Shown: positions 1 to 57,340 of the stretch, piece by piece
Position numbering within the stretch: the stretch's first letter is position 1
Layout of the letters: every line of letters starts with the position of its first letter
Translations under genes and position numbers: made by a program
Assembly (NCBI GenBank): GCA_049801295.1
Contig: JBARKH010000644.1
Span: forward strand, 1 to 57,340
Origin: Stellaceae bacterium
GTDB taxonomy: Bacteria; Pseudomonadota; Alphaproteobacteria; ATCC43930; CGMCC-115725
Length of the DNA stretch: 57,340 bases
Reading direction: 5' to 3'
The notes under the pieces: model-generated
The model's input: the letters and a program-made list of their open reading frames with translations, nothing else
Databases searched by the model: none
Told to the model about the DNA's origin: nothing

Positions 1-790
1 GGGCCGCGCCGCCGCCGCCCCCGGCGAACGGCCCGCCGCCCCCACCTGGAGCGGCCGGCTGCACCAGCCGGTCCTTGATCTTTTCGAAGAATGGGCCGTG
101 CGAGGTCCATTCCGGGTTCCACAGGCCCGGGGTTGCATGCACCGCCGCGGTGATTTGGAGCCGCTCCAGCTCCGCCCAGAGCGGCTCGTAGTACGGGTGA
201 TTTAGATACCGGTCTTCGACGAACATCGGTCGGATGAAGACGGCGCGGAATGACGGCAGCCGAGCCAACCGTCCCAGTTCTTCCAGCGCGAAATCCATGT
301 TCTGCAAGGGCAGGATCGCGGCGGCGAAGAGGCGCTTCGGCGCTGCCTTGCAGAAATCGCCGATCCAGTCGTTGTAGGCACGGGCCAGCGCGTAAGCCAC
401 ATCCGGGTCGCGCACCAGAGGATACCCCTCGGCGAACCAATTCGGGTATAAGAGCGTCTGGTCGACGCCCATCGCGTCCATGTCGGCAAGGCGGGCATGC
501 GGGTCCGAGGCGCCCTCGGTCATCGGATGGCGGGTGTGCGGGTCCAGTTCGCCGATCTCGTCCCAGGTCATCCCGGGCCGCCACAGCGCATACCGTGGTA
601 AATTCGGGTTTCCCCTGTCGCGGAACACCTCGCCATTGACCTTCAGGTAGGAGACCGTCCGCCCCTCCTGGCGCCACAATGCATGCTTGCCGAGCGTGCG
701 GTATTCCGGGTCGAGATATTTCTCCCACAATGCCGGCGGCTCGACGACATGGCTGTCGCTGTCGAACACCGCGAAATCCTTCGTCGTCAT
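1..790 (-). CDS. amidohydrolase-2 family protein (metal-dependent hydrolase fold); 3' end runs off the window
   Basis: Absent from the ORF track because it has no stop inside the window. My reverse-complement translation from the ATG at 788-790 reads MTTKDFAVFDSDSHVVEPPALWEKYLDPEYR...LYPNWFAEGYPLVRDP...FIRPMFVEDRYLNHPYYEPLWAELE. It is clearly paralogous to the next gene (MTKDFATFDCDAHVTEPPLIWER...). Confidence 0.7.
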   Translation of the reverse strand, partial: MTTKDFAVFDSDSHVVEPPALWEKYLDPEYRTLGKHALWRQEGRTVSYLKVNGEVFRDRGNPNLPRYALWRPGMTWDEIGELDPHTRHPMTEGASDPHARLADMDAMGVDQTLLYPNWFAEGYPLVRDPDVAYALARAYNDWIGDFCKAAPKRLFAAAILPLQNMDFALEELGRLARLPSFRAVFIRPMFVEDRYLNHPYYEPLWAELERLQITAAVHATPGLWNPEWTSHGPFFEKIKDRLVQPAAPGGGGGPFAGGGGGAA

Positions 791-848
791 TCGCCTCTCC
801 CGCATACCCGTTGCCCGATTCCAGCGAGCCCACCCGAGGGAACTTGGC

Positions 849-2237
849 CTAACTCCGAGTGACCGCCGCCTCCGGGCGCAGGGAGGCGCGGATTTCCTCT
901 TCGGTCGGCCACCACTCCGGGCGCTCGATCTCGGTGACCCGCTCACGGATGATCCTGGCCGGCGCCTGGACCTTGTAGAGGCGGCGGGCGTTGGCGCCGA
1001 GGAACCTCGCCTGGTTCTCCTTCGGCAGGTCGTATTTCTGCATCGTCTCGATCGCCCGCCAGGCGTCGTCGCCGTCGTGATGATAGACATCGGACGACCA
1101 GCACAGGATGTCGCCGTAGAACTCCGGGAGGCGCGCCGGCGGCGCCTCGTCGCCCTCGAAACCGGTCATGCAGTGCTCGAAGAAGGTCTCGCTCGGCAGG
1201 CGCTTCAACGGCGGCAGCTGGCGCTCGTTGCGGTAGAGCCGATACGCCTTGTCGCATTCGTCAACGAGGAAGCTCAGCCAGGTCGAAGACGCCTCGAACA
1301 CCGCGGCATTGATTTTCGGATGGCGATCAAAGAACCCGGACATCAGCACCATCGTGACCCAGAGCGCCGCTTCCGACTGGAAGTTCTGCACGTTTGTCAG
1401 GAAGGAATGCGGCAACCCGGCGGTCGCGACGGTGCGGCGGATCAGTTCGGCTCCGGAATACTGCTCGCTGTAGCCCGAAGGCTTTGAGCTGCCGAAGGCC
1501 GGGAACGGGTGCATGCCGTAGACCATGCCGGTCTCCTCCAGCGCGTCCCAGACAGGCTCGTATTTCGGCTGTGTCGGGTAATTGCCCAGCGCATCCATCG
1601 GGCGGACCAGCGCCACGCGGCAACCCAGCGCCGCCACCCGCCGGATCTCCTCGACCGCGTAATCGGGGTGCTGCATCGGAATGAGCGCGGCGAAGAACAG
1701 CCGTTCCGGATCGGCTCGCGTGTATTCATACGCCCACTCGTTGTAGGCGCGGCAGCAGGCCTTGGCGCCGAGCGCATCTTCGAGCCACGGATAGATGTCG
1801 ATCTCGGTCGGGATGATCATGACCTGATCGATGCCCTGGACGTCCATGTCCTTGAGGCGCGGCTTCGGCTCGTAGGAGCCGGCGTGATCGAGATAAGCGA
1901 CCTGATCCTGGGTCAGTGCCGTCTTCGGGTTGAGGTTGCGCACGTTGAGGGCGCGCTGGATGTCGTGCTTGACCCCGGGGCCGGCATTGGTGATGACCCG
2001 CATCGTCCCGGGGATGCCGCCCTTGCGCGGCGAGCCGAGGCCGATCCCGGCGCGGCCGTTGACAAGGAGGAGCCGGCTGTCAGCGTCCCACCAGATTGTC
2101 CGCTTCAGGGCGTCAAGTTCGTCGCGGGTCAGGAAATCCTTGGCGCGCTCCCAGATCAGCGGCGGCTCCGTGACGTGCGCGTCGCAGTCGAAGGTGGCGA
2201 AATCCTTGGTCATCGGTGCGAAACGTTGAACCGGCAT
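849..2237 (-). CDS. amidohydrolase-2 family protein
   Basis: Track ORF 849..2252. I chose the ATG at 2237 because GAGGAG lies 7 nt upstream; an alternative start is 2213 (MTKDF...). N-terminal D-x-H-V-x-EPP and internal HP...ALGCRVALVRP motifs are typical of the family. Confidence 0.8.
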   Translation of the reverse strand: MPVQRFAPMTKDFATFDCDAHVTEPPLIWERAKDFLTRDELDALKRTIWWDADSRLLLVNGRAGIGLGSPRKGGIPGTMRVITNAGPGVKHDIQRALNVRNLNPKTALTQDQVAYLDHAGSYEPKPRLKDMDVQGIDQVMIIPTEIDIYPWLEDALGAKACCRAYNEWAYEYTRADPERLFFAALIPMQHPDYAVEEIRRVAALGCRVALVRPMDALGNYPTQPKYEPVWDALEETGMVYGMHPFPAFGSSKPSGYSEQYSGAELIRRTVATAGLPHSFLTNVQNFQSEAALWVTMVLMSGFFDRHPKINAAVFEASSTWLSFLVDECDKAYRLYRNERQLPPLKRLPSETFFEHCMTGFEGDEAPPARLPEFYGDILCWSSDVYHHDGDDAWRAIETMQKYDLPKENQARFLGANARRLYKVQAPARIIRERVTEIERPEWWPTEEEIRASLRPEAAVTRS

Positions 2238-2271
2238 GATGGGTCTCCTCACCCGATGGTGATGCGTTTCA

Positions 2272-3270
2272 CTAGTCGTCTTCGAGCCAGCCCGGCGGCA
2301 CGGTTACCGCACCGCGGCGGGCGAGAATGGCGTCGATCTCTGCCATGTCGGCGTTGCTGATTTCCCAGCCGAGCGCGCCCAGATTTTCGGTCACTTCGGC
2401 GGGCGCGCGGAAACCGACGAGCGCCGTGCCGACGACCGGGTTGCTCAAGGTCCAGCGCAGCGCAAACTGCGGCAGGCTCTTGCCGTATCTGGCCGCCAGG
2501 CGCTTCAATTCCTCGACCGCGGCGAGGTTGCGCGGGAAATGCTCGGGCCCGAACAGGGTGCGGAACAGGTTGAGGCTGCCGAGATTGCCGCCGCGCGAGC
2601 GCCAGTCGTTTTCGTCGAATGACATGCCGGGATGGAACGTGCCACTCAGCATGCCGTAGGCCAGCGAACCGTAGGCCATCACGGCGATCTGCTGCGCTTC
2701 GCAATAAGGGTAGATCTCGGCCTGCATGCGGCGGTCGAACATGTTCCACGCATATTGCACGACGTCGATCCGGCGTAGACGCATGCACTCCTCGATCTGC
2801 GCCGGGCGGAAGTTCGACACGCCGACGTAGCGCACCTTCCCCTGCCGAACGACCTCGTCGAGCGCGCCCATCGTCTCGGCGAGCGGCGTACTGGGATCGG
2901 GCCAATGCACGAGGTAGATATCGACATGGTCGGTCCGTAGCCGCTGCAGGCTCTTGTCGATCGAGGCGAGGACGCGTTCGCGGCTGCTGTCGCGGCGGTT
3001 CGGCATCTCCTCGTAGCCGACGCCGAATTTGGTCGCGATGACGACATCGTTTCGGCGGCCGCCGAGAGCCCGCGCCAGCGCCTCCTCGGAGACGCCCATG
3101 CCGTAGGCCTCGGCCGTGTCGAAGCAGGTGATGCCGCTGTCGAGCGCCCGCGCGACCGCGCGCTGGAACTCCGCCTCCTCAATCCGGCCATAGGTGCCGC
3201 CGATCTCCCAGCACCCGAAGCCGAGCGCCGAAACCTTGAGGGCGGTTCGCCCGAAATGCCGGAACTCCAT
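2272..3270 (-). CDS. aldo/keto reductase family oxidoreductase
   Basis: Track ORF 2272..3327, trimmed to MEFRHFGRTALKVSALGFGCWEIGG with GGGAGG upstream. Contains the AKR signatures FDTAEAYG, DIYLVHWPD and VRYVGVSNF. Confidence 0.9.
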   Translation of the reverse strand: MEFRHFGRTALKVSALGFGCWEIGGTYGRIEEAEFQRAVARALDSGITCFDTAEAYGMGVSEEALARALGGRRNDVVIATKFGVGYEEMPNRRDSSRERVLASIDKSLQRLRTDHVDIYLVHWPDPSTPLAETMGALDEVVRQGKVRYVGVSNFRPAQIEECMRLRRIDVVQYAWNMFDRRMQAEIYPYCEAQQIAVMAYGSLAYGMLSGTFHPGMSFDENDWRSRGGNLGSLNLFRTLFGPEHFPRNLAAVEELKRLAARYGKSLPQFALRWTLSNPVVGTALVGFRAPAEVTENLGALGWEISNADMAEIDAILARRGAVTVPPGWLEDD

Positions 3271-3280
3271 AGGCGCCTCC

Positions 3281-3505
3281 CTATTGTGCAGCGATTGACG
3301 AGGGCCGCTCCGCGAAACGCCGCTCAATGTCCCGCCGCACCTCCACGGCCGGCAGCGGCCGGGCGACGGTCGGCGCCTGGTTGAGGAACATCGAGCCGAA
3401 ATCGCCGGCGCCGATCAGGCCGTCCCGGACAGGCTTTCCGGCGGTGGCGCGCGGTTGAAGCGGGCGATGGAGGTTCATGGCCTTAGCCCGCCGCGGGGCG
3501 GGCAT
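3281..3505 (-). pseudogene. possible N-terminal remnant of an NAD(P)-binding oxidoreductase
   Basis: The 74-aa ORF carries a Rossmann-like GLIGAGDFGSMFLNQAP motif but ends after about 65 residues, directly upstream of the AKR gene. There is no matching C-terminal part. Confidence 0.3.
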
Positions 3506-3659
3506 ACCTCAACATCACCCACGCTCCGCAGAATTTGAATTCGGAATTCCATATTAGTCACAACGACCGCGGCGAATAAAGCTCGGCCGATCTGGGCGGA
3601 TGCACCCGCATCGTCAGCGGATCACTCACGGTGACCGAATTGATGTTCCCAAGACGGCA

Positions 3660-4100
3660 TCCTTACGCCGGCCGCAATGGCTGAAGGGCTTGTCGGTGGC
3701 GACGGGTTCGCGGCCGACGCCAGCCTGATCAAGGCGGACGCGAATAAGCAACGTTTTGCCGAAGGGTCGGAAGAGGCCGGCCGGGGTTGATGGCGGCGAC
3801 CCGCCGCCCGGTCAGGGAGTATCTCGACACGCTGAACGATGCTGCCTGCGACGCTGCCGGCCAGGTCACGCCGAAGTTCATCTCCAAGTCAGACCCGGCC
3901 GCGCAGTCGACCGGAGCGCTCAAGCGGCATGCCTTCTTCGCCCCCGCCGCCAACTCTCTGATCGACCTCGACCACGCCGTCGTCGTCGATGTCGAGGCGA
4001 GCCAACCCCGGCGTGAGCAGAGCCCGGCCCGCGCGACGCCCCCCGATGATCGAACCAGCGCCGGATTCCCCACAGACTTTTTTAACAGGATCGGCACACG
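3660..4100 (+). mobile_element. IS1182/IS5-like transposase internal fragment (pseudogene)
   Basis: Translations ...ADASLIKADANKQR... and ...PVREYLDTLNDAA..TPKFISKSDPAAQSTGA...SLIDLDHAVVVDVEASQP resemble the central region of IS1182-family transposases. A stop sits between the pieces, and there is no N-terminus, no DDE C-terminus and no inverted repeats. Confidence 0.55.
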
Positions 4101-4214
4101 GCTCACAATCGGCGCGCTTCGGTGGCGTTCTTCCGGACAGATGGGACGAGATTGCGTCGCGGCGGATCGGACCTTAAGGTCGCGCCGCGAGGGTGGTCGA
4201 TCAGGGAGGGGCGG

Positions 4215-5276
4215 ATGGACAAGCGCATCGTCGTCGTCGGGGCCGGGGCGATCGGCGGGTATACCGGCGGGAACCTCGCGCATAACGGGTTCGACGTGAC
4301 GATCGTCGATCCGTGGCCCGAGCATGTCGAGGCGATCCGCAAGGACGGGCTGTCGCTCGAGGGCATCACCGCGGAAGAATCGGTCGTGGCGCACCCCAAG
4401 ATGCTGCACCTGACCGAGCTGCAACACCTCTCGAAGGAGCGGCCGATCGACATCGCCTTCATCTCGGTCAAATCCTATGACACCGAATGGGCGGCGACGA
4501 TGATCCGGCAGTATCTCGCGCCGACCGGCTACGTCGTCTCGTTGCAGAACTGCATCAACGAGGAGCGCATCGCCGGCATCGTCGGCTGGGGCCGGACGGT
4601 CGGCGCGATCGCCGCGATCCTTTCGGCCGAGCTATATGCGCCGGGCAAGATCCGCCGCACCGGCGCCAAGAACCCGCCGGGGCACGAGGTCTACCGGGTG
4701 GGCGAGGTGCATGGGCGGATGACTCGCCGAATCGAGGAATTGGGCGCGATGATCCGCACCGTCGACACCTGCAAGGTGACCGACAATCTGTGGGGCGAGC
4801 GCTGGTCGAAGCTGTGCGTCAACGGCATGCACAACGGCGTCTCGGCGGCGAGCGGCCTCTCGGGCAACGCGATGCGGCAGGACGATCGGATCCGCAAGGT
4901 CATCATCAAGCTTGGCGGTGAGGCGGTGCGGATCGGCCAGGCCTGCGGCTACAAGCTCGAAGACATTGCCGGGCAGGATGCCGAAAAACTCGCGCGCGCC
5001 TCGGAAGGCGACTCGGCCGCGCTCGACGAAGTTGAGGCGCTGATGCTGGCGCTCCGGAACACCCAGCAACGCAGCGAGCACCAGCGGCCCTCGATGGGAC
5101 AGGACATGCAGAAGGGACGGCGCACCGAAATCGACTTCATCAACGGCCTCATCGTCGAGCGGGGCCGCGAAGTTGGCCGCCCCGCCCCGACCCACGAAAA
5201 GCTGATCGCGGCGGTGAAACGGGTCGAACTGGGTCAAGCCTCGCCCTCGCCGGAGCACCTCTACTCTATCGCATAG
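4215..5276 (+). CDS. 2-dehydropantoate 2-reductase (ketopantoate reductase/ApbA) family protein
   Basis: Track ORF 4122..5276, trimmed to MDKRIVVVGAGAIGGYTGGNLAHNGFDVTIVD (Rossmann GxGxxG) with GGGAGGGG upstream. Length and C-terminal domain are consistent with the family. Confidence 0.85.
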   Translation: MDKRIVVVGAGAIGGYTGGNLAHNGFDVTIVDPWPEHVEAIRKDGLSLEGITAEESVVAHPKMLHLTELQHLSKERPIDIAFISVKSYDTEWAATMIRQYLAPTGYVVSLQNCINEERIAGIVGWGRTVGAIAAILSAELYAPGKIRRTGAKNPPGHEVYRVGEVHGRMTRRIEELGAMIRTVDTCKVTDNLWGERWSKLCVNGMHNGVSAASGLSGNAMRQDDRIRKVIIKLGGEAVRIGQACGYKLEDIAGQDAEKLARASEGDSAALDEVEALMLALRNTQQRSEHQRPSMGQDMQKGRRTEIDFINGLIVERGREVGRPAPTHEKLIAAVKRVELGQASPSPEHLYSIA

Positions 5277-5417
5277 CCGGAGCGCAAAGGCGGGCGGCGG
5301 ACCCGTCCCTATCTGGACGCCGGCGCGAATCGGAGTCGAGAGCGGCGCAAGTAGCGGGTGCGCCGCCTGTCCCCTGATGTCGATCCGGAGGGGACGGCTC
5401 GATGCTCGGGTTGCTCC

Positions 5418-5924
5418 TCATGCGACGGCCGATTCGCTGCCAACAGGATGGCCATCCTCGCGGTGAGTGAATTTGATCATCCCGGTGCTCAGGCCGCACA
5501 AGTCGGCACGGGCCGGATGGGATCGTGGATTGACAGAAGATTGTAACACCACTGGGACTTTATTTCTATTTTGATATCCAACCGCAAGATCCATCGGGCC
5601 GCATACTAAGACTAATAGTGTCACACCACCGACAAAAGGCGCGAGGACCGCAGCGAGTGGCCCCGATACAGCAGTAGCTAGCAATATAGTGACTGTCGCT
5701 GAGCCGTCTCCGCAAATCCCCGCCGCAGTGGGGTTGCCATCTTCACGCCGCTCTTGTTGAGCCTTTGTGGCGTGCAGCAACGCTTCTCCCTCGTCACCCT
5801 CGTTTGCGATTTCGCTCCTAGCTAGGCAATAAGCGCGATGCGAGCCGTGGATGACCCAAGCGAGGCGTTGCTTGTAGTGTGAGTCGGTACTCGCAACTTC
5901 GTGCACACGATGGGTTGATTTCAT
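5418..5924 (-). CDS. hypothetical small membrane protein in a lower-GC islet
   Basis: Internal ATG (MKSTHRVHEV...) of track ORF 5418..6296. The upstream part of that ORF overlaps the export gene and is rejected. It has one clear hydrophobic stretch (ILLATAVSGPLAAVLAPFVGGVTLLVLVCGP). Local sequence is visibly more AT-rich than the flanks. Confidence 0.3.
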   Translation of the reverse strand: MKSTHRVHEVASTDSHYKQRLAWVIHGSHRAYCLARSEIANEGDEGEALLHATKAQQERREDGNPTAAGICGDGSATVTILLATAVSGPLAAVLAPFVGGVTLLVLVCGPMDLAVGYQNRNKVPVVLQSSVNPRSHPARADLCGLSTGMIKFTHREDGHPVGSESAVA

Positions 5925-6040
5925 TTTTGTTTCCGGGTATTTATCCAGTTGGATTTGACGTGATATTCCGCGATTACCGGCGGCGCGGGGGTGTCGCGGG
6001 TACGGGAGCAGCCGGCAGCGGGGCACAAGGGGGACATGAG

Positions 6041-6655
6041 GTGCGAGGTAGGGGCCTTCGAGCCGGGGTGATCGCGGTCGCGTCTGCGTTGGCAGCGTGC
6101 GAGTATGGGCAGTCATTGCCGCCGGCACCGCCGGGGTCTGGCGGGGCGACCGCGGAGTATCAGATCGGGCCGGGCGATTCGCTAAGCGTCTTCGTCTGGC
6201 GGAACCCGGAGCTGTCCGAGAGGGTACCGGTGCGTCCGGATGGCCGGATCTCGATCCCGCTCGCGGAGGATGTCGTCGCAGTCGGGAATACCCCAACGGC
6301 GTTGGCTCGCGAGATCGAAAAGCGGCTGTCCAAATACGTCACCAATCCGATCGTGACAGTCATGCCAAGCTCCTTCATCGGCCCGTTCGCCCAACAGGTG
6401 CGCGTGATCGGCGAGGCGGCCACGCCCCGTGCGCTCCCTTACCGGGCGAATATGACGGTACTCGACGCGTTAATCGAGGTCGGCGGGTTGACGAAGTATG
6501 CTGCCGGAAACCGCGCAACCCTTGTCCGGACCGTCAACAATGTTCAGGAATCGTACGCGGTGCCTCTCGATCGATTGATCAACGATGGTGATATCACCAG
6601 CAACGTGGCGTTACAGCCGGGCGACATTCTGATCATCCCGCAAAGTTATTTTTAA
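6041..6655 (+). CDS. PEP-CTERM/XrtA-locus polysaccharide export lipoprotein (Wza/EpsE-like)
   Basis: Track ORF 5879..6655. GTG at 6041 has AAGGGGGA 6 nt upstream and gives a lipoprotein-type signal (...VIAVASALAAC). Contains the polysaccharide-export motifs YQIGPGDSLSVFVW, RPDGRISIPL and GDILIIPQSYF. Confidence 0.85.
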   Translation: MRGRGLRAGVIAVASALAACEYGQSLPPAPPGSGGATAEYQIGPGDSLSVFVWRNPELSERVPVRPDGRISIPLAEDVVAVGNTPTALAREIEKRLSKYVTNPIVTVMPSSFIGPFAQQVRVIGEAATPRALPYRANMTVLDALIEVGGLTKYAAGNRATLVRTVNNVQESYAVPLDRLINDGDITSNVALQPGDILIIPQSYF

Positions 6656-6721
6656 TCATTTTAGGTAAATGCTTTGGAGCGATGACCTTGTTTGGGTGCC
6701 GCTGACGCGGACCGGCTGCCG

Positions 6722-8293
6722 ATGAGCGGTGAATGGATGAAGGGAGTTCTCTACGAACAGGCGCTGTCCTACGCCCGGCAGCTTTGGCGCTACAAGTGGC
6801 TATCAATCGGCTTGGCGTGGGCGATCTGTGCTGTCGGCTGGGTGGTCGTCGCCTTGATCCCGCCGAAGTATGAGTCGTCGGCGCGCGTGTACGTCAATGC
6901 CGATCAGCTTCTGACACCGTTGCTCCATGGTCTCGCGGTCGACGCTGACCCGCTGCGTCAGGTAGAATTTTTACAGCGGACCCTGCTCAGTCGGCCCAAC
7001 CTGGAGCAGGTTGTCCATCTGAGCGACCTTGATCTCTCTGATCGAACCAAGATCAGCGAGAGCGACCGGGAGGAATTGTTGCGGCGACTGGCGCAAGAGG
7101 TGTCGATCAAGCCGCAAACGGCGAACCTGATTTCTTTGAGCTATCGGAGCTCCGATCCGGTAGTGGCAAAGAACGTTGTGCAGGCGCTGCTCACCGTATT
7201 TGCAGAAAACTCGACCGGCAGCAACCGCAAGGAAATGGAAAACGCAACTCGTTTCCTCGACCAACAAATCCAGAGTTACGAAAATCAGTTGCGGTTGGCT
7301 GAGCAGCAAACGGCTAAGTTTCACGAGAAGTATATTGACTTGTTGCCGGGGCTTGGCGGTGCGGAGTCGCATCTCGACGCCGCACGAAGCGCCGTGACCA
7401 AGCTGAAGCTCGATATCGCGGATGCACGATCCAGGCAGGACTCGTTGCAGCGGGAGCTTGAGTCGGTTCCCAAGTTTCTGAGCGTGGATGCCGCCGGGCC
7501 GCAAGTGATCATTGCAGGCAAGGCAATCGGTCCCCGCGCACAACTCGATGAGGCACGCGGAAGGCTCTCAGAATTGCAGCTGCGATTTACCGATCAGCAT
7601 CCTGACGTCATCGCGCTGCAACGCCAGATCGCCGTGCTTGAGGCAGCAGCTGCAAGAGAGGCGACTAACCCGGGGAGCAAGCAAAAGAGTGAGATTGCCA
7701 ACCCGGTGTACAATCAGGTGAAAGTACAGCTGGTCGAGGCGCAGACCACGCTCGCTTCGACGGAGCGGCGGCTGGAGCAGGCTGAGCGCGAGCAGGCGGC
7801 GCTCGAGAAGAAAGCGCGGGAAACTCCGGGGGTGCACGCCCAGGCGCAGGACCTTGATCGCGATTACGCGATCAAGAAAAAAGACTTTGAAGAGTTGCTG
7901 CAACGGCGCGAGCAGATGCGGATCGGCGAGGCGGCGGATACGACGGCCGACAAGATCCAGTTCCGCATCATCGATCCGCCCCAAATCCCGGTCATACCGG
8001 CGGCGCCGAACCAGCCCCTGCTGCTATCGGGCGTCTTTGCGCTCGCCATTGCCGGAGCGGTCGCAATACCCCTGTTGTTGCTGCAGTTCAATCGATCGTT
8101 CACGACTGTCACTAACCTCCGTACTCTCGGCCTTCCGGTGCTGGGCAGCGTGTCTTGGGTGGCGTTCCCCGACGGGCGACGCCGTGTCCGAATCCAGGTC
8201 GCGGCGCTGTGCGCCGGTGCAAGCATCCTCGTTGTCGTCTACGGCGTGCTGCTGACGATCAGCGCCAACCTATACCGATTGAACCTGAGCTGA
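6722..8293 (+). CDS. PEP-CTERM-locus chain-length determinant (Wzz-like) protein
   Basis: Track ORF 6692..8293. First ATG is 6722 (alternative 6737). N- and C-terminal TM segments flank a long coiled-coil-like region, the usual PCP architecture. Position 2 of the canonical locus. Confidence 0.85.
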   Translation: MSGEWMKGVLYEQALSYARQLWRYKWLSIGLAWAICAVGWVVVALIPPKYESSARVYVNADQLLTPLLHGLAVDADPLRQVEFLQRTLLSRPNLEQVVHLSDLDLSDRTKISESDREELLRRLAQEVSIKPQTANLISLSYRSSDPVVAKNVVQALLTVFAENSTGSNRKEMENATRFLDQQIQSYENQLRLAEQQTAKFHEKYIDLLPGLGGAESHLDAARSAVTKLKLDIADARSRQDSLQRELESVPKFLSVDAAGPQVIIAGKAIGPRAQLDEARGRLSELQLRFTDQHPDVIALQRQIAVLEAAAAREATNPGSKQKSEIANPVYNQVKVQLVEAQTTLASTERRLEQAEREQAALEKKARETPGVHAQAQDLDRDYAIKKKDFEELLQRREQMRIGEAADTTADKIQFRIIDPPQIPVIPAAPNQPLLLSGVFALAIAGAVAIPLLLLQFNRSFTTVTNLRTLGLPVLGSVSWVAFPDGRRRVRIQVAALCAGASILVVVYGVLLTISANLYRLNLS

Positions 8294-9189
8294 TGAGCGA
8301 CCGAGGCGGCCTGATAGAGCGTGCGGCAGCCCGGTTGCGCGAGGGCACCAGCCGGGAGTCCGCAACAGTTGCGCCGGGCATACCCGGATCGCCGGCGGCC
8401 GCTGCGGCTCTGGCGCCGCCATTGAGCCGCAGCATCGTTCTTGACCGCAATCACCTCGCGCAGTCCGGCATCATGATGCCGTGGACGACAACAGCACGGG
8501 TCGTCGAGGAGTTTCGCATTATCAAGCGAAGGATCATGTTTCCCTGGCAATTGCCGGAGTATCCGAAGGCGCAAAACCGAGCGCCGAGGGTTGTCATGGT
8601 GACGAGCTCGCGTCCGCGCGAAGGGAAGACATACTGCTCGATCAATCTAGCACTGGCCTTTGCGGCCGAGGAGAACCTCGTCACCGTGCTGATCGATGCC
8701 GACGCCGTACGAGGAGATACCGCGAAAGTGCTGAGGATTTCTCCCAACCCCGGCTTCACGGACATCCTGAGCGGCGAGTCGCGTCTGCCCGAGGTACTAA
8801 TGCAGAGCGATATCCCGAATCTGGTGATTCTCCCTCCCGGCCTTCACGGCCCCCATGTTCCCGAGCTGCTCGCGGGGCGGGGACCAAACCTGGTTTTTGC
8901 CGAGATTGCCAGCCGCTATCCCGAGCATGTGATTATTCTCGATACGCCGCCTTGTCTGGCGAGCACAGACCCAGTGGCGTTTGCCCCGATCGTCGATCAA
9001 GTCGTGTTTGTAATCGAAGCCGGCTATACGCAGCGAAGTGAAATAGAATCGTCTCTGAGTCTGATAAGTAGCTGTCGAAATATCAGCTTTCTTCTCAACA
9101 AGACGCCAGTCGGATCGAGCGAACACTTTGGATCGTATTCATATTACTATAACCCCGAGACAACGACAGCCAAGGCGGGAGAAAATTGA
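8293..9189 (+). CDS. PEP-CTERM-locus tyrosine-autokinase-like P-loop ATPase (EpsG-like)
   Basis: ATG overlaps the previous stop (TGATG). Walker A-like VTSSRPREGKTYCSINLA, ILDTPP, and a C-terminal Tyr cluster YSYYY. Confidence 0.85.
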   Translation: MSDRGGLIERAAARLREGTSRESATVAPGIPGSPAAAAALAPPLSRSIVLDRNHLAQSGIMMPWTTTARVVEEFRIIKRRIMFPWQLPEYPKAQNRAPRVVMVTSSRPREGKTYCSINLALAFAAEENLVTVLIDADAVRGDTAKVLRISPNPGFTDILSGESRLPEVLMQSDIPNLVILPPGLHGPHVPELLAGRGPNLVFAEIASRYPEHVIILDTPPCLASTDPVAFAPIVDQVVFVIEAGYTQRSEIESSLSLISSCRNISFLLNKTPVGSSEHFGSYSYYYNPETTTAKAGEN

Positions 9190-9218
9190 CGCCCGCAACA
9201 CGGCGCCGTACCACGAGG

Positions 9219-11351
9219 ATGAAGCCGCATATCGGTTGTATCGCTGCGGGATTGCTTGCCGCGCTGGCGGGATATCCGGCGCTGGCGCAAGCGATCAACG
9301 GCTCGGCTGCTTCGCCGGCCGAATCCCCGCTCGTTTCTCCCTCGGAGCCCTCATCCGCGACCTCGGCCGCCCCCTCTACCGCTGCCACACAACAACCGCC
9401 GGCATCACCGTTCGGACCCGCTCCCGGCGTCTTCCCGACCATCTCTCCCGAACCTTCCGAACCGCAGATATCTCCCTTCGGACCCACCCCCGGCGTCTTT
9501 CCAGGCATTTCTCCGGCCCCCTCCACCAACGCCACGCCCGAGGAGCCGGTATCTCCGTTTGGCCCCGCCCCCGGGGTCCTTCCGGGTATCTCTCCCGCTC
9601 CGTCCACCAGCGCCACGCCGGGGGAGCCGGCATCTCCTTCCCCCGGCGTCTCCCCCGGCGCGCCAACAGCCGCCACGCCCGAGCAGCCGACCTCTCCGTT
9701 TGGGGCGTCGCCCAACACCTTCCCCACTGCCCCGCCGCCGCTATTGACGTCGGGGTATGCGTTCGGCGCCCCGCTCTCGCCTCTCGCAGGAACAGCCGCA
9801 GCGCTGCCTACGGTGCCGCCGACACCCCCCAGCACCGTCGGGCTCCAGCCTCTCACTCCTGGCGCGCTTCCGGTTCAGGCGGGGAATAATCGCGCGCCGC
9901 CGATCCTCATTGTGCCAAGAGCGACTCTGTCCGAGGGCTATACCGACAATCCACGCAACACCGCGAATACGCTTTCGGATTCGCTCACCCATCTCAACGC
10001 CGGTACCGCCATTTCTGTCGATAGCGTTCGACTGCAAGGCCAGCTCAACGGCTCAATCGACTACCAGAAATACGCCCGCGCCACGGATCTGGATGCCCTC
10101 AACGTCAATCTTCTGGGGTACGGGCTGGGAACCATCGTCCCTGAGCACCTGTTCATCGATGGGCGTGCGACGATGACGCAGCTGTCGCGCAATGGCGGCC
10201 TCGGCTTTGCGAATTCGACATTGCTCCAGCCATCGCAACAGACCCAAGCGGAGATTGTGTCGCTTACCCCGATCGTCCGGCAATCATTCGACGGCTATGT
10301 AGATGGCGAACTCCGCTACAACTACGGATTGAACCTGTTTCAAAACGGTAGTTTGCTCAACAACACGACGACCGCCATTCCTCCGGCCACCACTGCGCCG
10401 TCGAGTTCGCTCTCGAATTCCACCGTGAATGACGTGACTCTGAGCCTGGCGACCGGCCGCCGCTTCACGGTCTTCGGCTCGAAACTGACGCTCGACGCGA
10501 CCAACGTTGATTCGCAGTCCCCGTCGAAATCCACGCAGTTGCGCGGGTTTGACGATGTGGAATATCAATTTAACCAGCGGTTTGCTGCGCTCGGCCGGGT
10601 CGGCTATGAAAATCTTGATTATCCACTGCAGCCGGCGGCGAGCACCACCGGGCCGATTTGGTTGATCGGCGGCCGGGTGACGCTGGATCCAGGCAGCTAC
10701 TTTTTCTTACGCTACGGTCTGCAAGACGGCTTCTATGGTCTTGACGGGGCATTACGCTATCAATTGACCGCCTCGACCACACTGCTCGCCTCCTTGCAGC
10801 ATAATCTTTCCTCGTCGCAACAAGATATACTCGCCAATCTCAATTCTTCTCAAGTCGACGCCTCTGGAAATGTTGTCAACCAGGTCACCGGCTTGCCTTC
10901 GGCTTTGACAAACCCCGAGTTTTCTTTATCCAATAGCATATCCCGGCAAGAGCAAGCACGTATCGGAATACAGACCCAACTCAATCGCGATACCTACGGG
11001 TTATTCGGCTTTCTCGATCACCGGTCTGCGGTGGGGGTTCCGATCCCGATCGCCGGGGTTGCGCAGACCTCGTCGGGCAACGACACCTCGAGGGGCGTAA
11101 ATTTCACGTGGGGCCGATCGCTGACCCCGAGACTGAGCAGTGCGGCCGCACTCGGCTATGCCAGTACCGTTGCCACCCACCAGAAGACGGCGACCGCAGA
11201 TTTAATGTTGACCTACACCCTGAACGACAGGCTTAATGCCGTCCTTCATTATCAGTTTATTAACGTCGACGCCCCCACTCTTACCAGCGGGTCTATCAAC
11301 GGTTCATATCGGCGCAACCAGGTTGAGATCGGCGTGACGCGGAGCTTTTGA
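9219..11351 (+). CDS. PEP-CTERM-system-associated outer-membrane beta-barrel protein with a Pro-rich N-terminal extension
   Basis: Track ORF 9186..11351, trimmed to MKPHIGCIAAGLLAALAGYPALAQA (signal peptide). C-terminal alternating beta-strand pattern ends ...NQVEIGVTRSF (terminal Phe). Position 4 of the canonical locus. Confidence 0.8.
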   Translation: MKPHIGCIAAGLLAALAGYPALAQAINGSAASPAESPLVSPSEPSSATSAAPSTAATQQPPASPFGPAPGVFPTISPEPSEPQISPFGPTPGVFPGISPAPSTNATPEEPVSPFGPAPGVLPGISPAPSTSATPGEPASPSPGVSPGAPTAATPEQPTSPFGASPNTFPTAPPPLLTSGYAFGAPLSPLAGTAAALPTVPPTPPSTVGLQPLTPGALPVQAGNNRAPPILIVPRATLSEGYTDNPRNTANTLSDSLTHLNAGTAISVDSVRLQGQLNGSIDYQKYARATDLDALNVNLLGYGLGTIVPEHLFIDGRATMTQLSRNGGLGFANSTLLQPSQQTQAEIVSLTPIVRQSFDGYVDGELRYNYGLNLFQNGSLLNNTTTAIPPATTAPSSSLSNSTVNDVTLSLATGRRFTVFGSKLTLDATNVDSQSPSKSTQLRGFDDVEYQFNQRFAALGRVGYENLDYPLQPAASTTGPIWLIGGRVTLDPGSYFFLRYGLQDGFYGLDGALRYQLTASTTLLASLQHNLSSSQQDILANLNSSQVDASGNVVNQVTGLPSALTNPEFSLSNSISRQEQARIGIQTQLNRDTYGLFGFLDHRSAVGVPIPIAGVAQTSSGNDTSRGVNFTWGRSLTPRLSSAAALGYASTVATHQKTATADLMLTYTLNDRLNAVLHYQFINVDAPTLTSGSINGSYRRNQVEIGVTRSF
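9395..9745 (+). repeat. in-frame Pro-rich tandem repeat (about 20-aa units, SPFGPxPGVFPxISPxPS) inside the OMP gene
   Basis: Read directly: ASPFGPAPGVFPTISPEPSEPQ / ISPFGPTPGVFPGISPAPSTNATPEEP / VSPFGPAPGVLPGISPAPSTSATPGEP / ...TSPFGASPNTFPTAPPP. Confidence 0.8.
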
Positions 11352-11358
11352 CCTCTTC

Positions 11359-12372
11359 ATGTACGCCAAATTCTACGGCCTCGATTCGCTGGCGTTCCAG
11401 CTGACGCCCGATCCGCGGTTTTTCTTCGAGAGCGCCGAGCACCGGCGGGCGATGGCGCACCTGACCTTTGGTCTGCATAATGCCGAGGGTTTCATCGTCA
11501 TCACCGGTGAGGTGGGCGCCGGCAAGACGATGCTGGTCGATTGCCTGCTGTCGCAGATCGACCCGCACTCCTTCGTGACCGCCAGGATCGTCACCAGCCA
11601 GCTCGGCGGGGACGATTTGTTGCGCATGGTCGCCGCCGGTTTTGGGTTGGATCATGCGGGATTGGCGAAAGCGACGCTGCTGATCCGGATCCAGGAGTAT
11701 GCGCTGGCCCAATTTGCGGCCGGTAGGCGCGCGCTTCTGATTATCGACGAGGCGCAGAACCTTTCGTTCGAGGCGCTCGAAGAGCTTCGCATGCTCTCGA
11801 ACATCGTGGTCGGCTCGGCACCGGCGCTGCAAAGTTTTCTTCTGGGGCAACCGCAATTCCGCCAGGTTCTGGGAAACCCGGCGCTCGACCAGCTACGGCA
11901 ACGCGTCACCGGAGCCTATCATCTTGGTCCGCTGAGTGAGGCCGACACGCGCGGCTATATCGAGCATCGTCTATGCTGTGCCGGCTGGAAGGGCGATCCG
12001 CAATTCACCGACGACTGCTTTGCTCCGATCTATCAACATACCGGAGGCGTGCCGCGGCGGATCAACGGTCTGTGTTCCCGACTGATGCTGTTCGGTTTCA
12101 TCGAGGGCCGCCATACGATCTCAGCTGCCGACACCCAGCAAGTGGCCGCCGATCTCAGGAGCGAACTATCGGCCGTGGCGACAGCTAATCGGGCACCCAA
12201 CGGGGTAGGGGTTTCCGCCTCGGTGGGAGATCACCCGCTCCCTCTCGCAGCCATTTGCGACCGGCTCGGCAGCCTCGAGCGCATGGCCGAGGGTCATGAT
12301 CGCACGATCAGGCGGGTGATCGAGATTATGGCGGGCTACTTCGAGAGGTCGGAATCCGATGAACTTCGTTAG
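11359..12372 (+). CDS. XrtA/PEP-CTERM-system-associated AAA ATPase (ExeA/GspA-like)
   Basis: MYAKFYGLDSLAFQLTPDPRFFFES...ITGEVGAGKTML (Walker A), LLIIDEAQNL (Walker B). Confidence 0.85.
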   Translation: MYAKFYGLDSLAFQLTPDPRFFFESAEHRRAMAHLTFGLHNAEGFIVITGEVGAGKTMLVDCLLSQIDPHSFVTARIVTSQLGGDDLLRMVAAGFGLDHAGLAKATLLIRIQEYALAQFAAGRRALLIIDEAQNLSFEALEELRMLSNIVVGSAPALQSFLLGQPQFRQVLGNPALDQLRQRVTGAYHLGPLSEADTRGYIEHRLCCAGWKGDPQFTDDCFAPIYQHTGGVPRRINGLCSRLMLFGFIEGRHTISAADTQQVAADLRSELSAVATANRAPNGVGVSASVGDHPLPLAAICDRLGSLERMAEGHDRTIRRVIEIMAGYFERSESDELR

Positions 12373-13321
12373 CGCCGCAGAAGAAAGAGCTGGGGGCGAT
12401 GAGCTGCACCGCCCGGTCGACATCACGTCGACCGATATCATGCCGGCCCCCTGCAACGCTCTGACCATCGATGTCGAGGATTACTTTCACGTCGAGGCCT
12501 TTGCCGGGGTCATCGATCGGAACGATTGGGAGGCGCAACCGCGGCGGGTCGCACGTAACACCGGGCGGCTGCTCGATATCCTGGGCGAGGCAGGGGCTAC
12601 CGGGACGTTCTTCATGCTCGGCTGGGTTGCGCAGCGCCATCCCGAGCTGGTGCGGCGTATCATAGCGGAGGGGCACGAGATCGCCAGCCACGGCTCGGAC
12701 CACTATCGCGCCGATCAGCAATCGCGCGACGAGTTCCGCGCTGACGTGCGCCGTTGCAAGGCGTTGCTCGAAGAGACCGGTGGCGTTCCCGTTGTGGGAT
12801 ACCGCGCACCGACATTCTCGGTCGGACATCGCAATCGCTGGGTTCATGCGGTTCTGGCCGAAGAAGGTTACCGCTACAGCTCGAGCGTCTATCCGATTGC
12901 GCACGATCTGTATGGCGAACCGGATGCCCCGCGCCACCCATTCTGTCCGCAGCCGGGCTTTGTCGAAATCCCGCTCACCACGGTCCGCATCTTCGGGCGC
13001 AATCTGCCGACCGCCGGGGGCGGCTATTTCCGGCTGCTGCCCTATCGCGTGACCCGCCGGGCGCTGCGCAAGGCCGGCAAGGATTTGGGCGTACCGGGCG
13101 TCTTTTATATCCATCCCTGGGAGATCGACCCGGACCAGCCGCGGCAATCGCAGGCCCCGTTGCTCTCGCGGTTTCGGCATTATCTCAATCTCGGTCGGAC
13201 CGAGGGGCGGTTGCACCGGTTGTTGCACGATTTCCGATGGGCGCGGATGGATCGCGTCTTTCTCGACGGGACAACACCCCACCCGCTGATCGAGTCATGG
13301 CTGAAGCCGCGGGCCCAATAA
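12359..13321 (+). CDS. XrtA-system polysaccharide deacetylase (NodB-homology)
   Basis: NALTIDVEDYFHVEAF...GTFFMLGWVAQRHPELVRRIIAEGHEIASHGSDH. The ATG at 12359 overlaps the upstream gene by 14 nt; an alternative ATG is at 12440. Confidence 0.85.
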   Translation: MNFVSAAEERAGGDELHRPVDITSTDIMPAPCNALTIDVEDYFHVEAFAGVIDRNDWEAQPRRVARNTGRLLDILGEAGATGTFFMLGWVAQRHPELVRRIIAEGHEIASHGSDHYRADQQSRDEFRADVRRCKALLEETGGVPVVGYRAPTFSVGHRNRWVHAVLAEEGYRYSSSVYPIAHDLYGEPDAPRHPFCPQPGFVEIPLTTVRIFGRNLPTAGGGYFRLLPYRVTRRALRKAGKDLGVPGVFYIHPWEIDPDQPRQSQAPLLSRFRHYLNLGRTEGRLHRLLHDFRWARMDRVFLDGTTPHPLIESWLKPRAQ

Positions 13322-14343
13322 CCGTACGGACGCTCACCTCCGGCGACGAGGCGCGGTGGGATTCGTTCGTCGAGGCCACACCGAGCGGCACCTTCTTTCA
13401 TCTCTCCGGCTGGAAGCGGGCGATCGAGAAGGCCTTCAAGCACCGCACGTACTATTTGATGGCTGAGCGCGATCAGACGGTCACCGGCGTCTTGCCGCTG
13501 ACCCTCGTCAAGACGAGGCTGTTCGGCGCCAGCCTTATTTCCAACGCGTTTTGCGTTCAGGGCGGACCGATCGCATCGGATGCCGCGAGCCTGCGTGCTT
13601 TGGAGGAGGCAGCGCTTCGGTTGATGGAGGAGCTCCACGTTCCGGTTCTCGAATTCCGTGCCTGGGCGGAGGGTCGATCGGACTGGCTCAGCAGGGACGA
13701 CCTCTATGCCAGCTTCCGCAAGCCGATCGATCCGTCGATTGACCAGAACCTGAAAGCCATTCCGCGCAAGCAGCGCGCGATGATTCGCAAGGGCCAGCAG
13801 AACGGCTTGCGCTCTCAGCTGGATGACGATGTCGAACGCCTCTATCGGCTCTATGGCGAGAGCGTGCGCAATCTGGGAACGCCGGTATTTCCCAAGAAAT
13901 ATTTTGAATTGCTGCGCGCGGTGTTTCCGGAGAGATCGGACATCGTCACGATCACCAGCGATGGGACGGCCGTGGCGTCGGTGTTGAATTTCTACTTCCG
14001 GGAGGAAGTGCTGCCCTATTATGGCGGCGGCACGGCGGACGCGCGTCGCTTGGCGGCGAATGATTTCATGTACTGGGAGGTGATGCGGCGGGCTTGTGAA
14101 CGCGGGTTCCGGTTGTTTGACTTCGGCCGCAGCAAGCGGGGCACCGGGGCCTTTGATTTCAAATGCTATTGGGGCTTTGAACCGGCACCGCTGGTGTATC
14201 AGTTCCGGCTGGCGCACGGGCGCAAAATTCCCGATTTGAACCCGCTCAATCCAAAGTTTCGGATGTTTGTCAAGCTATGGAAGCGGCTGCCGCTAAGCGT
14301 GGCGGCACGGCTTGGGCCACCCATCGTGCGCGGGCTTGGCTAA
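13297..14343 (+). CDS. FemAB-family protein, PEP-CTERM-system-associated
   Basis: In-frame ATG at 13297 within track ORF 12754..14343. The upstream part overlaps the deacetylase and is rejected. MAEAAGPITVRTLTSGDEARWDSFV...FHLSGWKRAIEKAF is typical of this FemAB-like acyltransferase-fold family. Confidence 0.85.
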   Translation: MAEAAGPITVRTLTSGDEARWDSFVEATPSGTFFHLSGWKRAIEKAFKHRTYYLMAERDQTVTGVLPLTLVKTRLFGASLISNAFCVQGGPIASDAASLRALEEAALRLMEELHVPVLEFRAWAEGRSDWLSRDDLYASFRKPIDPSIDQNLKAIPRKQRAMIRKGQQNGLRSQLDDDVERLYRLYGESVRNLGTPVFPKKYFELLRAVFPERSDIVTITSDGTAVASVLNFYFREEVLPYYGGGTADARRLAANDFMYWEVMRRACERGFRLFDFGRSKRGTGAFDFKCYWGFEPAPLVYQFRLAHGRKIPDLNPLNPKFRMFVKLWKRLPLSVAARLGPPIVRGLG

Positions 14344-14344
14344 C

Positions 14345-15592
14345 ATGCGCGACATTCTTTTTCTCACCCATCGCATCCCCTATCCCCCCGACAAGGGCGA
14401 TAAGATCCGAGCGTGGAACATCCTGCAGCATCTTGCCTCGCGGCACCGTGTCCATCTCGGCACGTTCATCGATGAGCCTGAGGATGTCCGCGGGTTGGAG
14501 CGTTTGGAGAAAGTCTGCGCGAGTGTATTCTGGCGGCCACTGTCACCGCGGCTTGCGCGACTGCGCAGCCTCCGTTGTCTATTGAGCGGTGCGCCCCTGA
14601 CGCAAGGTTATTTCGGCGACGCACGCTTCCGCGCCGAAACCGATCGTGTCGTGGCCCGGTACAAACCCAGCCTCTTCTACATCTTCTCCTCCGCGATGGC
14701 CCCCTATGTCGCCGATCAGCGCGGCGCGCGCGTGATCATCGATATGGTCGATGTCGATTCCGAGAAGTGGCGGCAATACGCCGAGACGAGCCACGGGCTG
14801 GCACGCCTCATCTATGCGCGCGAAGGGCGCGCGCTGCTCGCGCTCGAACGCCAGGCGGCCGCGGATGCGGACGCGGTGGTCTTCGTATCCCGCGCCGAGG
14901 CGGCGCTGTTTGCCCGACTCGCTCCGGAATCGTCGTCGCGTATCCACTACGTCAATAACGGCGTCGACAGCGAGCATTTCACCCCGTCGGCAAAGTTTCC
15001 AAACCCCCTGGGAGATCGCCCGGCGATCGTCTTCACCGGGATGATGAATTACCGCCCGAACGTCGAAGCGATGAGCTGGTTCGTCGAGCAGGTGATGCCC
15101 CGACTGCGCGCCCATCCGAAAGCCCCCTGCCTGTGGATTGTGGGCGCGAACCCCTGCCCCGCGGTGCTCGCCCTCGCCGGCCCGGACGTCCGCGTGACCG
15201 GGCGCGTACCGGATGTCCGACCTTATTTGCGCGACGCGGCGGCGGTGGTGGCTCCCTTGCAGATCGCCCGTGGCATTCAGAACAAGGTGCTCGAGGCCAT
15301 GGCGATGGGGGCCGCGGTCGTTGTCACGCCCCAGGCGCATGAAGGCCTCGACCGTTGTTCGGCTGAGGAGCTGTTGACCGCGGCGACCGGCGCCGAATTT
15401 GCCGACGCAGTCGTCCGCATCCTCGATGGCGCGGCGGGACCGATTGGCGCACGTGCGCGGGCGCGCGTCGTTCGCGATTACCGTTGGCGGGCGAGCCTCG
15501 CGACGCTCGACCAGCTCGTGGACGCGGAACCAAGCGGATCGGCGCCGCCGGGTGGCATGTCAGCCGTAGGGCGGCTCCAGGTCTCCGCGTGA
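14345..15592 (+). CDS. glycosyltransferase (GT4-like sugar transferase, PEP-CTERM/EpsH1-associated type)
   Basis: MRDILFLTHRIPYPPDKGDKIRAWNIL... N-terminus is characteristic. The ATG lies 2 nt after the previous stop. Confidence 0.85.
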   Translation: MRDILFLTHRIPYPPDKGDKIRAWNILQHLASRHRVHLGTFIDEPEDVRGLERLEKVCASVFWRPLSPRLARLRSLRCLLSGAPLTQGYFGDARFRAETDRVVARYKPSLFYIFSSAMAPYVADQRGARVIIDMVDVDSEKWRQYAETSHGLARLIYAREGRALLALERQAAADADAVVFVSRAEAALFARLAPESSSRIHYVNNGVDSEHFTPSAKFPNPLGDRPAIVFTGMMNYRPNVEAMSWFVEQVMPRLRAHPKAPCLWIVGANPCPAVLALAGPDVRVTGRVPDVRPYLRDAAAVVAPLQIARGIQNKVLEAMAMGAAVVVTPQAHEGLDRCSAEELLTAATGAEFADAVVRILDGAAGPIGARARARVVRDYRWRASLATLDQLVDAEPSGSAPPGGMSAVGRLQVSA

Positions 15593-15599
15593 GCGGCGG

Positions 15600-17147
15600 A
15601 TGATGACGAACATTTCACCATCGGTAAGCGATTCGGCGCCTGCCGCAACCCCCTTACAGGCCTGGATGCCCGCGCTGGTCGCTGTCGCCATAGCGTGCGC
15701 CGTGTTCGGCGTGGCGTTTCAGCGCGAAATTGTCGGGGCAGTCCGGGTATGGATGGGGTCGACCGCCTATAACCACTGCTTTCTCATCCTGCCATTGGTG
15801 GCGGTACTGCTGTGGAACCGCCGCGAGACGGTCGCCTTGCTGCGGCCGCGGCCGGCGCCCTGGGTTCTGGCGTCGGTGCCGCTGCTGTCGGCGGTATGGC
15901 TGGCCGCGGCTTTGCTGGACGTTCTGGAGGCAGAGCAGCTCGTTGTCGTTGCGCTATTCGAGGTTCTCCTTCTCGCGGTGCTCGGCTGGCGCGCGTTTCG
16001 CGCGCTGTTGGCGCCGCTCCTGTTCCTATTCTTTCTCGTGCCGTTCGGCGCGTTTCTCGTCCCTGCCTTGCAGCGGTTCACTGCCGCTTTCGCTGTGAAC
16101 GGGCTGCAGCTGCTTGGCATCCCGGTATTTGCCGATGGTTTCATCATCCAAATCCCGGAGGGGACTTTCGAGGTTGCCGAGGCCTGTGCCGGCCTCAGGT
16201 TTCTGATTGCCTCGATCGTGTTCGGATGCTTTTTCGCAATCGTCGTCTATCGCAGCAAGCTGCGCCGGATCGTCTTCGTCGGGCTCTCCATTTTCGTGCC
16301 GATCGTCGCGAATGGGCTGCGCGCGCTCGGCCTGATTGTGCTCGCCCACGTCGAGGGCAGCGCGACGGCGATGGAAGCCGATCACATTCTCTACGGCTGG
16401 CTCTTTTTCAGTTTGGTCACCTTGTTGTTGATCGCGATCGGGATGATCTTTGCCGATCGGCCCGGCCGCCCCGCGGTCCCGCCGGTCAGATTACCGGAGG
16501 CCGCCTCACGGGCGCGGATCGGAGCAATCATGGCAGCCGGTCTGCTGATGGCCGTTCTCGGCCCCGCCTATCTGACGATGATCGACCGCGCGTCGGCCGC
16601 GCCCGTTGCCGCAGCATTGTTCGACCCGGCGGCCGACAGCGGCTGGGCCCGCCAATCCGCCACGGCTGTCGATTGGCAACCCGTCGTGCGCGGGGCGAGC
16701 AGCGAGTCGAGCGCAACCTACCGCGACGGCGACGCCGCGGTGACCGAATTTGTCGCTCGCTACCGCCTCCCCGCACGCGGGAGCCCGCTGACCCGGACGG
16801 TCAACGCCGTGGCGGATCCGAAGATCTGGCGCGTCACGGCAACGGGCCGAGTGGCGGCATCGCTCGGCGGCAAGACGGTCGCCGTCAACAGTGCGACGAT
16901 CGTACGGCAAGGACACCACCGGCTGGTGTGGTGGTTCTATGTCATCGACGGCCGAACAACCGCCAGTACGCTGGAGGCCAAATTGCTGCAGGCCCGCGCC
17001 GCGTTCTCAGACGGCGCGCATGTCGGAGCCTACATCGCGATCTCGACCGAGGTCGACGATGTCGCACCGCAGAACGCAAGCCTCGCCCGCTTCCTGGAGG
17101 CGCTGCGTCTCCTGCCGGGCGCCCGAGCGTCACGCGTCGGATGGTGA
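15600..17147 (+). CDS. xrtA: exosortase A (XrtA/EpsH) fused to a C-terminal EpsI-family domain
   Basis: 515 aa, polytopic. Exosortase catalytic-type motifs seen: EACAGLRF (Cys), VANGLRA (Arg), LAHVEG (His). A C-terminal soluble extension of about 200 aa is consistent with EpsI. Confidence 0.9.
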   Translation: MMTNISPSVSDSAPAATPLQAWMPALVAVAIACAVFGVAFQREIVGAVRVWMGSTAYNHCFLILPLVAVLLWNRRETVALLRPRPAPWVLASVPLLSAVWLAAALLDVLEAEQLVVVALFEVLLLAVLGWRAFRALLAPLLFLFFLVPFGAFLVPALQRFTAAFAVNGLQLLGIPVFADGFIIQIPEGTFEVAEACAGLRFLIASIVFGCFFAIVVYRSKLRRIVFVGLSIFVPIVANGLRALGLIVLAHVEGSATAMEADHILYGWLFFSLVTLLLIAIGMIFADRPGRPAVPPVRLPEAASRARIGAIMAAGLLMAVLGPAYLTMIDRASAAPVAAALFDPAADSGWARQSATAVDWQPVVRGASSESSATYRDGDAAVTEFVARYRLPARGSPLTRTVNAVADPKIWRVTATGRVAASLGGKTVAVNSATIVRQGHHRLVWWFYVIDGRTTASTLEAKLLQARAAFSDGAHVGAYIAISTEVDDVAPQNASLARFLEALRLLPGARASRVGW

Positions 17148-17164
17148 CGCGCCGAGCGGCAAGG

Positions 17165-17460
17165 TCATGCGTCAAGGACAATTCCACATGCTAGAGCATT
17201 TTCAGAAAGAGTCCCATAGCCGGCGGCGCGGAAGTAGTTGGCGCATTCCTCTGGGGAGAAGTGATCGAGCAGTTCGCCGCTGCGGTTCCACAGTCCCTCG
17301 CGGGTGCGCTCGAGGGCTTGGCGCAGCAGGGTCTTGAGCTTGGCAAAGACCATCTCGATCGGATTCATCTCGGGCGAATAGGGCGGCAGCAGGAAGAGCT
17401 GCGCGCCCTTGGCCTGGATTGCGGCGCGCACGGCGGCGATTTTGTGGGCCGGCAGGGCCC
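17165..17460 (-). mobile_element. IS630-family transposase C-terminal fragment
   Basis: ...[45 protein letters not shown]...ECANYFRAAGYG is the DDE third-acidic-residue region (PPYSPxxNPIE). The N-terminal two thirds are missing. Confidence 0.7.
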
Positions 17461-17474
17461 GGGAAGGTTTGGCA

Positions 17475-17694
17475 CCTGTTCGCCGCTGACGACCGCCGGG
17501 TGTTGCGAGCGCACCAGCCCGATCTCGCGGGCGATCGCAACGGCGGTGTGCGGGTGGTCGCCGGTCACCATGATGACCTTGATGCCGGCGTCGTGACATT
17601 TCCGGATCGCCTCCGGCACCTCCGGGCGAGGAGGATCCTCCAGCCCGACCGGGCCGAGAAAAACCAGATCCCGCTCGAGCGTCTTCCCTGCCTC
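17475..17694 (-). pseudogene. P-type (P2-like) cation ATPase internal fragment
   Basis: [52 protein letters not shown] is the hinge/VTGD region of P-type ATPases. About 70 aa only, sandwiched between IS fragments. Confidence 0.6.
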
Positions 17695-17726
17695 GCCCGC
17701 GGCCGGGCCGCTGAACCGCCTCGCAA

Positions 17727-17986
17727 CATCATGTTTGTTGGTCTTCACGTATGCCCGCACATAGCGCGCTGGCATCAGCCGAACGTCGTGTCCCAGTTTG
17801 GCGAGCTCGCGGGCCCAAAAAATGGGCTCCGCCACAGGCTTCAAGGCCGACGACGCATGGCTCCATGCCGGCAAAGAACAAGAGAACATTTCCGCGAGCG
17901 AGCTTGCGACGAAGTACCGCCTGCCCGCTCTCGCCGACGCCATGCACCTGGAGCCAGCTCTTCGACGTGTCCAGCCCGATCGTCAT
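17727..17986 (-). mobile_element. IS110-family transposase N-terminal fragment, frameshifted
   Basis: [17 protein letters not shown]...[13 protein letters not shown] in one frame continues as (F)[30 protein letters not shown] in another. The rest of the gene is absent. Confidence 0.65.
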
Positions 17987-18084
17987 GATTGCCATTGGAG
18001 GCCTCCCCGGAGATCTACGGTACAACCCTCTCGGTAAGAGCGGGGACCGTCCATCTCATTATGTGCGCGACGATCGGCCGTTTG

Positions 18085-18506
18085 GGACCACCGCCTGGCT
18101 GCGCGCCAGGAGCGCATCGTGCCGCTTGTCGCCGAGCTTGAAGGATGGATGCGTGCTGAGCGTGCCCGGCTGTCGCGCCATGCGCCAAAGCCACGGATTA
18201 CATGCTCAAGCGCTGGCCGGCCTTCACCCGCTTCCTCGCCGACGGCCGCATCTGCCTCAGCAACAATGCCGCCGAGCGCGCATTACGTCGCATCGCCCTC
18301 GGGCGCCGGTCATGGCTGTTCGCCGGCTCCGATCGCGGTGGCGAGCGCGCCGCGGCGATGTGATCGGCACGGCGAAACTCAACAACCTCGATCCGCAGGC
18401 CTGGCTCGCCGACGTCCTGCGCCGGATCAACGATCACCCAGCCTCGCAGCTCGACGAGTTGCTCCCCTGGAATTGGAAAGGCCGGTCTGCCAGATTGGTT
18501 GCATAA
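18085..18506 (+). mobile_element. IS66-family transposase (TnpC) C-terminal fragment with frameshifts
   Basis: Pieces across frames: VPLVAELEGWMRAERARLSRHA / YMLKRWPAFTRFLADGRICLSNNAAERALRRIALGRRSWLFAGSDRGGERAAAM / IGTAKLNNLDPQAWLADVLRRINDHPASQLDELLPWNW. Confidence 0.7.
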
Positions 18507-18529
18507 GCGCTGCCTACGATGAGGCGACC

Positions 18530-19030
18530 ATGGCAAGAGGATCGAAGGTATTCAGGCCAGCCGATGTGTCGGAGAGCAACGCATCCAGCTATCCCGAGCC
18601 GTTCCGGGAGGGACAGCGAAAGCGCTATACCCGGCGCCTCGGCGATCATGCAGGGCTCAAGAATTACGGCGTCAATCTTGTTCGGGTTTTGCCCGATGGT
18701 CAGTCGTCTCAGTCGTCGGCGCGACACACGCATTCCAAGCAGGACGAGTTCGTTTACGTGCTTGAAGGCGAGTTCGTGCTTGTGACCGACGCGGGTCGCG
18801 AAACCGTTGGGCCGGGCACCTGCATCGGCTTTCCAGCTGGAACGGGCGACGGCCATCATTTCCTGAATCTCACGCAGAAGGATGCCATCTTCCTCGTGAT
18901 CGGCGACCGGACGGAAGGCGATGAGGTGATGTATCCGGACATCGATCTAGAGTTGAAAGCGGGGCCCGATGGCTTGAGAGGCTTCCACCGGAAAGACGGC
19001 ACGCCGTATCCGCGCGCAGCCCGGGATTGA
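18530..19030 (+). CDS. cupin-domain protein
   Basis: ATG at 18530 within track ORF 18119..19030. H-x-H...E...H-type cupin motifs (SARHTHSKQDEFVYVLEGEF...PAGTGDGHHF). Confidence 0.8.
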   Translation: MARGSKVFRPADVSESNASSYPEPFREGQRKRYTRRLGDHAGLKNYGVNLVRVLPDGQSSQSSARHTHSKQDEFVYVLEGEFVLVTDAGRETVGPGTCIGFPAGTGDGHHFLNLTQKDAIFLVIGDRTEGDEVMYPDIDLELKAGPDGLRGFHRKDGTPYPRAARD

Positions 19031-19233
19031 AGCTTTCCTAGCGGCTCGGGCAAAAAGTTCAAGAAGTGTTGCGGCCGCGGTTCATGACCGTCTTTAGCCC
19101 GCGGTCTTCGGCGGATGGTTACGACCTTCGGGCACGTCTCCATCCGTTATGGCATCGCGGTCGTCCTGGCGAAGGCCGGCATCCATCTGACGCGCGTCAG
19201 TAGGATTTCGCCAGGTAGTCTCGGTGGGACACT

Positions 19234-19704
19234 TCAGCTGCCGGGTGGCGATCCGGGGGCTTGGGGAGCGAGGATCTCGTATAGCTCAGCACCGGTCGTG
19301 GCAGCGCGCAGCTGTGCGGCCGCGTCGCGGTCCCGCAGCCGGCGCGACACGCAGGCGAGCGCGGCCAGATGATCGTTGCCCGCCAGGTCCGGAATCAGCA
19401 GCAGGAACACCAGATCGACCGGCCGCTCATCGATCGCGGTAAACTCGATCGGTCGCTCCAACCGGGCAAATAGCCCGAAGAAGTCGTGCAGGCCGCCAAC
19501 GCGGGCATGCGGTACGGCGATCCCTTGCCCAACGCCCGTCGAGCCGAGCGCTTCCCGAGCCTCCAGCGCATCGAGGATCGATTGCGGATCGATCGCCAAG
19601 AGCTTTGCAGCACGCTGCGACAGATCGCGCAGGAGCTGCGCCTTGTCGCCGACGCGCAGGGCGGCGATTACACGCTCGGGGGCGATAAGATCGGTGATGT
19701 TCAC
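19234..19704 (-). CDS. ptsN: PTS EIIA-Ntr (PtsN)-like nitrogen regulatory protein, kdp-linked paralogue
   Basis: Track ORF 19234..19776. I favour GTG at 19704 (AGGAAA upstream), giving (M)NITDLIAPERVI..., a typical PtsN N-terminus. The phospho-His motif GQGIAVPHARV is present. An ATG at 19776 would overlap kdpE. Confidence 0.8.
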   Translation of the reverse strand: MNITDLIAPERVIAALRVGDKAQLLRDLSQRAAKLLAIDPQSILDALEAREALGSTGVGQGIAVPHARVGGLHDFFGLFARLERPIEFTAIDERPVDLVFLLLIPDLAGNDHLAALACVSRRLRDRDAAAQLRAATTGAELYEILAPQAPGSPPGS

Positions 19705-19744
19705 CAGCGTCGCGCTTTCCTGGGGATGAGTATCGGCGGCGCGA

Positions 19745-20443
19745 TCAATCCGAAGCCCGCATCCGGTAGCCGACACCCTGCTCGGTCAGAATGTATCGAG
19801 GCTGTTCCGGGTTCGCTTCGATCTTGTGACGCAGCGCGCGGATGTAGATGCGCAGATACTGGATCTGCCCCTCGCCGCCCCAGACCTCGCGCAGGATGAA
19901 CCGATGGGTCAGCACCTTGCCCGCATGCGCGACAAAGAGGCGCAAGAGATCGTATTCCCGCGGCGACAGCTTCACCTCGACGCCCCGCTCGGTGACGATG
20001 CGGCGCACGAGATCGACCGTGAGCTCGCCGCAGCGGAACACCGGCCGCTCTCCCTCCTGTTGCAGCCGATGGCGTACCGCAGCGCGGATGCGCGCGAGCA
20101 GTTCATCGATGCCGAAAGGCTTGGTGACATAGTCGTCGGCACCCAGGTCGAGCGCCTTCACCTTGCCGGTTTCGTCGGTCCGGCTCGACAGCACGACGAT
20201 CGGTACGGTGGAACCTTGACCGCGCACGCGCTCGATAATGTCGAACCCGTTGATGTCCGGGAGGCCAAGATCGAGGACGAGGATGTCGATGGGACCGCGG
20301 CGCAGACCCTCCAGCGCGGCTGTCCCGTTCTCCGCCTCGGCGACATGATAGCCCTGCGCGGTGAGGCTGGTTCGCAGGAACCGGCGTATGGCGGGTTCGT
20401 CGTCGACAACCAGCACCTTGAGCGGAGCGGCCTTTGCCATCAT
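19745..20443 (-). CDS. kdpE: two-component response regulator KdpE (OmpR family)
   Basis: Receiver domain (VLVVDDE...DLGLPD...) plus winged-helix output (LTVDLVRR...LSPREYDLLRLF...YLRIYIRALRHKIE). The start overlaps the kdpD stop by 4 nt. Confidence 0.92.
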   Translation of the reverse strand: MMAKAAPLKVLVVDDEPAIRRFLRTSLTAQGYHVAEAENGTAALEGLRRGPIDILVLDLGLPDINGFDIIERVRGQGSTVPIVVLSSRTDETGKVKALDLGADDYVTKPFGIDELLARIRAAVRHRLQQEGERPVFRCGELTVDLVRRIVTERGVEVKLSPREYDLLRLFVAHAGKVLTHRFILREVWGGEGQIQYLRIYIRALRHKIEANPEQPRYILTEQGVGYRMRASD

Positions 20444-23163
20444 GCGGCAATGTCCTGCGATGCTTCCTGCCCGGCCGGAACCGGAAAGCTGATCGTGAAG
20501 ACGGCGCCGCGCCGATCCTCGCGGTTGCCGGCGACGATCGTCCCGCCCATCGCCTCGACAAACCCCCTGCAGATGGCGAGGCCAAGGCCGGTCCCGGTCC
20601 CGGCCCGCCGGCTGTCTACAGCCTGCACGCGGTAGAACTTGTCGAAGATCCGTTCCAGATCGCCGGGGGGAATGCCCTGACCCTCGTCCATTACCTGGAG
20701 AAGCACGGTATCGCCCTCGCGCCGTGCCGAGAGCCGGACCTTCGTGTCAGCGGGGGTATATTTCGCGGCGTTGTCCAATACGTTGAACAGCACCTGCTCG
20801 AAGAGGACTGGGTCAAGCTTCAGCATCGGCAGGTCGGCGCTGAGATCGGCCGCCACGCGGTGCTTGGCCAACACCTTGCTGGCCCGCTCCAGCGCGCTGC
20901 CGACAATGTCGCCGACATCGATCAGGTCGGCACGCGGCTGCACTGCACCCGCCTCAATGCGTGTCATGTCGAGTAGGTTCGCGATGAAGCGGTTGAGTCG
21001 CTCCGATTCCTCCTGGATCGTGCCGATCAGCTCGTCCTGCGCCGCCTCGTCGAGGGTGTGACGATAGTTCTTGAGGCTTGTCGCGGAGCCCAGGATGGAA
21101 GCGAGCGGCGTCCGCAGGTCATGCGAGAGGGATGTCAGCAGCGCCGAGCGCAGCCGCTCCGTCTCCGCCGCGAGCCGCGCCTGGTCGACATCCTTGGCCA
21201 GGGATATCCGCTCGATGGCAAGTGCGGCCTGGTCGGCGAGCGCGTCGAGCAGACGGCGCTGGTCGGGTGTGAGCAGCGGGCCCTGGCGGTCATTGTCAAG
21301 CCCGATCACCCCAACCGGCCCACGCCCGGTACGCATCGGCAGAAACAACCGCTTCGCGCCGGGTAGGGTGTCCGCGCCGCGGCCCGCCGCGCGATTGCTC
21401 TGCCAGGCCCATTTGGCCGCCGCGAGATCGGCCTCGTCCAGCGTGTCCTCGGGCGGATAGCCGGCCCGCACCACGATACTCTCGCCCTCCGGCAGCAGCA
21501 GGACCACACGCACCTTCAGCATGAGGGCGATCTGGTAGGCGGTTGCCCACAGAAGATCCTCGAGATCGACAGCGACGGCAAGCTTGCGGCTGAACAGGTA
21601 GAGGTCCTCGGTCGTCGTCGCGCGCTGGCGGGCGGCGAATGCCTGGCTACGGACGCGCGCGGTCAGATTGCTCGCAATCACCGCGACCACGGCGAACGCG
21701 ACCAGCGCGACGACATTCTCCGGGTCGGCGATCGTGAAGGTGTAGAGCGGCGGCAGGAAGAAGAAGTTGTAGGCGAGCACACTCGCCAGGCAGGCCAACA
21801 GCGATGGCCATAATCCGTAGGTGACCGCGCTCGCCAGCACTGCCGTCAGGAAGACGAGAGCGATATTGGATATGCCGAGGAACTGCTGCAGTCCGAGCCC
21901 GAGCGCGAGCGCCGCGGCGACCATGCCGAGGCTGCCTGCATAAGGCACGACGTCAATCGTCTCTTGGCTGGGCGCGGTTGCCACGCCGCTGCCTGGCTCG
22001 CGCACCGGCTCTTCAACCTCGCGCTGCTCGGCGATTACGTGGACGCTGATATCCCCGGCGCGCTTGATCAGCTGGTACGTTACCGACCCGCGGAACGGCG
22101 CCGACCAGCGCCAGCCATGTGGCCTAGCGACGACCACATGGGTAAAATTATTTGCCCGGGCGTAATCAACGACAGAAGTCGCCACATCGGTTCCAGGGAC
22201 GGTCACTGCTTCGCCGCCGAGCCTTTGCGCGAGGCGCAGACATTCCGCGATCCGGTCCCTTGCGGCCTCCGCGAGACGCTGCGACGCCGAGGTCTCGACG
22301 TAGATGGCCGACCACGGCGCGCGCAGGCGGTCAGCAAGGCGCCGGGCGTAGCGCACGACCGATGCGCTATTCTGGTCGTCGCTGACGCAGACCAGCACGC
22401 GCTCGCCTGCTGCCCAGGGACCTGAGATGGCGTGCGCGCGCATATAGCTGAGCATCTGCTGATCGACGCGCTGCGCGGTGCGGCGTAGCGCCAGTTCGCG
22501 CAGCGCGGTCAGGTTGCCCGGCCGAAAATAGTGGCGGACGGCGCGCTCCGCCTGTTTCGGCACATAGACCTTGCCTTCATTGAGCCGCTGGATGAGGTCC
22601 TCGGGCGTCAGGTCGACAACCTCAACTTCGTCGGCCCGATCGATCACCGAATCGGGAACGGTTTCGCGCACTCGAATGCGGGTGATCCGGGCGACGATGT
22701 CGTTCAGGCTTTCGACGTGCTGGATATTCAGGGTTGTGTACACGTCGATGCCGGCGTCGAGCAGTTCCTCGACGTCCATGTAGCGCTTGGGATGCCGGCT
22801 GCCGGGCGCGTTCGTATGGGCGAACTCATCGACCAGCACCAGCGCCGGCCGGCGCTTCAGGATAGCGTCAAGATCCATCTCCTCGAGCCAGCGCCCCTTG
22901 TACTCGACCCGCCGGCGTGGGATGACCTCGATACCTTCGAGGAGCCCCTCGGTCTCTCTGCGGCCGTGCGTCTCGACGATGCCGACGACGACGTCGGTCC
23001 CGTCGCGCCGTTTGGCCTGGGCCGTCATCAACATCTCGAAGCTCTTGCCGACCCCAGGCGCGGCTCCGAGAAAAATCTTGAGGCGGCCGCGACCCTCCTG
23101 TGCCGCTTGCTGAAGCAGCGCATCGGGTGAGGGGCGATTGTCCCGGGTTACTCCGCTATCCAT
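20440..23163 (-). CDS. kdpD: sensor histidine kinase KdpD
   Basis: 907 aa. Has the N-terminal KdpD domain with Walker A (LGAAPGVGKSFEM), a USP-like domain, four TM segments, the H-box SLSHDLRTPL, and N/G boxes. Confidence 0.95.
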   Translation of the reverse strand: MDSGVTRDNRPSPDALLQQAAQEGRGRLKIFLGAAPGVGKSFEMLMTAQAKRRDGTDVVVGIVETHGRRETEGLLEGIEVIPRRRVEYKGRWLEEMDLDAILKRRPALVLVDEFAHTNAPGSRHPKRYMDVEELLDAGIDVYTTLNIQHVESLNDIVARITRIRVRETVPDSVIDRADEVEVVDLTPEDLIQRLNEGKVYVPKQAERAVRHYFRPGNLTALRELALRRTAQRVDQQMLSYMRAHAISGPWAAGERVLVCVSDDQNSASVVRYARRLADRLRAPWSAIYVETSASQRLAEAARDRIAECLRLAQRLGGEAVTVPGTDVATSVVDYARANNFTHVVVARPHGWRWSAPFRGSVTYQLIKRAGDISVHVIAEQREVEEPVREPGSGVATAPSQETIDVVPYAGSLGMVAAALALGLGLQQFLGISNIALVFLTAVLASAVTYGLWPSLLACLASVLAYNFFFLPPLYTFTIADPENVVALVAFAVVAVIASNLTARVRSQAFAARQRATTTEDLYLFSRKLAVAVDLEDLLWATAYQIALMLKVRVVLLLPEGESIVVRAGYPPEDTLDEADLAAAKWAWQSNRAAGRGADTLPGAKRLFLPMRTGRGPVGVIGLDNDRQGPLLTPDQRRLLDALADQAALAIERISLAKDVDQARLAAETERLRSALLTSLSHDLRTPLASILGSATSLKNYRHTLDEAAQDELIGTIQEESERLNRFIANLLDMTRIEAGAVQPRADLIDVGDIVGSALERASKVLAKHRVAADLSADLPMLKLDPVLFEQVLFNVLDNAAKYTPADTKVRLSARREGDTVLLQVMDEGQGIPPGDLERIFDKFYRVQAVDSRRAGTGTGLGLAICRGFVEAMGGTIVAGNREDRRGAVFTISFPVPAGQEASQDIAA

Positions 23164-23319
23164 CGTGAAAAGGCCTCGCGCCTTCGCGTCTCGCTCGCCA
23201 GAGTACTCGGATGGTCGAAGATTGTCGCCAGTGCGTCACGGCCCACAGCGGGCGGTTAAGGCCGGAGATGCCGCGCTCCCCAACGCAAACCACCCGTCGT
23301 CCCGCGGTTGAGACCTCGC

Positions 23320-23925
23320 CTACTTGCTCGCGCTCGCGTCGAGCGCCAGGTTGAGCTTCAGCACATTGACGCGCGGCTCCCCGATGATACCGAGGAAGCG
23401 CTCTTGGGTGTTGGCGGCAACAAGTCGCCGCAGCTGATCTTCCGACACAGAACGGGCCTTGGCGATGCGCGGTACCTGGAACAGCGCGCCCGCCGGCGTG
23501 ATGTCGGGATCGAGGCCGCTCGCCGAGGTCGTCACCAGATCGACCGGCACCGGCATCGAGGGGTTCTCGGCGTGCAGTTTGCCGGCATCTTCGGTGACGC
23601 GGTCGATCAGCGCTTTCGAAGTCGGCCCCGCGTTGGAGCCGCTCGAATTGTCGGCGGCGTAAGGCACGGGAACCGTTTTTGTCGAATCCTTCGGATCGGG
23701 CTCGGTCGTGGCGGACGGCCGGCCATGGAAGTACTTGGCATCGGTAAAGCTCTGGCCGATCAGCTCGGATCCGATGACCTTGCGATTCTTCTCGATCAGG
23801 CTGCCGTTGGCCTGATGCGGAAAGACCAGTTGCGCGATGCCGGTCATGCCGAGCGGGTAGATCAAGCCGGTAATAACCGTCATTGCGACGATCATGACGA
23901 TCGCGGGGCGAATTTCTTTCAACAT
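23320..23925 (-). CDS. kdpC: K+-transporting ATPase subunit C
   Basis: Trimmed to [29 protein letters not shown]... Conserved SGLDPDITP motif. Confidence 0.9.
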
Positions 23926-23944
23926 CGGTGGATGTCCTTGAGGC

Positions 23945-26059
23945 TTAGGCCAGGCCGACGGCGGTGACGGCGAGATCAATCAGCTTGATGCCGATGAACG
24001 GCACAATGATCCCGCCGATGCCGTAGACCAGGAGGTTGCGGCGCAGAATGCTGGCGGCTCCGACCGGGCGGTAGGTGACGCCGCGCAGCGCCAGTGGGAT
24101 GAGGGCGATGATGATCAGCGCATTGAAGATGATCGCCGAGAGGATCGCACTGTGCGGCGTCGCCAGATGCATGACGTTGAGCGCCTGCAGCTGCGGGTAG
24201 AAGACAACGAACATTGCCGGGATGATGGCGAAGTACTTCGCCACGTCGTTGGCGATCGAGAAGGTGGTCAGCGCGCCGCGGGTCATCAGGAGCTGCTTGC
24301 CGATCTCGACGATCTCGATCAGCTTCGTCGGGTCGCTGTCGAGGTCGACCATGTTGCCGGCTTCGCGCGCCGCCATGGTTCCCGTGTTCATTGCCACGCC
24401 GACATCGGCTTGCGCCAGCGCGGGGGCGTCGTTAGTGCCATCGCCGCACATGGCGACGAGCTTGCCCTGCGCCTGCTCGTCGCGGATCAGCTGCAGCTTG
24501 TGCTCGGGCGTTGCCTGAGCCAGGAAGTCGTCGACCCCCGACTCGGCGGCGATCGCCGCGGCGGTCATCGGGTTGTCACCGGTGATCATGACAGTGCGGA
24601 TGCCCATCTTGCGCAGCGCGGCGAAACGCTCGCGGATGCCGCCCTTGACGATGTCCTTCAGATGTATGACGCCCAACAGGCGGCCATCCTTGGCGACGGC
24701 GAGCGGGGTCGCGCCCGACTTGGCGACGCCCTCGGCGATCGTTTCAAGCTCCCGCGCGGCGGGATTGTGAACCACAGCGACCGCGACGTTGCCGCGCGTC
24801 ACCGGAGCGGCACCAGGCCCAGCGTTGACGTAGGACAGCACCGCATCGACGGCACCCTTGCGAATAGAGGAGCCTTCGAGGTCGATGCCGCTGATCCGCG
24901 TCTGCGCCGAGAACGGGATGAATTGGGCGTTGAGCGGAGCCATCTCGCGGCCGCGGATGCCGTATTTTTCCTTGGCGAGGACGACGATCGAGCGGCCTTC
25001 AGGCGTCTCGTCGGAAAGCGAGGCGAGCTGCGCCGCATCGGCGAGCTCGCGCTCATCGACACCCGACAGCGGCAGAAATTCCGTCGCCTGGCGGTTGCCG
25101 AGGGTGATCGTACCGGTCTTGTCGAGAAGAAGGGTGTCGACATCGCCCGCCGCCTCGACGGCGCGCCCGGACATCGCCAGCACGTTGAAGCGCACGAGAC
25201 GGTCCATGCCGGCGATGCCGATCGCCGACAGCAAGGCGCCGATCGTCGTCGGGATCAACGTCACGAAAAGCGCGACCAGCACCAGGACGCTGAGGCTGCC
25301 GCCGGCGTAAGAGGCAAAGCTAGGGATCGTCGCAACGGCAAAGACGAAGATGATCGTCATGCCGGCCAAGAGGATGTTGAGCGCGATCTCGTTCGGAGTC
25401 TTCTGCCGTTCGGCGCCTTCAACGAGCGCGATCATGCGGTCGAGGAAGGTCGAGCCTTGGGCCGCGGTGATGCGGACCTTGATCCAGTCGGAAATGACCT
25501 CCGTGCCGCCGGTCACGGCCGAGCGGTCGCCGCCGCTTTCGCGGATGACGGGCGCGGATTCGCCGGTGATCGCCGCCTCGTTGACCGAGGCGACGCCCTC
25601 GATCACATCGCCATCGGACGGGATCGAGTCGCCGGCTTCGACCAGGACGACATCGCCCGGCTTCAGCGAGGTCCCCGGAACCTGGCGCGACTGCCCGTCC
25701 TGCCCGGACAAAAGCTTGGCCATCGTCTCCGTCTTGGATTTGCGCAACGTCGCCGCCTGCGCCTTGCCGCGGCCTTCCGCCACCGCCTCGGCCAGATTGG
25801 CAAAGACCACGGTGAACCAGAGCCAAAGGTTGATCTGGAACGAAAAACCGTAGCCGCCGGCGCCGGTGACGAGATCGCGCAGAAACAGGATCGTCGTCAG
25901 CGTCGCGACCAGTTCGACCGCGAACATGACCGGGTTGCGCACCATCAGACGCGGATCGAGCTTGCGGAAAGCCTGACCGATTGCCGGCCCGAGGATCTTC
26001 GGGTCGGTCAGCGTCGCGACCGGCATCCGCTTGCGGGTTTGTGAGAATTCCATCGTCAT
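23945..26059 (-). CDS. kdpB: K+-transporting P-type ATPase subunit B
   Basis: DKTGTIT phosphorylation motif, [15 protein letters not shown]; 704 aa. Confidence 0.95.
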
Positions 26060-26089
26060 CGGAGTGCCCCTCGAGGCTTGATTGCTTGT

Positions 26090-27817
26090 CTAGTAAAGGG
26101 TGCCGGCATGCATCGCGAGATGCTCGACCAAGGGGCCGAGCGCGACCGCCGGGAAGTAGGTCAGGCCGCCGACGATCAGGATGACGCCGACGAGCAGGCC
26201 GACAAACAGCCCGCCATGCGTCGGGAACGTGCCGGCCGAGGCCGGGACGATCTTCTTCGCAGCGAGCGCACCGGCTATGGCCAGCATCGGCACGATCATC
26301 AGGAAGCGGCCGATGAACATCGCCAGGCCCAAGGTCGTGTTGTAGAATGGCGTGTTTGCCGAGATGCCGGCGAAGGCGCTGCCGTTGTTCCCTGTCGCCG
26401 AATCGAAGGCGTAGAGGATCTCGCTGAAGCCGTGCGGGCCCTGGTTCGCGGGGCCGGCGAGGCCGTCAGGTAGCACCGTCGCGAGCGCGGTGAAGCCGAG
26501 GATCGACAGGGGCAGGATCAGTATGGCGAGCATCGCCATCTTGACTTCCTTCGCCTCGATCTTCTTGCCGAGATATTCCGGCGTGCGCCCGACCATCAGC
26601 CCGGCGACGAACACCGCGACGATGGCGAACAGCAGCATGCCGTACATCCCCGAGCCGACGCCGCCGAAGATGATCTCGCCCAGCATGATGTTGACCATCG
26701 GCACCGCTCCGGCGAGCGGCATCAGGCTGTCATGCATGTTGTTGACAGCACCGCACGAGGCATCGGTCGTTACGGTCGTAAAGAGGGCCGAGTTGGCGAT
26801 GCCGAAACGAACCTCCTTGCCTTCCATGTTGCCGCCGGCTTGCAATGCGCTTGGCGCCTGGTCGACGTGCAGCGCGGCGAAGGCGGGATTGCCCGGCGCC
26901 TCGGCCCAGTAGGCGATGACGACGCCCGCCAGGAACAGCACGCCCATGACGGCGAAGATGGCCCAGCCCTGGCGCTGATCGCCGACCATCCGGCCGAATA
27001 CATTGGTCAGCCCCGCGCCGATCGAAAAAATCAGCACGATCTGCACGAGATTGGTGATCGCGGTCGGGTTCTCGAAGGGGTGGGCGGAATTGGCGTTAAA
27101 GAAGCCGCCGCCGTTGGTCCCCATCATCTTGATGACTTCCTGCGAGGCTACGGGCCCCTGGGCGATGACCTGCTTCGCGCCTTCGAGTGTCGTCACCTCG
27201 GTGTAGGCGCCGAGGTTCTGCGGCATGCCTTGCCAGACGAAGAACAGCCCGACGACGATCGAGATCGGCAACAGGATGTAGAGCGTGCAGCGGGTCAGAT
27301 CGACCCAGAAATTGCCGATGCCCTGCACCGAGCGACGCGCAAAGCCGCGGATCAGCGCGACCGCGAGCGCGATGCCAGTCGCGGCGGAGACAAAATTGTG
27401 CACCGTCAGACCGGCCATCTGCGTGAGATAGCTCATCGTCGTCTCGGGCACGTAGGACTGCCAGTTCGTATTGGTGATGAAACTGACCGAGGTGTTGAAC
27501 GCGAGGCTCTGCTCGACCTCCGACTGCCCCGCCGGATTGAAGGGCAGGACCGCCTGCAGACGTTGCAGCGCGTAGAGCGTGACGAAGCCGGCCATGGTGA
27601 AGAACAGCATCGCGACGGCATAGGTCACCCAATGCTGTTCCTGCTTCTCGTCGACGCCGCACAGCCAGTATATGCCGCGCTCGATCGGTACCAGAACGGG
27701 CGACAGAACATTTCGCTCTCCGGCGAAGACACGGGTCATATAGCCGCCGAAGGGCTTGACCAGTAGCGTGACGATCGCGGCATAGATCGCGATCTGGATC
27801 CAACCATTGGGTGTCAT
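26090..27817 (-). CDS. kdpA: K+-transporting ATPase subunit A (canonical copy)
   Basis: 575 aa. The four P-loop motifs are canonical: [47 protein letters not shown]. Confidence 0.95.
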
Positions 27818-27845
27818 GTCAAGGCGCTCCTCAGAACCGCCCGGG

Positions 27846-27935
27846 TTAAAATTTTTCCGGGCGGATCAGTGCATAGACGAGATAAACCAAGAGGCCGAGC
27901 GTGACGGCCGCGCCCAATCCGTAGTCGATGATCAT
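27846..27935 (-). CDS. kdpF: K+-transporting ATPase subunit F (29 aa)
   Basis: Too short for the ORF track. My translation is [29 protein letters not shown], preceded by GAGGAGG. The YLxYALxRPEKF tail is the KdpF signature. It ends 28 nt before the kdpA ATG. Confidence 0.8.
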
Positions 27936-27945
27936 CGCAGCCTCC

Positions 27946-28029
27946 TCAGATGCGGTCGCAAGCCACGACATAGAGCACGGCAACAGCCAAGAAGCCGAAG
28001 CCGACGGCTAGATAGATCGCGTCGAGCAT
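27946..28029 (-). CDS. second KdpF-like hydrophobic micro-ORF (27 aa)
   Basis: MLDAIYLAVGFGFLAVAVLYVVACDRI, preceded by GGAGA 5 nt before the ATG. Its TGA abuts the kdpF Shine-Dalgarno (..atcTGAGGAGGctgcgATG..). Confidence 0.45.
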   Translation of the reverse strand: MLDAIYLAVGFGFLAVAVLYVVACDRI

Positions 28030-28299
28030 CACCAATCTCCATTCGTCAGCGCTTATGCCGGATGGCACGAGCGCGTTCCCGCTCAAGAACCGGGAGTTGG
28101 GCATGGGTCCCGATGCAGGGGCGCGCCGGATCTCCGCACGCGCCTGTGCCCCGCCTCGCCGCCAAGATCGCGAGATCCACATAAAAGTTCGAGACCGATC
28201 TGCAGCCCCGGCTCATTAAGATCCGATGCAGACCGGTACCGTGGCGCCCAGGCTCCATCAGCCGGCGCTCCGCACACAAGTCACCGCCGAAGTCTACGC

Positions 28300-28430
28300 A
28301 CGCCGCGGCGAGAAATTCCCCGACTTCCCGGTCAATACTCGCTGTTTTAGTATAAAAATACGATATCGAATTTTGACCGGTCATATATATAAACCATAAA
28401 AATTTTGACACGAGATTGTATAAAAGCGAA
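28300..28430 (-). promoter_or_regulatory. AT-rich putative kdp promoter/KdpE-binding region
   Basis: The only strongly AT-rich block upstream of the operon. It contains direct repeats on the plus strand: aattttgac at 28369 and 28401, and gtataaaa at 28350 and 28418. Confidence 0.4.
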
Positions 28431-28583
28431 GGCACCCTGGCCTCTCCCGTGGTTGATTTCAGGCTTGATGGCGATTGCTACGAGCACCTACGGGCGGGAA
28501 TTAAGCGGACACGCGGAGGGGCAGCCTTGATCTATATCAACCGGGGGTGTCGCAGGCGAGGGGCGGACCGATCAGACCGATGG

Positions 28584-28898
28584 TTACGCCATGACTGCGT
28601 CGAGGACGCGCATCAGGACTCCGATAGCCAGAAAAGCCGCCATCTCGTCCCAGGCGGTCAGCATGGCAGCGCCGTGCCTTTGATCGCGGAACCACGCCGC
28701 CGCTCCGGCAAAGAAGCTATGCCAAAAACAGAAAAACGATAGGGTACCCAGCAGGGGAAAGCCGCGTTGCGTCGCCAGCGCCACCGACACCGGTACTATG
28801 ATCAGGAGCTTGAAGGCGAAAACCTGAATCCGCAGGCGCGACCCAGGATCGAGCCCGTCAAAACAGGTCGCGATGGAGTCGAGATATTTCTCGCGCAT
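28584..28898 (-). CDS. hypothetical membrane protein (about 3 TM)
   Basis: 104-aa ORF with hydrophobic segments (FAFKLLIIVPVSVALA, LLGTLSFFCFWHSFFAGAAAW, MAAFLAIGVLM). Last gene of a same-strand string of small ORFs. Confidence 0.5.
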   Translation of the reverse strand: MREKYLDSIATCFDGLDPGSRLRIQVFAFKLLIIVPVSVALATQRGFPLLGTLSFFCFWHSFFAGAAAWFRDQRHGAAMLTAWDEMAAFLAIGVLMRVLDAVMA

Positions 28899-28922
28899 AT
28901 CGGTCTCTCGGTCCGAGGTCTT

Positions 28923-29348
28923 TCAGCTCTTCGACGCCGGAGAAACGCGAAAAACCGAGGCCGTGCCGGAGACAGCCCGCGACGTGCGGGTTCTGCGGTA
29001 GAGGGAGAAGAGGTGGCAAATGGTCAGGGAAGCAGTACAGCGCCGCAGGCGATTGCGAATTTGGACAAATCTCGATGCGCTCGCCGGTTTAGTCGTGCGT
29101 CCGACGCCGGCGCGTCGATATCCGGCCGGTCGGCAGAGCTGATGCGGCCATCCCTGCTCCTGATAGACCACCAGGTAAAGGCCATCGACGAACAGCTCGA
29201 TCACGGCCGGCGCCGATGCGCATCGCCGCTTGGCGTATTCGAGGCCTTCGGACAGGTCCTCGAATTCGGCAACCGATTGCCCCGGCAGACCTGTGATCGA
29301 CCAGGTGCCGACCGGATCGCGGTGGTGGATTTGAAGGCGCAAGTCCAT
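28923..29348 (-). CDS. hypothetical protein
   Basis: The 141-aa ORF has a protein-like N-terminal half (MDLRLQIHHRDPVGTWSITGLPGQSVAEFEDLSEGLEYAKRR...LYLVVYQEQGW). The C-terminal half is Arg/Ser-rich and may not be genuine. Confidence 0.4.
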   Translation of the reverse strand: MDLRLQIHHRDPVGTWSITGLPGQSVAEFEDLSEGLEYAKRRCASAPAVIELFVDGLYLVVYQEQGWPHQLCRPAGYRRAGVGRTTKPASASRFVQIRNRLRRCTASLTICHLFSLYRRTRTSRAVSGTASVFRVSPASKS

Positions 29349-29365
29349 GATGCAATGCCCGCGGG

Positions 29366-29590
29366 CTAGCGCCCGTTAACCGTGAGAGTGTCGGAGGCCG
29401 GCTCGATATGAACCCTGGCGGCGTCGCCGTCCGCTTCGTACAAGGCGAAGCGCAAGGCCTCCTTGCAGCTGATAAACACCCCTCCAAGCAGACCGTGAGT
29501 TTCGCGGGCTATCCAGCGCCCGCGCTGATCGCGCCGGATCGTGAACTCGCGCAGCACGCGCTGCCCCGGCGGCAATTCGAAATAAGGCAT
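29366..29590 (-). CDS. hypothetical small protein
   Basis: 74 aa, MPYFELPPGQRVLREFTIRRDQRGRWIARETHGLLGGVFISCKEALRFALYEADGD... Its general pattern resembles the N-half of the downstream ORF. Confidence 0.5.
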   Translation of the reverse strand: MPYFELPPGQRVLREFTIRRDQRGRWIARETHGLLGGVFISCKEALRFALYEADGDAARVHIEPASDTLTVNGR

Positions 29591-29605
29591 TTGTGCACCT
29601 TTGGC

Positions 29606-29863
29606 TCAATGCGCGACGCCGAGCGGCAGAGAAAGCAGCATCCGCACCGCCAGCGCGCCGATCATGATCAGCAGCAGGACCGAAAACGTCGCACCGATTT
29701 CACGAAACGTCCGCATCCCGGCTTTCACCCGGTGCGAGACATCCCTCTGGGTCCGCGTCTTGCCTATTCGCTCGCCTCGGGACTTGGCGAAATCCATGAC
29801 GGCCATGTTGCATTCACTCCGCTCCGACACCGGCTCGGTGACGCCATAGAAAAGACCCTTCAC
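29606..29863 (-). CDS. hypothetical C-terminally membrane-anchored small protein
   Basis: 85 aa with a single C-terminal TM (FSVLLLIMIGALAVRMLLSLPLGV). An internal ATG (MAVMDF...) is possible. Confidence 0.4.
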   Translation of the reverse strand: MKGLFYGVTEPVSERSECNMAVMDFAKSRGERIGKTRTQRDVSHRVKAGMRTFREIGATFSVLLLIMIGALAVRMLLSLPLGVAH

Positions 29864-30579
29864 GAGTAAAAGTTCGAGCCGTCCCGGACACGCGAATTAT
29901 AAAAAAGCCATAACCGAGGCGATCAATGGCCTGTTTTTTCCTGAATTTTTAGGCGTGGACGGCCTTTTCTCCCGCGGATCGTATCCCCCGAAAACACGAA
30001 GACCACTCGGCAGCCCGGAGATCTATACGCCAGCTATACGCGCCGACCGCCGTCTCAATATCGACTCTTTATGCAGAGCCGCCGATCTGGCCGCTGTCAC
30101 CGGTGTCACGTCGATACCGATCAGAGCAGAGTTCGGCGAAAATGCAGCTCAATTTTGTAAGCACGAGCCACATTCCTGATGGTTCCTCGGGCCGTTACCG
30201 CACGGCGGCTTCTCGCGAGCATCCAGTAATCGCGAGGATCGAGCGGATTGCCGGGCGCATTACCGATGGGATTATCGCTAGGGCACCGCTGTTTTGGCTG
30301 GCGCTCCTTTTCGCGTTCGTAGCGGTATCGCTCGGGGTCATTCCGAACGAGTAATGAGGAGCCTCAGATCTCGTCCTACGAGGACAGGCTCGACGGCCGG
30401 CTAGCCGACGTGCTCAAACAGCCGCGGCCATCCGGCGTTCTCGCTGGTTGAATGAGCCCTTCCCTCGAAGGGGAGCTTCCAATGTTTGCCTTGATCGTTG
30501 TGGATTTGCGGCCGGCTGGCGCCTTCGCGCCCGGCTGGCACTCAGCCGCCGGGCGATCTTCCACCGAGGAGAGCCCCCG

Positions 30580-32307
30580 ATGAGCGCCGTCGGGTGGGGG
30601 CAGATCGGCCTATTGGCGCTGTTCATCGGCCTTTTGGTGAGGCCGTTGGGCGGATACCTGGCTCGCGTCTACGCCGGCGAGCGCACGCTGTTGCAGCCGA
30701 TCCTCGGACCGATCGAAACCGCGCTTTACCGCTTGGCAGGGGTGGATGCCTCGGTCGAGCAGAAATGGTCCGAATACGCGGTCGCCCTCCTCCTCTTTCA
30801 CGCGGTCGGGAACGTTGCGCTCTATCTTCTCTTCCGAACCCAGGATCTGTTGCCGCTCAATCCGCAGCTTCTTCCAGGGACTTCACCGGACCTGGCGTTA
30901 GACACCGCGGTCAGCTTTGTGACGAATACCAGCTGGCAATCCTATGGCGGCGAGACGACGCTGTCTTATCTCCCCCAGATGGCCGGGATCACGGTTCAGA
31001 GCTTTCTCTCCGCGGCAGCCGGCATGGCTGTTGCCGTGGCACTGGTCCGCGGTCTTTCACGCCGCACCACCGGCACAATCGGCAATTTCTGGGTGGACCT
31101 CACGCGTGGCACGCTCTACGTGCTGCTGCCGATCTGCACCGTCGCGGCCTTGTTCTTCATGGAAGAGGGCGTGCCGCAGACTTTCGATCGCTACGTCCAG
31201 ACGGAAACCGTGCAGGCGGGGACGCAACTCATCGCGCGCGGGCCGGTCGCTAGCCAGGAGGCGATCAAACTGTTGAGCGGCGACGGCGGCGGCTTCTTCA
31301 ACGTGAATTCGGCACATCCCTTCGAAAATCCGACGCCGCTCACCAATATCGCGGAAATGGGGCTGATCCTGTTGGTTGGGGCGGCCTTGACCAACACTTT
31401 CGGCCGCATGGTCGGCAGCGAAAGGCAAGGCTGGACCTTGCTTGCGACCATGACGATCCTGTTCGGGTTGGGTTTTGCCGGCCTGTACGCGCTGGAGACG
31501 CGCGGCAACCCGGAGCTCGCCTCGGCAGCGCTGGACCAGGCGCCGGGCCCCTTGCAGCCCGGCGGCAACATGGAAGGCAAGGAGGTGCGCTTCGGCATTG
31601 CCGGCTCGGCGCTCTATGCCGAGGCATCGACCGCGTCGTCGGACGGCGCGGTCGACGCGATGCACGACAGCTTCCTGCCGCTCAGCGGCGCGATCCTGCT
31701 CGGCAACATGATGGTGGACGAGGTCATCGTCGGCGCGCCCGGCTCGGGCTTATGGGGGATCCTGCAGTTCGCCCTGGTCACCGTTTTCATAGCGGGTCTG
31801 ATGATCGGACGGACGCCGGAATATGTCGGCAAGAAGATCGAGGCGCGCGAAATCAAGATGGCAATGCTGGCGCTGCTCGTGGCGCCGGGTTTGATCCTCG
31901 TCCTGACTGCATTGGCGAGCGTCGTTCCTCCGGGACTCGCTGGGCCGGGCAATGCCGGGCCGCACGGTTTTTCGGAGATCCTTTACGCCTACACCTCGGC
32001 AGCGGCCACCAATGGCAGCGCCTTCGCCGCGTTGACCGCAAACACGCCTTTCTACAACCTGACGCTGGCGCTGGCGATGTTCGTGGGTCGGTTCTTCGTC
32101 GTCGTGCCGGTACTCGCGATTGCCGGCTCACTTGCGGCCAAACGCTCCGTACCGCGCTCGGCGGGGACCCTGCCGACGGATGGTCTTCAATTCGTCCTGC
32201 TACTTACCGGGACGATCGTGATCGTCGGCGGTCTCAGCTTCTTCCCGGCACTCTCGCTCGGGCCGGTCGTCGAGCATTTCGCGATGCAGGCTGGAGTCTC
32301 TTACTGA
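30580..32307 (+). CDS. orphan divergent KdpA-family paralogue (no kdpB/kdpC partner in cis)
   Basis: Track ORF 30448..32307, trimmed to MSAVGWGQIGLLALFIGLLVRPLGGYLARVYAGERTLL with GAGGAG upstream. 575 aa and collinear with kdpA, but the P-loop motifs differ: [48 protein letters not shown]. Confidence 0.9.
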   Translation: MSAVGWGQIGLLALFIGLLVRPLGGYLARVYAGERTLLQPILGPIETALYRLAGVDASVEQKWSEYAVALLLFHAVGNVALYLLFRTQDLLPLNPQLLPGTSPDLALDTAVSFVTNTSWQSYGGETTLSYLPQMAGITVQSFLSAAAGMAVAVALVRGLSRRTTGTIGNFWVDLTRGTLYVLLPICTVAALFFMEEGVPQTFDRYVQTETVQAGTQLIARGPVASQEAIKLLSGDGGGFFNVNSAHPFENPTPLTNIAEMGLILLVGAALTNTFGRMVGSERQGWTLLATMTILFGLGFAGLYALETRGNPELASAALDQAPGPLQPGGNMEGKEVRFGIAGSALYAEASTASSDGAVDAMHDSFLPLSGAILLGNMMVDEVIVGAPGSGLWGILQFALVTVFIAGLMIGRTPEYVGKKIEAREIKMAMLALLVAPGLILVLTALASVVPPGLAGPGNAGPHGFSEILYAYTSAAATNGSAFAALTANTPFYNLTLALAMFVGRFFVVVPVLAIAGSLAAKRSVPRSAGTLPTDGLQFVLLLTGTIVIVGGLSFFPALSLGPVVEHFAMQAGVSY

Positions 32308-32433
32308 GCCCCGCTGCCCCGGAAAAGCGGCATTAGCCTGTAAGAGTCCACCGCCGGTACTTCGGCACCGGTGCGCCGTGAATAGCTGCGCTTTGATCTC
32401 CGAGGCGGACAAGGCGCGCGGGCGCGGCGTATC

Positions 32434-35292
32434 TCACGGAGGCAGCAGGATCTTTTCGAGCTGTTCCAACAGCTCGCCATAGCGGACGAAATTGCCCGAG
32501 GCGTATTGCTGCTGCATATCGTGAAACACGGCGCGGGCACGCTCGATCCGATCGAGATTAGTTGCAGCGGATGGCGCTCCGGCCGACTGCTCGGCGCGGA
32601 CCCCGACCAGAAGCTTCTCGGCTTCGCTGAGGCTGTTCGCCCACTCGATCTTGCGGTCGTCGGGGAGCAATTGTCCGAGCACGACGCGGGCGAGCGTCGG
32701 GATCTTGGTCTGCTCGGCCTCGATATAGATGGGCTCGATCGCCACCAGTTGATTGTCGTTGAGCGGCAGGATGAGCAAGTTGCCATGAATCACGCGAGAG
32801 CCGTGCTGGTCCCATAGCGTCAGATCGCCCGAGAACCGGCTGTCCGAGTTGATCCGCGACTCGATTTGTGCCGGACCATCGACGAACCGCCCCTTGGGAA
32901 AGCGGAACGCGACAAGCTTGCCATAGTTCTCGCCGTCAGACCGGCCGGCAAGCCATCCGGCCATCTGGTTCTTGCCCGCTACCGACAGCGGCAGCATCAG
33001 CATGAACTCCGGGTGATCGGCCTGCGGCAGCTGGGCCATCACATAGTAAGGCTGAACCTCGATCTCGCGGTCGCGGTAGAGCTCTCGCGGCACCTCCCAT
33101 CGATCCTCCCGGTTATAGAACGTGGTCGGGTTGGTCATGTGGTAGGTGCCGTACATTTCCGCCTGAGCGGTAAACAGATCCTCGGGGTATCGAATGTGAC
33201 GGCGGAGATTTTCGGGCATCTCGCTGCGGTCGTGAAACAGGTCCGGCAACATTTTCCGATACGCTTTGATGATCGGATCGTCAGTACCAAAGACATAGAA
33301 GGTCACCGCGCCATTATACGCATCGACCACCGCCTTGACCGAATTACGTAGGTAATTGAGGTCAGAGAAGTTAGATAGCGAACCGTGATAGACAGCGCTG
33401 TAAGGGTAGTTCGCGGAACTCGTATAGCCGTCGATGATGTAAGAGTAATGATCACCATCGGCGACGATATAGGGGTCGTGATCGAAAGTGAGGAACGGCG
33501 CCAACCGTTCGACGCGTTCGATAATGTTACGGCGGATCATCACGCGGCTGTCCGGGGTGAAGTATCCCGAAATGAACAGCCGCAAGCCGTCGAATTCATG
33601 GGCGATGACGAGCTTGCGCCAGAGGTTCGACAGGAGAATCCCGCCCTTACCGCCATATATGGTCTCGGCGTTCGCGTCGCCCTGCGGGAAATCAAATTCC
33701 TTCTCGGTGGTGTGCACGTAGACCCGGTCGCGGGTTAGCATGCCGAAGTAGATTTCGCCATGGCTGACCGCGAGGTCGCCCTTGGCCTGGATTGGAATAT
33801 CGTGCGCCCATAGGACCGGATTTCCGCGGCTGTCGATCTCGTTGACCGGAACCGCTACGGCACCGTAGCCATGGGTATATTTGAGTGCGAGGTTCACCCA
33901 CACCTGGGCTGCCGCCGGGAGCTTAGCAACATCGAGTTCGCGTGCCGTAATCATTACCTGACGTTCGACACCGTCGATCTGATAGCGATCAATGTCGACA
34001 CCGCCGAAGGTGTAATAGGGGCGCAGGCCTTGGATCTGCTGCAGCTGGGGTTCGAGCGCGCGCCAATCCCAGATGCGCGCATCGCGCAGTGTCGCCGCGT
34101 TCTTGTCGAGATCTTCGCGGCCGAGCGGAGTTGCCGAGACCGCGAATTCCTGTTCTTCGACATTCGGCCCATCGAGCCCATAGGCCCGCCGCGTGCCGGC
34201 AATGCTGCGGACGAGGTAGGGCTGTTCGAGGGTTATCTGGTTAGGGCCGACATAGAGATGCTCGACCGCTGTCGGGAGGATCTCCGCGCCCAGGTAGACA
34301 GTGACGAGAACGCCGCACGGTGCCGCCCAATGCCAGCGTGCGGCAAACAGCCAGCGACGGAATTGCGGCATGGCCGCGGCGGCCGCCAAGGCAATTGCGG
34401 CTGCCACCCAGCAGGCGATCATCGTGCCATAGGCCGGCAGCCAGAAATGGATGTCGACGAACGAGGCGCCGGCAATGACGGCGGAATGTCCGTCGATGAT
34501 AAGGTGATACCGGCCGAAAAAGAGCGCGAGGGCGGAACCGAGGCAGAACAATCCGCCCAGCATCATCCCCTGACGAAACCAACCGTCCCAGGCGATCCGG
34601 CGGACGGCGATGAAAGCTTCGTCACCCGCCCCCAGCTCGTCGGGTGAGCGCTGGTCGATCAGGGCGGGGTAACGGCTGTGGTAGCGCCAGGGCTGTCCCG
34701 GGCGCGGATAGAAAAGAAAGCCGATACCGGCCCAGGCGGCGATCGTCACGAGAAGGATCGTGATGACGAGATAAACTGCACTTTCATAAAGCGGCAGAGC
34801 GAGAAGGTAAAAAGATAGATCCTTGCCGAGGACCGGGTCGGTTACACCCGACGGCGCGGCCCCGAGGAAGGCCGTTAGCGGCGTCCAAAGGCTGGTGGCG
34901 CGGAATGCGATCAGCGCTGAAATGATGAAGCCGACAAACCACGGCGCGCTACGCGGCACGATCTCCACTGGCCGGCACACCGCCCGCAGATTGAACGCGG
35001 TGAACAAGCCGCCGAAAGCCAAGATCGAGACAAAAATTGCTACCCGCAGTCCCAGCGCGAACCAATAGCGGTATTGTTGGCCGAGCTCGTCGAACCAGTA
35101 ATTCTGCAACGCAATCGTGAAAATCATCTCCATTGCGATGATCGCGATGATCATGCCCGCGACATAGGCCAGGTCCCGGTAGATGCGGTGGATAAAGGCG
35201 ATCGACGGCGGGTTGCCCCGATTTTGCAAAACCGTCATCGTGAGCGGCAGCGCGGCGAGAAGGACGAGGATCAGATAGCTGACTGCAAACAT
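32434..35292 (-). CDS. UPF0182-family large membrane protein
   Basis: 952 aa. N-terminal polytopic region followed by a large soluble region with motifs I associate with UPF0182/COG1615 (YTFGGVDIDRY, LKYTHGYG, YYVMAQLP..., LILPL...IEPIYIEAE). Confidence 0.8.
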   Translation of the reverse strand: MFAVSYLILVLLAALPLTMTVLQNRGNPPSIAFIHRIYRDLAYVAGMIIAIIAMEMIFTIALQNYWFDELGQQYRYWFALGLRVAIFVSILAFGGLFTAFNLRAVCRPVEIVPRSAPWFVGFIISALIAFRATSLWTPLTAFLGAAPSGVTDPVLGKDLSFYLLALPLYESAVYLVITILLVTIAAWAGIGFLFYPRPGQPWRYHSRYPALIDQRSPDELGAGDEAFIAVRRIAWDGWFRQGMMLGGLFCLGSALALFFGRYHLIIDGHSAVIAGASFVDIHFWLPAYGTMIACWVAAAIALAAAAAMPQFRRWLFAARWHWAAPCGVLVTVYLGAEILPTAVEHLYVGPNQITLEQPYLVRSIAGTRRAYGLDGPNVEEQEFAVSATPLGREDLDKNAATLRDARIWDWRALEPQLQQIQGLRPYYTFGGVDIDRYQIDGVERQVMITARELDVAKLPAAAQVWVNLALKYTHGYGAVAVPVNEIDSRGNPVLWAHDIPIQAKGDLAVSHGEIYFGMLTRDRVYVHTTEKEFDFPQGDANAETIYGGKGGILLSNLWRKLVIAHEFDGLRLFISGYFTPDSRVMIRRNIIERVERLAPFLTFDHDPYIVADGDHYSYIIDGYTSSANYPYSAVYHGSLSNFSDLNYLRNSVKAVVDAYNGAVTFYVFGTDDPIIKAYRKMLPDLFHDRSEMPENLRRHIRYPEDLFTAQAEMYGTYHMTNPTTFYNREDRWEVPRELYRDREIEVQPYYVMAQLPQADHPEFMLMLPLSVAGKNQMAGWLAGRSDGENYGKLVAFRFPKGRFVDGPAQIESRINSDSRFSGDLTLWDQHGSRVIHGNLLILPLNDNQLVAIEPIYIEAEQTKIPTLARVVLGQLLPDDRKIEWANSLSEAEKLLVGVRAEQSAGAPSAATNLDRIERARAVFHDMQQQYASGNFVRYGELLEQLEKILLPP

Positions 35293-35392
35293 CAGGCGTT
35301 CCTTCCCGGACAGCGCCGATCACCGGGGATCAATTATGGATCGCCTGCTCCTCGTCACCATTGACATAGCGCAACCGGCGCGCGGGCCGCGC

Positions 35393-35498
35393 ATCGTCAG
35401 AGGTCTCCGATTCTTTCCTGTCGCTCGGGCCGGTCGTCGCGCATTTCGCGATGCAGGCTGGGGCCTCCTAGTGAGCTGCGCTGCCCCGGAAAATCGGC
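35393..35498 (+). pseudogene. degraded copy of the last ~30 codons plus 3' flank of the orphan kdpA
   Basis: Manual alignment to 32221..32331. The core tcgctcgggccggtcgtcg[a/c]gcatttcgcgatgcaggctgg matches 40 of 41 nt. There is a 5-nt gap upstream, and the stop and downstream ctgccccggaaaa[g/t]cggc are shared. Confidence 0.65.
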
Positions 35499-35599
35499 CC
35501 CCGATTCTGCCGCTGACGTTGCCCGCCATAGACGCAAGGATTACTGCTAAATTCCAGAATAATACGGAGAAATACTGGGGTTCCGGCGCGGTCTCGTAT

Positions 35600-35870
35600 C
35601 GATTACCAGGTGTATTACTTTAGAACCGGGATCACGTTGATGTGCATATTTTTGCGACTTCTTAAGTAAGGTCAATTTTGCTACGGAGGTTCCCGCCCGG
35701 AGTTCTCCCCGCGAATTCTTTTCATATTAGCCGGCTTCGCTGGGGTACTGGTGTCGGTCACCGGGAACGAGACCGCCCAGCGCTGGGAAGCAGGCAAGTC
35801 GTCGTACTCGCTGTGACGAGTGCGGGCACGGCGGCCGAGCCGATAGGCACGAGCCGATTCGCCAGCGCAC
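35600..35870 (-). pseudogene. frameshifted paralogue remnant of the small gene at 37071..37316
   Basis: DNA 35600..35702 aligns with 37078..37190. The translated tail ...LRAGTSVAKLTLLKKSQKYAHQRDPGSKVIHLVIDTRPR matches ...LRLGTPVAKSTLLKMLRKYAHQHELGSEVVDLVVDTRSR. There is an in-frame TAA upstream and the N-terminal part is in another frame. Confidence 0.4.
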
Positions 35871-35887
35871 ACCCTCTTCGATGGCGC

Positions 35888-36181
35888 TCATTGGAACTCG
35901 TCCTTTAGTGTCTTGGACAGGCGTTGGTCATCGCGGCTTATGACCTGCAGGACAACGACCTCGGGCCGTTCAACGATTTCCCGAAACGCGGTGGCGGCTT
36001 CGTCTGCACCCGACTCCCGATCGAACCCCCGGTGAAAGTCCGTCATCCCCTCAAATTCGGTGACCTCGTCCGGCTCGGCGGCGGCCAATTCGAGAAGCTT
36101 GGAGCGAATGGTGCCGTAATTGTCTGTCTTGCGGAGCCACACCACGACCGAGAATTTCGGTGGCTGAAAGACGTCAGCCAT
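35888..36181 (-). CDS. hypothetical protein (97 aa)
   Basis: Clean ORF, MADVFQPPKFSVVVWLRKTDNYGTIRSKLLELAAAEPDEVTEFEGMTDFHRGFDRES..., directly downstream of the USP gene. Confidence 0.5.
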   Translation of the reverse strand: MADVFQPPKFSVVVWLRKTDNYGTIRSKLLELAAAEPDEVTEFEGMTDFHRGFDRESGADEAATAFREIVERPEVVVLQVISRDDQRLSKTLKDEFQ

Positions 36182-36211
36182 TCGCCCCCTTCTCGCGGCC
36201 GAGGCGCGCGC

Positions 36212-37048
36212 TCACCGGGAAATCAGGAGTGGAATCGTTGTCTTTTCCAGGAGGTCCTGCGTGGTGCCACCGACGACGAATTCCCAGATCTGCGAATGCC
36301 CGTAAGCGCCCATCACAAGTAGATCGGCCCCGAACTCCGCAGCGTGCGCCAGGAGAGCATCGGTTACGCTTCTCTCTCCGGCCGAAAGTTCCGTGGCGTC
36401 AGGAGACACGCCGTGGCGGCCAAGGTGGGCAGTTAGCTCAGACAGGTTGAGCCCATCGCGCATATGCCGTTGCCGAAGGGGATCGACGGCGAGCAGTGAT
36501 ACTCGTTCGGCGTCCTGGAGCATCGGCATTGCGTCTCGGATGGCGCGCGCGGCCTCGCGGCTGCCATCCCAGGTGACGAGGATCCGTCTACCGATCTCGC
36601 GGAGCAGGACATTGTTGGGTATCACGAGAATGGGTGTCACAGCCCCGAACGCGACTTTCGCCGGTAGTAGGAACGCTGAAATCGCCGGAGGGTTTTCTGT
36701 ATCGAATTGCCCTAGCATTAGGAGATCGGCAAAACGACTACGCTCCGCAATGGTCTCGGCCATGTCCGCCGCGACACATTCCCACGCCGTGACAACGCTC
36801 GCATCCTTGGTCTCTTCGCGAAACAGAACCTCAGCCAGGCGGGCAGCCTCTCGGGCATTTTCTGCATATATCTTGGCAATCCGCGCGATAGCGCTCGGCT
36901 TGAAATAAGGCGGGACGTTGGGCTCGGGGATTACATGCAGCCCGGAAAGGCGCGCGCCGAAGCGGTGAGCCAAAGATAAAGCCAAATTGAGCCGAACCCT
37001 TGAGGCCGGTGCCGAATCGACGTGAACCAAGATGTCTTTGAAGCTCAT
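36212..37048 (-). CDS. universal stress protein, tandem UspA domains
   Basis: Trimmed to MSFKDILVHVDSAPASRVRLNLALSLAHRFGARLSGLHV. The second domain ends ...ADLLVMGAYGHSQIWEFVVGGTTQDLLEKTTIPLLISR (classic USP C-terminus). Confidence 0.85.
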   Translation of the reverse strand: MSFKDILVHVDSAPASRVRLNLALSLAHRFGARLSGLHVIPEPNVPPYFKPSAIARIAKIYAENAREAARLAEVLFREETKDASVVTAWECVAADMAETIAERSRFADLLMLGQFDTENPPAISAFLLPAKVAFGAVTPILVIPNNVLLREIGRRILVTWDGSREAARAIRDAMPMLQDAERVSLLAVDPLRQRHMRDGLNLSELTAHLGRHGVSPDATELSAGERSVTDALLAHAAEFGADLLVMGAYGHSQIWEFVVGGTTQDLLEKTTIPLLISR

Positions 37049-37070
37049 CACCCGACCTCTAACTAGGATG

Positions 37071-37316
37071 TCAGCGTGATCTCGTATCGACGACCAGATC
37101 GACGACTTCCGAACCGAGCTCATGTTGATGCGCATATTTTCGCAGCATCTTAAGTAGGGTCGATTTTGCTACGGGGGTCCCCAACCGGAGCTTCGCCAGG
37201 ACTCTCGGATTGGCCTTCAGCGCCCGACCCGCCTCGATGTCGCTCGCATAATGCTCGGAAACCATGCTCGGCCATTGTCGGCAAACAAACCAGGCGCGGT
37301 CCTTCTTCTTGCTCAT
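37071..37316 (-). CDS. hypothetical small protein, possible HTH
   Basis: MSKKKDRAWFVCRQWPSMVSEHYASDIEAGRALKANPRVLAKLRLGTPVAKSTLLKMLRKYAHQ... It has a degraded paralogue at 35600..35870. Confidence 0.45.
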   Translation of the reverse strand: MSKKKDRAWFVCRQWPSMVSEHYASDIEAGRALKANPRVLAKLRLGTPVAKSTLLKMLRKYAHQHELGSEVVDLVVDTRSR

Positions 37317-37383
37317 CTGACGCCTCAATCCTCTCTATTCGTGGAAGGTTTCTTCGCGCGAACTGCGTCGTCGGCTTGCCGAA

Positions 37384-37749
37384 CTACGCCGCTCGCGGAA
37401 TACCGGGCTCGGGTGGCCGTTCATTCTGATCCACGCTGTCTCGAATGCGGGCGGCGAAGCCGTAGTCGCGAAAACACTCGACCGCGATCTCGGCCTCGTC
37501 GCGCGGCACTCCGCGAACCCACGTTCCGTTCGTAATGCTGCGGTCGACCTTGAGGCCGAGGGCCTCGGCAGCCGCTTGCGCATTGGCAGGAATAGCAATA
37601 TCGACGAGATCAATCACCTGGATCTCCCCGGCTCGAATGTTGTCGCCAAACTCCGGCGCGCCGCAGCAGCGACAGCAAGGCCGTCGCTCAGGTGCACGCG
37701 GTGCGCGCCCAGCGGGATATAGATCGAGACAACGGCATAAAAAATCCAT
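37384..37749 (-). CDS. hypothetical protein (the true start may be an internal GTG)
   Basis: 121-aa ORF whose N-terminal third is Cys/Arg/Pro-rich and dubious. The GTG in ..GGGGAGATCCAGGTGATT.. would give about 77 aa (VIDLVDIAIPANAQAAAEALGLKVDRS...). Confidence 0.35.
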   Translation of the reverse strand: MDFLCRCLDLYPAGRAPRAPERRPCCRCCGAPEFGDNIRAGEIQVIDLVDIAIPANAQAAAEALGLKVDRSITNGTWVRGVPRDEAEIAVECFRDYGFAARIRDSVDQNERPPEPGIPRAA

Positions 37750-37796
37750 TCAAATCGGTGCACGAATTTGTATATCCGTGGCTTTCCGCACCGCCT

Positions 37797-38618
37797 TTAC
37801 TTCGGCGCGCCGTGATAATAGACGGCGAGCGCTTTGATCTCCGCGGTGGACAAGGCGCGGGCAATCGTCCGCATCCGGCCGAACGCGTCGTTACGGCGTT
37901 CGCCAGCGGCGAAGGACTGGAGCTGAAGCGTGATGTAATCACCGGATTGACCGATCAGCAGCGGCGTCTCCGCCGGGCCGGCGCCGCGGTTCGGCCCATG
38001 GCATACGTCGCACGCGGCAATCGCGCGCGATGGGTCGCCGGCTTCCGCTATTTGGCGGATTTCCGTCATCACGGCGTTTCGCGCCGTTGCCCGTGCGTCG
38101 GGTGCCAGCCCGGCATAGAACGCCGCGAGATTGGGCAGCTGCGCTTCGGGGACCGAGCCGATGATCGGAGTCATGATGTCCGAGACGCGGGCATGGCTGC
38201 GGTAGTCGAGCAGCTGCTTGAGGATGGCAGCTGCGGGTTCGCCGGCGAGGTTCGGGAATTGCGGGTCGGGGCCGATCCCTTTCTCGCCGTGGCAGGCCGA
38301 GCAATTATCGGCCGCAAAAGCGGCGCCCTCCCGCGGATCGGCGCTGGCGAACAGTTTCATCGTTGCCGGCGACCAGGCGAATTGCGAGGTGGTCGGGGCC
38401 GGAGCGACACGGGGTGCCGCGGCACCGATCGCGGGCACCCCGATGGCCCGGCAGATCGCGGCAAAAGTGCCGAGACCGGTTTCGCCGCGCTGGCCGAGGG
38501 GTATCACGATAAAGCCCAGCAGGAGGCTCACGGCGACAAAGCCGAGAATCGCAACGCTGGCCCACAGTCGCCAGGATCGGTCGATCGATCGCGGCGTAGG
38601 CGGGGCGTTTACCGCCAT
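37797..38618 (-). CDS. membrane-anchored dihaem cytochrome c
   Basis: In-frame ATG at 38618, 2 nt after the subunit I stop. N-terminal TM (LWASVAILGFVAVSLLLGFIVIPL) and two CxxCH motifs (CSACHG, CDVCHG). Confidence 0.85.
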   Translation of the reverse strand: MAVNAPPTPRSIDRSWRLWASVAILGFVAVSLLLGFIVIPLGQRGETGLGTFAAICRAIGVPAIGAAAPRVAPAPTTSQFAWSPATMKLFASADPREGAAFAADNCSACHGEKGIGPDPQFPNLAGEPAAAILKQLLDYRSHARVSDIMTPIIGSVPEAQLPNLAAFYAGLAPDARATARNAVMTEIRQIAEAGDPSRAIAACDVCHGPNRGAGPAETPLLIGQSGDYITLQLQSFAAGERRNDAFGRMRTIARALSTAEIKALAVYYHGAPK

Positions 38619-38620
38619 GC

Positions 38621-40246
38621 TCAACCCCCCGAACCGATACGGTGAACCATCGCCGGCGGGGCCTCGATCCAGAAGAACTGCGCGATCGGATAGCCGTAGG
38701 CGATCAGCATCAGCACGCCAACCAGCGCGTTCCACAGGCCGAACCCGTTGAGAGCGGCGGGCAGCCGCTGCGGCGGATGCACTGCGACCGCATAGCGCAG
38801 ATGCCGGTTGGGTTCGGGTGCGCCGGCATGTCCGGCTGCAAGGTTCCAGATTAACAGGAGCGCGCTCGCCAGCATCACGAACCCGCCGATCGTCGAGACG
38901 ATGACCCAGGGCCCCCAAGATGCGATCTCCGGGTTGGCGTAGTTGAAGATCGCAACACGTCGAGGCTGGCCGAACAGCCCGAGCACATGCCAGGGCACGG
39001 TCATGATCATGATGCCGAGGAACCACAGCCAGAGCTGTGCCCTGAGGGGCGCGAGCGAGCGGGGTTGGCGCCCGACGAGCTTCGGCCAGATCTCATAGGC
39101 GATCGCGAAATACATGATGACCACGGAGCCGCCGAAGATTAGGTGGAAATGCGCGGTCACCCATGAGGTGTTGTGCACCATCGCATTCATGCCGTAGCTC
39201 ATGTTGACGATCCCGCCGAAACCGCCGAAACCGAGCATCACGAAGGCGAGGCCGGTCGCCAGCACCGTCGGATTTTTCCAGGGCAGCGCCGGGATCCAGC
39301 CAAACAAACCGCGGCCACCTCTGACCCGTCCCGCTATCTCCAAAGAAGCGCTGATCGTGAACACCGTCAGCAAGGTCGGGACCGCGACGAGCACCGTCAG
39401 CGACATTTGCAGAAACTTGAAACCGGTCCCGTGTTCCGGGTCCATGAACAGGTGGTGCATGCCGACGGGCAGGCTATAGATCAGAAAGAGGATGAAGGTC
39501 AGCCGCCCCATCGTGTCGCTGTAGAGCCGCCCGCCCGCCGCCCGCGGCGCCATCGTGTAGAACGCGATGTAGGCCGGGATCAGCCAGAAATAGACGATGG
39601 CGTGGAGCGTCCATGAAAACAGCGTGCGGGACAGCCCGACATCGATCGTGTCCTTCAACCCGAGCGCCGCCGGGATCACCTGGAACAGCAGCTCCACCGC
39701 GACGCCGAGCGTGGTCCACAGCCACATGATTGCATTCGCGACCGTGCCGAACATCGCGAGCGGGACCGGACGACCGGGGTACTCGCGTTTCCAGCCCGCC
39801 ATCGCAACAATCATCAGCCCCGCCCAAATCCAGGAACCGACAACGACGAGCACCAGCCCAATGTAAAAGAAGGCGTTGGCAAGCAGCGGCGGGTAGAAGG
39901 TGTACATCACAGTGGCCTTGCCGAGCAGGACCGTGATGACGGCCATCGCCGTCCCGAGCAGCGCCAGCGCGAACCCGACCCATGCGGCACCTGGGGCCGG
40001 CAGCTTCCGCTCGAGGGCGGTCTCCGCGACAAAGTAGCCGAAGCCCATGATGAAGAAGGTCGTCATCACATAGGCCATTGCGGCGCCGTGCAGGGTGACC
40101 GACGCGAAGTAGGCGTCCGGCGTATCAAAGGGCGCCGGGAGCGGGCTGCGCACGAGCATCTGCCAAGCGCCCAGCGCCGCCGCCGCGGCAAAAACGGCAA
40201 AGGCCACCCAGAGATGGGCGAGCGTCAGCCGGTTGATGCTAGCCAC
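38621..40246 (-). CDS. cbaA: B-family (ba3-type) cytochrome c oxidase subunit I
   Basis: 541 aa, polytopic, with the haem/CuB His pattern (WTLHAIVYFWLIPAY, GMHHLFMDP..., VHNTSWVTAHFHL) as in ba3-type enzymes. Confidence 0.88.
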   Translation of the reverse strand: MASINRLTLAHLWVAFAVFAAAAALGAWQMLVRSPLPAPFDTPDAYFASVTLHGAAMAYVMTTFFIMGFGYFVAETALERKLPAPGAAWVGFALALLGTAMAVITVLLGKATVMYTFYPPLLANAFFYIGLVLVVVGSWIWAGLMIVAMAGWKREYPGRPVPLAMFGTVANAIMWLWTTLGVAVELLFQVIPAALGLKDTIDVGLSRTLFSWTLHAIVYFWLIPAYIAFYTMAPRAAGGRLYSDTMGRLTFILFLIYSLPVGMHHLFMDPEHGTGFKFLQMSLTVLVAVPTLLTVFTISASLEIAGRVRGGRGLFGWIPALPWKNPTVLATGLAFVMLGFGGFGGIVNMSYGMNAMVHNTSWVTAHFHLIFGGSVVIMYFAIAYEIWPKLVGRQPRSLAPLRAQLWLWFLGIMIMTVPWHVLGLFGQPRRVAIFNYANPEIASWGPWVIVSTIGGFVMLASALLLIWNLAAGHAGAPEPNRHLRYAVAVHPPQRLPAALNGFGLWNALVGVLMLIAYGYPIAQFFWIEAPPAMVHRIGSGG

Positions 40247-40769
40247 AGCGCACCTTTCCGTTCGGGTCGGGATGCCAGCTCTCGGCCGGGATGACGCGGA
40301 TCACACCCCACATCTCGCTATGCCCGATGCCGCAGAATTCGTGGCACGGCATGAGGTAGTCGCCCGCTGCCGTGAACACCGTGTGGATCTGGGAGACATA
40401 GCCGGGGACCACCATCGTATTGACGTTTGTCCCGGTGACGATCAGCCCGTGGATGACGTCCGGGGTAGCGAGGCGGATGGTCACGCGCTTGCCGGCCGGG
40501 AGCGGGACACACGGCGGCACGAAGGCAAACTGTGTCGCCACGATACGGGCCGTGACATTCCCGTCCGGATCGACCGTCGTTCCGAGGTTTTCCTCGACGA
40601 ACTCTCCTTGGCGTTGCAGGGTCGTCGGATCGATCAGCTCGACATTGCTCGGCGGGACGATCGCCAGCGCCGCCGCAGTCACCACGATAACGGCGAAGAT
40701 CAGCCCGGCGGCACCGGCGACGACTGCGCCCCAGCGCAGTTCGCGTCGCAATATCTCCTGTTCGGTCAT
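40239..40769 (-). CDS. cbaB: ba3-type cytochrome c oxidase subunit II (cupredoxin, CuA)
   Basis: Trimmed to MTEQEILRRELRWG... One TM plus the CuA motif DVIHG...CHEFCGIGHSEM. Its 3' end overlaps the subunit I start by 8 nt. Confidence 0.88.
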   Translation of the reverse strand: MTEQEILRRELRWGAVVAGAAGLIFAVIVVTAAALAIVPPSNVELIDPTTLQRQGEFVEENLGTTVDPDGNVTARIVATQFAFVPPCVPLPAGKRVTIRLATPDVIHGLIVTGTNVNTMVVPGYVSQIHTVFTAAGDYLMPCHEFCGIGHSEMWGVIRVIPAESWHPDPNGKVRCG

Positions 40770-40779
40770 CGTCGGCCCC

Positions 40780-41004
40780 TCACCCCACTGCGCCGCGGGG
40801 AAGAAGGACGAGGAAATAGACAATCAGCCAGCACCCGATCAGAATCGCGAGAGCGATCCCGGCAAGGGCGAAGGCGCCGCGCGGCGCCACCCGAAGCGCC
40901 GCTTCGAGCGCGGCCGCAGACGGTGCGTCAGATCCGTCCTCCAAATGATCCGCAGCCGGCGGTTCATCGCGAATCGACACGGATCGCCTACCTTCCTCCG
41001 ACAT
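40780..41004 (-). CDS. ba3-type oxidase subunit IIa-like single-TM peptide with an N-terminal extension
   Basis: The C-terminus APRGAFALAGIALAILIGCWLIVYFLVLLPRG resembles Thermus ba3 subunit IIa as I recall it (..KPKGALAVILVLTLTILVFWLGVYAVFFARG). The start is uncertain; candidate ATGs are at 41004, 41031, 41043 and 41061. Confidence 0.55.
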   Translation of the reverse strand: MSEEGRRSVSIRDEPPAADHLEDGSDAPSAAALEAALRVAPRGAFALAGIALAILIGCWLIVYFLVLLPRGAVG

Positions 41005-41124
41005 TCGCCGGACGCCCGCTTTGAGCCACATCAGGATGCCCATATCGGGCTTCATCGGCAAGGTAGGGCGGCAGCGGTGGCGAACTTGGGGGCTCCGAGG
41101 CGGCGGGTTGGCCCCTCATCATGA

Positions 41125-43632
41125 TCAAACCGGAGCCTCGGACGAATTTACGCGATCCGCAGTGTTCATCACCCGCCGGGCCTCAGCGATGCGATTGATC
41201 GTGGCTTTCGCTTCGGGGTTCGCCGCTATGAACCGCTCGAAATCCGCCCGCCGCAATACGAGCAGCTGGCAATAGGTCAGAGCGACGACGTCTGACTGCC
41301 GCGGCCGACCGGACAGCAGCGCCAATTCCCCGAAGAACTCGCCGCTCCCGAGCCGCACGCGCCGCTTCTGGAGGATCACCTCGACCGCCCCGGATGCGAT
41401 GAAGAAGACTGCATCGCCCCGCTCCCCCTTGCGAATGATGTGATCGTTCGGTACCGCGAAGCGGGGACGCAACAGCCGGCACACGCGGTCGAGCTGGCGC
41501 TCGTCAAGGCCGGCCAATATGTCGAGCCGGCCAACCAACTGATGGGTGTCGAGCCCGATATCGAAGCGGGGGCGCTGTTCGGCGGCCCGGGCGCCGAGCA
41601 CGCTTCGCTTCAAATCGTCGTACACCTCATGCGCGATCAGCCCCTCCTCGAACAGGCTCTGATATCGCGTTAATTCCTGGCGCAGCGTCGATTGACGGAG
41701 AAACCGCACCTCGATCTCCGCCGCGTAATCGGGGTATTGCCGGCGCAGCGCATCGAGCGCGCTGGCGACCGCGTCGCGCCGCTGGCCGATGATCTCGCCG
41801 GTGATGCCGGCGATGCGCTCGCCGAAGAGCGGGCGCACCTGCTGATCGATGAAGCGGACCAAGCGCTCGATCGCGAAGCCCATGATCAAGAGGATTTCGA
41901 GCCGATCGGCGAGGCGGTCAGCGAGAGGTCGGACGATGCCCAGCCGGCGATAGAGAAAATGGGCGAAGCGAAAGCCGAACGGAAACGCGAGGGCCGCCTC
42001 GCCGGCTTTGCGATAACCGAGGCGCCCTTCGCTCCGCGCCGCCTCGGCAAAGGCGTCGGCGTTACCAAGCAACACCTGGACCGCGGCCGGCGAGGCAACC
42101 CGATCGCTCCCCATCCCGAGGACCAGCACGCGCTCCTGGTTGCCGAGAGCGACGAGTGCAATCGCCAGACGGTCTCGCTCGGTCAGGTTCGGTGTCGTGG
42201 CCGCCTCGGCGTTGGCCGCCGCGATCTTGGCTTCATAGGGGGCGATGGCGCGCTCGACGGTCGATGGGGAGAGAGCGTGAGTCCGCGCGATCTCGTGCGC
42301 CGCCTCGCGGGCCTCCGTATAGGACAGTGCCAGGATCTGGTCGCGCAGCGCCGCATCTCTCGGCGATAAGCGGTCCAGGCCCAAGAGACCGATGACCAGA
42401 CGCAGCGTCGTGCCGTTGACAAACAATGTGAACAGCACGAAGCCGGTCGCCAGCACGGCGACAAAGCGCTGGATATCCGGCGGCAGCGCCCGGTTTTCGG
42501 TCACCGCCAGGGCCAACACCAAGGTCAGCGCGCCGCGCAGACCGCCCCAGATGATCGCGAGCTTGTACGAGGCGTCGATGCGCTGGGTCAGCCCGAAATG
42601 CTCGAGCGGCGGTACGAGGATGAATAGCGCGAAAACGCGCGCTCCGAACGCGGCCGCGATCGTCACGCCCAACAAGAGCACGTCGCGAAACCCGATATGG
42701 ACCAGCAGTCTCGGGACCAGGATCGAGGCCAGCACAAAGATCAACGACCGCGCCCAGAACGCGATCTGTTCCCAGAGATCGGCGAGGAATGACCAATTTT
42801 CAGGGGCGATCCGGGACGGTCCGAGCGCACTTACCGTCAGGCCCGCCACCAAGACCGCCACCACGCCGGACACGTGAAAGAGGCGCTCCGCAGCGATAAA
42901 CGCCAGGTAGGCAAAGGCCAGGGTCAGCGTTGCTTCCGCCAGCCGGTCGTCGCCAACCCGCGGAATGATCCAGAGCAAGAAGCGGCCCGCAAGGAGCCCG
43001 ACGATCCCACCGCCGACAAAGGACACCGAAAACTCGCCGAGCCCGGCGGCCGCATTCGGTTCGCGCCCCGTCAGGATCATTCCGAGGAGCACGACGAACA
43101 GCGCAATCGCGGCGGCGTCGTTGAGCAACGCTTCTCCCTCGACCAGCCGCGTCAGCCGCGCTGGCGCGCCGACGTCGCGGAAGACGGCGATGACCGCCGC
43201 CGGGTCCGTCGTGGCGACGACGGCGCCGAGGAGGAGGCAAACCACGAGCGGAACCCCCGCGAACGGCCACAGGGCAAAGCCGACCATCGCCGTCGCGATC
43301 AGTGTGGCGATAACCGCGAGGAGCAATATCGCGGCGGCGTCTTCGAGAGTCCGTCTGACGTCCGTGGCAATCCCGGCCTCGAAAACGAGCAGCGGCAGAA
43401 AAACGTAGATGAAGGTGACCGAATTGACCGGCACATCGCCAAACGGCCCGATGCCGACCGGGCCGGACAGCCCCAATTGGTTCGAGACCGCCGGGAACGC
43501 GCCGATCCCGACACCAACCGCGGCAAGCAGAACGGATGGCGGCACCTTCAGGCGAACCGCAAGCGGCTGGCTTATCCCGACAACGACCAGCAGGCTCGCA
43601 ATGACGAGCAGCACAAACACGGTATCAAGCAT
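41125..43632 (-). CDS. CPA1-family Na+/H+ (cation/proton) antiporter fused to a C-terminal cyclic-nucleotide-binding domain
   Basis: Trimmed to MLDTVFVLLVIASLLVV... About 12 TM with an ATDPAAV-type motif, then a long linker and a cNMP-binding fold (FFGELALLSGRPRQSDVVA). Confidence 0.85.
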   Translation of the reverse strand: MLDTVFVLLVIASLLVVVGISQPLAVRLKVPPSVLLAAVGVGIGAFPAVSNQLGLSGPVGIGPFGDVPVNSVTFIYVFLPLLVFEAGIATDVRRTLEDAAAILLLAVIATLIATAMVGFALWPFAGVPLVVCLLLGAVVATTDPAAVIAVFRDVGAPARLTRLVEGEALLNDAAAIALFVVLLGMILTGREPNAAAGLGEFSVSFVGGGIVGLLAGRFLLWIIPRVGDDRLAEATLTLAFAYLAFIAAERLFHVSGVVAVLVAGLTVSALGPSRIAPENWSFLADLWEQIAFWARSLIFVLASILVPRLLVHIGFRDVLLLGVTIAAAFGARVFALFILVPPLEHFGLTQRIDASYKLAIIWGGLRGALTLVLALAVTENRALPPDIQRFVAVLATGFVLFTLFVNGTTLRLVIGLLGLDRLSPRDAALRDQILALSYTEAREAAHEIARTHALSPSTVERAIAPYEAKIAAANAEAATTPNLTERDRLAIALVALGNQERVLVLGMGSDRVASPAAVQVLLGNADAFAEAARSEGRLGYRKAGEAALAFPFGFRFAHFLYRRLGIVRPLADRLADRLEILLIMGFAIERLVRFIDQQVRPLFGERIAGITGEIIGQRRDAVASALDALRRQYPDYAAEIEVRFLRQSTLRQELTRYQSLFEEGLIAHEVYDDLKRSVLGARAAEQRPRFDIGLDTHQLVGRLDILAGLDERQLDRVCRLLRPRFAVPNDHIIRKGERGDAVFFIASGAVEVILQKRRVRLGSGEFFGELALLSGRPRQSDVVALTYCQLLVLRRADFERFIAANPEAKATINRIAEARRVMNTADRVNSSEAPV

Positions 43633-44128
43633 GGTGTCCAGGCGGCCTGCATGGTTCGACAGAACAGTAACGGCGGAAGCCGGCGAGCCGATCGTACTAC
43701 GCAAGCGCGCAGCTGCGGCGACGGCGACCGGATCGAATCCCCTACCAATCCCATAATATAGAGGCCAGGCTCATCGGGCCAGAATAACCGGAACTGTCCT
43801 GTATCCCCGCCGACCATATTGTTTTTTAAAGATCCTATTTTTACGGTTTTTATATTTTGTCAGATGGTGGTGGAGTTGGCCGGTCCCTCCTTTACCTTAA
43901 GACTTCTGGGACGGCTTGGTTGGTCGCATCTGCGACCCGCGGGACGGGGACGTCGCCGCCGGCCTCGGGGAAGGGTCAAGGGACATGGCTGGCGAGGGTA
44001 TATGCCCCTCACCTATGATTGGTCTATTACCATCTACCGGCAGCTATGCCGGACCAGCGCGCGATGGAACATATGATGATGTATATCTCGGCCGCCTTAC
44101 CTATAAGTTATTGATTTTTCTCAAAGGG

Positions 44129-44220
44129 TGGCGGAGGGGATGGGATTCGAACCCACGATACAGTGTTAACCGTATAACGGTTTAGCAAACCGCCGCCTTC
44201 AGCCACTCGGCCACCCCTCC
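44129..44220 (-). tRNA. tRNA-Ser (anticodon GCU), CCA encoded
   Basis: Hand-folded. Acceptor GGAGGGG/CCCCTCC, discriminator G, D-arm GCCGAGTGGCTGAAGGC, anticodon loop TTGCTAA, long variable arm, T-loop TTCGAAT. Confidence 0.85.
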
Positions 44221-44351
44221 ACCGATGAGCAGGTGCACGGCGTATGCCGCACCATCTGTAGAGTTTCAAGCTGGAGCGGTCAACCGGGTCCGCCTTGGCG
44301 CAAAAGAACGTATCACGAAATTGGCGCCGGATTGGCACCGGAGCCCTTTCA

Positions 44352-44483
44352 TCACGTCAGCTTTCTTGGCATCCCGCCCATGGCCGCGTCCATGGCCTTT
44401 GCGGCCCAATCGGCCTTGTCGGCGAAAAGGTGTGTGTAGGTGTTCAGCGTGAACGCCGCCGAGGCGTGTCCGAGCCGACCGTC
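44352..44483 (-). pseudogene. tyrosine-recombinase C-terminal remnant
   Basis: Reverse translation gives DGRLGHASAAFTLNTYTHLFADKADWAAKAMDAAMGGMPRKLT*. This is the LGHxS...Y-x-H catalytic-Tyr end of phage-type integrases. Nothing lies upstream of it in frame. Confidence 0.6.
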
Positions 44484-44616
44484 TGCATGGCGACAATCGC
44501 GGCGACCGCGATCAGCGCAGCGATCAGACCATACTCGATTGCGGTTGCCCCGGAGTCGTCACGCACCAGGCGGCAATAACCGAATTCCGCGCGAAACGTT
44601 CATCCAACAAGCCCAT
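44444..44616 (-). pseudogene. Flp/Fap-type pilin-like gene, apparently disrupted and chimeric
   Basis: A strong RBS (AAGGAGA) plus ATG at 44616 gives MGLLDERFARNS... The Flp core ..RDDSGATAIEYGLIAALIAVAAIVAMQTVGS is in a different frame (GTG at 44566), and its 3' end runs into the integrase remnant. Confidence 0.4.
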
Positions 44617-44736
44617 CACAAATCTCCTTGGTTGATTGCGTGTTACAGGCTGGACGATACGTCGCGATCGGGGACCGGGAAATTCGGTTTTATCCTGCCG
44701 GTAAACTACCTTTGCAGGAGCTAGGTCCCGGTCGTC

Positions 44737-47700
44737 TCAGGTAGTGAAAAACAGATGGGAGCCGGTCAGCGCAGGGGCGCCGGTCAGCGTGGCGACAAGA
44801 TGCGAGGTACTGCCGCCGCCGTTGCCGTCGGCATCGAAGTGCAGCTGTCCGTTGGCGGTATCGTAGGAAAAGCGCTGCGTCAAATTGGTGAAGCACCGGT
44901 GCTGTTGGCGACAAAAAGGTTCGTCGGCAGCGCCTGCGGCGTCGAGCTCGCTCCAGGGAGCCCGAGCGAGAAGCCGAAATCGCTGAACACGATCTCGTTG
45001 GTCGAGGACCCGAGGAAATCCGTGATGATGTTGGCTTGGGGGGACCCGGAGAAGACGAACTGGTTGGTCCCGCCGTTCCCCTTCATCATGGTCCCGCCGG
45101 CTGCGAAGAACACATCGTCACTGGCGCCCCCGGTCAGCTTATCGGCCCCGATGCCGGCAGAGACGTGGATTGCATCCGAGGAAGGCAGCGTCGCCGCGTT
45201 GACGGTGTTGCCGGAATCGCCGTCATTAACCGTGATGATGCTGCCGGTGAAGTTGGTGCTGTTCAGCGTCAGCGTGTTCGCCCCGCCATCGGCGAGCGTG
45301 ATCACGGGGAAACCGGAGATGTGGGTCATCGTGTCGGTTCCCGGGATGCCGAACACGAGCCCGGCGCTTCCTCCGCCCGTCAGCGCGCCGGTGACGGTCA
45401 CATGGTCGATCATCAACGTGCTGCCGGCGCCGGCAGCAAAAGTTGCCCCGGAGGCAATCGTCACGCTGTTGAGCGTGCTACTGGACGATGCGCTGCTTCC
45501 GATCGCGCCCGCTCCGATAAGCGTGCCGCCGCTGACCGTTCCGCCATTCAGGGTGAGGCCCAGCGGGCCCGGGCTCCCTGAAACGGTCATGCTGCCGCCG
45601 AGGTGGAGAACTCCGCCGCTATCGATCTGGATCGAGCCCGCATCGGTCGAGGCACCGGACAGTGTCAGGGTCGCCGTCGCGGCGTTCCCCGCAATGTCGA
45701 CTTTTCCGCTGCCGAGATTGGCGAGTGCGGCCGCCGTGACATTCGTCGTCTGGGTAAGGCTGCCGTTCCCGATATCGAGGGTGGCGCTGTTGCTGAGCGT
45801 GCCGCCGATAGTCAGCCCGCTGCCCCCGACGCCCTGATGGTCGACGCCGAGGAACCCGGTGTTCGAAAGCCCGACAGTAGTGGTCACCAGGGCGCCCGCG
45901 TCGATTTCGAGCGTACCGGCATCGCTCGCGAGCTCGGTCAATGCGCTGTTGCTTGTTGGGGTCGCGGCGAGCGCCACCCGCGCTCCGGTGCCGGTGAGGT
46001 CCAGCACGGCGCCCGAGCTGATCGCGGTGATCGCGCCGCTCAGATATTCGAGGAGCGCGTCGTTCGTGAGCTTGTCGATCCCGGTCAAGGTCAGCGGCGC
46101 CGCCCCGGTGATATTCAACGTGGCCTGGACTGACCGCGCCCCGGTCAGATCGATCTCCCCGGTGTTCGAGAGCCCGGCCGCCTTGACTAGCGTCGCCTTG
46201 CTGAGGGCGGTATTGCCGATCTTGAGACCGTTGGAACCCCCCGCGTTGTTGGTCAGTTTCCCGCCGATCGTCAGCCGGCTGCCGCCGGCACCGCCGCTGA
46301 TGTCGACCTCCGTGGCGCCAGTGTTGGTAAAGGCAACGGTGGTGGCGACCACCGCGCCGTTCTCGAGATCGAGAGTGCCGGCGTTGCCGGCGGGCTTGGT
46401 CAGCGCGCTGTTGCTGCTGGGGGTCGCGGCGAGCGCCACCCGCGCTCCGGCGCCGGTGAGGTCCAGCACGGCGCCGCTGCCGATTGCCGTGATCGCGCCA
46501 CTCCCGTATTCGAAAAGCGCGTCGTTCGTGAGCCTGTTGATCCCGGTCAGCGTCGCCGGCGCCGCCCCGGTGATATCCAGGGTCGCCAGTACGGACGGGG
46601 CGCCGGTCAGATCGACCTCCCCGGTGTTCGAGAGACCGGCCGCCTTGACGAGCGTCGATGCAGCGAGGTTGGGGTTGCCGATCTTGACGCCGACGCCGCC
46701 GGCGACATTGTTGGTCAGTATCCCGCCGATCGTCAGCATGCTGTTGCCGGTGCCGGAATCATCGACCTGGATCAGACCGCCGTTCGAGAAGCTCGTGGTC
46801 GTGGTGACGACCGCGCCGCCGTCGAGGCGGAACGTGCCGAGGTTGCCCCCCGCCGGGTTGCTCCCAAGCGTCCTTAGCGCGCTGTTGCTGTTGGGAGCGG
46901 AGGCGAGCGCGACCCGTGCCGTGGCGCCGTTCAAAGACAGTGTGGCCCCGCTACCGATCCCCGTGATTGCCCCGCTGCCGTATTCGAGGAGCGCGTCGTT
47001 CGTCAGCAGAAATATTCCGGTGGAGGTTGCCGGCGCCGCCCCGGTAATATTCAGCGTGGCCTGATCCGAACGTGCGCCGGTCAGATCGACCTCAACGGTG
47101 TTCGAGAGCCCGGCCGCCGTGACCGTGGTCGCCACGCCGAGGCTGCTATTGCCTATCGTAATGTGGCCGCTGTTGCTGAGCGTTCCGCTGATCGTCAACA
47201 AACTGCCGCCGGCGCCACCGGCGCTGTCGGCTTCCGTGAGGCCGGTGTTGGTAAAGCCACCGGTGATGGCGACCGCCGCGCCGTTCTCGAGATTGAAGGT
47301 GCCGGCATTACCGGCAAGGCTTTTCAGCGCGCTGTTGGTGCTCAGCGATCCGGCGAGCGCCACCCGCGCGTTGGGGCCGTTGAGCGACAGCGTCGAGCCG
47401 ATAACGATATTGTTGATCGCCCCACTCGAATATTCGAGAAGCGCGTCGCCGGTGAGATTGTTGATCCCGGTAAAGGTGAAGGGCGCAGCCGTTTTGACGT
47501 TGAGCGTCGCGCGAATCGTCCCGCCGCCGGTTAGATTAATCGACCCGGCGTTCACCAAATTGGCCACCGTGACGACTGTCGCGGCCGGTAGTAAGCCATT
47601 GCCGATAAAGATGTTGCCGCGGTTGGTCAAGGTCCCGCCGAGGGTCAACCGGCTGCCGCCGACGCCACTGCTGCCGTCGACATCGATGACCCCATTGTTC

Positions 47701-47795
47701 AGGAAATCGACGGTGGTGCCGACGACCGCACCGCCCTCGAGGCGGAGCGTTCCGACGTTGCCGCCGAGTTGGGTCAGCGCGCGCCAAACTCGTGC
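44737..47795 (-). pseudogene. large repeat-rich secreted/surface protein with an RTX-like Ca-binding C-terminus; 5'-truncated and frameshifted
   Basis: Track ORF 44880..47648 stays open up to the stop at 47796-47798 with no start codon. The C-terminal FTNLTQRFSYDTANGQLHFDADGNGGGSTSHLVATLTGAPALTGSHLFFTT* lies in another frame after about 44890. GADKLTGGASDDVFF is an RTX-like nonapeptide. Confidence 0.7.
45850..47783. repeat. four-plus in-frame tandem repeats of about 150-158 codons within the surface-protein gene
   Basis: The anchor string (ca)gcgcgctgttg recurs at 45945, 46407, 46881 and 47331, giving periods of 462, 474 and 450 nt, all divisible by 3. A fifth copy is cut at about 47783. Confidence 0.85.
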
Positions 47796-47816
47796 TCAGA
47801 CTTAAGTTATCGAAAA

Positions 47817-47838
47817 GGGTGGTAGGCCCGGCAGGACT
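47817..47838. repeat. att direct repeat (distal copy), a copy of the tRNA-Met 3' end
   Basis: gggtggtaggcccggcaggact is identical to 52669..52690. Confidence 0.85.
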
Positions 47839-47947
47839 GCAATAGGTCTTGTGTCTCAAAGTCTTAGACGGCGGTTTGCCACTATCGGCGCTCGTTGACA
47901 TCAAAAGCTTTTTCTGGCGCGGTGGCAAACCGCGGCACCGAGGCGCG

Positions 47948-48625
47948 TCACACCAGAGCGAAACGGCGAGCGTCAACGCGCGACAGCAAACGCATGCCCA
48001 TCGTAGCGGCCAGCAGCCTTGTCGCCTCCGCGAATTGGCCGCCGGCGACGAGCTTTGTTACAGCCTCGTTCAGATACCTCATCGCGTCCGCCATGGCGGG
48101 GATGTGCCCGGGCGTAATCGGATGCCCGAAACGCCTGAAGATCGCGGCGACATCTTTGGCCTTGCCGTGCGCGGCATCCGCCATCAGGCGGTTGAACCGC
48201 ATCATCCCCTTGTCGAGCGCCTCGATCTCGGTGTTCGCTTGCTTCGCCGCGTAATGCCAGCCGGCGAGCTGTTCAGTCGGCATCCCGGTCTTGAGCGCCC
48301 CGAAATGGAGCTTCGTCGAAAAGTCAGAGGTCGCCTTCAGCATCTCGAAAATCCCGGCGACGCTCCCCGCCGCGGCGAGGCCGGTCATCGAGAAAGCAAG
48401 GCTGGTGATCCCGCTGGTGAGGTTCCTTATCTCTCCGAGGGCACCCCGGGCGCGGGTCGCCAACATCCTCATGCCGCTTTCCTCGGCGAGGCTGCCGAGC
48501 CGGTCGCCGACCTGGCGCAGCGGCGCGGACATCGCGGAGATATGCTGGTTGATCGCGCGAAATTTTGCCGATGCCTGGTCAATCGCGGTGATGACGACGC
48601 GCAATTCCTGCGACGACTCGGCCAT
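47948..48625 (-). pseudogene. phage tail tape-measure protein, N-terminal ~225 aa only
   Basis: The position directly after the chaperone pair and the sequence style (...AIDQASAKFRAINQHISAMSAPLRQVGDRLGSLAEESG...GITSLAFSMTGLAAAGSVAG) fit a tape-measure protein. It is far too short for an intact one and ends 110 nt from the att repeat. Confidence 0.55.
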
Positions 48626-48626
48626 G

Positions 48627-48818
48627 CTAGTCCCCCCTCAAATTGTCGGCGACCCGGCGCGCCTGCTCCTCAAACAGCTGCAGATCGTCGAGCGGCATCG
48701 CCATCACGACACTCGGGTCAAGTCGCCAGAACCAGGCTACGTCGAAGGCTCGATCGATCAGGGCGCGGGGCTCGACGAAGAATTCATATCCTCGGCCGTC
48801 GCGCCCACGGTAAAACCC
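48627..48818 (-). other. -1 frame extension of the tail assembly chaperone (GT-like product) with slippery heptamer G_GGT_TTT
   Basis: The heptamer gggtttt (plus-strand aaaaccc, 48812..48818) is in X_XXY_YYZ register in the chaperone frame. The -1 frame stays open to the TAG at 48627-48629, 1 nt before the tape-measure ATG (...DVAWFWRLDPSVVMAMPLDDLQLFEEQARRVADNLRGD*). Confidence 0.5.
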
Positions 48819-49099
48819 ACCAAGGTCATCGACAGCAGGTTGAAATCGCGCGCCGCGAGCTCGTCGACCGAGGGGTGCGGAATCGCGCAGATCATCGACA
48901 GCAGATTTGCGCAGGCTTCGTAATCGGGCGCGATGGCGCCCGTGCCGCTGCCCTTAAACGGCGACCCGGCGCTGCGCAATTCCTTGACCGTCGGTGGCCG
49001 CAGGGTCAGCTCGGAAAGCGTCTCCCCGTGCGCCCGGATCGGCTTTGTCAGCCTGATCGTCACGCTGTCGGCGTTGGGGTTGGGGTTGGGGTCGGACAA
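48758..49099 (-). CDS. phage tail assembly chaperone (G-like)
   Basis: 113 aa, located immediately upstream of the tape-measure fragment, with an overlapping -1 frame. Confidence 0.55.
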   Translation of the reverse strand: MSDPNPNPNADSVTIRLTKPIRAHGETLSELTLRPPTVKELRSAGSPFKGSGTGAIAPDYEACANLLSMICAIPHPSVDELAARDFNLLSMTLVGFTVGATAEDMNSSSSPAP

Positions 49100-49169
49100 A
49101 ATCGTTTCTCCTCGCTATGCCGCCGGCCGGGACGGCCGGCGCTATGGGTTGCTTGGCTCCTTCACTCCG

Positions 49170-49496
49170 CTATCGGCGGGGCCGCCGATCGGCGGCCAGG
49201 GCCTCATCGACCCGCCGGCTGGCCGCATCGAGCGGCCCGCCGACAGCGAGCAATGTCACGGCGAATAGGCCGCCGATAGCGCGGGCTGTCGCGTCGAACA
49301 CCCGGAAGCGCGGGCCGTCCATATCGAGCAAACCGCCGACCTCGCGCACTTTCGCCGCGACCGCCTGGAAGCGCGGGTCACCCGCACCGAGCAAAGCGAG
49401 GCTGATCTCGCGCATTTTCGCGGCGAGCGCATCGAAGCCCGGGGTCGTCCTGAGACCGGCGCTGACCGCTCTCAGGAGCAGCTCTGTGTGTGCCAT
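49170..49496 (-). CDS. hypothetical phage-remnant protein
   Basis: Internal ATG (MAHTELLLRAVSAGL...) of track ORF 49170..49664. The upstream Arg-rich part overlaps the excisionase gene and is rejected. Confidence 0.3.
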   Translation of the reverse strand: MAHTELLLRAVSAGLRTTPGFDALAAKMREISLALLGAGDPRFQAVAAKVREVGGLLDMDGPRFRVFDATARAIGGLFAVTLLAVGGPLDAASRRVDEALAADRRPRR

Positions 49497-49518
49497 TTGC
49501 GGCGGCATCGGGCGCGAC

Positions 49519-49710
49519 CTACGCCGCGTCGCCGCTGACCAGCCGATCGAAAGCCTGCTTGGGCACGAGCAGTCGGCGCCCAATACGGATCGTCGGTATC
49601 TGACCTTTCGCGGCGGCCTCATAGGCCAGCGTGCGCGAGATCCCGAGCGCGGCGCCGGCCTCAATTATCGTCAGGGTTCGCCGGTCGGGGCCGGCCGTGT
49701 TTTCGTCCAT
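49519..49710 (-). CDS. excisionase/AlpA-type HTH DNA-binding protein
   Basis: 63 aa: ...LTIIEAGAALGISRTLAYEAAAKGQIPTIRIGRRLLVPKQAFDRLV, an excisionase-family helix-turn-helix. Confidence 0.7.
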   Translation of the reverse strand: MDENTAGPDRRTLTIIEAGAALGISRTLAYEAAAKGQIPTIRIGRRLLVPKQAFDRLVSGDAA

Positions 49711-49772
49711 CAGATCGTCCTATGGCCCCGGATGTGGGGCTGACTTTGGGTGTTCTAGCACGTTCTGCGTGA

Positions 49773-49814
49773 CCCCACAATAGGGGTTGACCCCAAAACA
49801 GGGGCTAGTATACT
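49773..49814 (+). promoter_or_regulatory. sigma70-like promoter with two tandem CCCC-N6-GGGG operators
   Basis: ccccacaatagggg (49773-49786) and ccccaaaacagggg (49791-49804). TTGACC (49787-49792), a 16-nt spacer, then TATACT (49809-49814). It lies about 40 nt upstream of the ATG at 49852, in the divergent intergenic region shared with the excisionase gene. Confidence 0.4.
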
Positions 49815-49851
49815 AGGCGGCACGCGAACGCACAGCATAGGACGAGAAAAG

Positions 49852-50496
49852 ATGGCTGCAAACCGCAAGCGCTCGGCGACGGTCGATATCAAGATCCGCA
49901 TGAAGGAACCGCTACGGGCGGAAATCGAACGTTCGGCCAGGGAAAAGGGCATCTCGATGAATGCCGAGATGACCGAGCAGTTGGGACGGATCTATGAACA
50001 GCCAGACCTCCTCGTCGAGGCGGCGCTCGAAAGCGTTTACGGCCCGAAAGTTGCCGGCATCGTTTCAACCATGGCGCACCAATTCGCTCGCAATGGCTGG
50101 ATCACCGCCCTTATCGATGCTGAGGGCGACTCGCGCGCAGCACGGCGGGGCGCTTGGCTTGCCAGTCCGGTTGCCTACGATCTGGCGGTGAGGGCAGCCA
50201 ACTTCGTCATGGAACAGTTCCGGCCGAGCGGCGACCCGTCGCGGCCGGGCACGTTCGCCACCAAGGAGAGCCGCCAGCGACATGCGGAATGGCGGGCCGC
50301 GTCCGATTTGGCCGCGATCAGAGACCCTCGCTGGAGCGAGCAGTTCCCGCCGGACGCGAGAAATTGGGAATCTGAGCACGCTGCGGAGCAGGCGCGGCGT
50401 CTGCTCACCCCCGATCTGGTGTCACGGATACCGGACAGGGGCAGCGCCCAGGACATCATGGAACAAACCCTCGGCCGGGAGGCGAACCCGCGATGA
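49852..50496 (+). CDS. hypothetical protein with a possible N-terminal ribbon-helix-helix (Arc-like) DNA-binding motif
   Basis: 214 aa. The N-terminus VDIKIRMKEPLRAEIERSAREKGISMNAEMTEQL looks RHH-like. Confidence 0.45.
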   Translation: MAANRKRSATVDIKIRMKEPLRAEIERSAREKGISMNAEMTEQLGRIYEQPDLLVEAALESVYGPKVAGIVSTMAHQFARNGWITALIDAEGDSRAARRGAWLASPVAYDLAVRAANFVMEQFRPSGDPSRPGTFATKESRQRHAEWRAASDLAAIRDPRWSEQFPPDARNWESEHAAEQARRLLTPDLVSRIPDRGSAQDIMEQTLGREANPR

Positions 50497-50660
50497 AGAA
50501 AGATCGACCGGGAAGGGACCAGACCTTGCGTGCGGTCATCGCCGTCCTCGACAGCACGGCGGCGCCGTTTCATGCGATCAACGAGCACTTTGCGGCGACG
50601 TCGGCGCCGCTCCGGCAGATCGACGATCGGCTTGGCGCCTTGGCCGAGGAAACCGGGTTG
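50493..50660 (+). pseudogene. second, inverted tape-measure-like N-terminal fragment
   Basis: LRAVIAVLDSTAAPFHAINEHFAATSAPLRQIDDRLGALAEETGL aligns with LRVVITAIDQASAKFRAINQHISAMSAPLRQVGDRLGSLAEESGM of 47948..48625. Similarity is lost afterwards. Confidence 0.4.
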
Positions 50661-51087
50661 CGTCGCCAGCGCCGACCACGCGGAGCACCCCGCCTTCAAC
50701 GCGCGCTTGTCATCCGTGGATGCGGTGCTCGCCTGGCTCCGCGAGCACGGCCGCGATGAGATGCTCGGGAATCCAATGGGCGAAGCTAAACCCAGCTGCC
50801 TCCCCGACGCGCATTCGGTGCGCGCCACGACGGGAACCTGGTGGTGCCCACACGCTCAGTCCATAGGGAAGGTTCGGTGTCCGGCCCATTTGCAAGATCA
50901 TCGCCTTCACGTAGCCGGTGGGATAGTGCGGCTGCCCGCCCGAAAAGGGCGTCTTCACCAATCAACAAAGTGATGAACATCGAGTGGGGGGCCGAAGGCG
51001 AGGCCAGCCTTTTCAGTTTTCGCGGGGGCGCCTGGGAAGCCCAGCTCCTCGCCGCGCTCGCCGCGGCGGCCGAATAGGCGCGCACGA

Positions 51088-51276
51088 ATGGCCCGCGGAC
51101 CCGCCACATTCCGGCAACGCGATGTCGCCGCTGCGATCAGGGCGGCAAAGGCGGCCGGTTGTGAGGTGGTGCGGGTCGAGGTTGACAAGGCCGGCAAGAT
51201 TATCGTCGTCACCGCCGGCAAGCCCGAGCCGCCGCCACCCAGCGACAAACGCAACGAGTGGGATCAGTCGACATGA
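51088..51276 (+). CDS. small conserved-looking hypothetical protein upstream of the integrase
   Basis: 62 aa, MARGPATFRQRDVAAAIRAAKAAGCEVVRVEVDKAGKIIVV... Its stop overlaps the integrase ATG (ATGA). Confidence 0.5.
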   Translation: MARGPATFRQRDVAAAIRAAKAAGCEVVRVEVDKAGKIIVVTAGKPEPPPPSDKRNEWDQST

Positions 51277-52319
51277 CCAGAATTCGGCTGCCGCGCATTC
51301 ACGAATTCCGCGATCGGTATGGCAAGGTCCGGCGCTATTTCCGCTTTCCTGACGGCAAGCGCGTGCCGCTGCCGGGCGCCCCTGGCACCCCGGCGTTCAT
51401 GGCGGCCTACAACGCCGCGCTCGCCGGCGAGGCCGCGCGTAGCGACGTCGTCGTCGACCGCACGCTTGCCGGCACCGTCAATGCCGCGGTGACCAGCTAT
51501 TTCAACTCCGCTGCCTTCCAGGCCGGCGCGCCCGACACCCGCCGCACTCGCCGGAACATCCTTGAGCGGTTTCGCGAGGAGCATGGCGAACACCGAATCG
51601 CGCTTTTGCAGCCCGTCCATATCGGGCGCATGGTCACGGCCAAGGCCGGCACGCCATCAGCAGCCCGCAACTTCCTCAATACGCTGCGCGCGCTGATGAA
51701 GCATTGCCTGTCGGAGGGGATGATCGCGAGCGACCCGACCGAAGGCGCCAAAAGCGCGCCGATCAAGACTTCTGGATATCGCACCTGGACCGAGGACGAC
51801 ATCGCAGCCTTCGAGGCGGAGCACGCGATCGGCACCCGCGCTCGCCTCGCGCTCGCGCTCTTGCTCTACACCGCGCAGCGCCGCGGCGACATCGTGCGCC
51901 TGGGGCGGCAGCACGTTCGCGACGGGCTGCTCCAGCTCCGCCAACAAAAGACCGGGGCGACCCTGGTTATTCCGGTGCACCCCGCGCTTGCCGAGATCCT
52001 GGCGGCGACACCGAGCGATCATCTCACCTTCCTGACCACTGCGGGCGGCAAGCCGTTCTCGGCGCCCGGCTTCACCAACTGGTTTCGCGATATGTGCAAC
52101 GACGCCGGCTTGCCGCGCGGCACCTCGGCGCACGGGCTGCGCAAGGCCGCCTGCCGGCGCCTCGCCGAGGCCGGCTGCTCGGCCAACGTCATTGCCTCGA
52201 TCAGCGGCCACGCCAGCTTGCGCGAGGTGCAGCGCTACACCGCCGCCGCCGACCAGGCGCGGATGGCGCGCTCGGCGATGGACACGATGGTCGCGGCCTT
52301 CCCGACCAAAAGGAGGTGA
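51273..52319 (+). CDS. tyrosine-type site-specific integrase
   Basis: Catalytic-type motifs: LLLYTAQRRGDIVRL (Arg), HGLRKAA (His-x-x-Arg), GHASLREVQRYT (Tyr). Adjacent to the tRNA/att site. Confidence 0.9.
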   Translation: MTRIRLPRIHEFRDRYGKVRRYFRFPDGKRVPLPGAPGTPAFMAAYNAALAGEAARSDVVVDRTLAGTVNAAVTSYFNSAAFQAGAPDTRRTRRNILERFREEHGEHRIALLQPVHIGRMVTAKAGTPSAARNFLNTLRALMKHCLSEGMIASDPTEGAKSAPIKTSGYRTWTEDDIAAFEAEHAIGTRARLALALLLYTAQRRGDIVRLGRQHVRDGLLQLRQQKTGATLVIPVHPALAEILAATPSDHLTFLTTAGGKPFSAPGFTNWFRDMCNDAGLPRGTSAHGLRKAACRRLAEAGCSANVIASISGHASLREVQRYTAAADQARMARSAMDTMVAAFPTKRR

Positions 52320-52325
52320 CACCCG

Positions 52326-52589
52326 ATGGCGACGCGGCGCCGCTGCGACCTCTCTGCCGAAGAAAATCGGCTGATCAACGACTGCATTCAGAACCGTCCT
52401 GAGGTGCAGAAGCTGATCGACGATCATTATGGCGAGGGGGTGGGCTGCTACGATCTCGGATGGTCCGACAGCGTGATCGCGACTTGGTTTTCTCTCCCGG
52501 TTGCGGTCATCGCGTGGATGCGAGAGTCAATTTACGGGCCAATTGGGACGCGCCACGAACAGGGGCGTCCCCTCAGTGCGGGACGGTGA
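52326..52589 (+). CDS. hypothetical protein
   Basis: 87-aa ORF directly after the integrase, inside the element. Confidence 0.35.
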   Translation: MATRRRCDLSAEENRLINDCIQNRPEVQKLIDDHYGEGVGCYDLGWSDSVIATWFSLPVAVIAWMRESIYGPIGTRHEQGRPLSAGR

Positions 52590-52668
52590 GAACATCCGAT
52601 TGGCAAACCGGGTAATGGGTTTGCCAGATCCGCTCCCATCTATTTGAAAACAAAGGCCGCAGCGCGGC

Positions 52669-52690
52669 GGGTGGTAGGCCCGGCAGGACT
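52669..52690. repeat. att direct repeat (tRNA-proximal copy)
   Basis: Identical to 47817..47838. Covers the last 19 nt of the tRNA plus 3 nt. Confidence 0.85.
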
Positions 52691-52748
52691 CGAACCTGCG
52701 ACAACGCCGTTATGAGCGGCGCGTTCTAACCAGCTGAACTACGGGCCC
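52672..52748 (-). tRNA. tRNA with CAU anticodon (Met, or Ile2 if lysidine-modified), CCA encoded
   Basis: Hand-folded, 77 nt: GGGCCCG TA GTTC AGCTGGTTA GAAC G CGCCG CTCATAA CGGCG TTGTC GCAGG TTCGAGT CCTGC CGGGCCT A CCA. Confidence 0.85.
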
Positions 52749-52774
52749 GCTAGATACGGCAGCATTATTATAAT

Positions 52775-52807
52775 CGTCATGGCCGGGCGTGTCCCGGCCA
52801 TCCACGT
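52775..52807. repeat. 33-bp perfect inverted repeat, left arm (REP-like, internally palindromic)
   Basis: cgtcatggccgggcgtgtcccggccatccacgt is the exact reverse complement of 53052..53084. Confidence 0.9.
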
Positions 52808-53051
52808 TATCTCCTGCGTCGCCCGTGCCCATGTCCCAACAAACGCACGGCGATGGCGGTCGCGATAATCGAGAGCGACGTCCGATCGAGTATAAGCACG
52901 ATGATGAAGAGCGTAAGCGCGACGCCCTGCCGACCGTCCTCCGGAGGACGCGCTAGCGGCTCGGAGACGACGCTGCGCCTCCCTGATGGTCCGTAAATCG
53001 GGCGATGGCCGCCCCATTTCAAGCCGAGCCGTCATGTTCTCGCGGCCGTCT

Positions 53052-53084
53052 ACGTGGATGGCCGGGACACGCCCGGCCATGACG
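53052..53084. repeat. 33-bp perfect inverted repeat, right arm
   Basis: acgtggatggccgggacacgcccggccatgacg. The arms are 244 nt apart. Confidence 0.9.
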
Positions 53085-53143
53085 GCTACGAACCCCGGAC
53101 GAGCCTAGTCCAGAATCCGCGCGACCGGCCGTGGCTCAGAGGG

Positions 53144-55126
53144 TCACGTATCAAGAAAGCTGCGCAGTTTGCGCGAGCGGCTCGGGTGTTTCAGTTTCCT
53201 GAGGGCCTTCGCCTCGATCTGGCGGATGCGCTCGCGGGTCACCGAGAATTGCTGGCCGACCTCTTCCAAGGTGTGGTCGGTGTTCATGCCGATGCCGAAA
53301 CGCATTCTAAGCACGCGCTCCTCGCGCGCGGTCAGGGAGGCGAGGACCCGGGTCGTCGTCTCGCGCAGATTGGCCTGGATCGCTGCATCCAATGGCAATA
53401 CCGCGTTCTTGTCCTCGATGAAGTCGCCGAGATGGCTGTCTTCCTCGTCGCCGATCGGGGTTTCGAGGCTGATCGGCTCCTTGGCGATCTTCAACACCTT
53501 GCGGACTTTTTCCAACGGCATCGCCAGCTTTTCGGCGAGTTCCTCGGGGGTCGGCTCGCGGCCGATCTCGTGCAGCATCTGGCGCGAGGTGCGCACCAGT
53601 TTGTTGATCGTCTCGATCATGTGCACGGGGATGCGGATCGTGCGCGCCTGATCGGCGATCGAGCGGGTGATCGCCTGGCGGATCCACCAGGTTGCATAGG
53701 TCGAGAATTTGTAGCCGCGGCGGTACTCGAATTTATCGACCGCCTTCATCAGGCCGATATTGCCTTCCTGGATCAGGTCGAGGAATTGGAGCCCGCGGTT
53801 GGTGTATTTCTTGGCGATCGAGATGACGAGCCGCAGATTGGCCTCGACCATCTCCTTTTTCGCCCGGCTCGCCTCGCGCTCGCCGCGCTGCACGGTCTGG
53901 ACGACGCGGCGGAATTCCGCGATCGGCAATCTGGCTTCGGCGGCAATCTGCGCGATCGCGGCGCGGTGCCGGGTGACATCCTCGGCGTGACGCTCAACCA
54001 GCCGCGCCCAGCCGCGGCCGGGCAGCTGGGCGGCCCGCTCCAGCCAATCGGCGGCGAGCTCATCACCCAGATAAAGCGGCAGAAACTCACCGCGCCTGAC
54101 CCCGGCGCCCTCGGCCAGCCGCAACAGCCGACCCTCCTCGGTGACGAGGCGGCGGTTGAGGGCATAGAGCTGTTCGACCAGGTGTTCGATCCGGATGTTG
54201 CTGAAACGCACCCGCTTCAAGAGCTCGATGATTTCGCCCTTGAGCTTGTCGTAACGGCGCTCGGTAACCCGCGGCAACGCCACGCCCTTGATCACCGCGG
54301 TAACCCGCTGGTCCTGGACCTTGTGGATCTTTTTGTGCGCCGCCGCGACCGCGTCGAAGATCGCCGCCATGCTCGGCGTCAGCTGCGCTTCCATTGCGGC
54401 GAGGGAAATCGAGCTTTCCTCGCCGTCCGCCTCCTCGCCTTCGCCCTCGGCCTCGCTTTCGGCGAGTTCGGCGGCGGCCTCCTCGCCCTCGGCCGGCTCC
54501 GCTTCGCCCTCGGCTTCGGCGGCCTCCGCGGCCTTCAGCATCGCCGCCTCGGCCTCGTCGAGGATGGCGCTGCCGTAGGTCGCGTCGAGATCGATGATGT
54601 CGCGCAAGAGCATCTTGTTTTCGGCGAGCGCGTCGCGCCAACCCACCAGCGCGCGCACGGTCAAGGGGCTCTCGCAGATGCCGCCGATCATCATGTCGCG
54701 GCCGGCTTCGATGCGCTTGGCGATGGCGATCTCGCCCTCGCGCGATAGGAGCTCGACCGAGCCCATCTCGCGCAGATACATGCGCACGGGGTCGTCGGTG
54801 CGGCCGATATCGTCGTCATCGACATTGCCGCGGACTTCGCTTTCGCCATCCTCGGCCTCGGCCTCGGCCGGCTCTTCGCTTTCCTCGCTCTCGATGACGT
54901 TGATGCCGAGCTCGGAGAGCATCGTCATCGTGTCCTCGATCTGCTCGGAAGAAACCTGGTCCTGTGGCAACGCGGCGTTCAATTCGTCATAGGTCAGGTA
55001 ACCGCGTTCCTTGCCCTTGAGCACCATCTTCTTGATGGCGATGGCAATCTGGTCGAGGAGCGGAGCTTCGGCCGCATCCTCCCGGGTTTCTGCCGTTTCC
55101 GCCACGGTAGCCGCTTTGCTCGCCAT
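53144..55126 (-). CDS. rpoD: RNA polymerase primary sigma factor RpoD
   Basis: Trimmed to [10 protein letters not shown]... Has an acidic non-conserved region and conserved regions 2-4 ([52 protein letters not shown]; [33 protein letters not shown]). Confidence 0.95.
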
Positions 55127-55245
55127 TCCGTCGTCCCTTAATGAACCAAGAGGGTTATGCCCGGCCGTTGTGGAACGCGCGCCCCACACATTCGCCGTGT
55201 TCGGTCCGTTGAAAAGCCATCTGGTGAGAAGCCATCTGGGGCCCG

Positions 55246-57063
55246 CTATTCAAATCCGCCGACCGGGCCATCCAGCGCCTCGCGATCCTTGAGCGCCTTC
55301 AGCCTTTGCCAGTTCTCGTCCGATGCATCCGCCCCGAATGCGCGCGACGCAGATTCCCGGTCGCCGGGGTGCCGGGCCCGCAGGAGTTGGAGCGTCTCGG
55401 TCAGTCCGGACCTAATCACCTCAGGATCGTCTCCTCCGCGCGCAGCAAACCCTGCGTGTCTTGCGACGGTGATCGTTAAAGTGCCGAGAATTTCTGCGTG
55501 GCCGCAATTGGCTAAGTGTTGTTGAAGCGCGCTGGCGTCAAGCCCCGGATGTGCGTGCCCGATCTCTAGAATCGCGCGGCGCAGGCTGTCAAGCTCCGGC
55601 TCGGGAACCTCAATCGCGGCAATCTCCTCGATCCATTCCTCGATCAGGGAGGGCCAACGGACGAAAACCCCGAGAAAAACCTCGCGATTGCGCCGGCCGG
55701 CCGAGACCGGCGGCGCGAAATCCGCCGCGAACTCGGGGCGCGGTGGCTTGCCGCGCGGTATCTCGCCCTTTTTCGCCGGACGACGCTCTTCACGGCCCAG
55801 CTCGGCCAAGCGGTTGCGCAAGAAACGTCGATACTCGTACTGAACGGTGCGATCGCCAATACGATCGACGTGCTCCATTAGCCGGGCTTCAAGGTCCGCT
55901 CGTTTTTCTGGCGTGTTGACCGGCCGAGCGGCCAATTCATCCTGCCACAGCTTTCCGGATAATGGCCGCGCGACGGCAAGTACTTCGGCAAAGGCGGAAG
56001 GACCGCCACCGCGGATTAGCGTATCGGGATCTTCCCCCGACGGAAGCACAGCGAAGCGAAGGCTGTGGCCCGGCTTCAGCAGCGGTAGCGCACGGTCGAG
56101 CGCGCGCAGCGCGGCGCGCTGCCCCGCCGCATCGCCATCGAAGCACAGCACCGGCTCGGGCGAGAGCCGCCACAGCTCATGGAGCTGCATCTCGGTTAAG
56201 GCGGTGCCGAGCGGGGCTACCGCGGCAGCGAACCCGGCGCGGTGCAGCGCGATCACGTCCATATAGCCCTCGACGACGATCGCCGCCGCCGCGCCCTCTC
56301 CCTCCCGCGCGAGGCCAGCTCGCGCCACCGCCCAGGCATAGAGAACCCGGCCCTTCTCGAAGAGCGGGGTATCGGGCGAATTGAGATATTTCGGCTGATC
56401 GTTGCCAATGGTGCGGCCACCGAAGGCGATGACCCGGCCGGCGCGGTCGCCGATCGGGAACATCACCCGCCCGTGGAAATAATCGTAGGGGTTGCCGCCG
56501 GTTTCGGGGAGGCGCATCAGCCCGGCTTCGACGAGCATCGGCTCCGGGAATTCGCCGGCGAGCGCACGGCGCAACGATTGGCGATTGGCCGGCGCCCAGC
56601 CGAGGCGGAAGCGGCGGATGGTTTCCTCGTCGAGGCCGCGCGCGGTCAGATACTCGCGGGCGCGCGCTCCGGCGGGCGCCCACAACTGCGCCTCGTAAAA
56701 CTCGGCGGTGGCGGCGAGCGCTTCCAAGAGCGTCTTCTGGCGCTGCGCCCGCTCGCGGTCCTGCGGGGTCTGCTGCGGGACGGTGAGCCCCGCTTCGCCG
56801 GCCAGCCGCTCGACCGCCTCGATAAAGTCGAGATTGTCGGCGCGCATGAGAAACCCGATCGCGTCGCCATGCGCGCCGCAGCCGAAGCAATGGAAAAACC
56901 CCTTTTCCTCAACGACATAGAAGGACGGCGTCTTCTCGTTGTGGAACGGACAGAGCCCGCCCTGCTCGCGGCCGCGCCGGGTCAGCCGCACGCGGCGCCC
57001 GACCAGATCGCCGAGCGGAACCCGGCTGCGCAGCTCGTCGAGAAACCCGGGCGGGAAGGCCAT
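55246..57063 (-). CDS. dnaG: DNA primase DnaG
   Basis: Trimmed to [17 protein letters not shown]... Zn-ribbon [13 protein letters not shown]...[11 protein letters not shown] and [18 protein letters not shown]. Confidence 0.95.
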
Positions 57064-57090
57064 GACTACCTTGAGGACCGCGGGCCTGTG

Positions 57091-57157
57091 GCCCGCCCCC
57101 TCCCTAACCCTCCCCCGCAAGCGGGGGAGGGAAGGGTGGGGGTAATACGGGCGGGAC
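57091..57157. repeat. GC-rich REP-like hairpin between yqeY and dnaG
   Basis: ccctcccccg-caag-cgggggaggg forms a 10-bp stem, flanked by imperfectly pairing ccccctccct / agggtggggg and gcccgcc / ggcgggac. Confidence 0.5.
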
Positions 57158-57186
57158 GCCCTCGGTCCAAGAAAATCATTGTCGTG

Positions 57187-57340
57187 TCATCCCAGTAACT
57201 GTTTCACCGCCGCGCCGGCGCGGGCGAGGTCGATCGTGCCGGAGTGGCGCTCGCGCAGGCCGGTCATGACCTTGCCCATGTCCTTGATGCCGGCGGCGCC
57301 GGTCTCGGCGATCAGCGCCCGCACCGCCGCCTCGATCTCG
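57187..57340 (-). CDS. GatB/YqeY-domain protein, C-terminal part (5' end off the window)
   Basis: Not in the track (no start inside the window). Reverse translation gives ...EIEAAVRALIAETGAAGIKDMGKVMTGLRERHSGTIDLARAGAAVKQLLG*. yqeY-dnaG-rpoD is a common arrangement. Confidence 0.8.
   Translation of the reverse strand, partial: EIEAAVRALIAETGAAGIKDMGKVMTGLRERHSGTIDLARAGAAVKQLLG

Follow-up and report, generated by a model that had tools for sequence, protein, structure and literature searches.

The window analysed here is a 57,340-nucleotide stretch of a Stellaceae bacterium genome. It encodes a complete canonical kdp operon on the minus strand (micro-ORF, kdpF, A, B, C, D, E) and, on the plus strand, a variant kdpA gene, here called kdpA2. 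The genes and elements of the region are:

19745..20443, minus strand, kdpE
20440..23163, minus strand, kdpD
23320..23979, minus strand, kdpC
23945..26059, minus strand, kdpB (704 aa), presumed to partner kdpA2, there being no other P-type ATPase partner in the window; its orthologues carry E1-E2_ATPase and Hydrolase domains
26090..27817, minus strand, canonical kdpA, filter loops TNTNWQ, GTNGGG, SCGAV and NNGSAF
27846..27935, minus strand, kdpF (29 aa; PF09604, NF011342)
27946..28029, minus strand, conserved transmembrane micro-ORF 5' of kdpF (27 aa, MLDAIYLAVGFGFLAVAVLYVVACDRI)
28181..28221, minus strand, kdp promoter element, in which a CTCGAA-N-TA box comes after a KdpE-like half-site
29866..29905, minus strand, second promoter-like element of the same type, conserved in related loci L173 and L174
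30482..30583, plus strand, micro-ORF before kdpA2 (33 aa), its stop overlapping the kdpA2 start (ATGA)
30580..32307, plus strand, kdpA2, the variant kdpA (575 aa, reading frame without internal stop), filter loops TNTSWQ, SGDGGG, SSDGAV and ATNGSAF
32434..35292, minus strand, UPF0182 gene, next after kdpA2 and convergent with it

Further changes in the kdpA2 product are D380 (G369D in E. coli KdpA numbering, used here for residue positions) and A386-P387 (G375A, V376P). The protein is matched end to end by the Pfam KdpA profile PF03814 (764 bits; residues 13-567 aligned to 4-548 of the 548 profile positions), and belongs to NCBIfam kdpA TIGR00680 with 711 bits against a cut-off of 387.7. KdpA was the sole Pfam match at E <= 0.01, with no TrkH-type profile among the matches. 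Identity to the operon-encoded KdpA is 60% over 575 residues, gap-free. A first-pass annotation had described an intact, full-length KdpA paralogue about 2.7 kb from the operon and on the opposite strand; the reading frame and both family matches bear this out, and the start codons of the two divergent kdpA genes lie 2.76 kb apart. It also correctly noted that no kdpB, kdpC, kdpD or kdpE follows the gene and that the next gene is convergent (UPF0182, on the minus strand), and every motif string quoted for the two paralogues is found as given. A second kdpB or kdpC was not found in the 57-kb window, and no plasmid record has more than 60% identity to the variant.

The 27-aa micro-ORF that opens the kdp operon is a paralogue of the micro-ORF preceding kdpA2 in other genomes. 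In part of the kdpA2 clade this upstream paralogue is translationally coupled to kdpA2, which bears out the suggestion that an upstream micro-ORF might recur, but in this window it is degenerate: the 33-aa frame, which has no family match, is a non-transmembrane counterpart of the 38-aa transmembrane micro-ORF of loci L001, L084, L088 and L091. The promoter element at 28181..28221 fits a pattern common to dozens of alphaproteobacterial kdp operons. A scan with a strict composite motif derived from canonical kdp promoters found two copies in the window, both on the minus strand, and a KdpE-type promoter driving kdpA2 was rejected; the copy at 29866..29905 faces away from kdpA2, toward small minus-strand ORFs. 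In the same composite-motif scan of the variant loci, a kdp-type element was upstream of no variant gene. Lacking too are a shared box 5' of kdpA2 in an upstream alignment of four tandem loci, where kdpA2 is situated upstream of the kdp promoter, and any Rfam riboswitch or leader RNA family above noise 5' of kdpA2.

In the window and about 20 related loci, kdpA2 is monocistronic or preceded by a micro-ORF, stands outside the operon position of canonical kdpA, and is in no case directly followed by kdpB. At about half of the ~20 loci it adjoins a complete kdpFABC(DE) operon with its own canonical kdpA, which the variant never replaces. These kdp-adjacent loci are alphaproteobacterial (the window, L001, L084/85, L086, L088, L089, L091, L173 and L174) or from Burkholderiaceae (L080, L170 and L172), and in several genomes kdpA2 lies in tandem, directly 5' of kdpF-kdpA-kdpB-kdpC. 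The available flanks of L002, L081, L082, L171 and L092-L095 hold no kdp genes. kdpA2 comes with neither a kdpB nor a kdpC, but the earlier term 'orphan' makes it seem too independent, as a complete kdp operon adjoins the gene at about half of those loci whose flanks were usable. The UPF0182 gene had been raised as a possible recurrent neighbour and is not one: it is convergent with the variant only here and at L173 and is absent at the other variant loci, and we rejected it as a functional partner. At the variant loci for which gene calls were retrieved, no called gene encodes an RCK (TrkA/KtrA-type) partner.

In the closest relative, L173 (97% identical), 9, 16 and 3 frameshifting indels interrupt canonical kdpA, kdpB and kdpC, respectively, and kdpA2 and the UPF0182 gene carry none. 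Operon decay, with kdpA2 working without KdpB, was considered and rejected: once corrected for indels, the kdpA gene is stop-free and keeps 133 of 134 invariant residues. Genes are also split in L086, a contig of the same sample. We attribute the L173 indels to local misassembly of a strain-variable region rather than to decay of the genes.

KdpA2 might be served by a dedicated second KdpB/KdpC encoded elsewhere, as in a split operon. Extra kdp systems do lie near Burkholderiaceae loci, L080 and L170 each having a third, very divergent kdpABC (36-40% identity). This arrangement is improbable, however: each kdpB that adjoins a variant has its own kdpA immediately upstream, and kdpBC without kdpA was seen in none of the ~170 fetched loci.

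We compared the variant with 85 canonical copies, namely 83 from the fetched loci (nearly all followed by kdpB), the operon copy of the window and E. coli KdpA. Eight substitutions are common to the two clades in which the variant occurs: N114S, L133I, N137S, G229S, T230G, N231D, C344D and V376P. In canonical copies these columns are 88-100% conserved, with the six residues N114, N137, G229, T230, N231 and V376 invariant or nearly so (99-100%) and C344 at 88% C. The variant replaces canonical N114, N137, G229, T230, N231, C344 (or N) and V376 with S, S, S, G, D, D and P, respectively. The motif set is present in 120 of the 120 best database homologues of KdpA2 and in 0 of the 85 canonical copies; its absence from the kdpA genes of ordinary operons agrees with the earlier expectation.

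The positions that are conserved but different (114, 133, 137, 229-231, 339, 342, 344, 362, 369, 375, 376 and 466) concentrate at the filter and the S4 loop. Published structural work assigns the S3 carbonyls of KdpA to T230, S343, C344, N466 and N467 and the S4 side chains to T230, S343 and N466, so that T230 contributes to both sites. Cryo-EM and molecular dynamics work identifies T230, C344 and N466 as S3 or S4 ligands, and the simulations add A342 at S4. Substituted positions 230, 344 and 466 coincide with these ligands, which upholds the claim that the changes fall in the selectivity filter; N114S, G229S, N231D and V376P adjoin ligand positions. The membrane core of canonical KdpA normally has E370 and R493 as its sole charged residues, and variants have two to three extra Asp there. 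Specific to the alphaproteobacterial clade are N466T, P362L, G369D and G375A. The beta clade retains P362, G369 and G375, and in the D3M2 loop only V376P is common to both.

The substitutions quoted in the first-pass annotation are real, but the list missed L133I, N137S, G229S, P362L, G369D, G375A and V376P. Its Asn to Thr change in loop 4 (N466T) is present in KdpA2 but confined to the alphaproteobacterial clade. The Asn to Asp change in loop 3 (D359, E. coli position 348) is no filter determinant, because the clade itself varies there (N 70%, D 30%) and E. coli has Ile.

The alphaproteobacterial clade comprises at least 125 sequences, in which the signature residues are 100% conserved. A second clade consists of variants from Burkholderia, Paraburkholderia and Trinickia, with Trinickia sp. 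NRRL B-1857, Paraburkholderia sp. HD33-4 and B. multivorans among the cultured carriers. The best 120 database homologues of KdpA2 share 70-97% identity with it and are 556-589 aa, near full length. Genome and metagenome scans gave mostly canonical KdpA among the matches listed. When the signature columns were masked, the alpha variants grouped in 100 of 100 bootstraps and the beta variants in 100 of 100. The two together grouped in 0 of 100 at full length and in 0 of 60 in each of three regions, and a single alpha/beta origin was rejected. A four-point comparison of group identities agrees with separate alpha and beta clades. Because the clades never group after masking, these alignments point to a signature that arose twice, independently. 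That one signature occurs in two separate clades speaks for strong selection for a particular function. We also rejected recent gene conversion between kdpA2 and the resident copy, as within-genome identity shows no excess. The D1 region has a weak rise in alpha-beta similarity only.

The gene was expected to be intact and under purifying selection, and dN/dS of the variant is indeed 0.14-0.22 in 18 of 18 reported pairs. In the same genome pair it is 0.19 for kdpA2 versus 0.055 for canonical kdpA, about three times higher. This ratio and the degenerate micro-ORF of the window would suit a redundant duplicate drifting toward loss, with neutral or damaging filter changes. Yet the frame is intact at ~20 of ~20 loci retrieved as DNA, the best 120 homologues are near full length, dN/dS is still ~0.18, and a signature without exception in at least 125 sequences recurs in a second clade. 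We give drift toward loss almost no credence; in effect, the conservation already refutes it.

Variants keep, at 95-100%, the residues through which KdpA is coupled to KdpB: E370, R493, R400 and L541 at 100%, F386 at 99%, V496 at 97% and V538 at 95%. Their roles are taken from earlier work, in which R400 forms a salt bridge to the KdpB P domain (PMC6255902, PMC12629597). The filter glycines G232, G345 and G468 and the mouth residue Q116 are 100% conserved in at least 125 variant sequences, and conservation of the tunnel-lining D4 segment (E. coli 475-509) is higher among variants than among canonical copies. Two stretches are less constrained in variants: a periplasmic loop (E. coli 195-219), whose V207 and E208 never vary among canonical copies, and the 405-424 segment; this relaxation could mean that a partner contact was lost.

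We tentatively propose, with slightly less than even confidence, that the kdpA2 product is an alternative ion-entry (A) subunit, working with the resident KdpB, KdpC and KdpF and altered in ion selectivity or affinity. It would have originated by duplication of kdpA. At the D1 filter position aligned with the three filter glycines, Asn has given way to Ser; the D2 strand reads G-D-G-G in place of T-N-G-G and the D3 strand S-D-G-A in place of S-C-G-A. The loop beneath site S4 has acquired a Pro (V376P) and, in the alphaproteobacterial clade, the Gly adjoining E370 where the tunnel begins is now Asp. Retained are the tunnel and the cytoplasmic KdpB contact, and we infer that KdpA2 replaces KdpA in a complex with resident KdpB, KdpC and KdpF. 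An ion caught at the more acidic, more flexible filter would pass through the same tunnel and be pumped inward by a promiscuous KdpB, giving a pump with shifted ion selectivity or affinity. The change may be broadened monovalent-cation uptake (NH4+-like, as in E. coli G232D), a site of higher field strength, or K+ capture in different pH or K+ regimes.

Some observations weigh against KdpA2 as a Kdp subunit: about half of the loci lack kdp genes in the available flank, no variant gene has a kdp-type promoter upstream, and the periplasmic loop and 405-424 segment are relaxed, with dN/dS about three times canonical. A stand-alone SKT-type channel or uniporter, having lost KdpB dependence after duplication and opened its cytoplasmic side by intramembrane-loop changes, would conduct cations down their gradient, as do TrkH, KtrB and HKT. 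It would accommodate the missing promoter and relaxed segments, the absence of a cis kdpB or kdpC at every locus, and the distance from visible kdp genes at about half of them. The changes P362L, G369D, G375A and V376P lie in the D3M2 intramembrane loop, the flux gate of TrkH and KtrB, and could just as well create a passage to the cytoplasm. A KdpB-independent channel nevertheless seems unlikely, though less so than the split operon. R400, E370, R493 and the hydrophobic A/B-interface lining are kept at 95-100%, conservation of the D4 tunnel segment exceeds the canonical level, and variants adjoin kdp operons repeatedly, in each of two independent clades. Moreover, no RCK gene was called at the variant loci, and of the D3M2 changes V376P alone is common to both clades. 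Of the two options first raised, altered selectivity or affinity within a Kdp complex thus fits better, and a KdpB-independent role fits less well.

KdpA2 may instead be a non-transporting regulatory or decoy subunit that binds KdpB, KdpC and KdpF, or senses the external cation via its acidic filter, and so modulates the pump. Partner-contact residues are kept while the filter is heavily changed, and expression is apparently separate from the kdp promoter, both in keeping with such a role. However, the whole conduction path (G232, G345, G468, Q116, E370, R493, V496) is strictly conserved, as expected of a working permeation pathway, and we regard a purely modulatory protein as an outside chance.

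An alternative A subunit can be set beside several known systems. Canonical E. coli KdpA (PDB 5MRW, 6HRA, 7NNL) is of the same family (PF03814/TIGR00680; E-value 4e-167 for KdpA2 versus 6hra_A) and shares with KdpA2 the four-repeat architecture, the three filter glycines, Q116, E370, R493, R400 and the tunnel lining. KdpA2 differs in being encoded outside the kdpFABC operon and in N114S, N137S, G229S, T230G, N231D, V376P, C344D, L133I and the clade-specific changes. In E. coli the filter alone sets the selectivity of the Kdp pump: in the KdpA mutants G232D and Q116R one acidic or charge change at the filter resets pump affinity, and the G232D pump also carries Rb+ and NH4+, KdpB accepting what the filter delivers (PMC12629597). 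Those are single, lab-selected, low-affinity mutations of a sole kdpA, whereas KdpA2 has at least eight coordinated natural substitutions fixed in a separate paralogue beside wild-type kdpA, and unlike in G232D its G232 is intact.

Plant HKTs are eukaryotic channels without a P-type ATPase partner and belong to the same SKT superfamily as KdpA. Ser versus Gly at the first-loop filter position is reported to separate HKT classes I and II, which differ in Na+/K+ selectivity (PMC7918770). That position corresponds to KdpA N114, in register with G232, G345 and G468, and the variant has Ser there (S-G-G-G). Canonical KdpA has Asn rather than Gly, and the functional parallel is an analogy. E. coli likewise has a pair of SKT paralogues, TrkG and TrkH, whose ion transport properties are distinct (PMC9898762); unlike KdpA2, both are channels using the TrkA/SapD system and neither feeds a P-type ATPase. 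In the searched literature we found no description of a second, orphan or paralogous kdpA subfamily or of its residue changes, as the first reading had supposed for function, and two Burkholderia papers mention the ordinary kdp operon alone.

The variant passes the equivalog cut-off, so annotation pipelines label it plain 'KdpA', and genome-based inferences of K+ transport capacity silently count it.

To our knowledge, KdpFABC is the only pump that pairs a channel-like, ion-selecting subunit with a P-type ATPase mover, and all that we know of its selectivity comes from lab point mutants of one E. coli protein. KdpA2 is a natural, coordinated acidic redesign of S3/S4 that is widespread, apparently evolved twice and is kept beside the wild-type copy. 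It offers a ready-made way to test how specificity is set by the filter of a channel/P-type ATPase hybrid, and because cultured Burkholderia, Paraburkholderia and Trinickia carry the variant, the question is directly testable. More speculatively, and with the odds against it, KdpA2 could act as a 'selectivity cartridge' whose exchange turns a K+ pump into an ATP-driven importer of another cation, such as NH4+, a smaller high-field-strength monovalent ion or a divalent ion, an eight-residue solution that would have evolved independently in Alphaproteobacteria and Burkholderiaceae. KdpA2 is a possible case of a P-type ATPase whose substrate is altered by subunit exchange, and bacteria of peat and of acidic, nutrient-poor soils may owe to it a cation-uptake activity that has so far escaped notice.

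The variant kdpA (kdpA2) is an uninterrupted open reading frame of 575 codons, and by sequence its product belongs to the KdpA family. It matches the Pfam KdpA model end to end (764 bits), passes the NCBI kdpA equivalog model (711 bits, cut-off 388) and aligns without gaps over all 575 residues with the KdpA of the resident operon, at 60% identity. Two defining features of canonical KdpA are lacking, as the variant has neither the invariant residues in its filter nor a place within the operon. The filter strings reported in the first-pass annotation are correct. The resident operon is complete and comprises, on the (-) strand, a 27-aa micro-ORF, kdpF, kdpA, kdpB, kdpC, kdpD and kdpE. The two kdpA genes are divergent, with start codons 2.76 kb apart, and the variant is followed by a convergent UPF0182 gene. 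The window is chromosomal (rpoD, dnaG, an exosortase/EPS cluster and cytochrome oxidase are present). Features of the kdp region are:

26090-27817, (-) strand, canonical kdpA of the resident operon
27946-28029, (-) strand, 27-aa micro-ORF
28182-28193, CTCGAACTTTTA box
28584-28898, 28923-29348 and 29606-29863, (-) strand, three small ORFs
29866-29905, (-) strand, kdp-type promoter element
30142-30354, (+) strand, 70-aa ORF
30482-30583, counterpart of the 38-aa micro-ORF of other variant loci
30580-32307, (+) strand, variant kdpA

The best 120 database homologues are closer to the variant (70-97% identity) than is its operon paralogue, and every one carries (T/S)N(T/A)SWQ, (S/G)GDGGG, SDGA and TNG(S/G). 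Judged by names and record titles, they come from soil and peat Alphaproteobacteria (Stellaceae, Aliidongia, Xanthobacteraceae, Rhodopila and MAGs labelled Methyloceanibacter). The corresponding strings in 85 canonical copies (83 from fetched loci, nearly all followed by kdpB, plus the window operon copy and E. coli KdpA) are TNTNWQ, GTNGGG, S(C/N)G(A/S) and NNGSAF. Purifying selection, proposed earlier as a check, is clear: pairwise dN/dS in the variant clade is 0.14-0.22 (dS 0.07 to 1.26), looser than for the canonical copy (0.055 for canonical kdpA and 0.067 for kdpB between the window and its close relative L174). Decay of the gene is effectively excluded. Two other kdpA genes, each followed by kdpB (L044, 965-2689, TSDGAV; L005, 10001-11725, ASEGAV), are acidic at position 344 alone, with the other filter positions canonical, and may represent partial intermediates in the evolution of the variant.

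Alignment of 125 variants with the 85 canonical copies, in E. coli numbering through PDB 6HRA, identified positions at which each group conserves a residue of its own: N114S, L133I, N137S, G229S, T230G, N231D, T339S, A342S, C344D, P362L, G369D, G375A, V376P and N466T. In published structures and simulations, the S3 ion site is formed by the carbonyls of N112, T113, T230, S343, C344, N466 and N467. The S4 ligands are A342, S343, G374, S378 and N466 in simulations, and S343, S378 and N466 in the cryo-EM work cited by the simulation source; the S4 region is lined by side chains of N112, T230, S343 and N466. Relative to these ligands, the substitutions thus lie within the filter or immediately behind it, and in the loop under it. 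From the register 112/113, 230/231, 343/344 and 466/467 and the residue following each, N114 would be the equivalent in repeat D1 of G232, G345 and G468; thus, canonical KdpA would read N-G-G-G across the four repeats and the variant S-G-G-G. The added acidic residues are D231 and D344, along with D369 in the alphaproteobacterial clade. The loop-3 N to D change (position 348), which had been counted among the filter changes, is withdrawn, as this position varies within the variants and is no filter residue. Taken together, two carboxylates in the S3 ring, the missing hydroxyl of T230, four glycines within five residues of the D2 strand, a serine at the glycine-equivalent position of D1 and a proline under S4 predict a different binding site.

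Residues retained in the variants. The roles of E370, R493, R400, F386, V496, V538 and L541 are from E. coli KdpFABC papers (PMC12629597, PMC6255902).
Q116, filter mouth, 100%
G232, G233, G345 and G468, filter (G232, G345 and G468 being the filter glycines), 100%
E370, tunnel entrance, 100%
R493, vestibule, 100%
R400, salt bridge to D300/D302 of the KdpB P domain, 100%
L541, A/B interface, 100%
F386, A/B interface, 99%
V496, tunnel, 97%
V538, A/B interface, 95%

The tunnel-lining D4 segment (E. coli 475-509) shows higher conservation among the variants than among canonical copies. To judge from the alignment, these retained features would only make sense with a sideways exit of ions toward KdpB, and a regulatory role for the protein is less likely. 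The best-supported reading is that KdpA2 would serve as an alternative A subunit with the resident KdpB, KdpC and KdpF. The periplasmic loop 195-219, with V207 and E208 that are invariant in canonical copies, and the segment 405-424 are under less constraint in the variants; one possibility is a lost contact, e.g., with KdpC.

In all variant loci examined, the variant has no kdpB or kdpC of its own and never substitutes for the in-operon kdpA. It repeatedly adjoins a complete kdp operon, in several arrangements:

divergent, a few kb from the operon: the window, L086, L173, L174
tandem, directly upstream of kdpF-A-B-C-D-E: L001, L084/85, L088, L091
just after kdpD: L089

The 57-kb window holds no second kdpB or kdpC, and a partner kdpBC elsewhere in the genome is less likely than use of the resident subunits. 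The variant is alone in the available flanks of L002, L081, L082 and L092-L095, and no operon is seen in L087 and L090, where flanks are limited or ambiguous. Loci without nearby kdp genes, and the loop changes, make the main rival, a stand-alone channel, plausible; the retained path toward KdpB speaks for an alternative A subunit. UPF0182, raised earlier as a possible recurrent neighbour, recurs only in L173, the 97% relative. In L173 (8068-9417 and 15675-21149), an insertion sequence (DDE transposase) lies about 225 bp upstream of kdpA2, and several further copies break up the Usp region. The kdp operon of this contig is only about 90% identical to that of the window (flanks 97-98%) and is riddled with 1-bp indels that resemble assembly errors. 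Further from kdpA2, the window encodes:

41125-43704, (-) strand, Na+/H+-exchanger fused to a cyclic-nucleotide-binding domain (about 855 aa), about 9 kb from kdpA2
44132-44220 and 52675-52748, tRNA genes
44755-49279, four large ORFs lacking Pfam matches
51258-52319, phage-type integrase

The same exchanger fusion type lies immediately upstream of the variant in L090 (2020-4581), and an Oxidored_FMN/Pyr_redox gene is near the variant in L087, L089 and L090; both recurrences are probably residual synteny and not a functional link. The stretch flanked by tRNA genes may be an integrated element.

The 27-aa transmembrane micro-ORF (MLDxxxLxxxxxFFxxxxxYxxACxRL) is found just upstream of kdpF in about 60 fetched kdp operons (e.g., L017, 9700-9783; L100, 9764-9847) from Alphaproteobacteria, Acidobacteriota, Binatia and others. 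Neither Pfam nor NCBIfam has a model for it, and no mention of it was found in the literature searched; it may be a leader peptide or a fifth component of Kdp that has so far gone unrecognised. A 38-aa paralogue overlaps the variant start codon (ATGA) in L001, L084, L088 and L091, with shorter relatives in L002 and L093; the window counterpart keeps the overlap and has lost the membrane helix. The upstream micro-ORF, about whose recurrence the first-pass annotation asked, thus recurs in part of the clade, where it ties the variant to Kdp biology, and is not a universal partner. The 70-aa ORF between an AT-rich region and kdpA2 encodes a hydrophobic helix at its C-terminus; it is gene-called in close relatives L173 and L174, has no family match and is missing from other variant loci.

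A direct-repeat box with a CTCGAA element after it is common to the canonical kdp promoters of Alphaproteobacteria. The strict pattern is rare (0.007 hits per kb), and its window copies, at the kdp operon and at the separate (-) element, are both on the (-) strand and conserved in L173 and L174. The second copy comprises a T-rich direct repeat and a CTCGAACTTTTA box, which also occurs nearer the operon. No strict kdp-type pattern was found upstream of the variant gene in any variant locus scanned, and in tandem loci the operon promoter lies downstream of it; thus, the variant is probably expressed separately from the KdpDE-driven transcript. No riboswitch was found for the variant gene. The separate element precedes the three small (-) ORFs of unassigned function between kdpA2 and the operon, which suggests that these are regulated like the kdp operon.

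A Paraburkholderia locus (L080) encodes a tandem extra kdpA with TNTSWQ, SGDGGG and GGDGAV, and used as a query it recovered about 43 clusters with the same motifs. This second clade thus occurs in cultured bacteria: Paraburkholderia, Trinickia and Burkholderia (vietnamiensis, multivorans, lata, aenigmatica, oklahomensis, savannae, alba). Contexts resemble those of the alphaproteobacterial clade: tandem, upstream of kdpFABCDE (Trinickia L172 and Paraburkholderia L080), 2 kb from kdpABC (B. multivorans L170) or alone (B. oklahomensis L171). A further, very divergent kdpABC (KdpA 34-40% identical) adjoins the ordinary set in L080 (3925-8246, (-) strand), L170 (2872-7845, (+) strand) and L069 (4443-9489), so that Burkholderiaceae 'kdp islands' hold two full kdp systems and a variant kdpA.

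Eight substitutions are common to both clades (N114S, L133I, N137S, G229S, T230G, N231D, C344D and V376P), at positions 91-100% conserved in canonical copies (110 in that alignment), six of them invariant. Their origin was examined by simple distance phylogeny, with neighbour-joining trees of 549 columns from which the signature columns were masked. Each variant clade was recovered in 100/100 bootstraps and the two together in 0/100 (0/60 in each of three sub-regions). Alphaproteobacterial variants branch with alphaproteobacterial canonical copies, and Burkholderiaceae variants with beta/gamma canonical copies. Mean identities (0.65 and 0.61 between Burkholderiaceae and alphaproteobacterial variants, respectively, and the canonical copies of their own group; 0.55 between the variant clades) satisfy the four-point condition for this topology. 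Recent gene conversion was rejected, as the canonical copy of the same genome is no closer to the variant than those of other genomes. A slight excess of similarity between the clades in D1 makes an old mosaic a slim possibility. On present evidence, the eight-residue redesign appears to have arisen twice, and this twofold origin is the strongest sign of a specific function.

In E. coli, pump specificity is set by the filter alone, and KdpB also transports Rb+ and NH4+ when G232D is present in the filter (PMC12629597); this substitution is one residue from the natural N231D of the variant. Candidate preferences of the variant site are NH4+, smaller high-field-strength ions, divalent ions, or K+ at another affinity or pH. 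Searches for a second, orphan or paralogous kdpA, or for the residue names, did not recover the subfamily in the literature searched, which covers only part of the journals. The variant KdpA would be unexpected to specialists on Kdp, and cultured strains make it open to direct tests.
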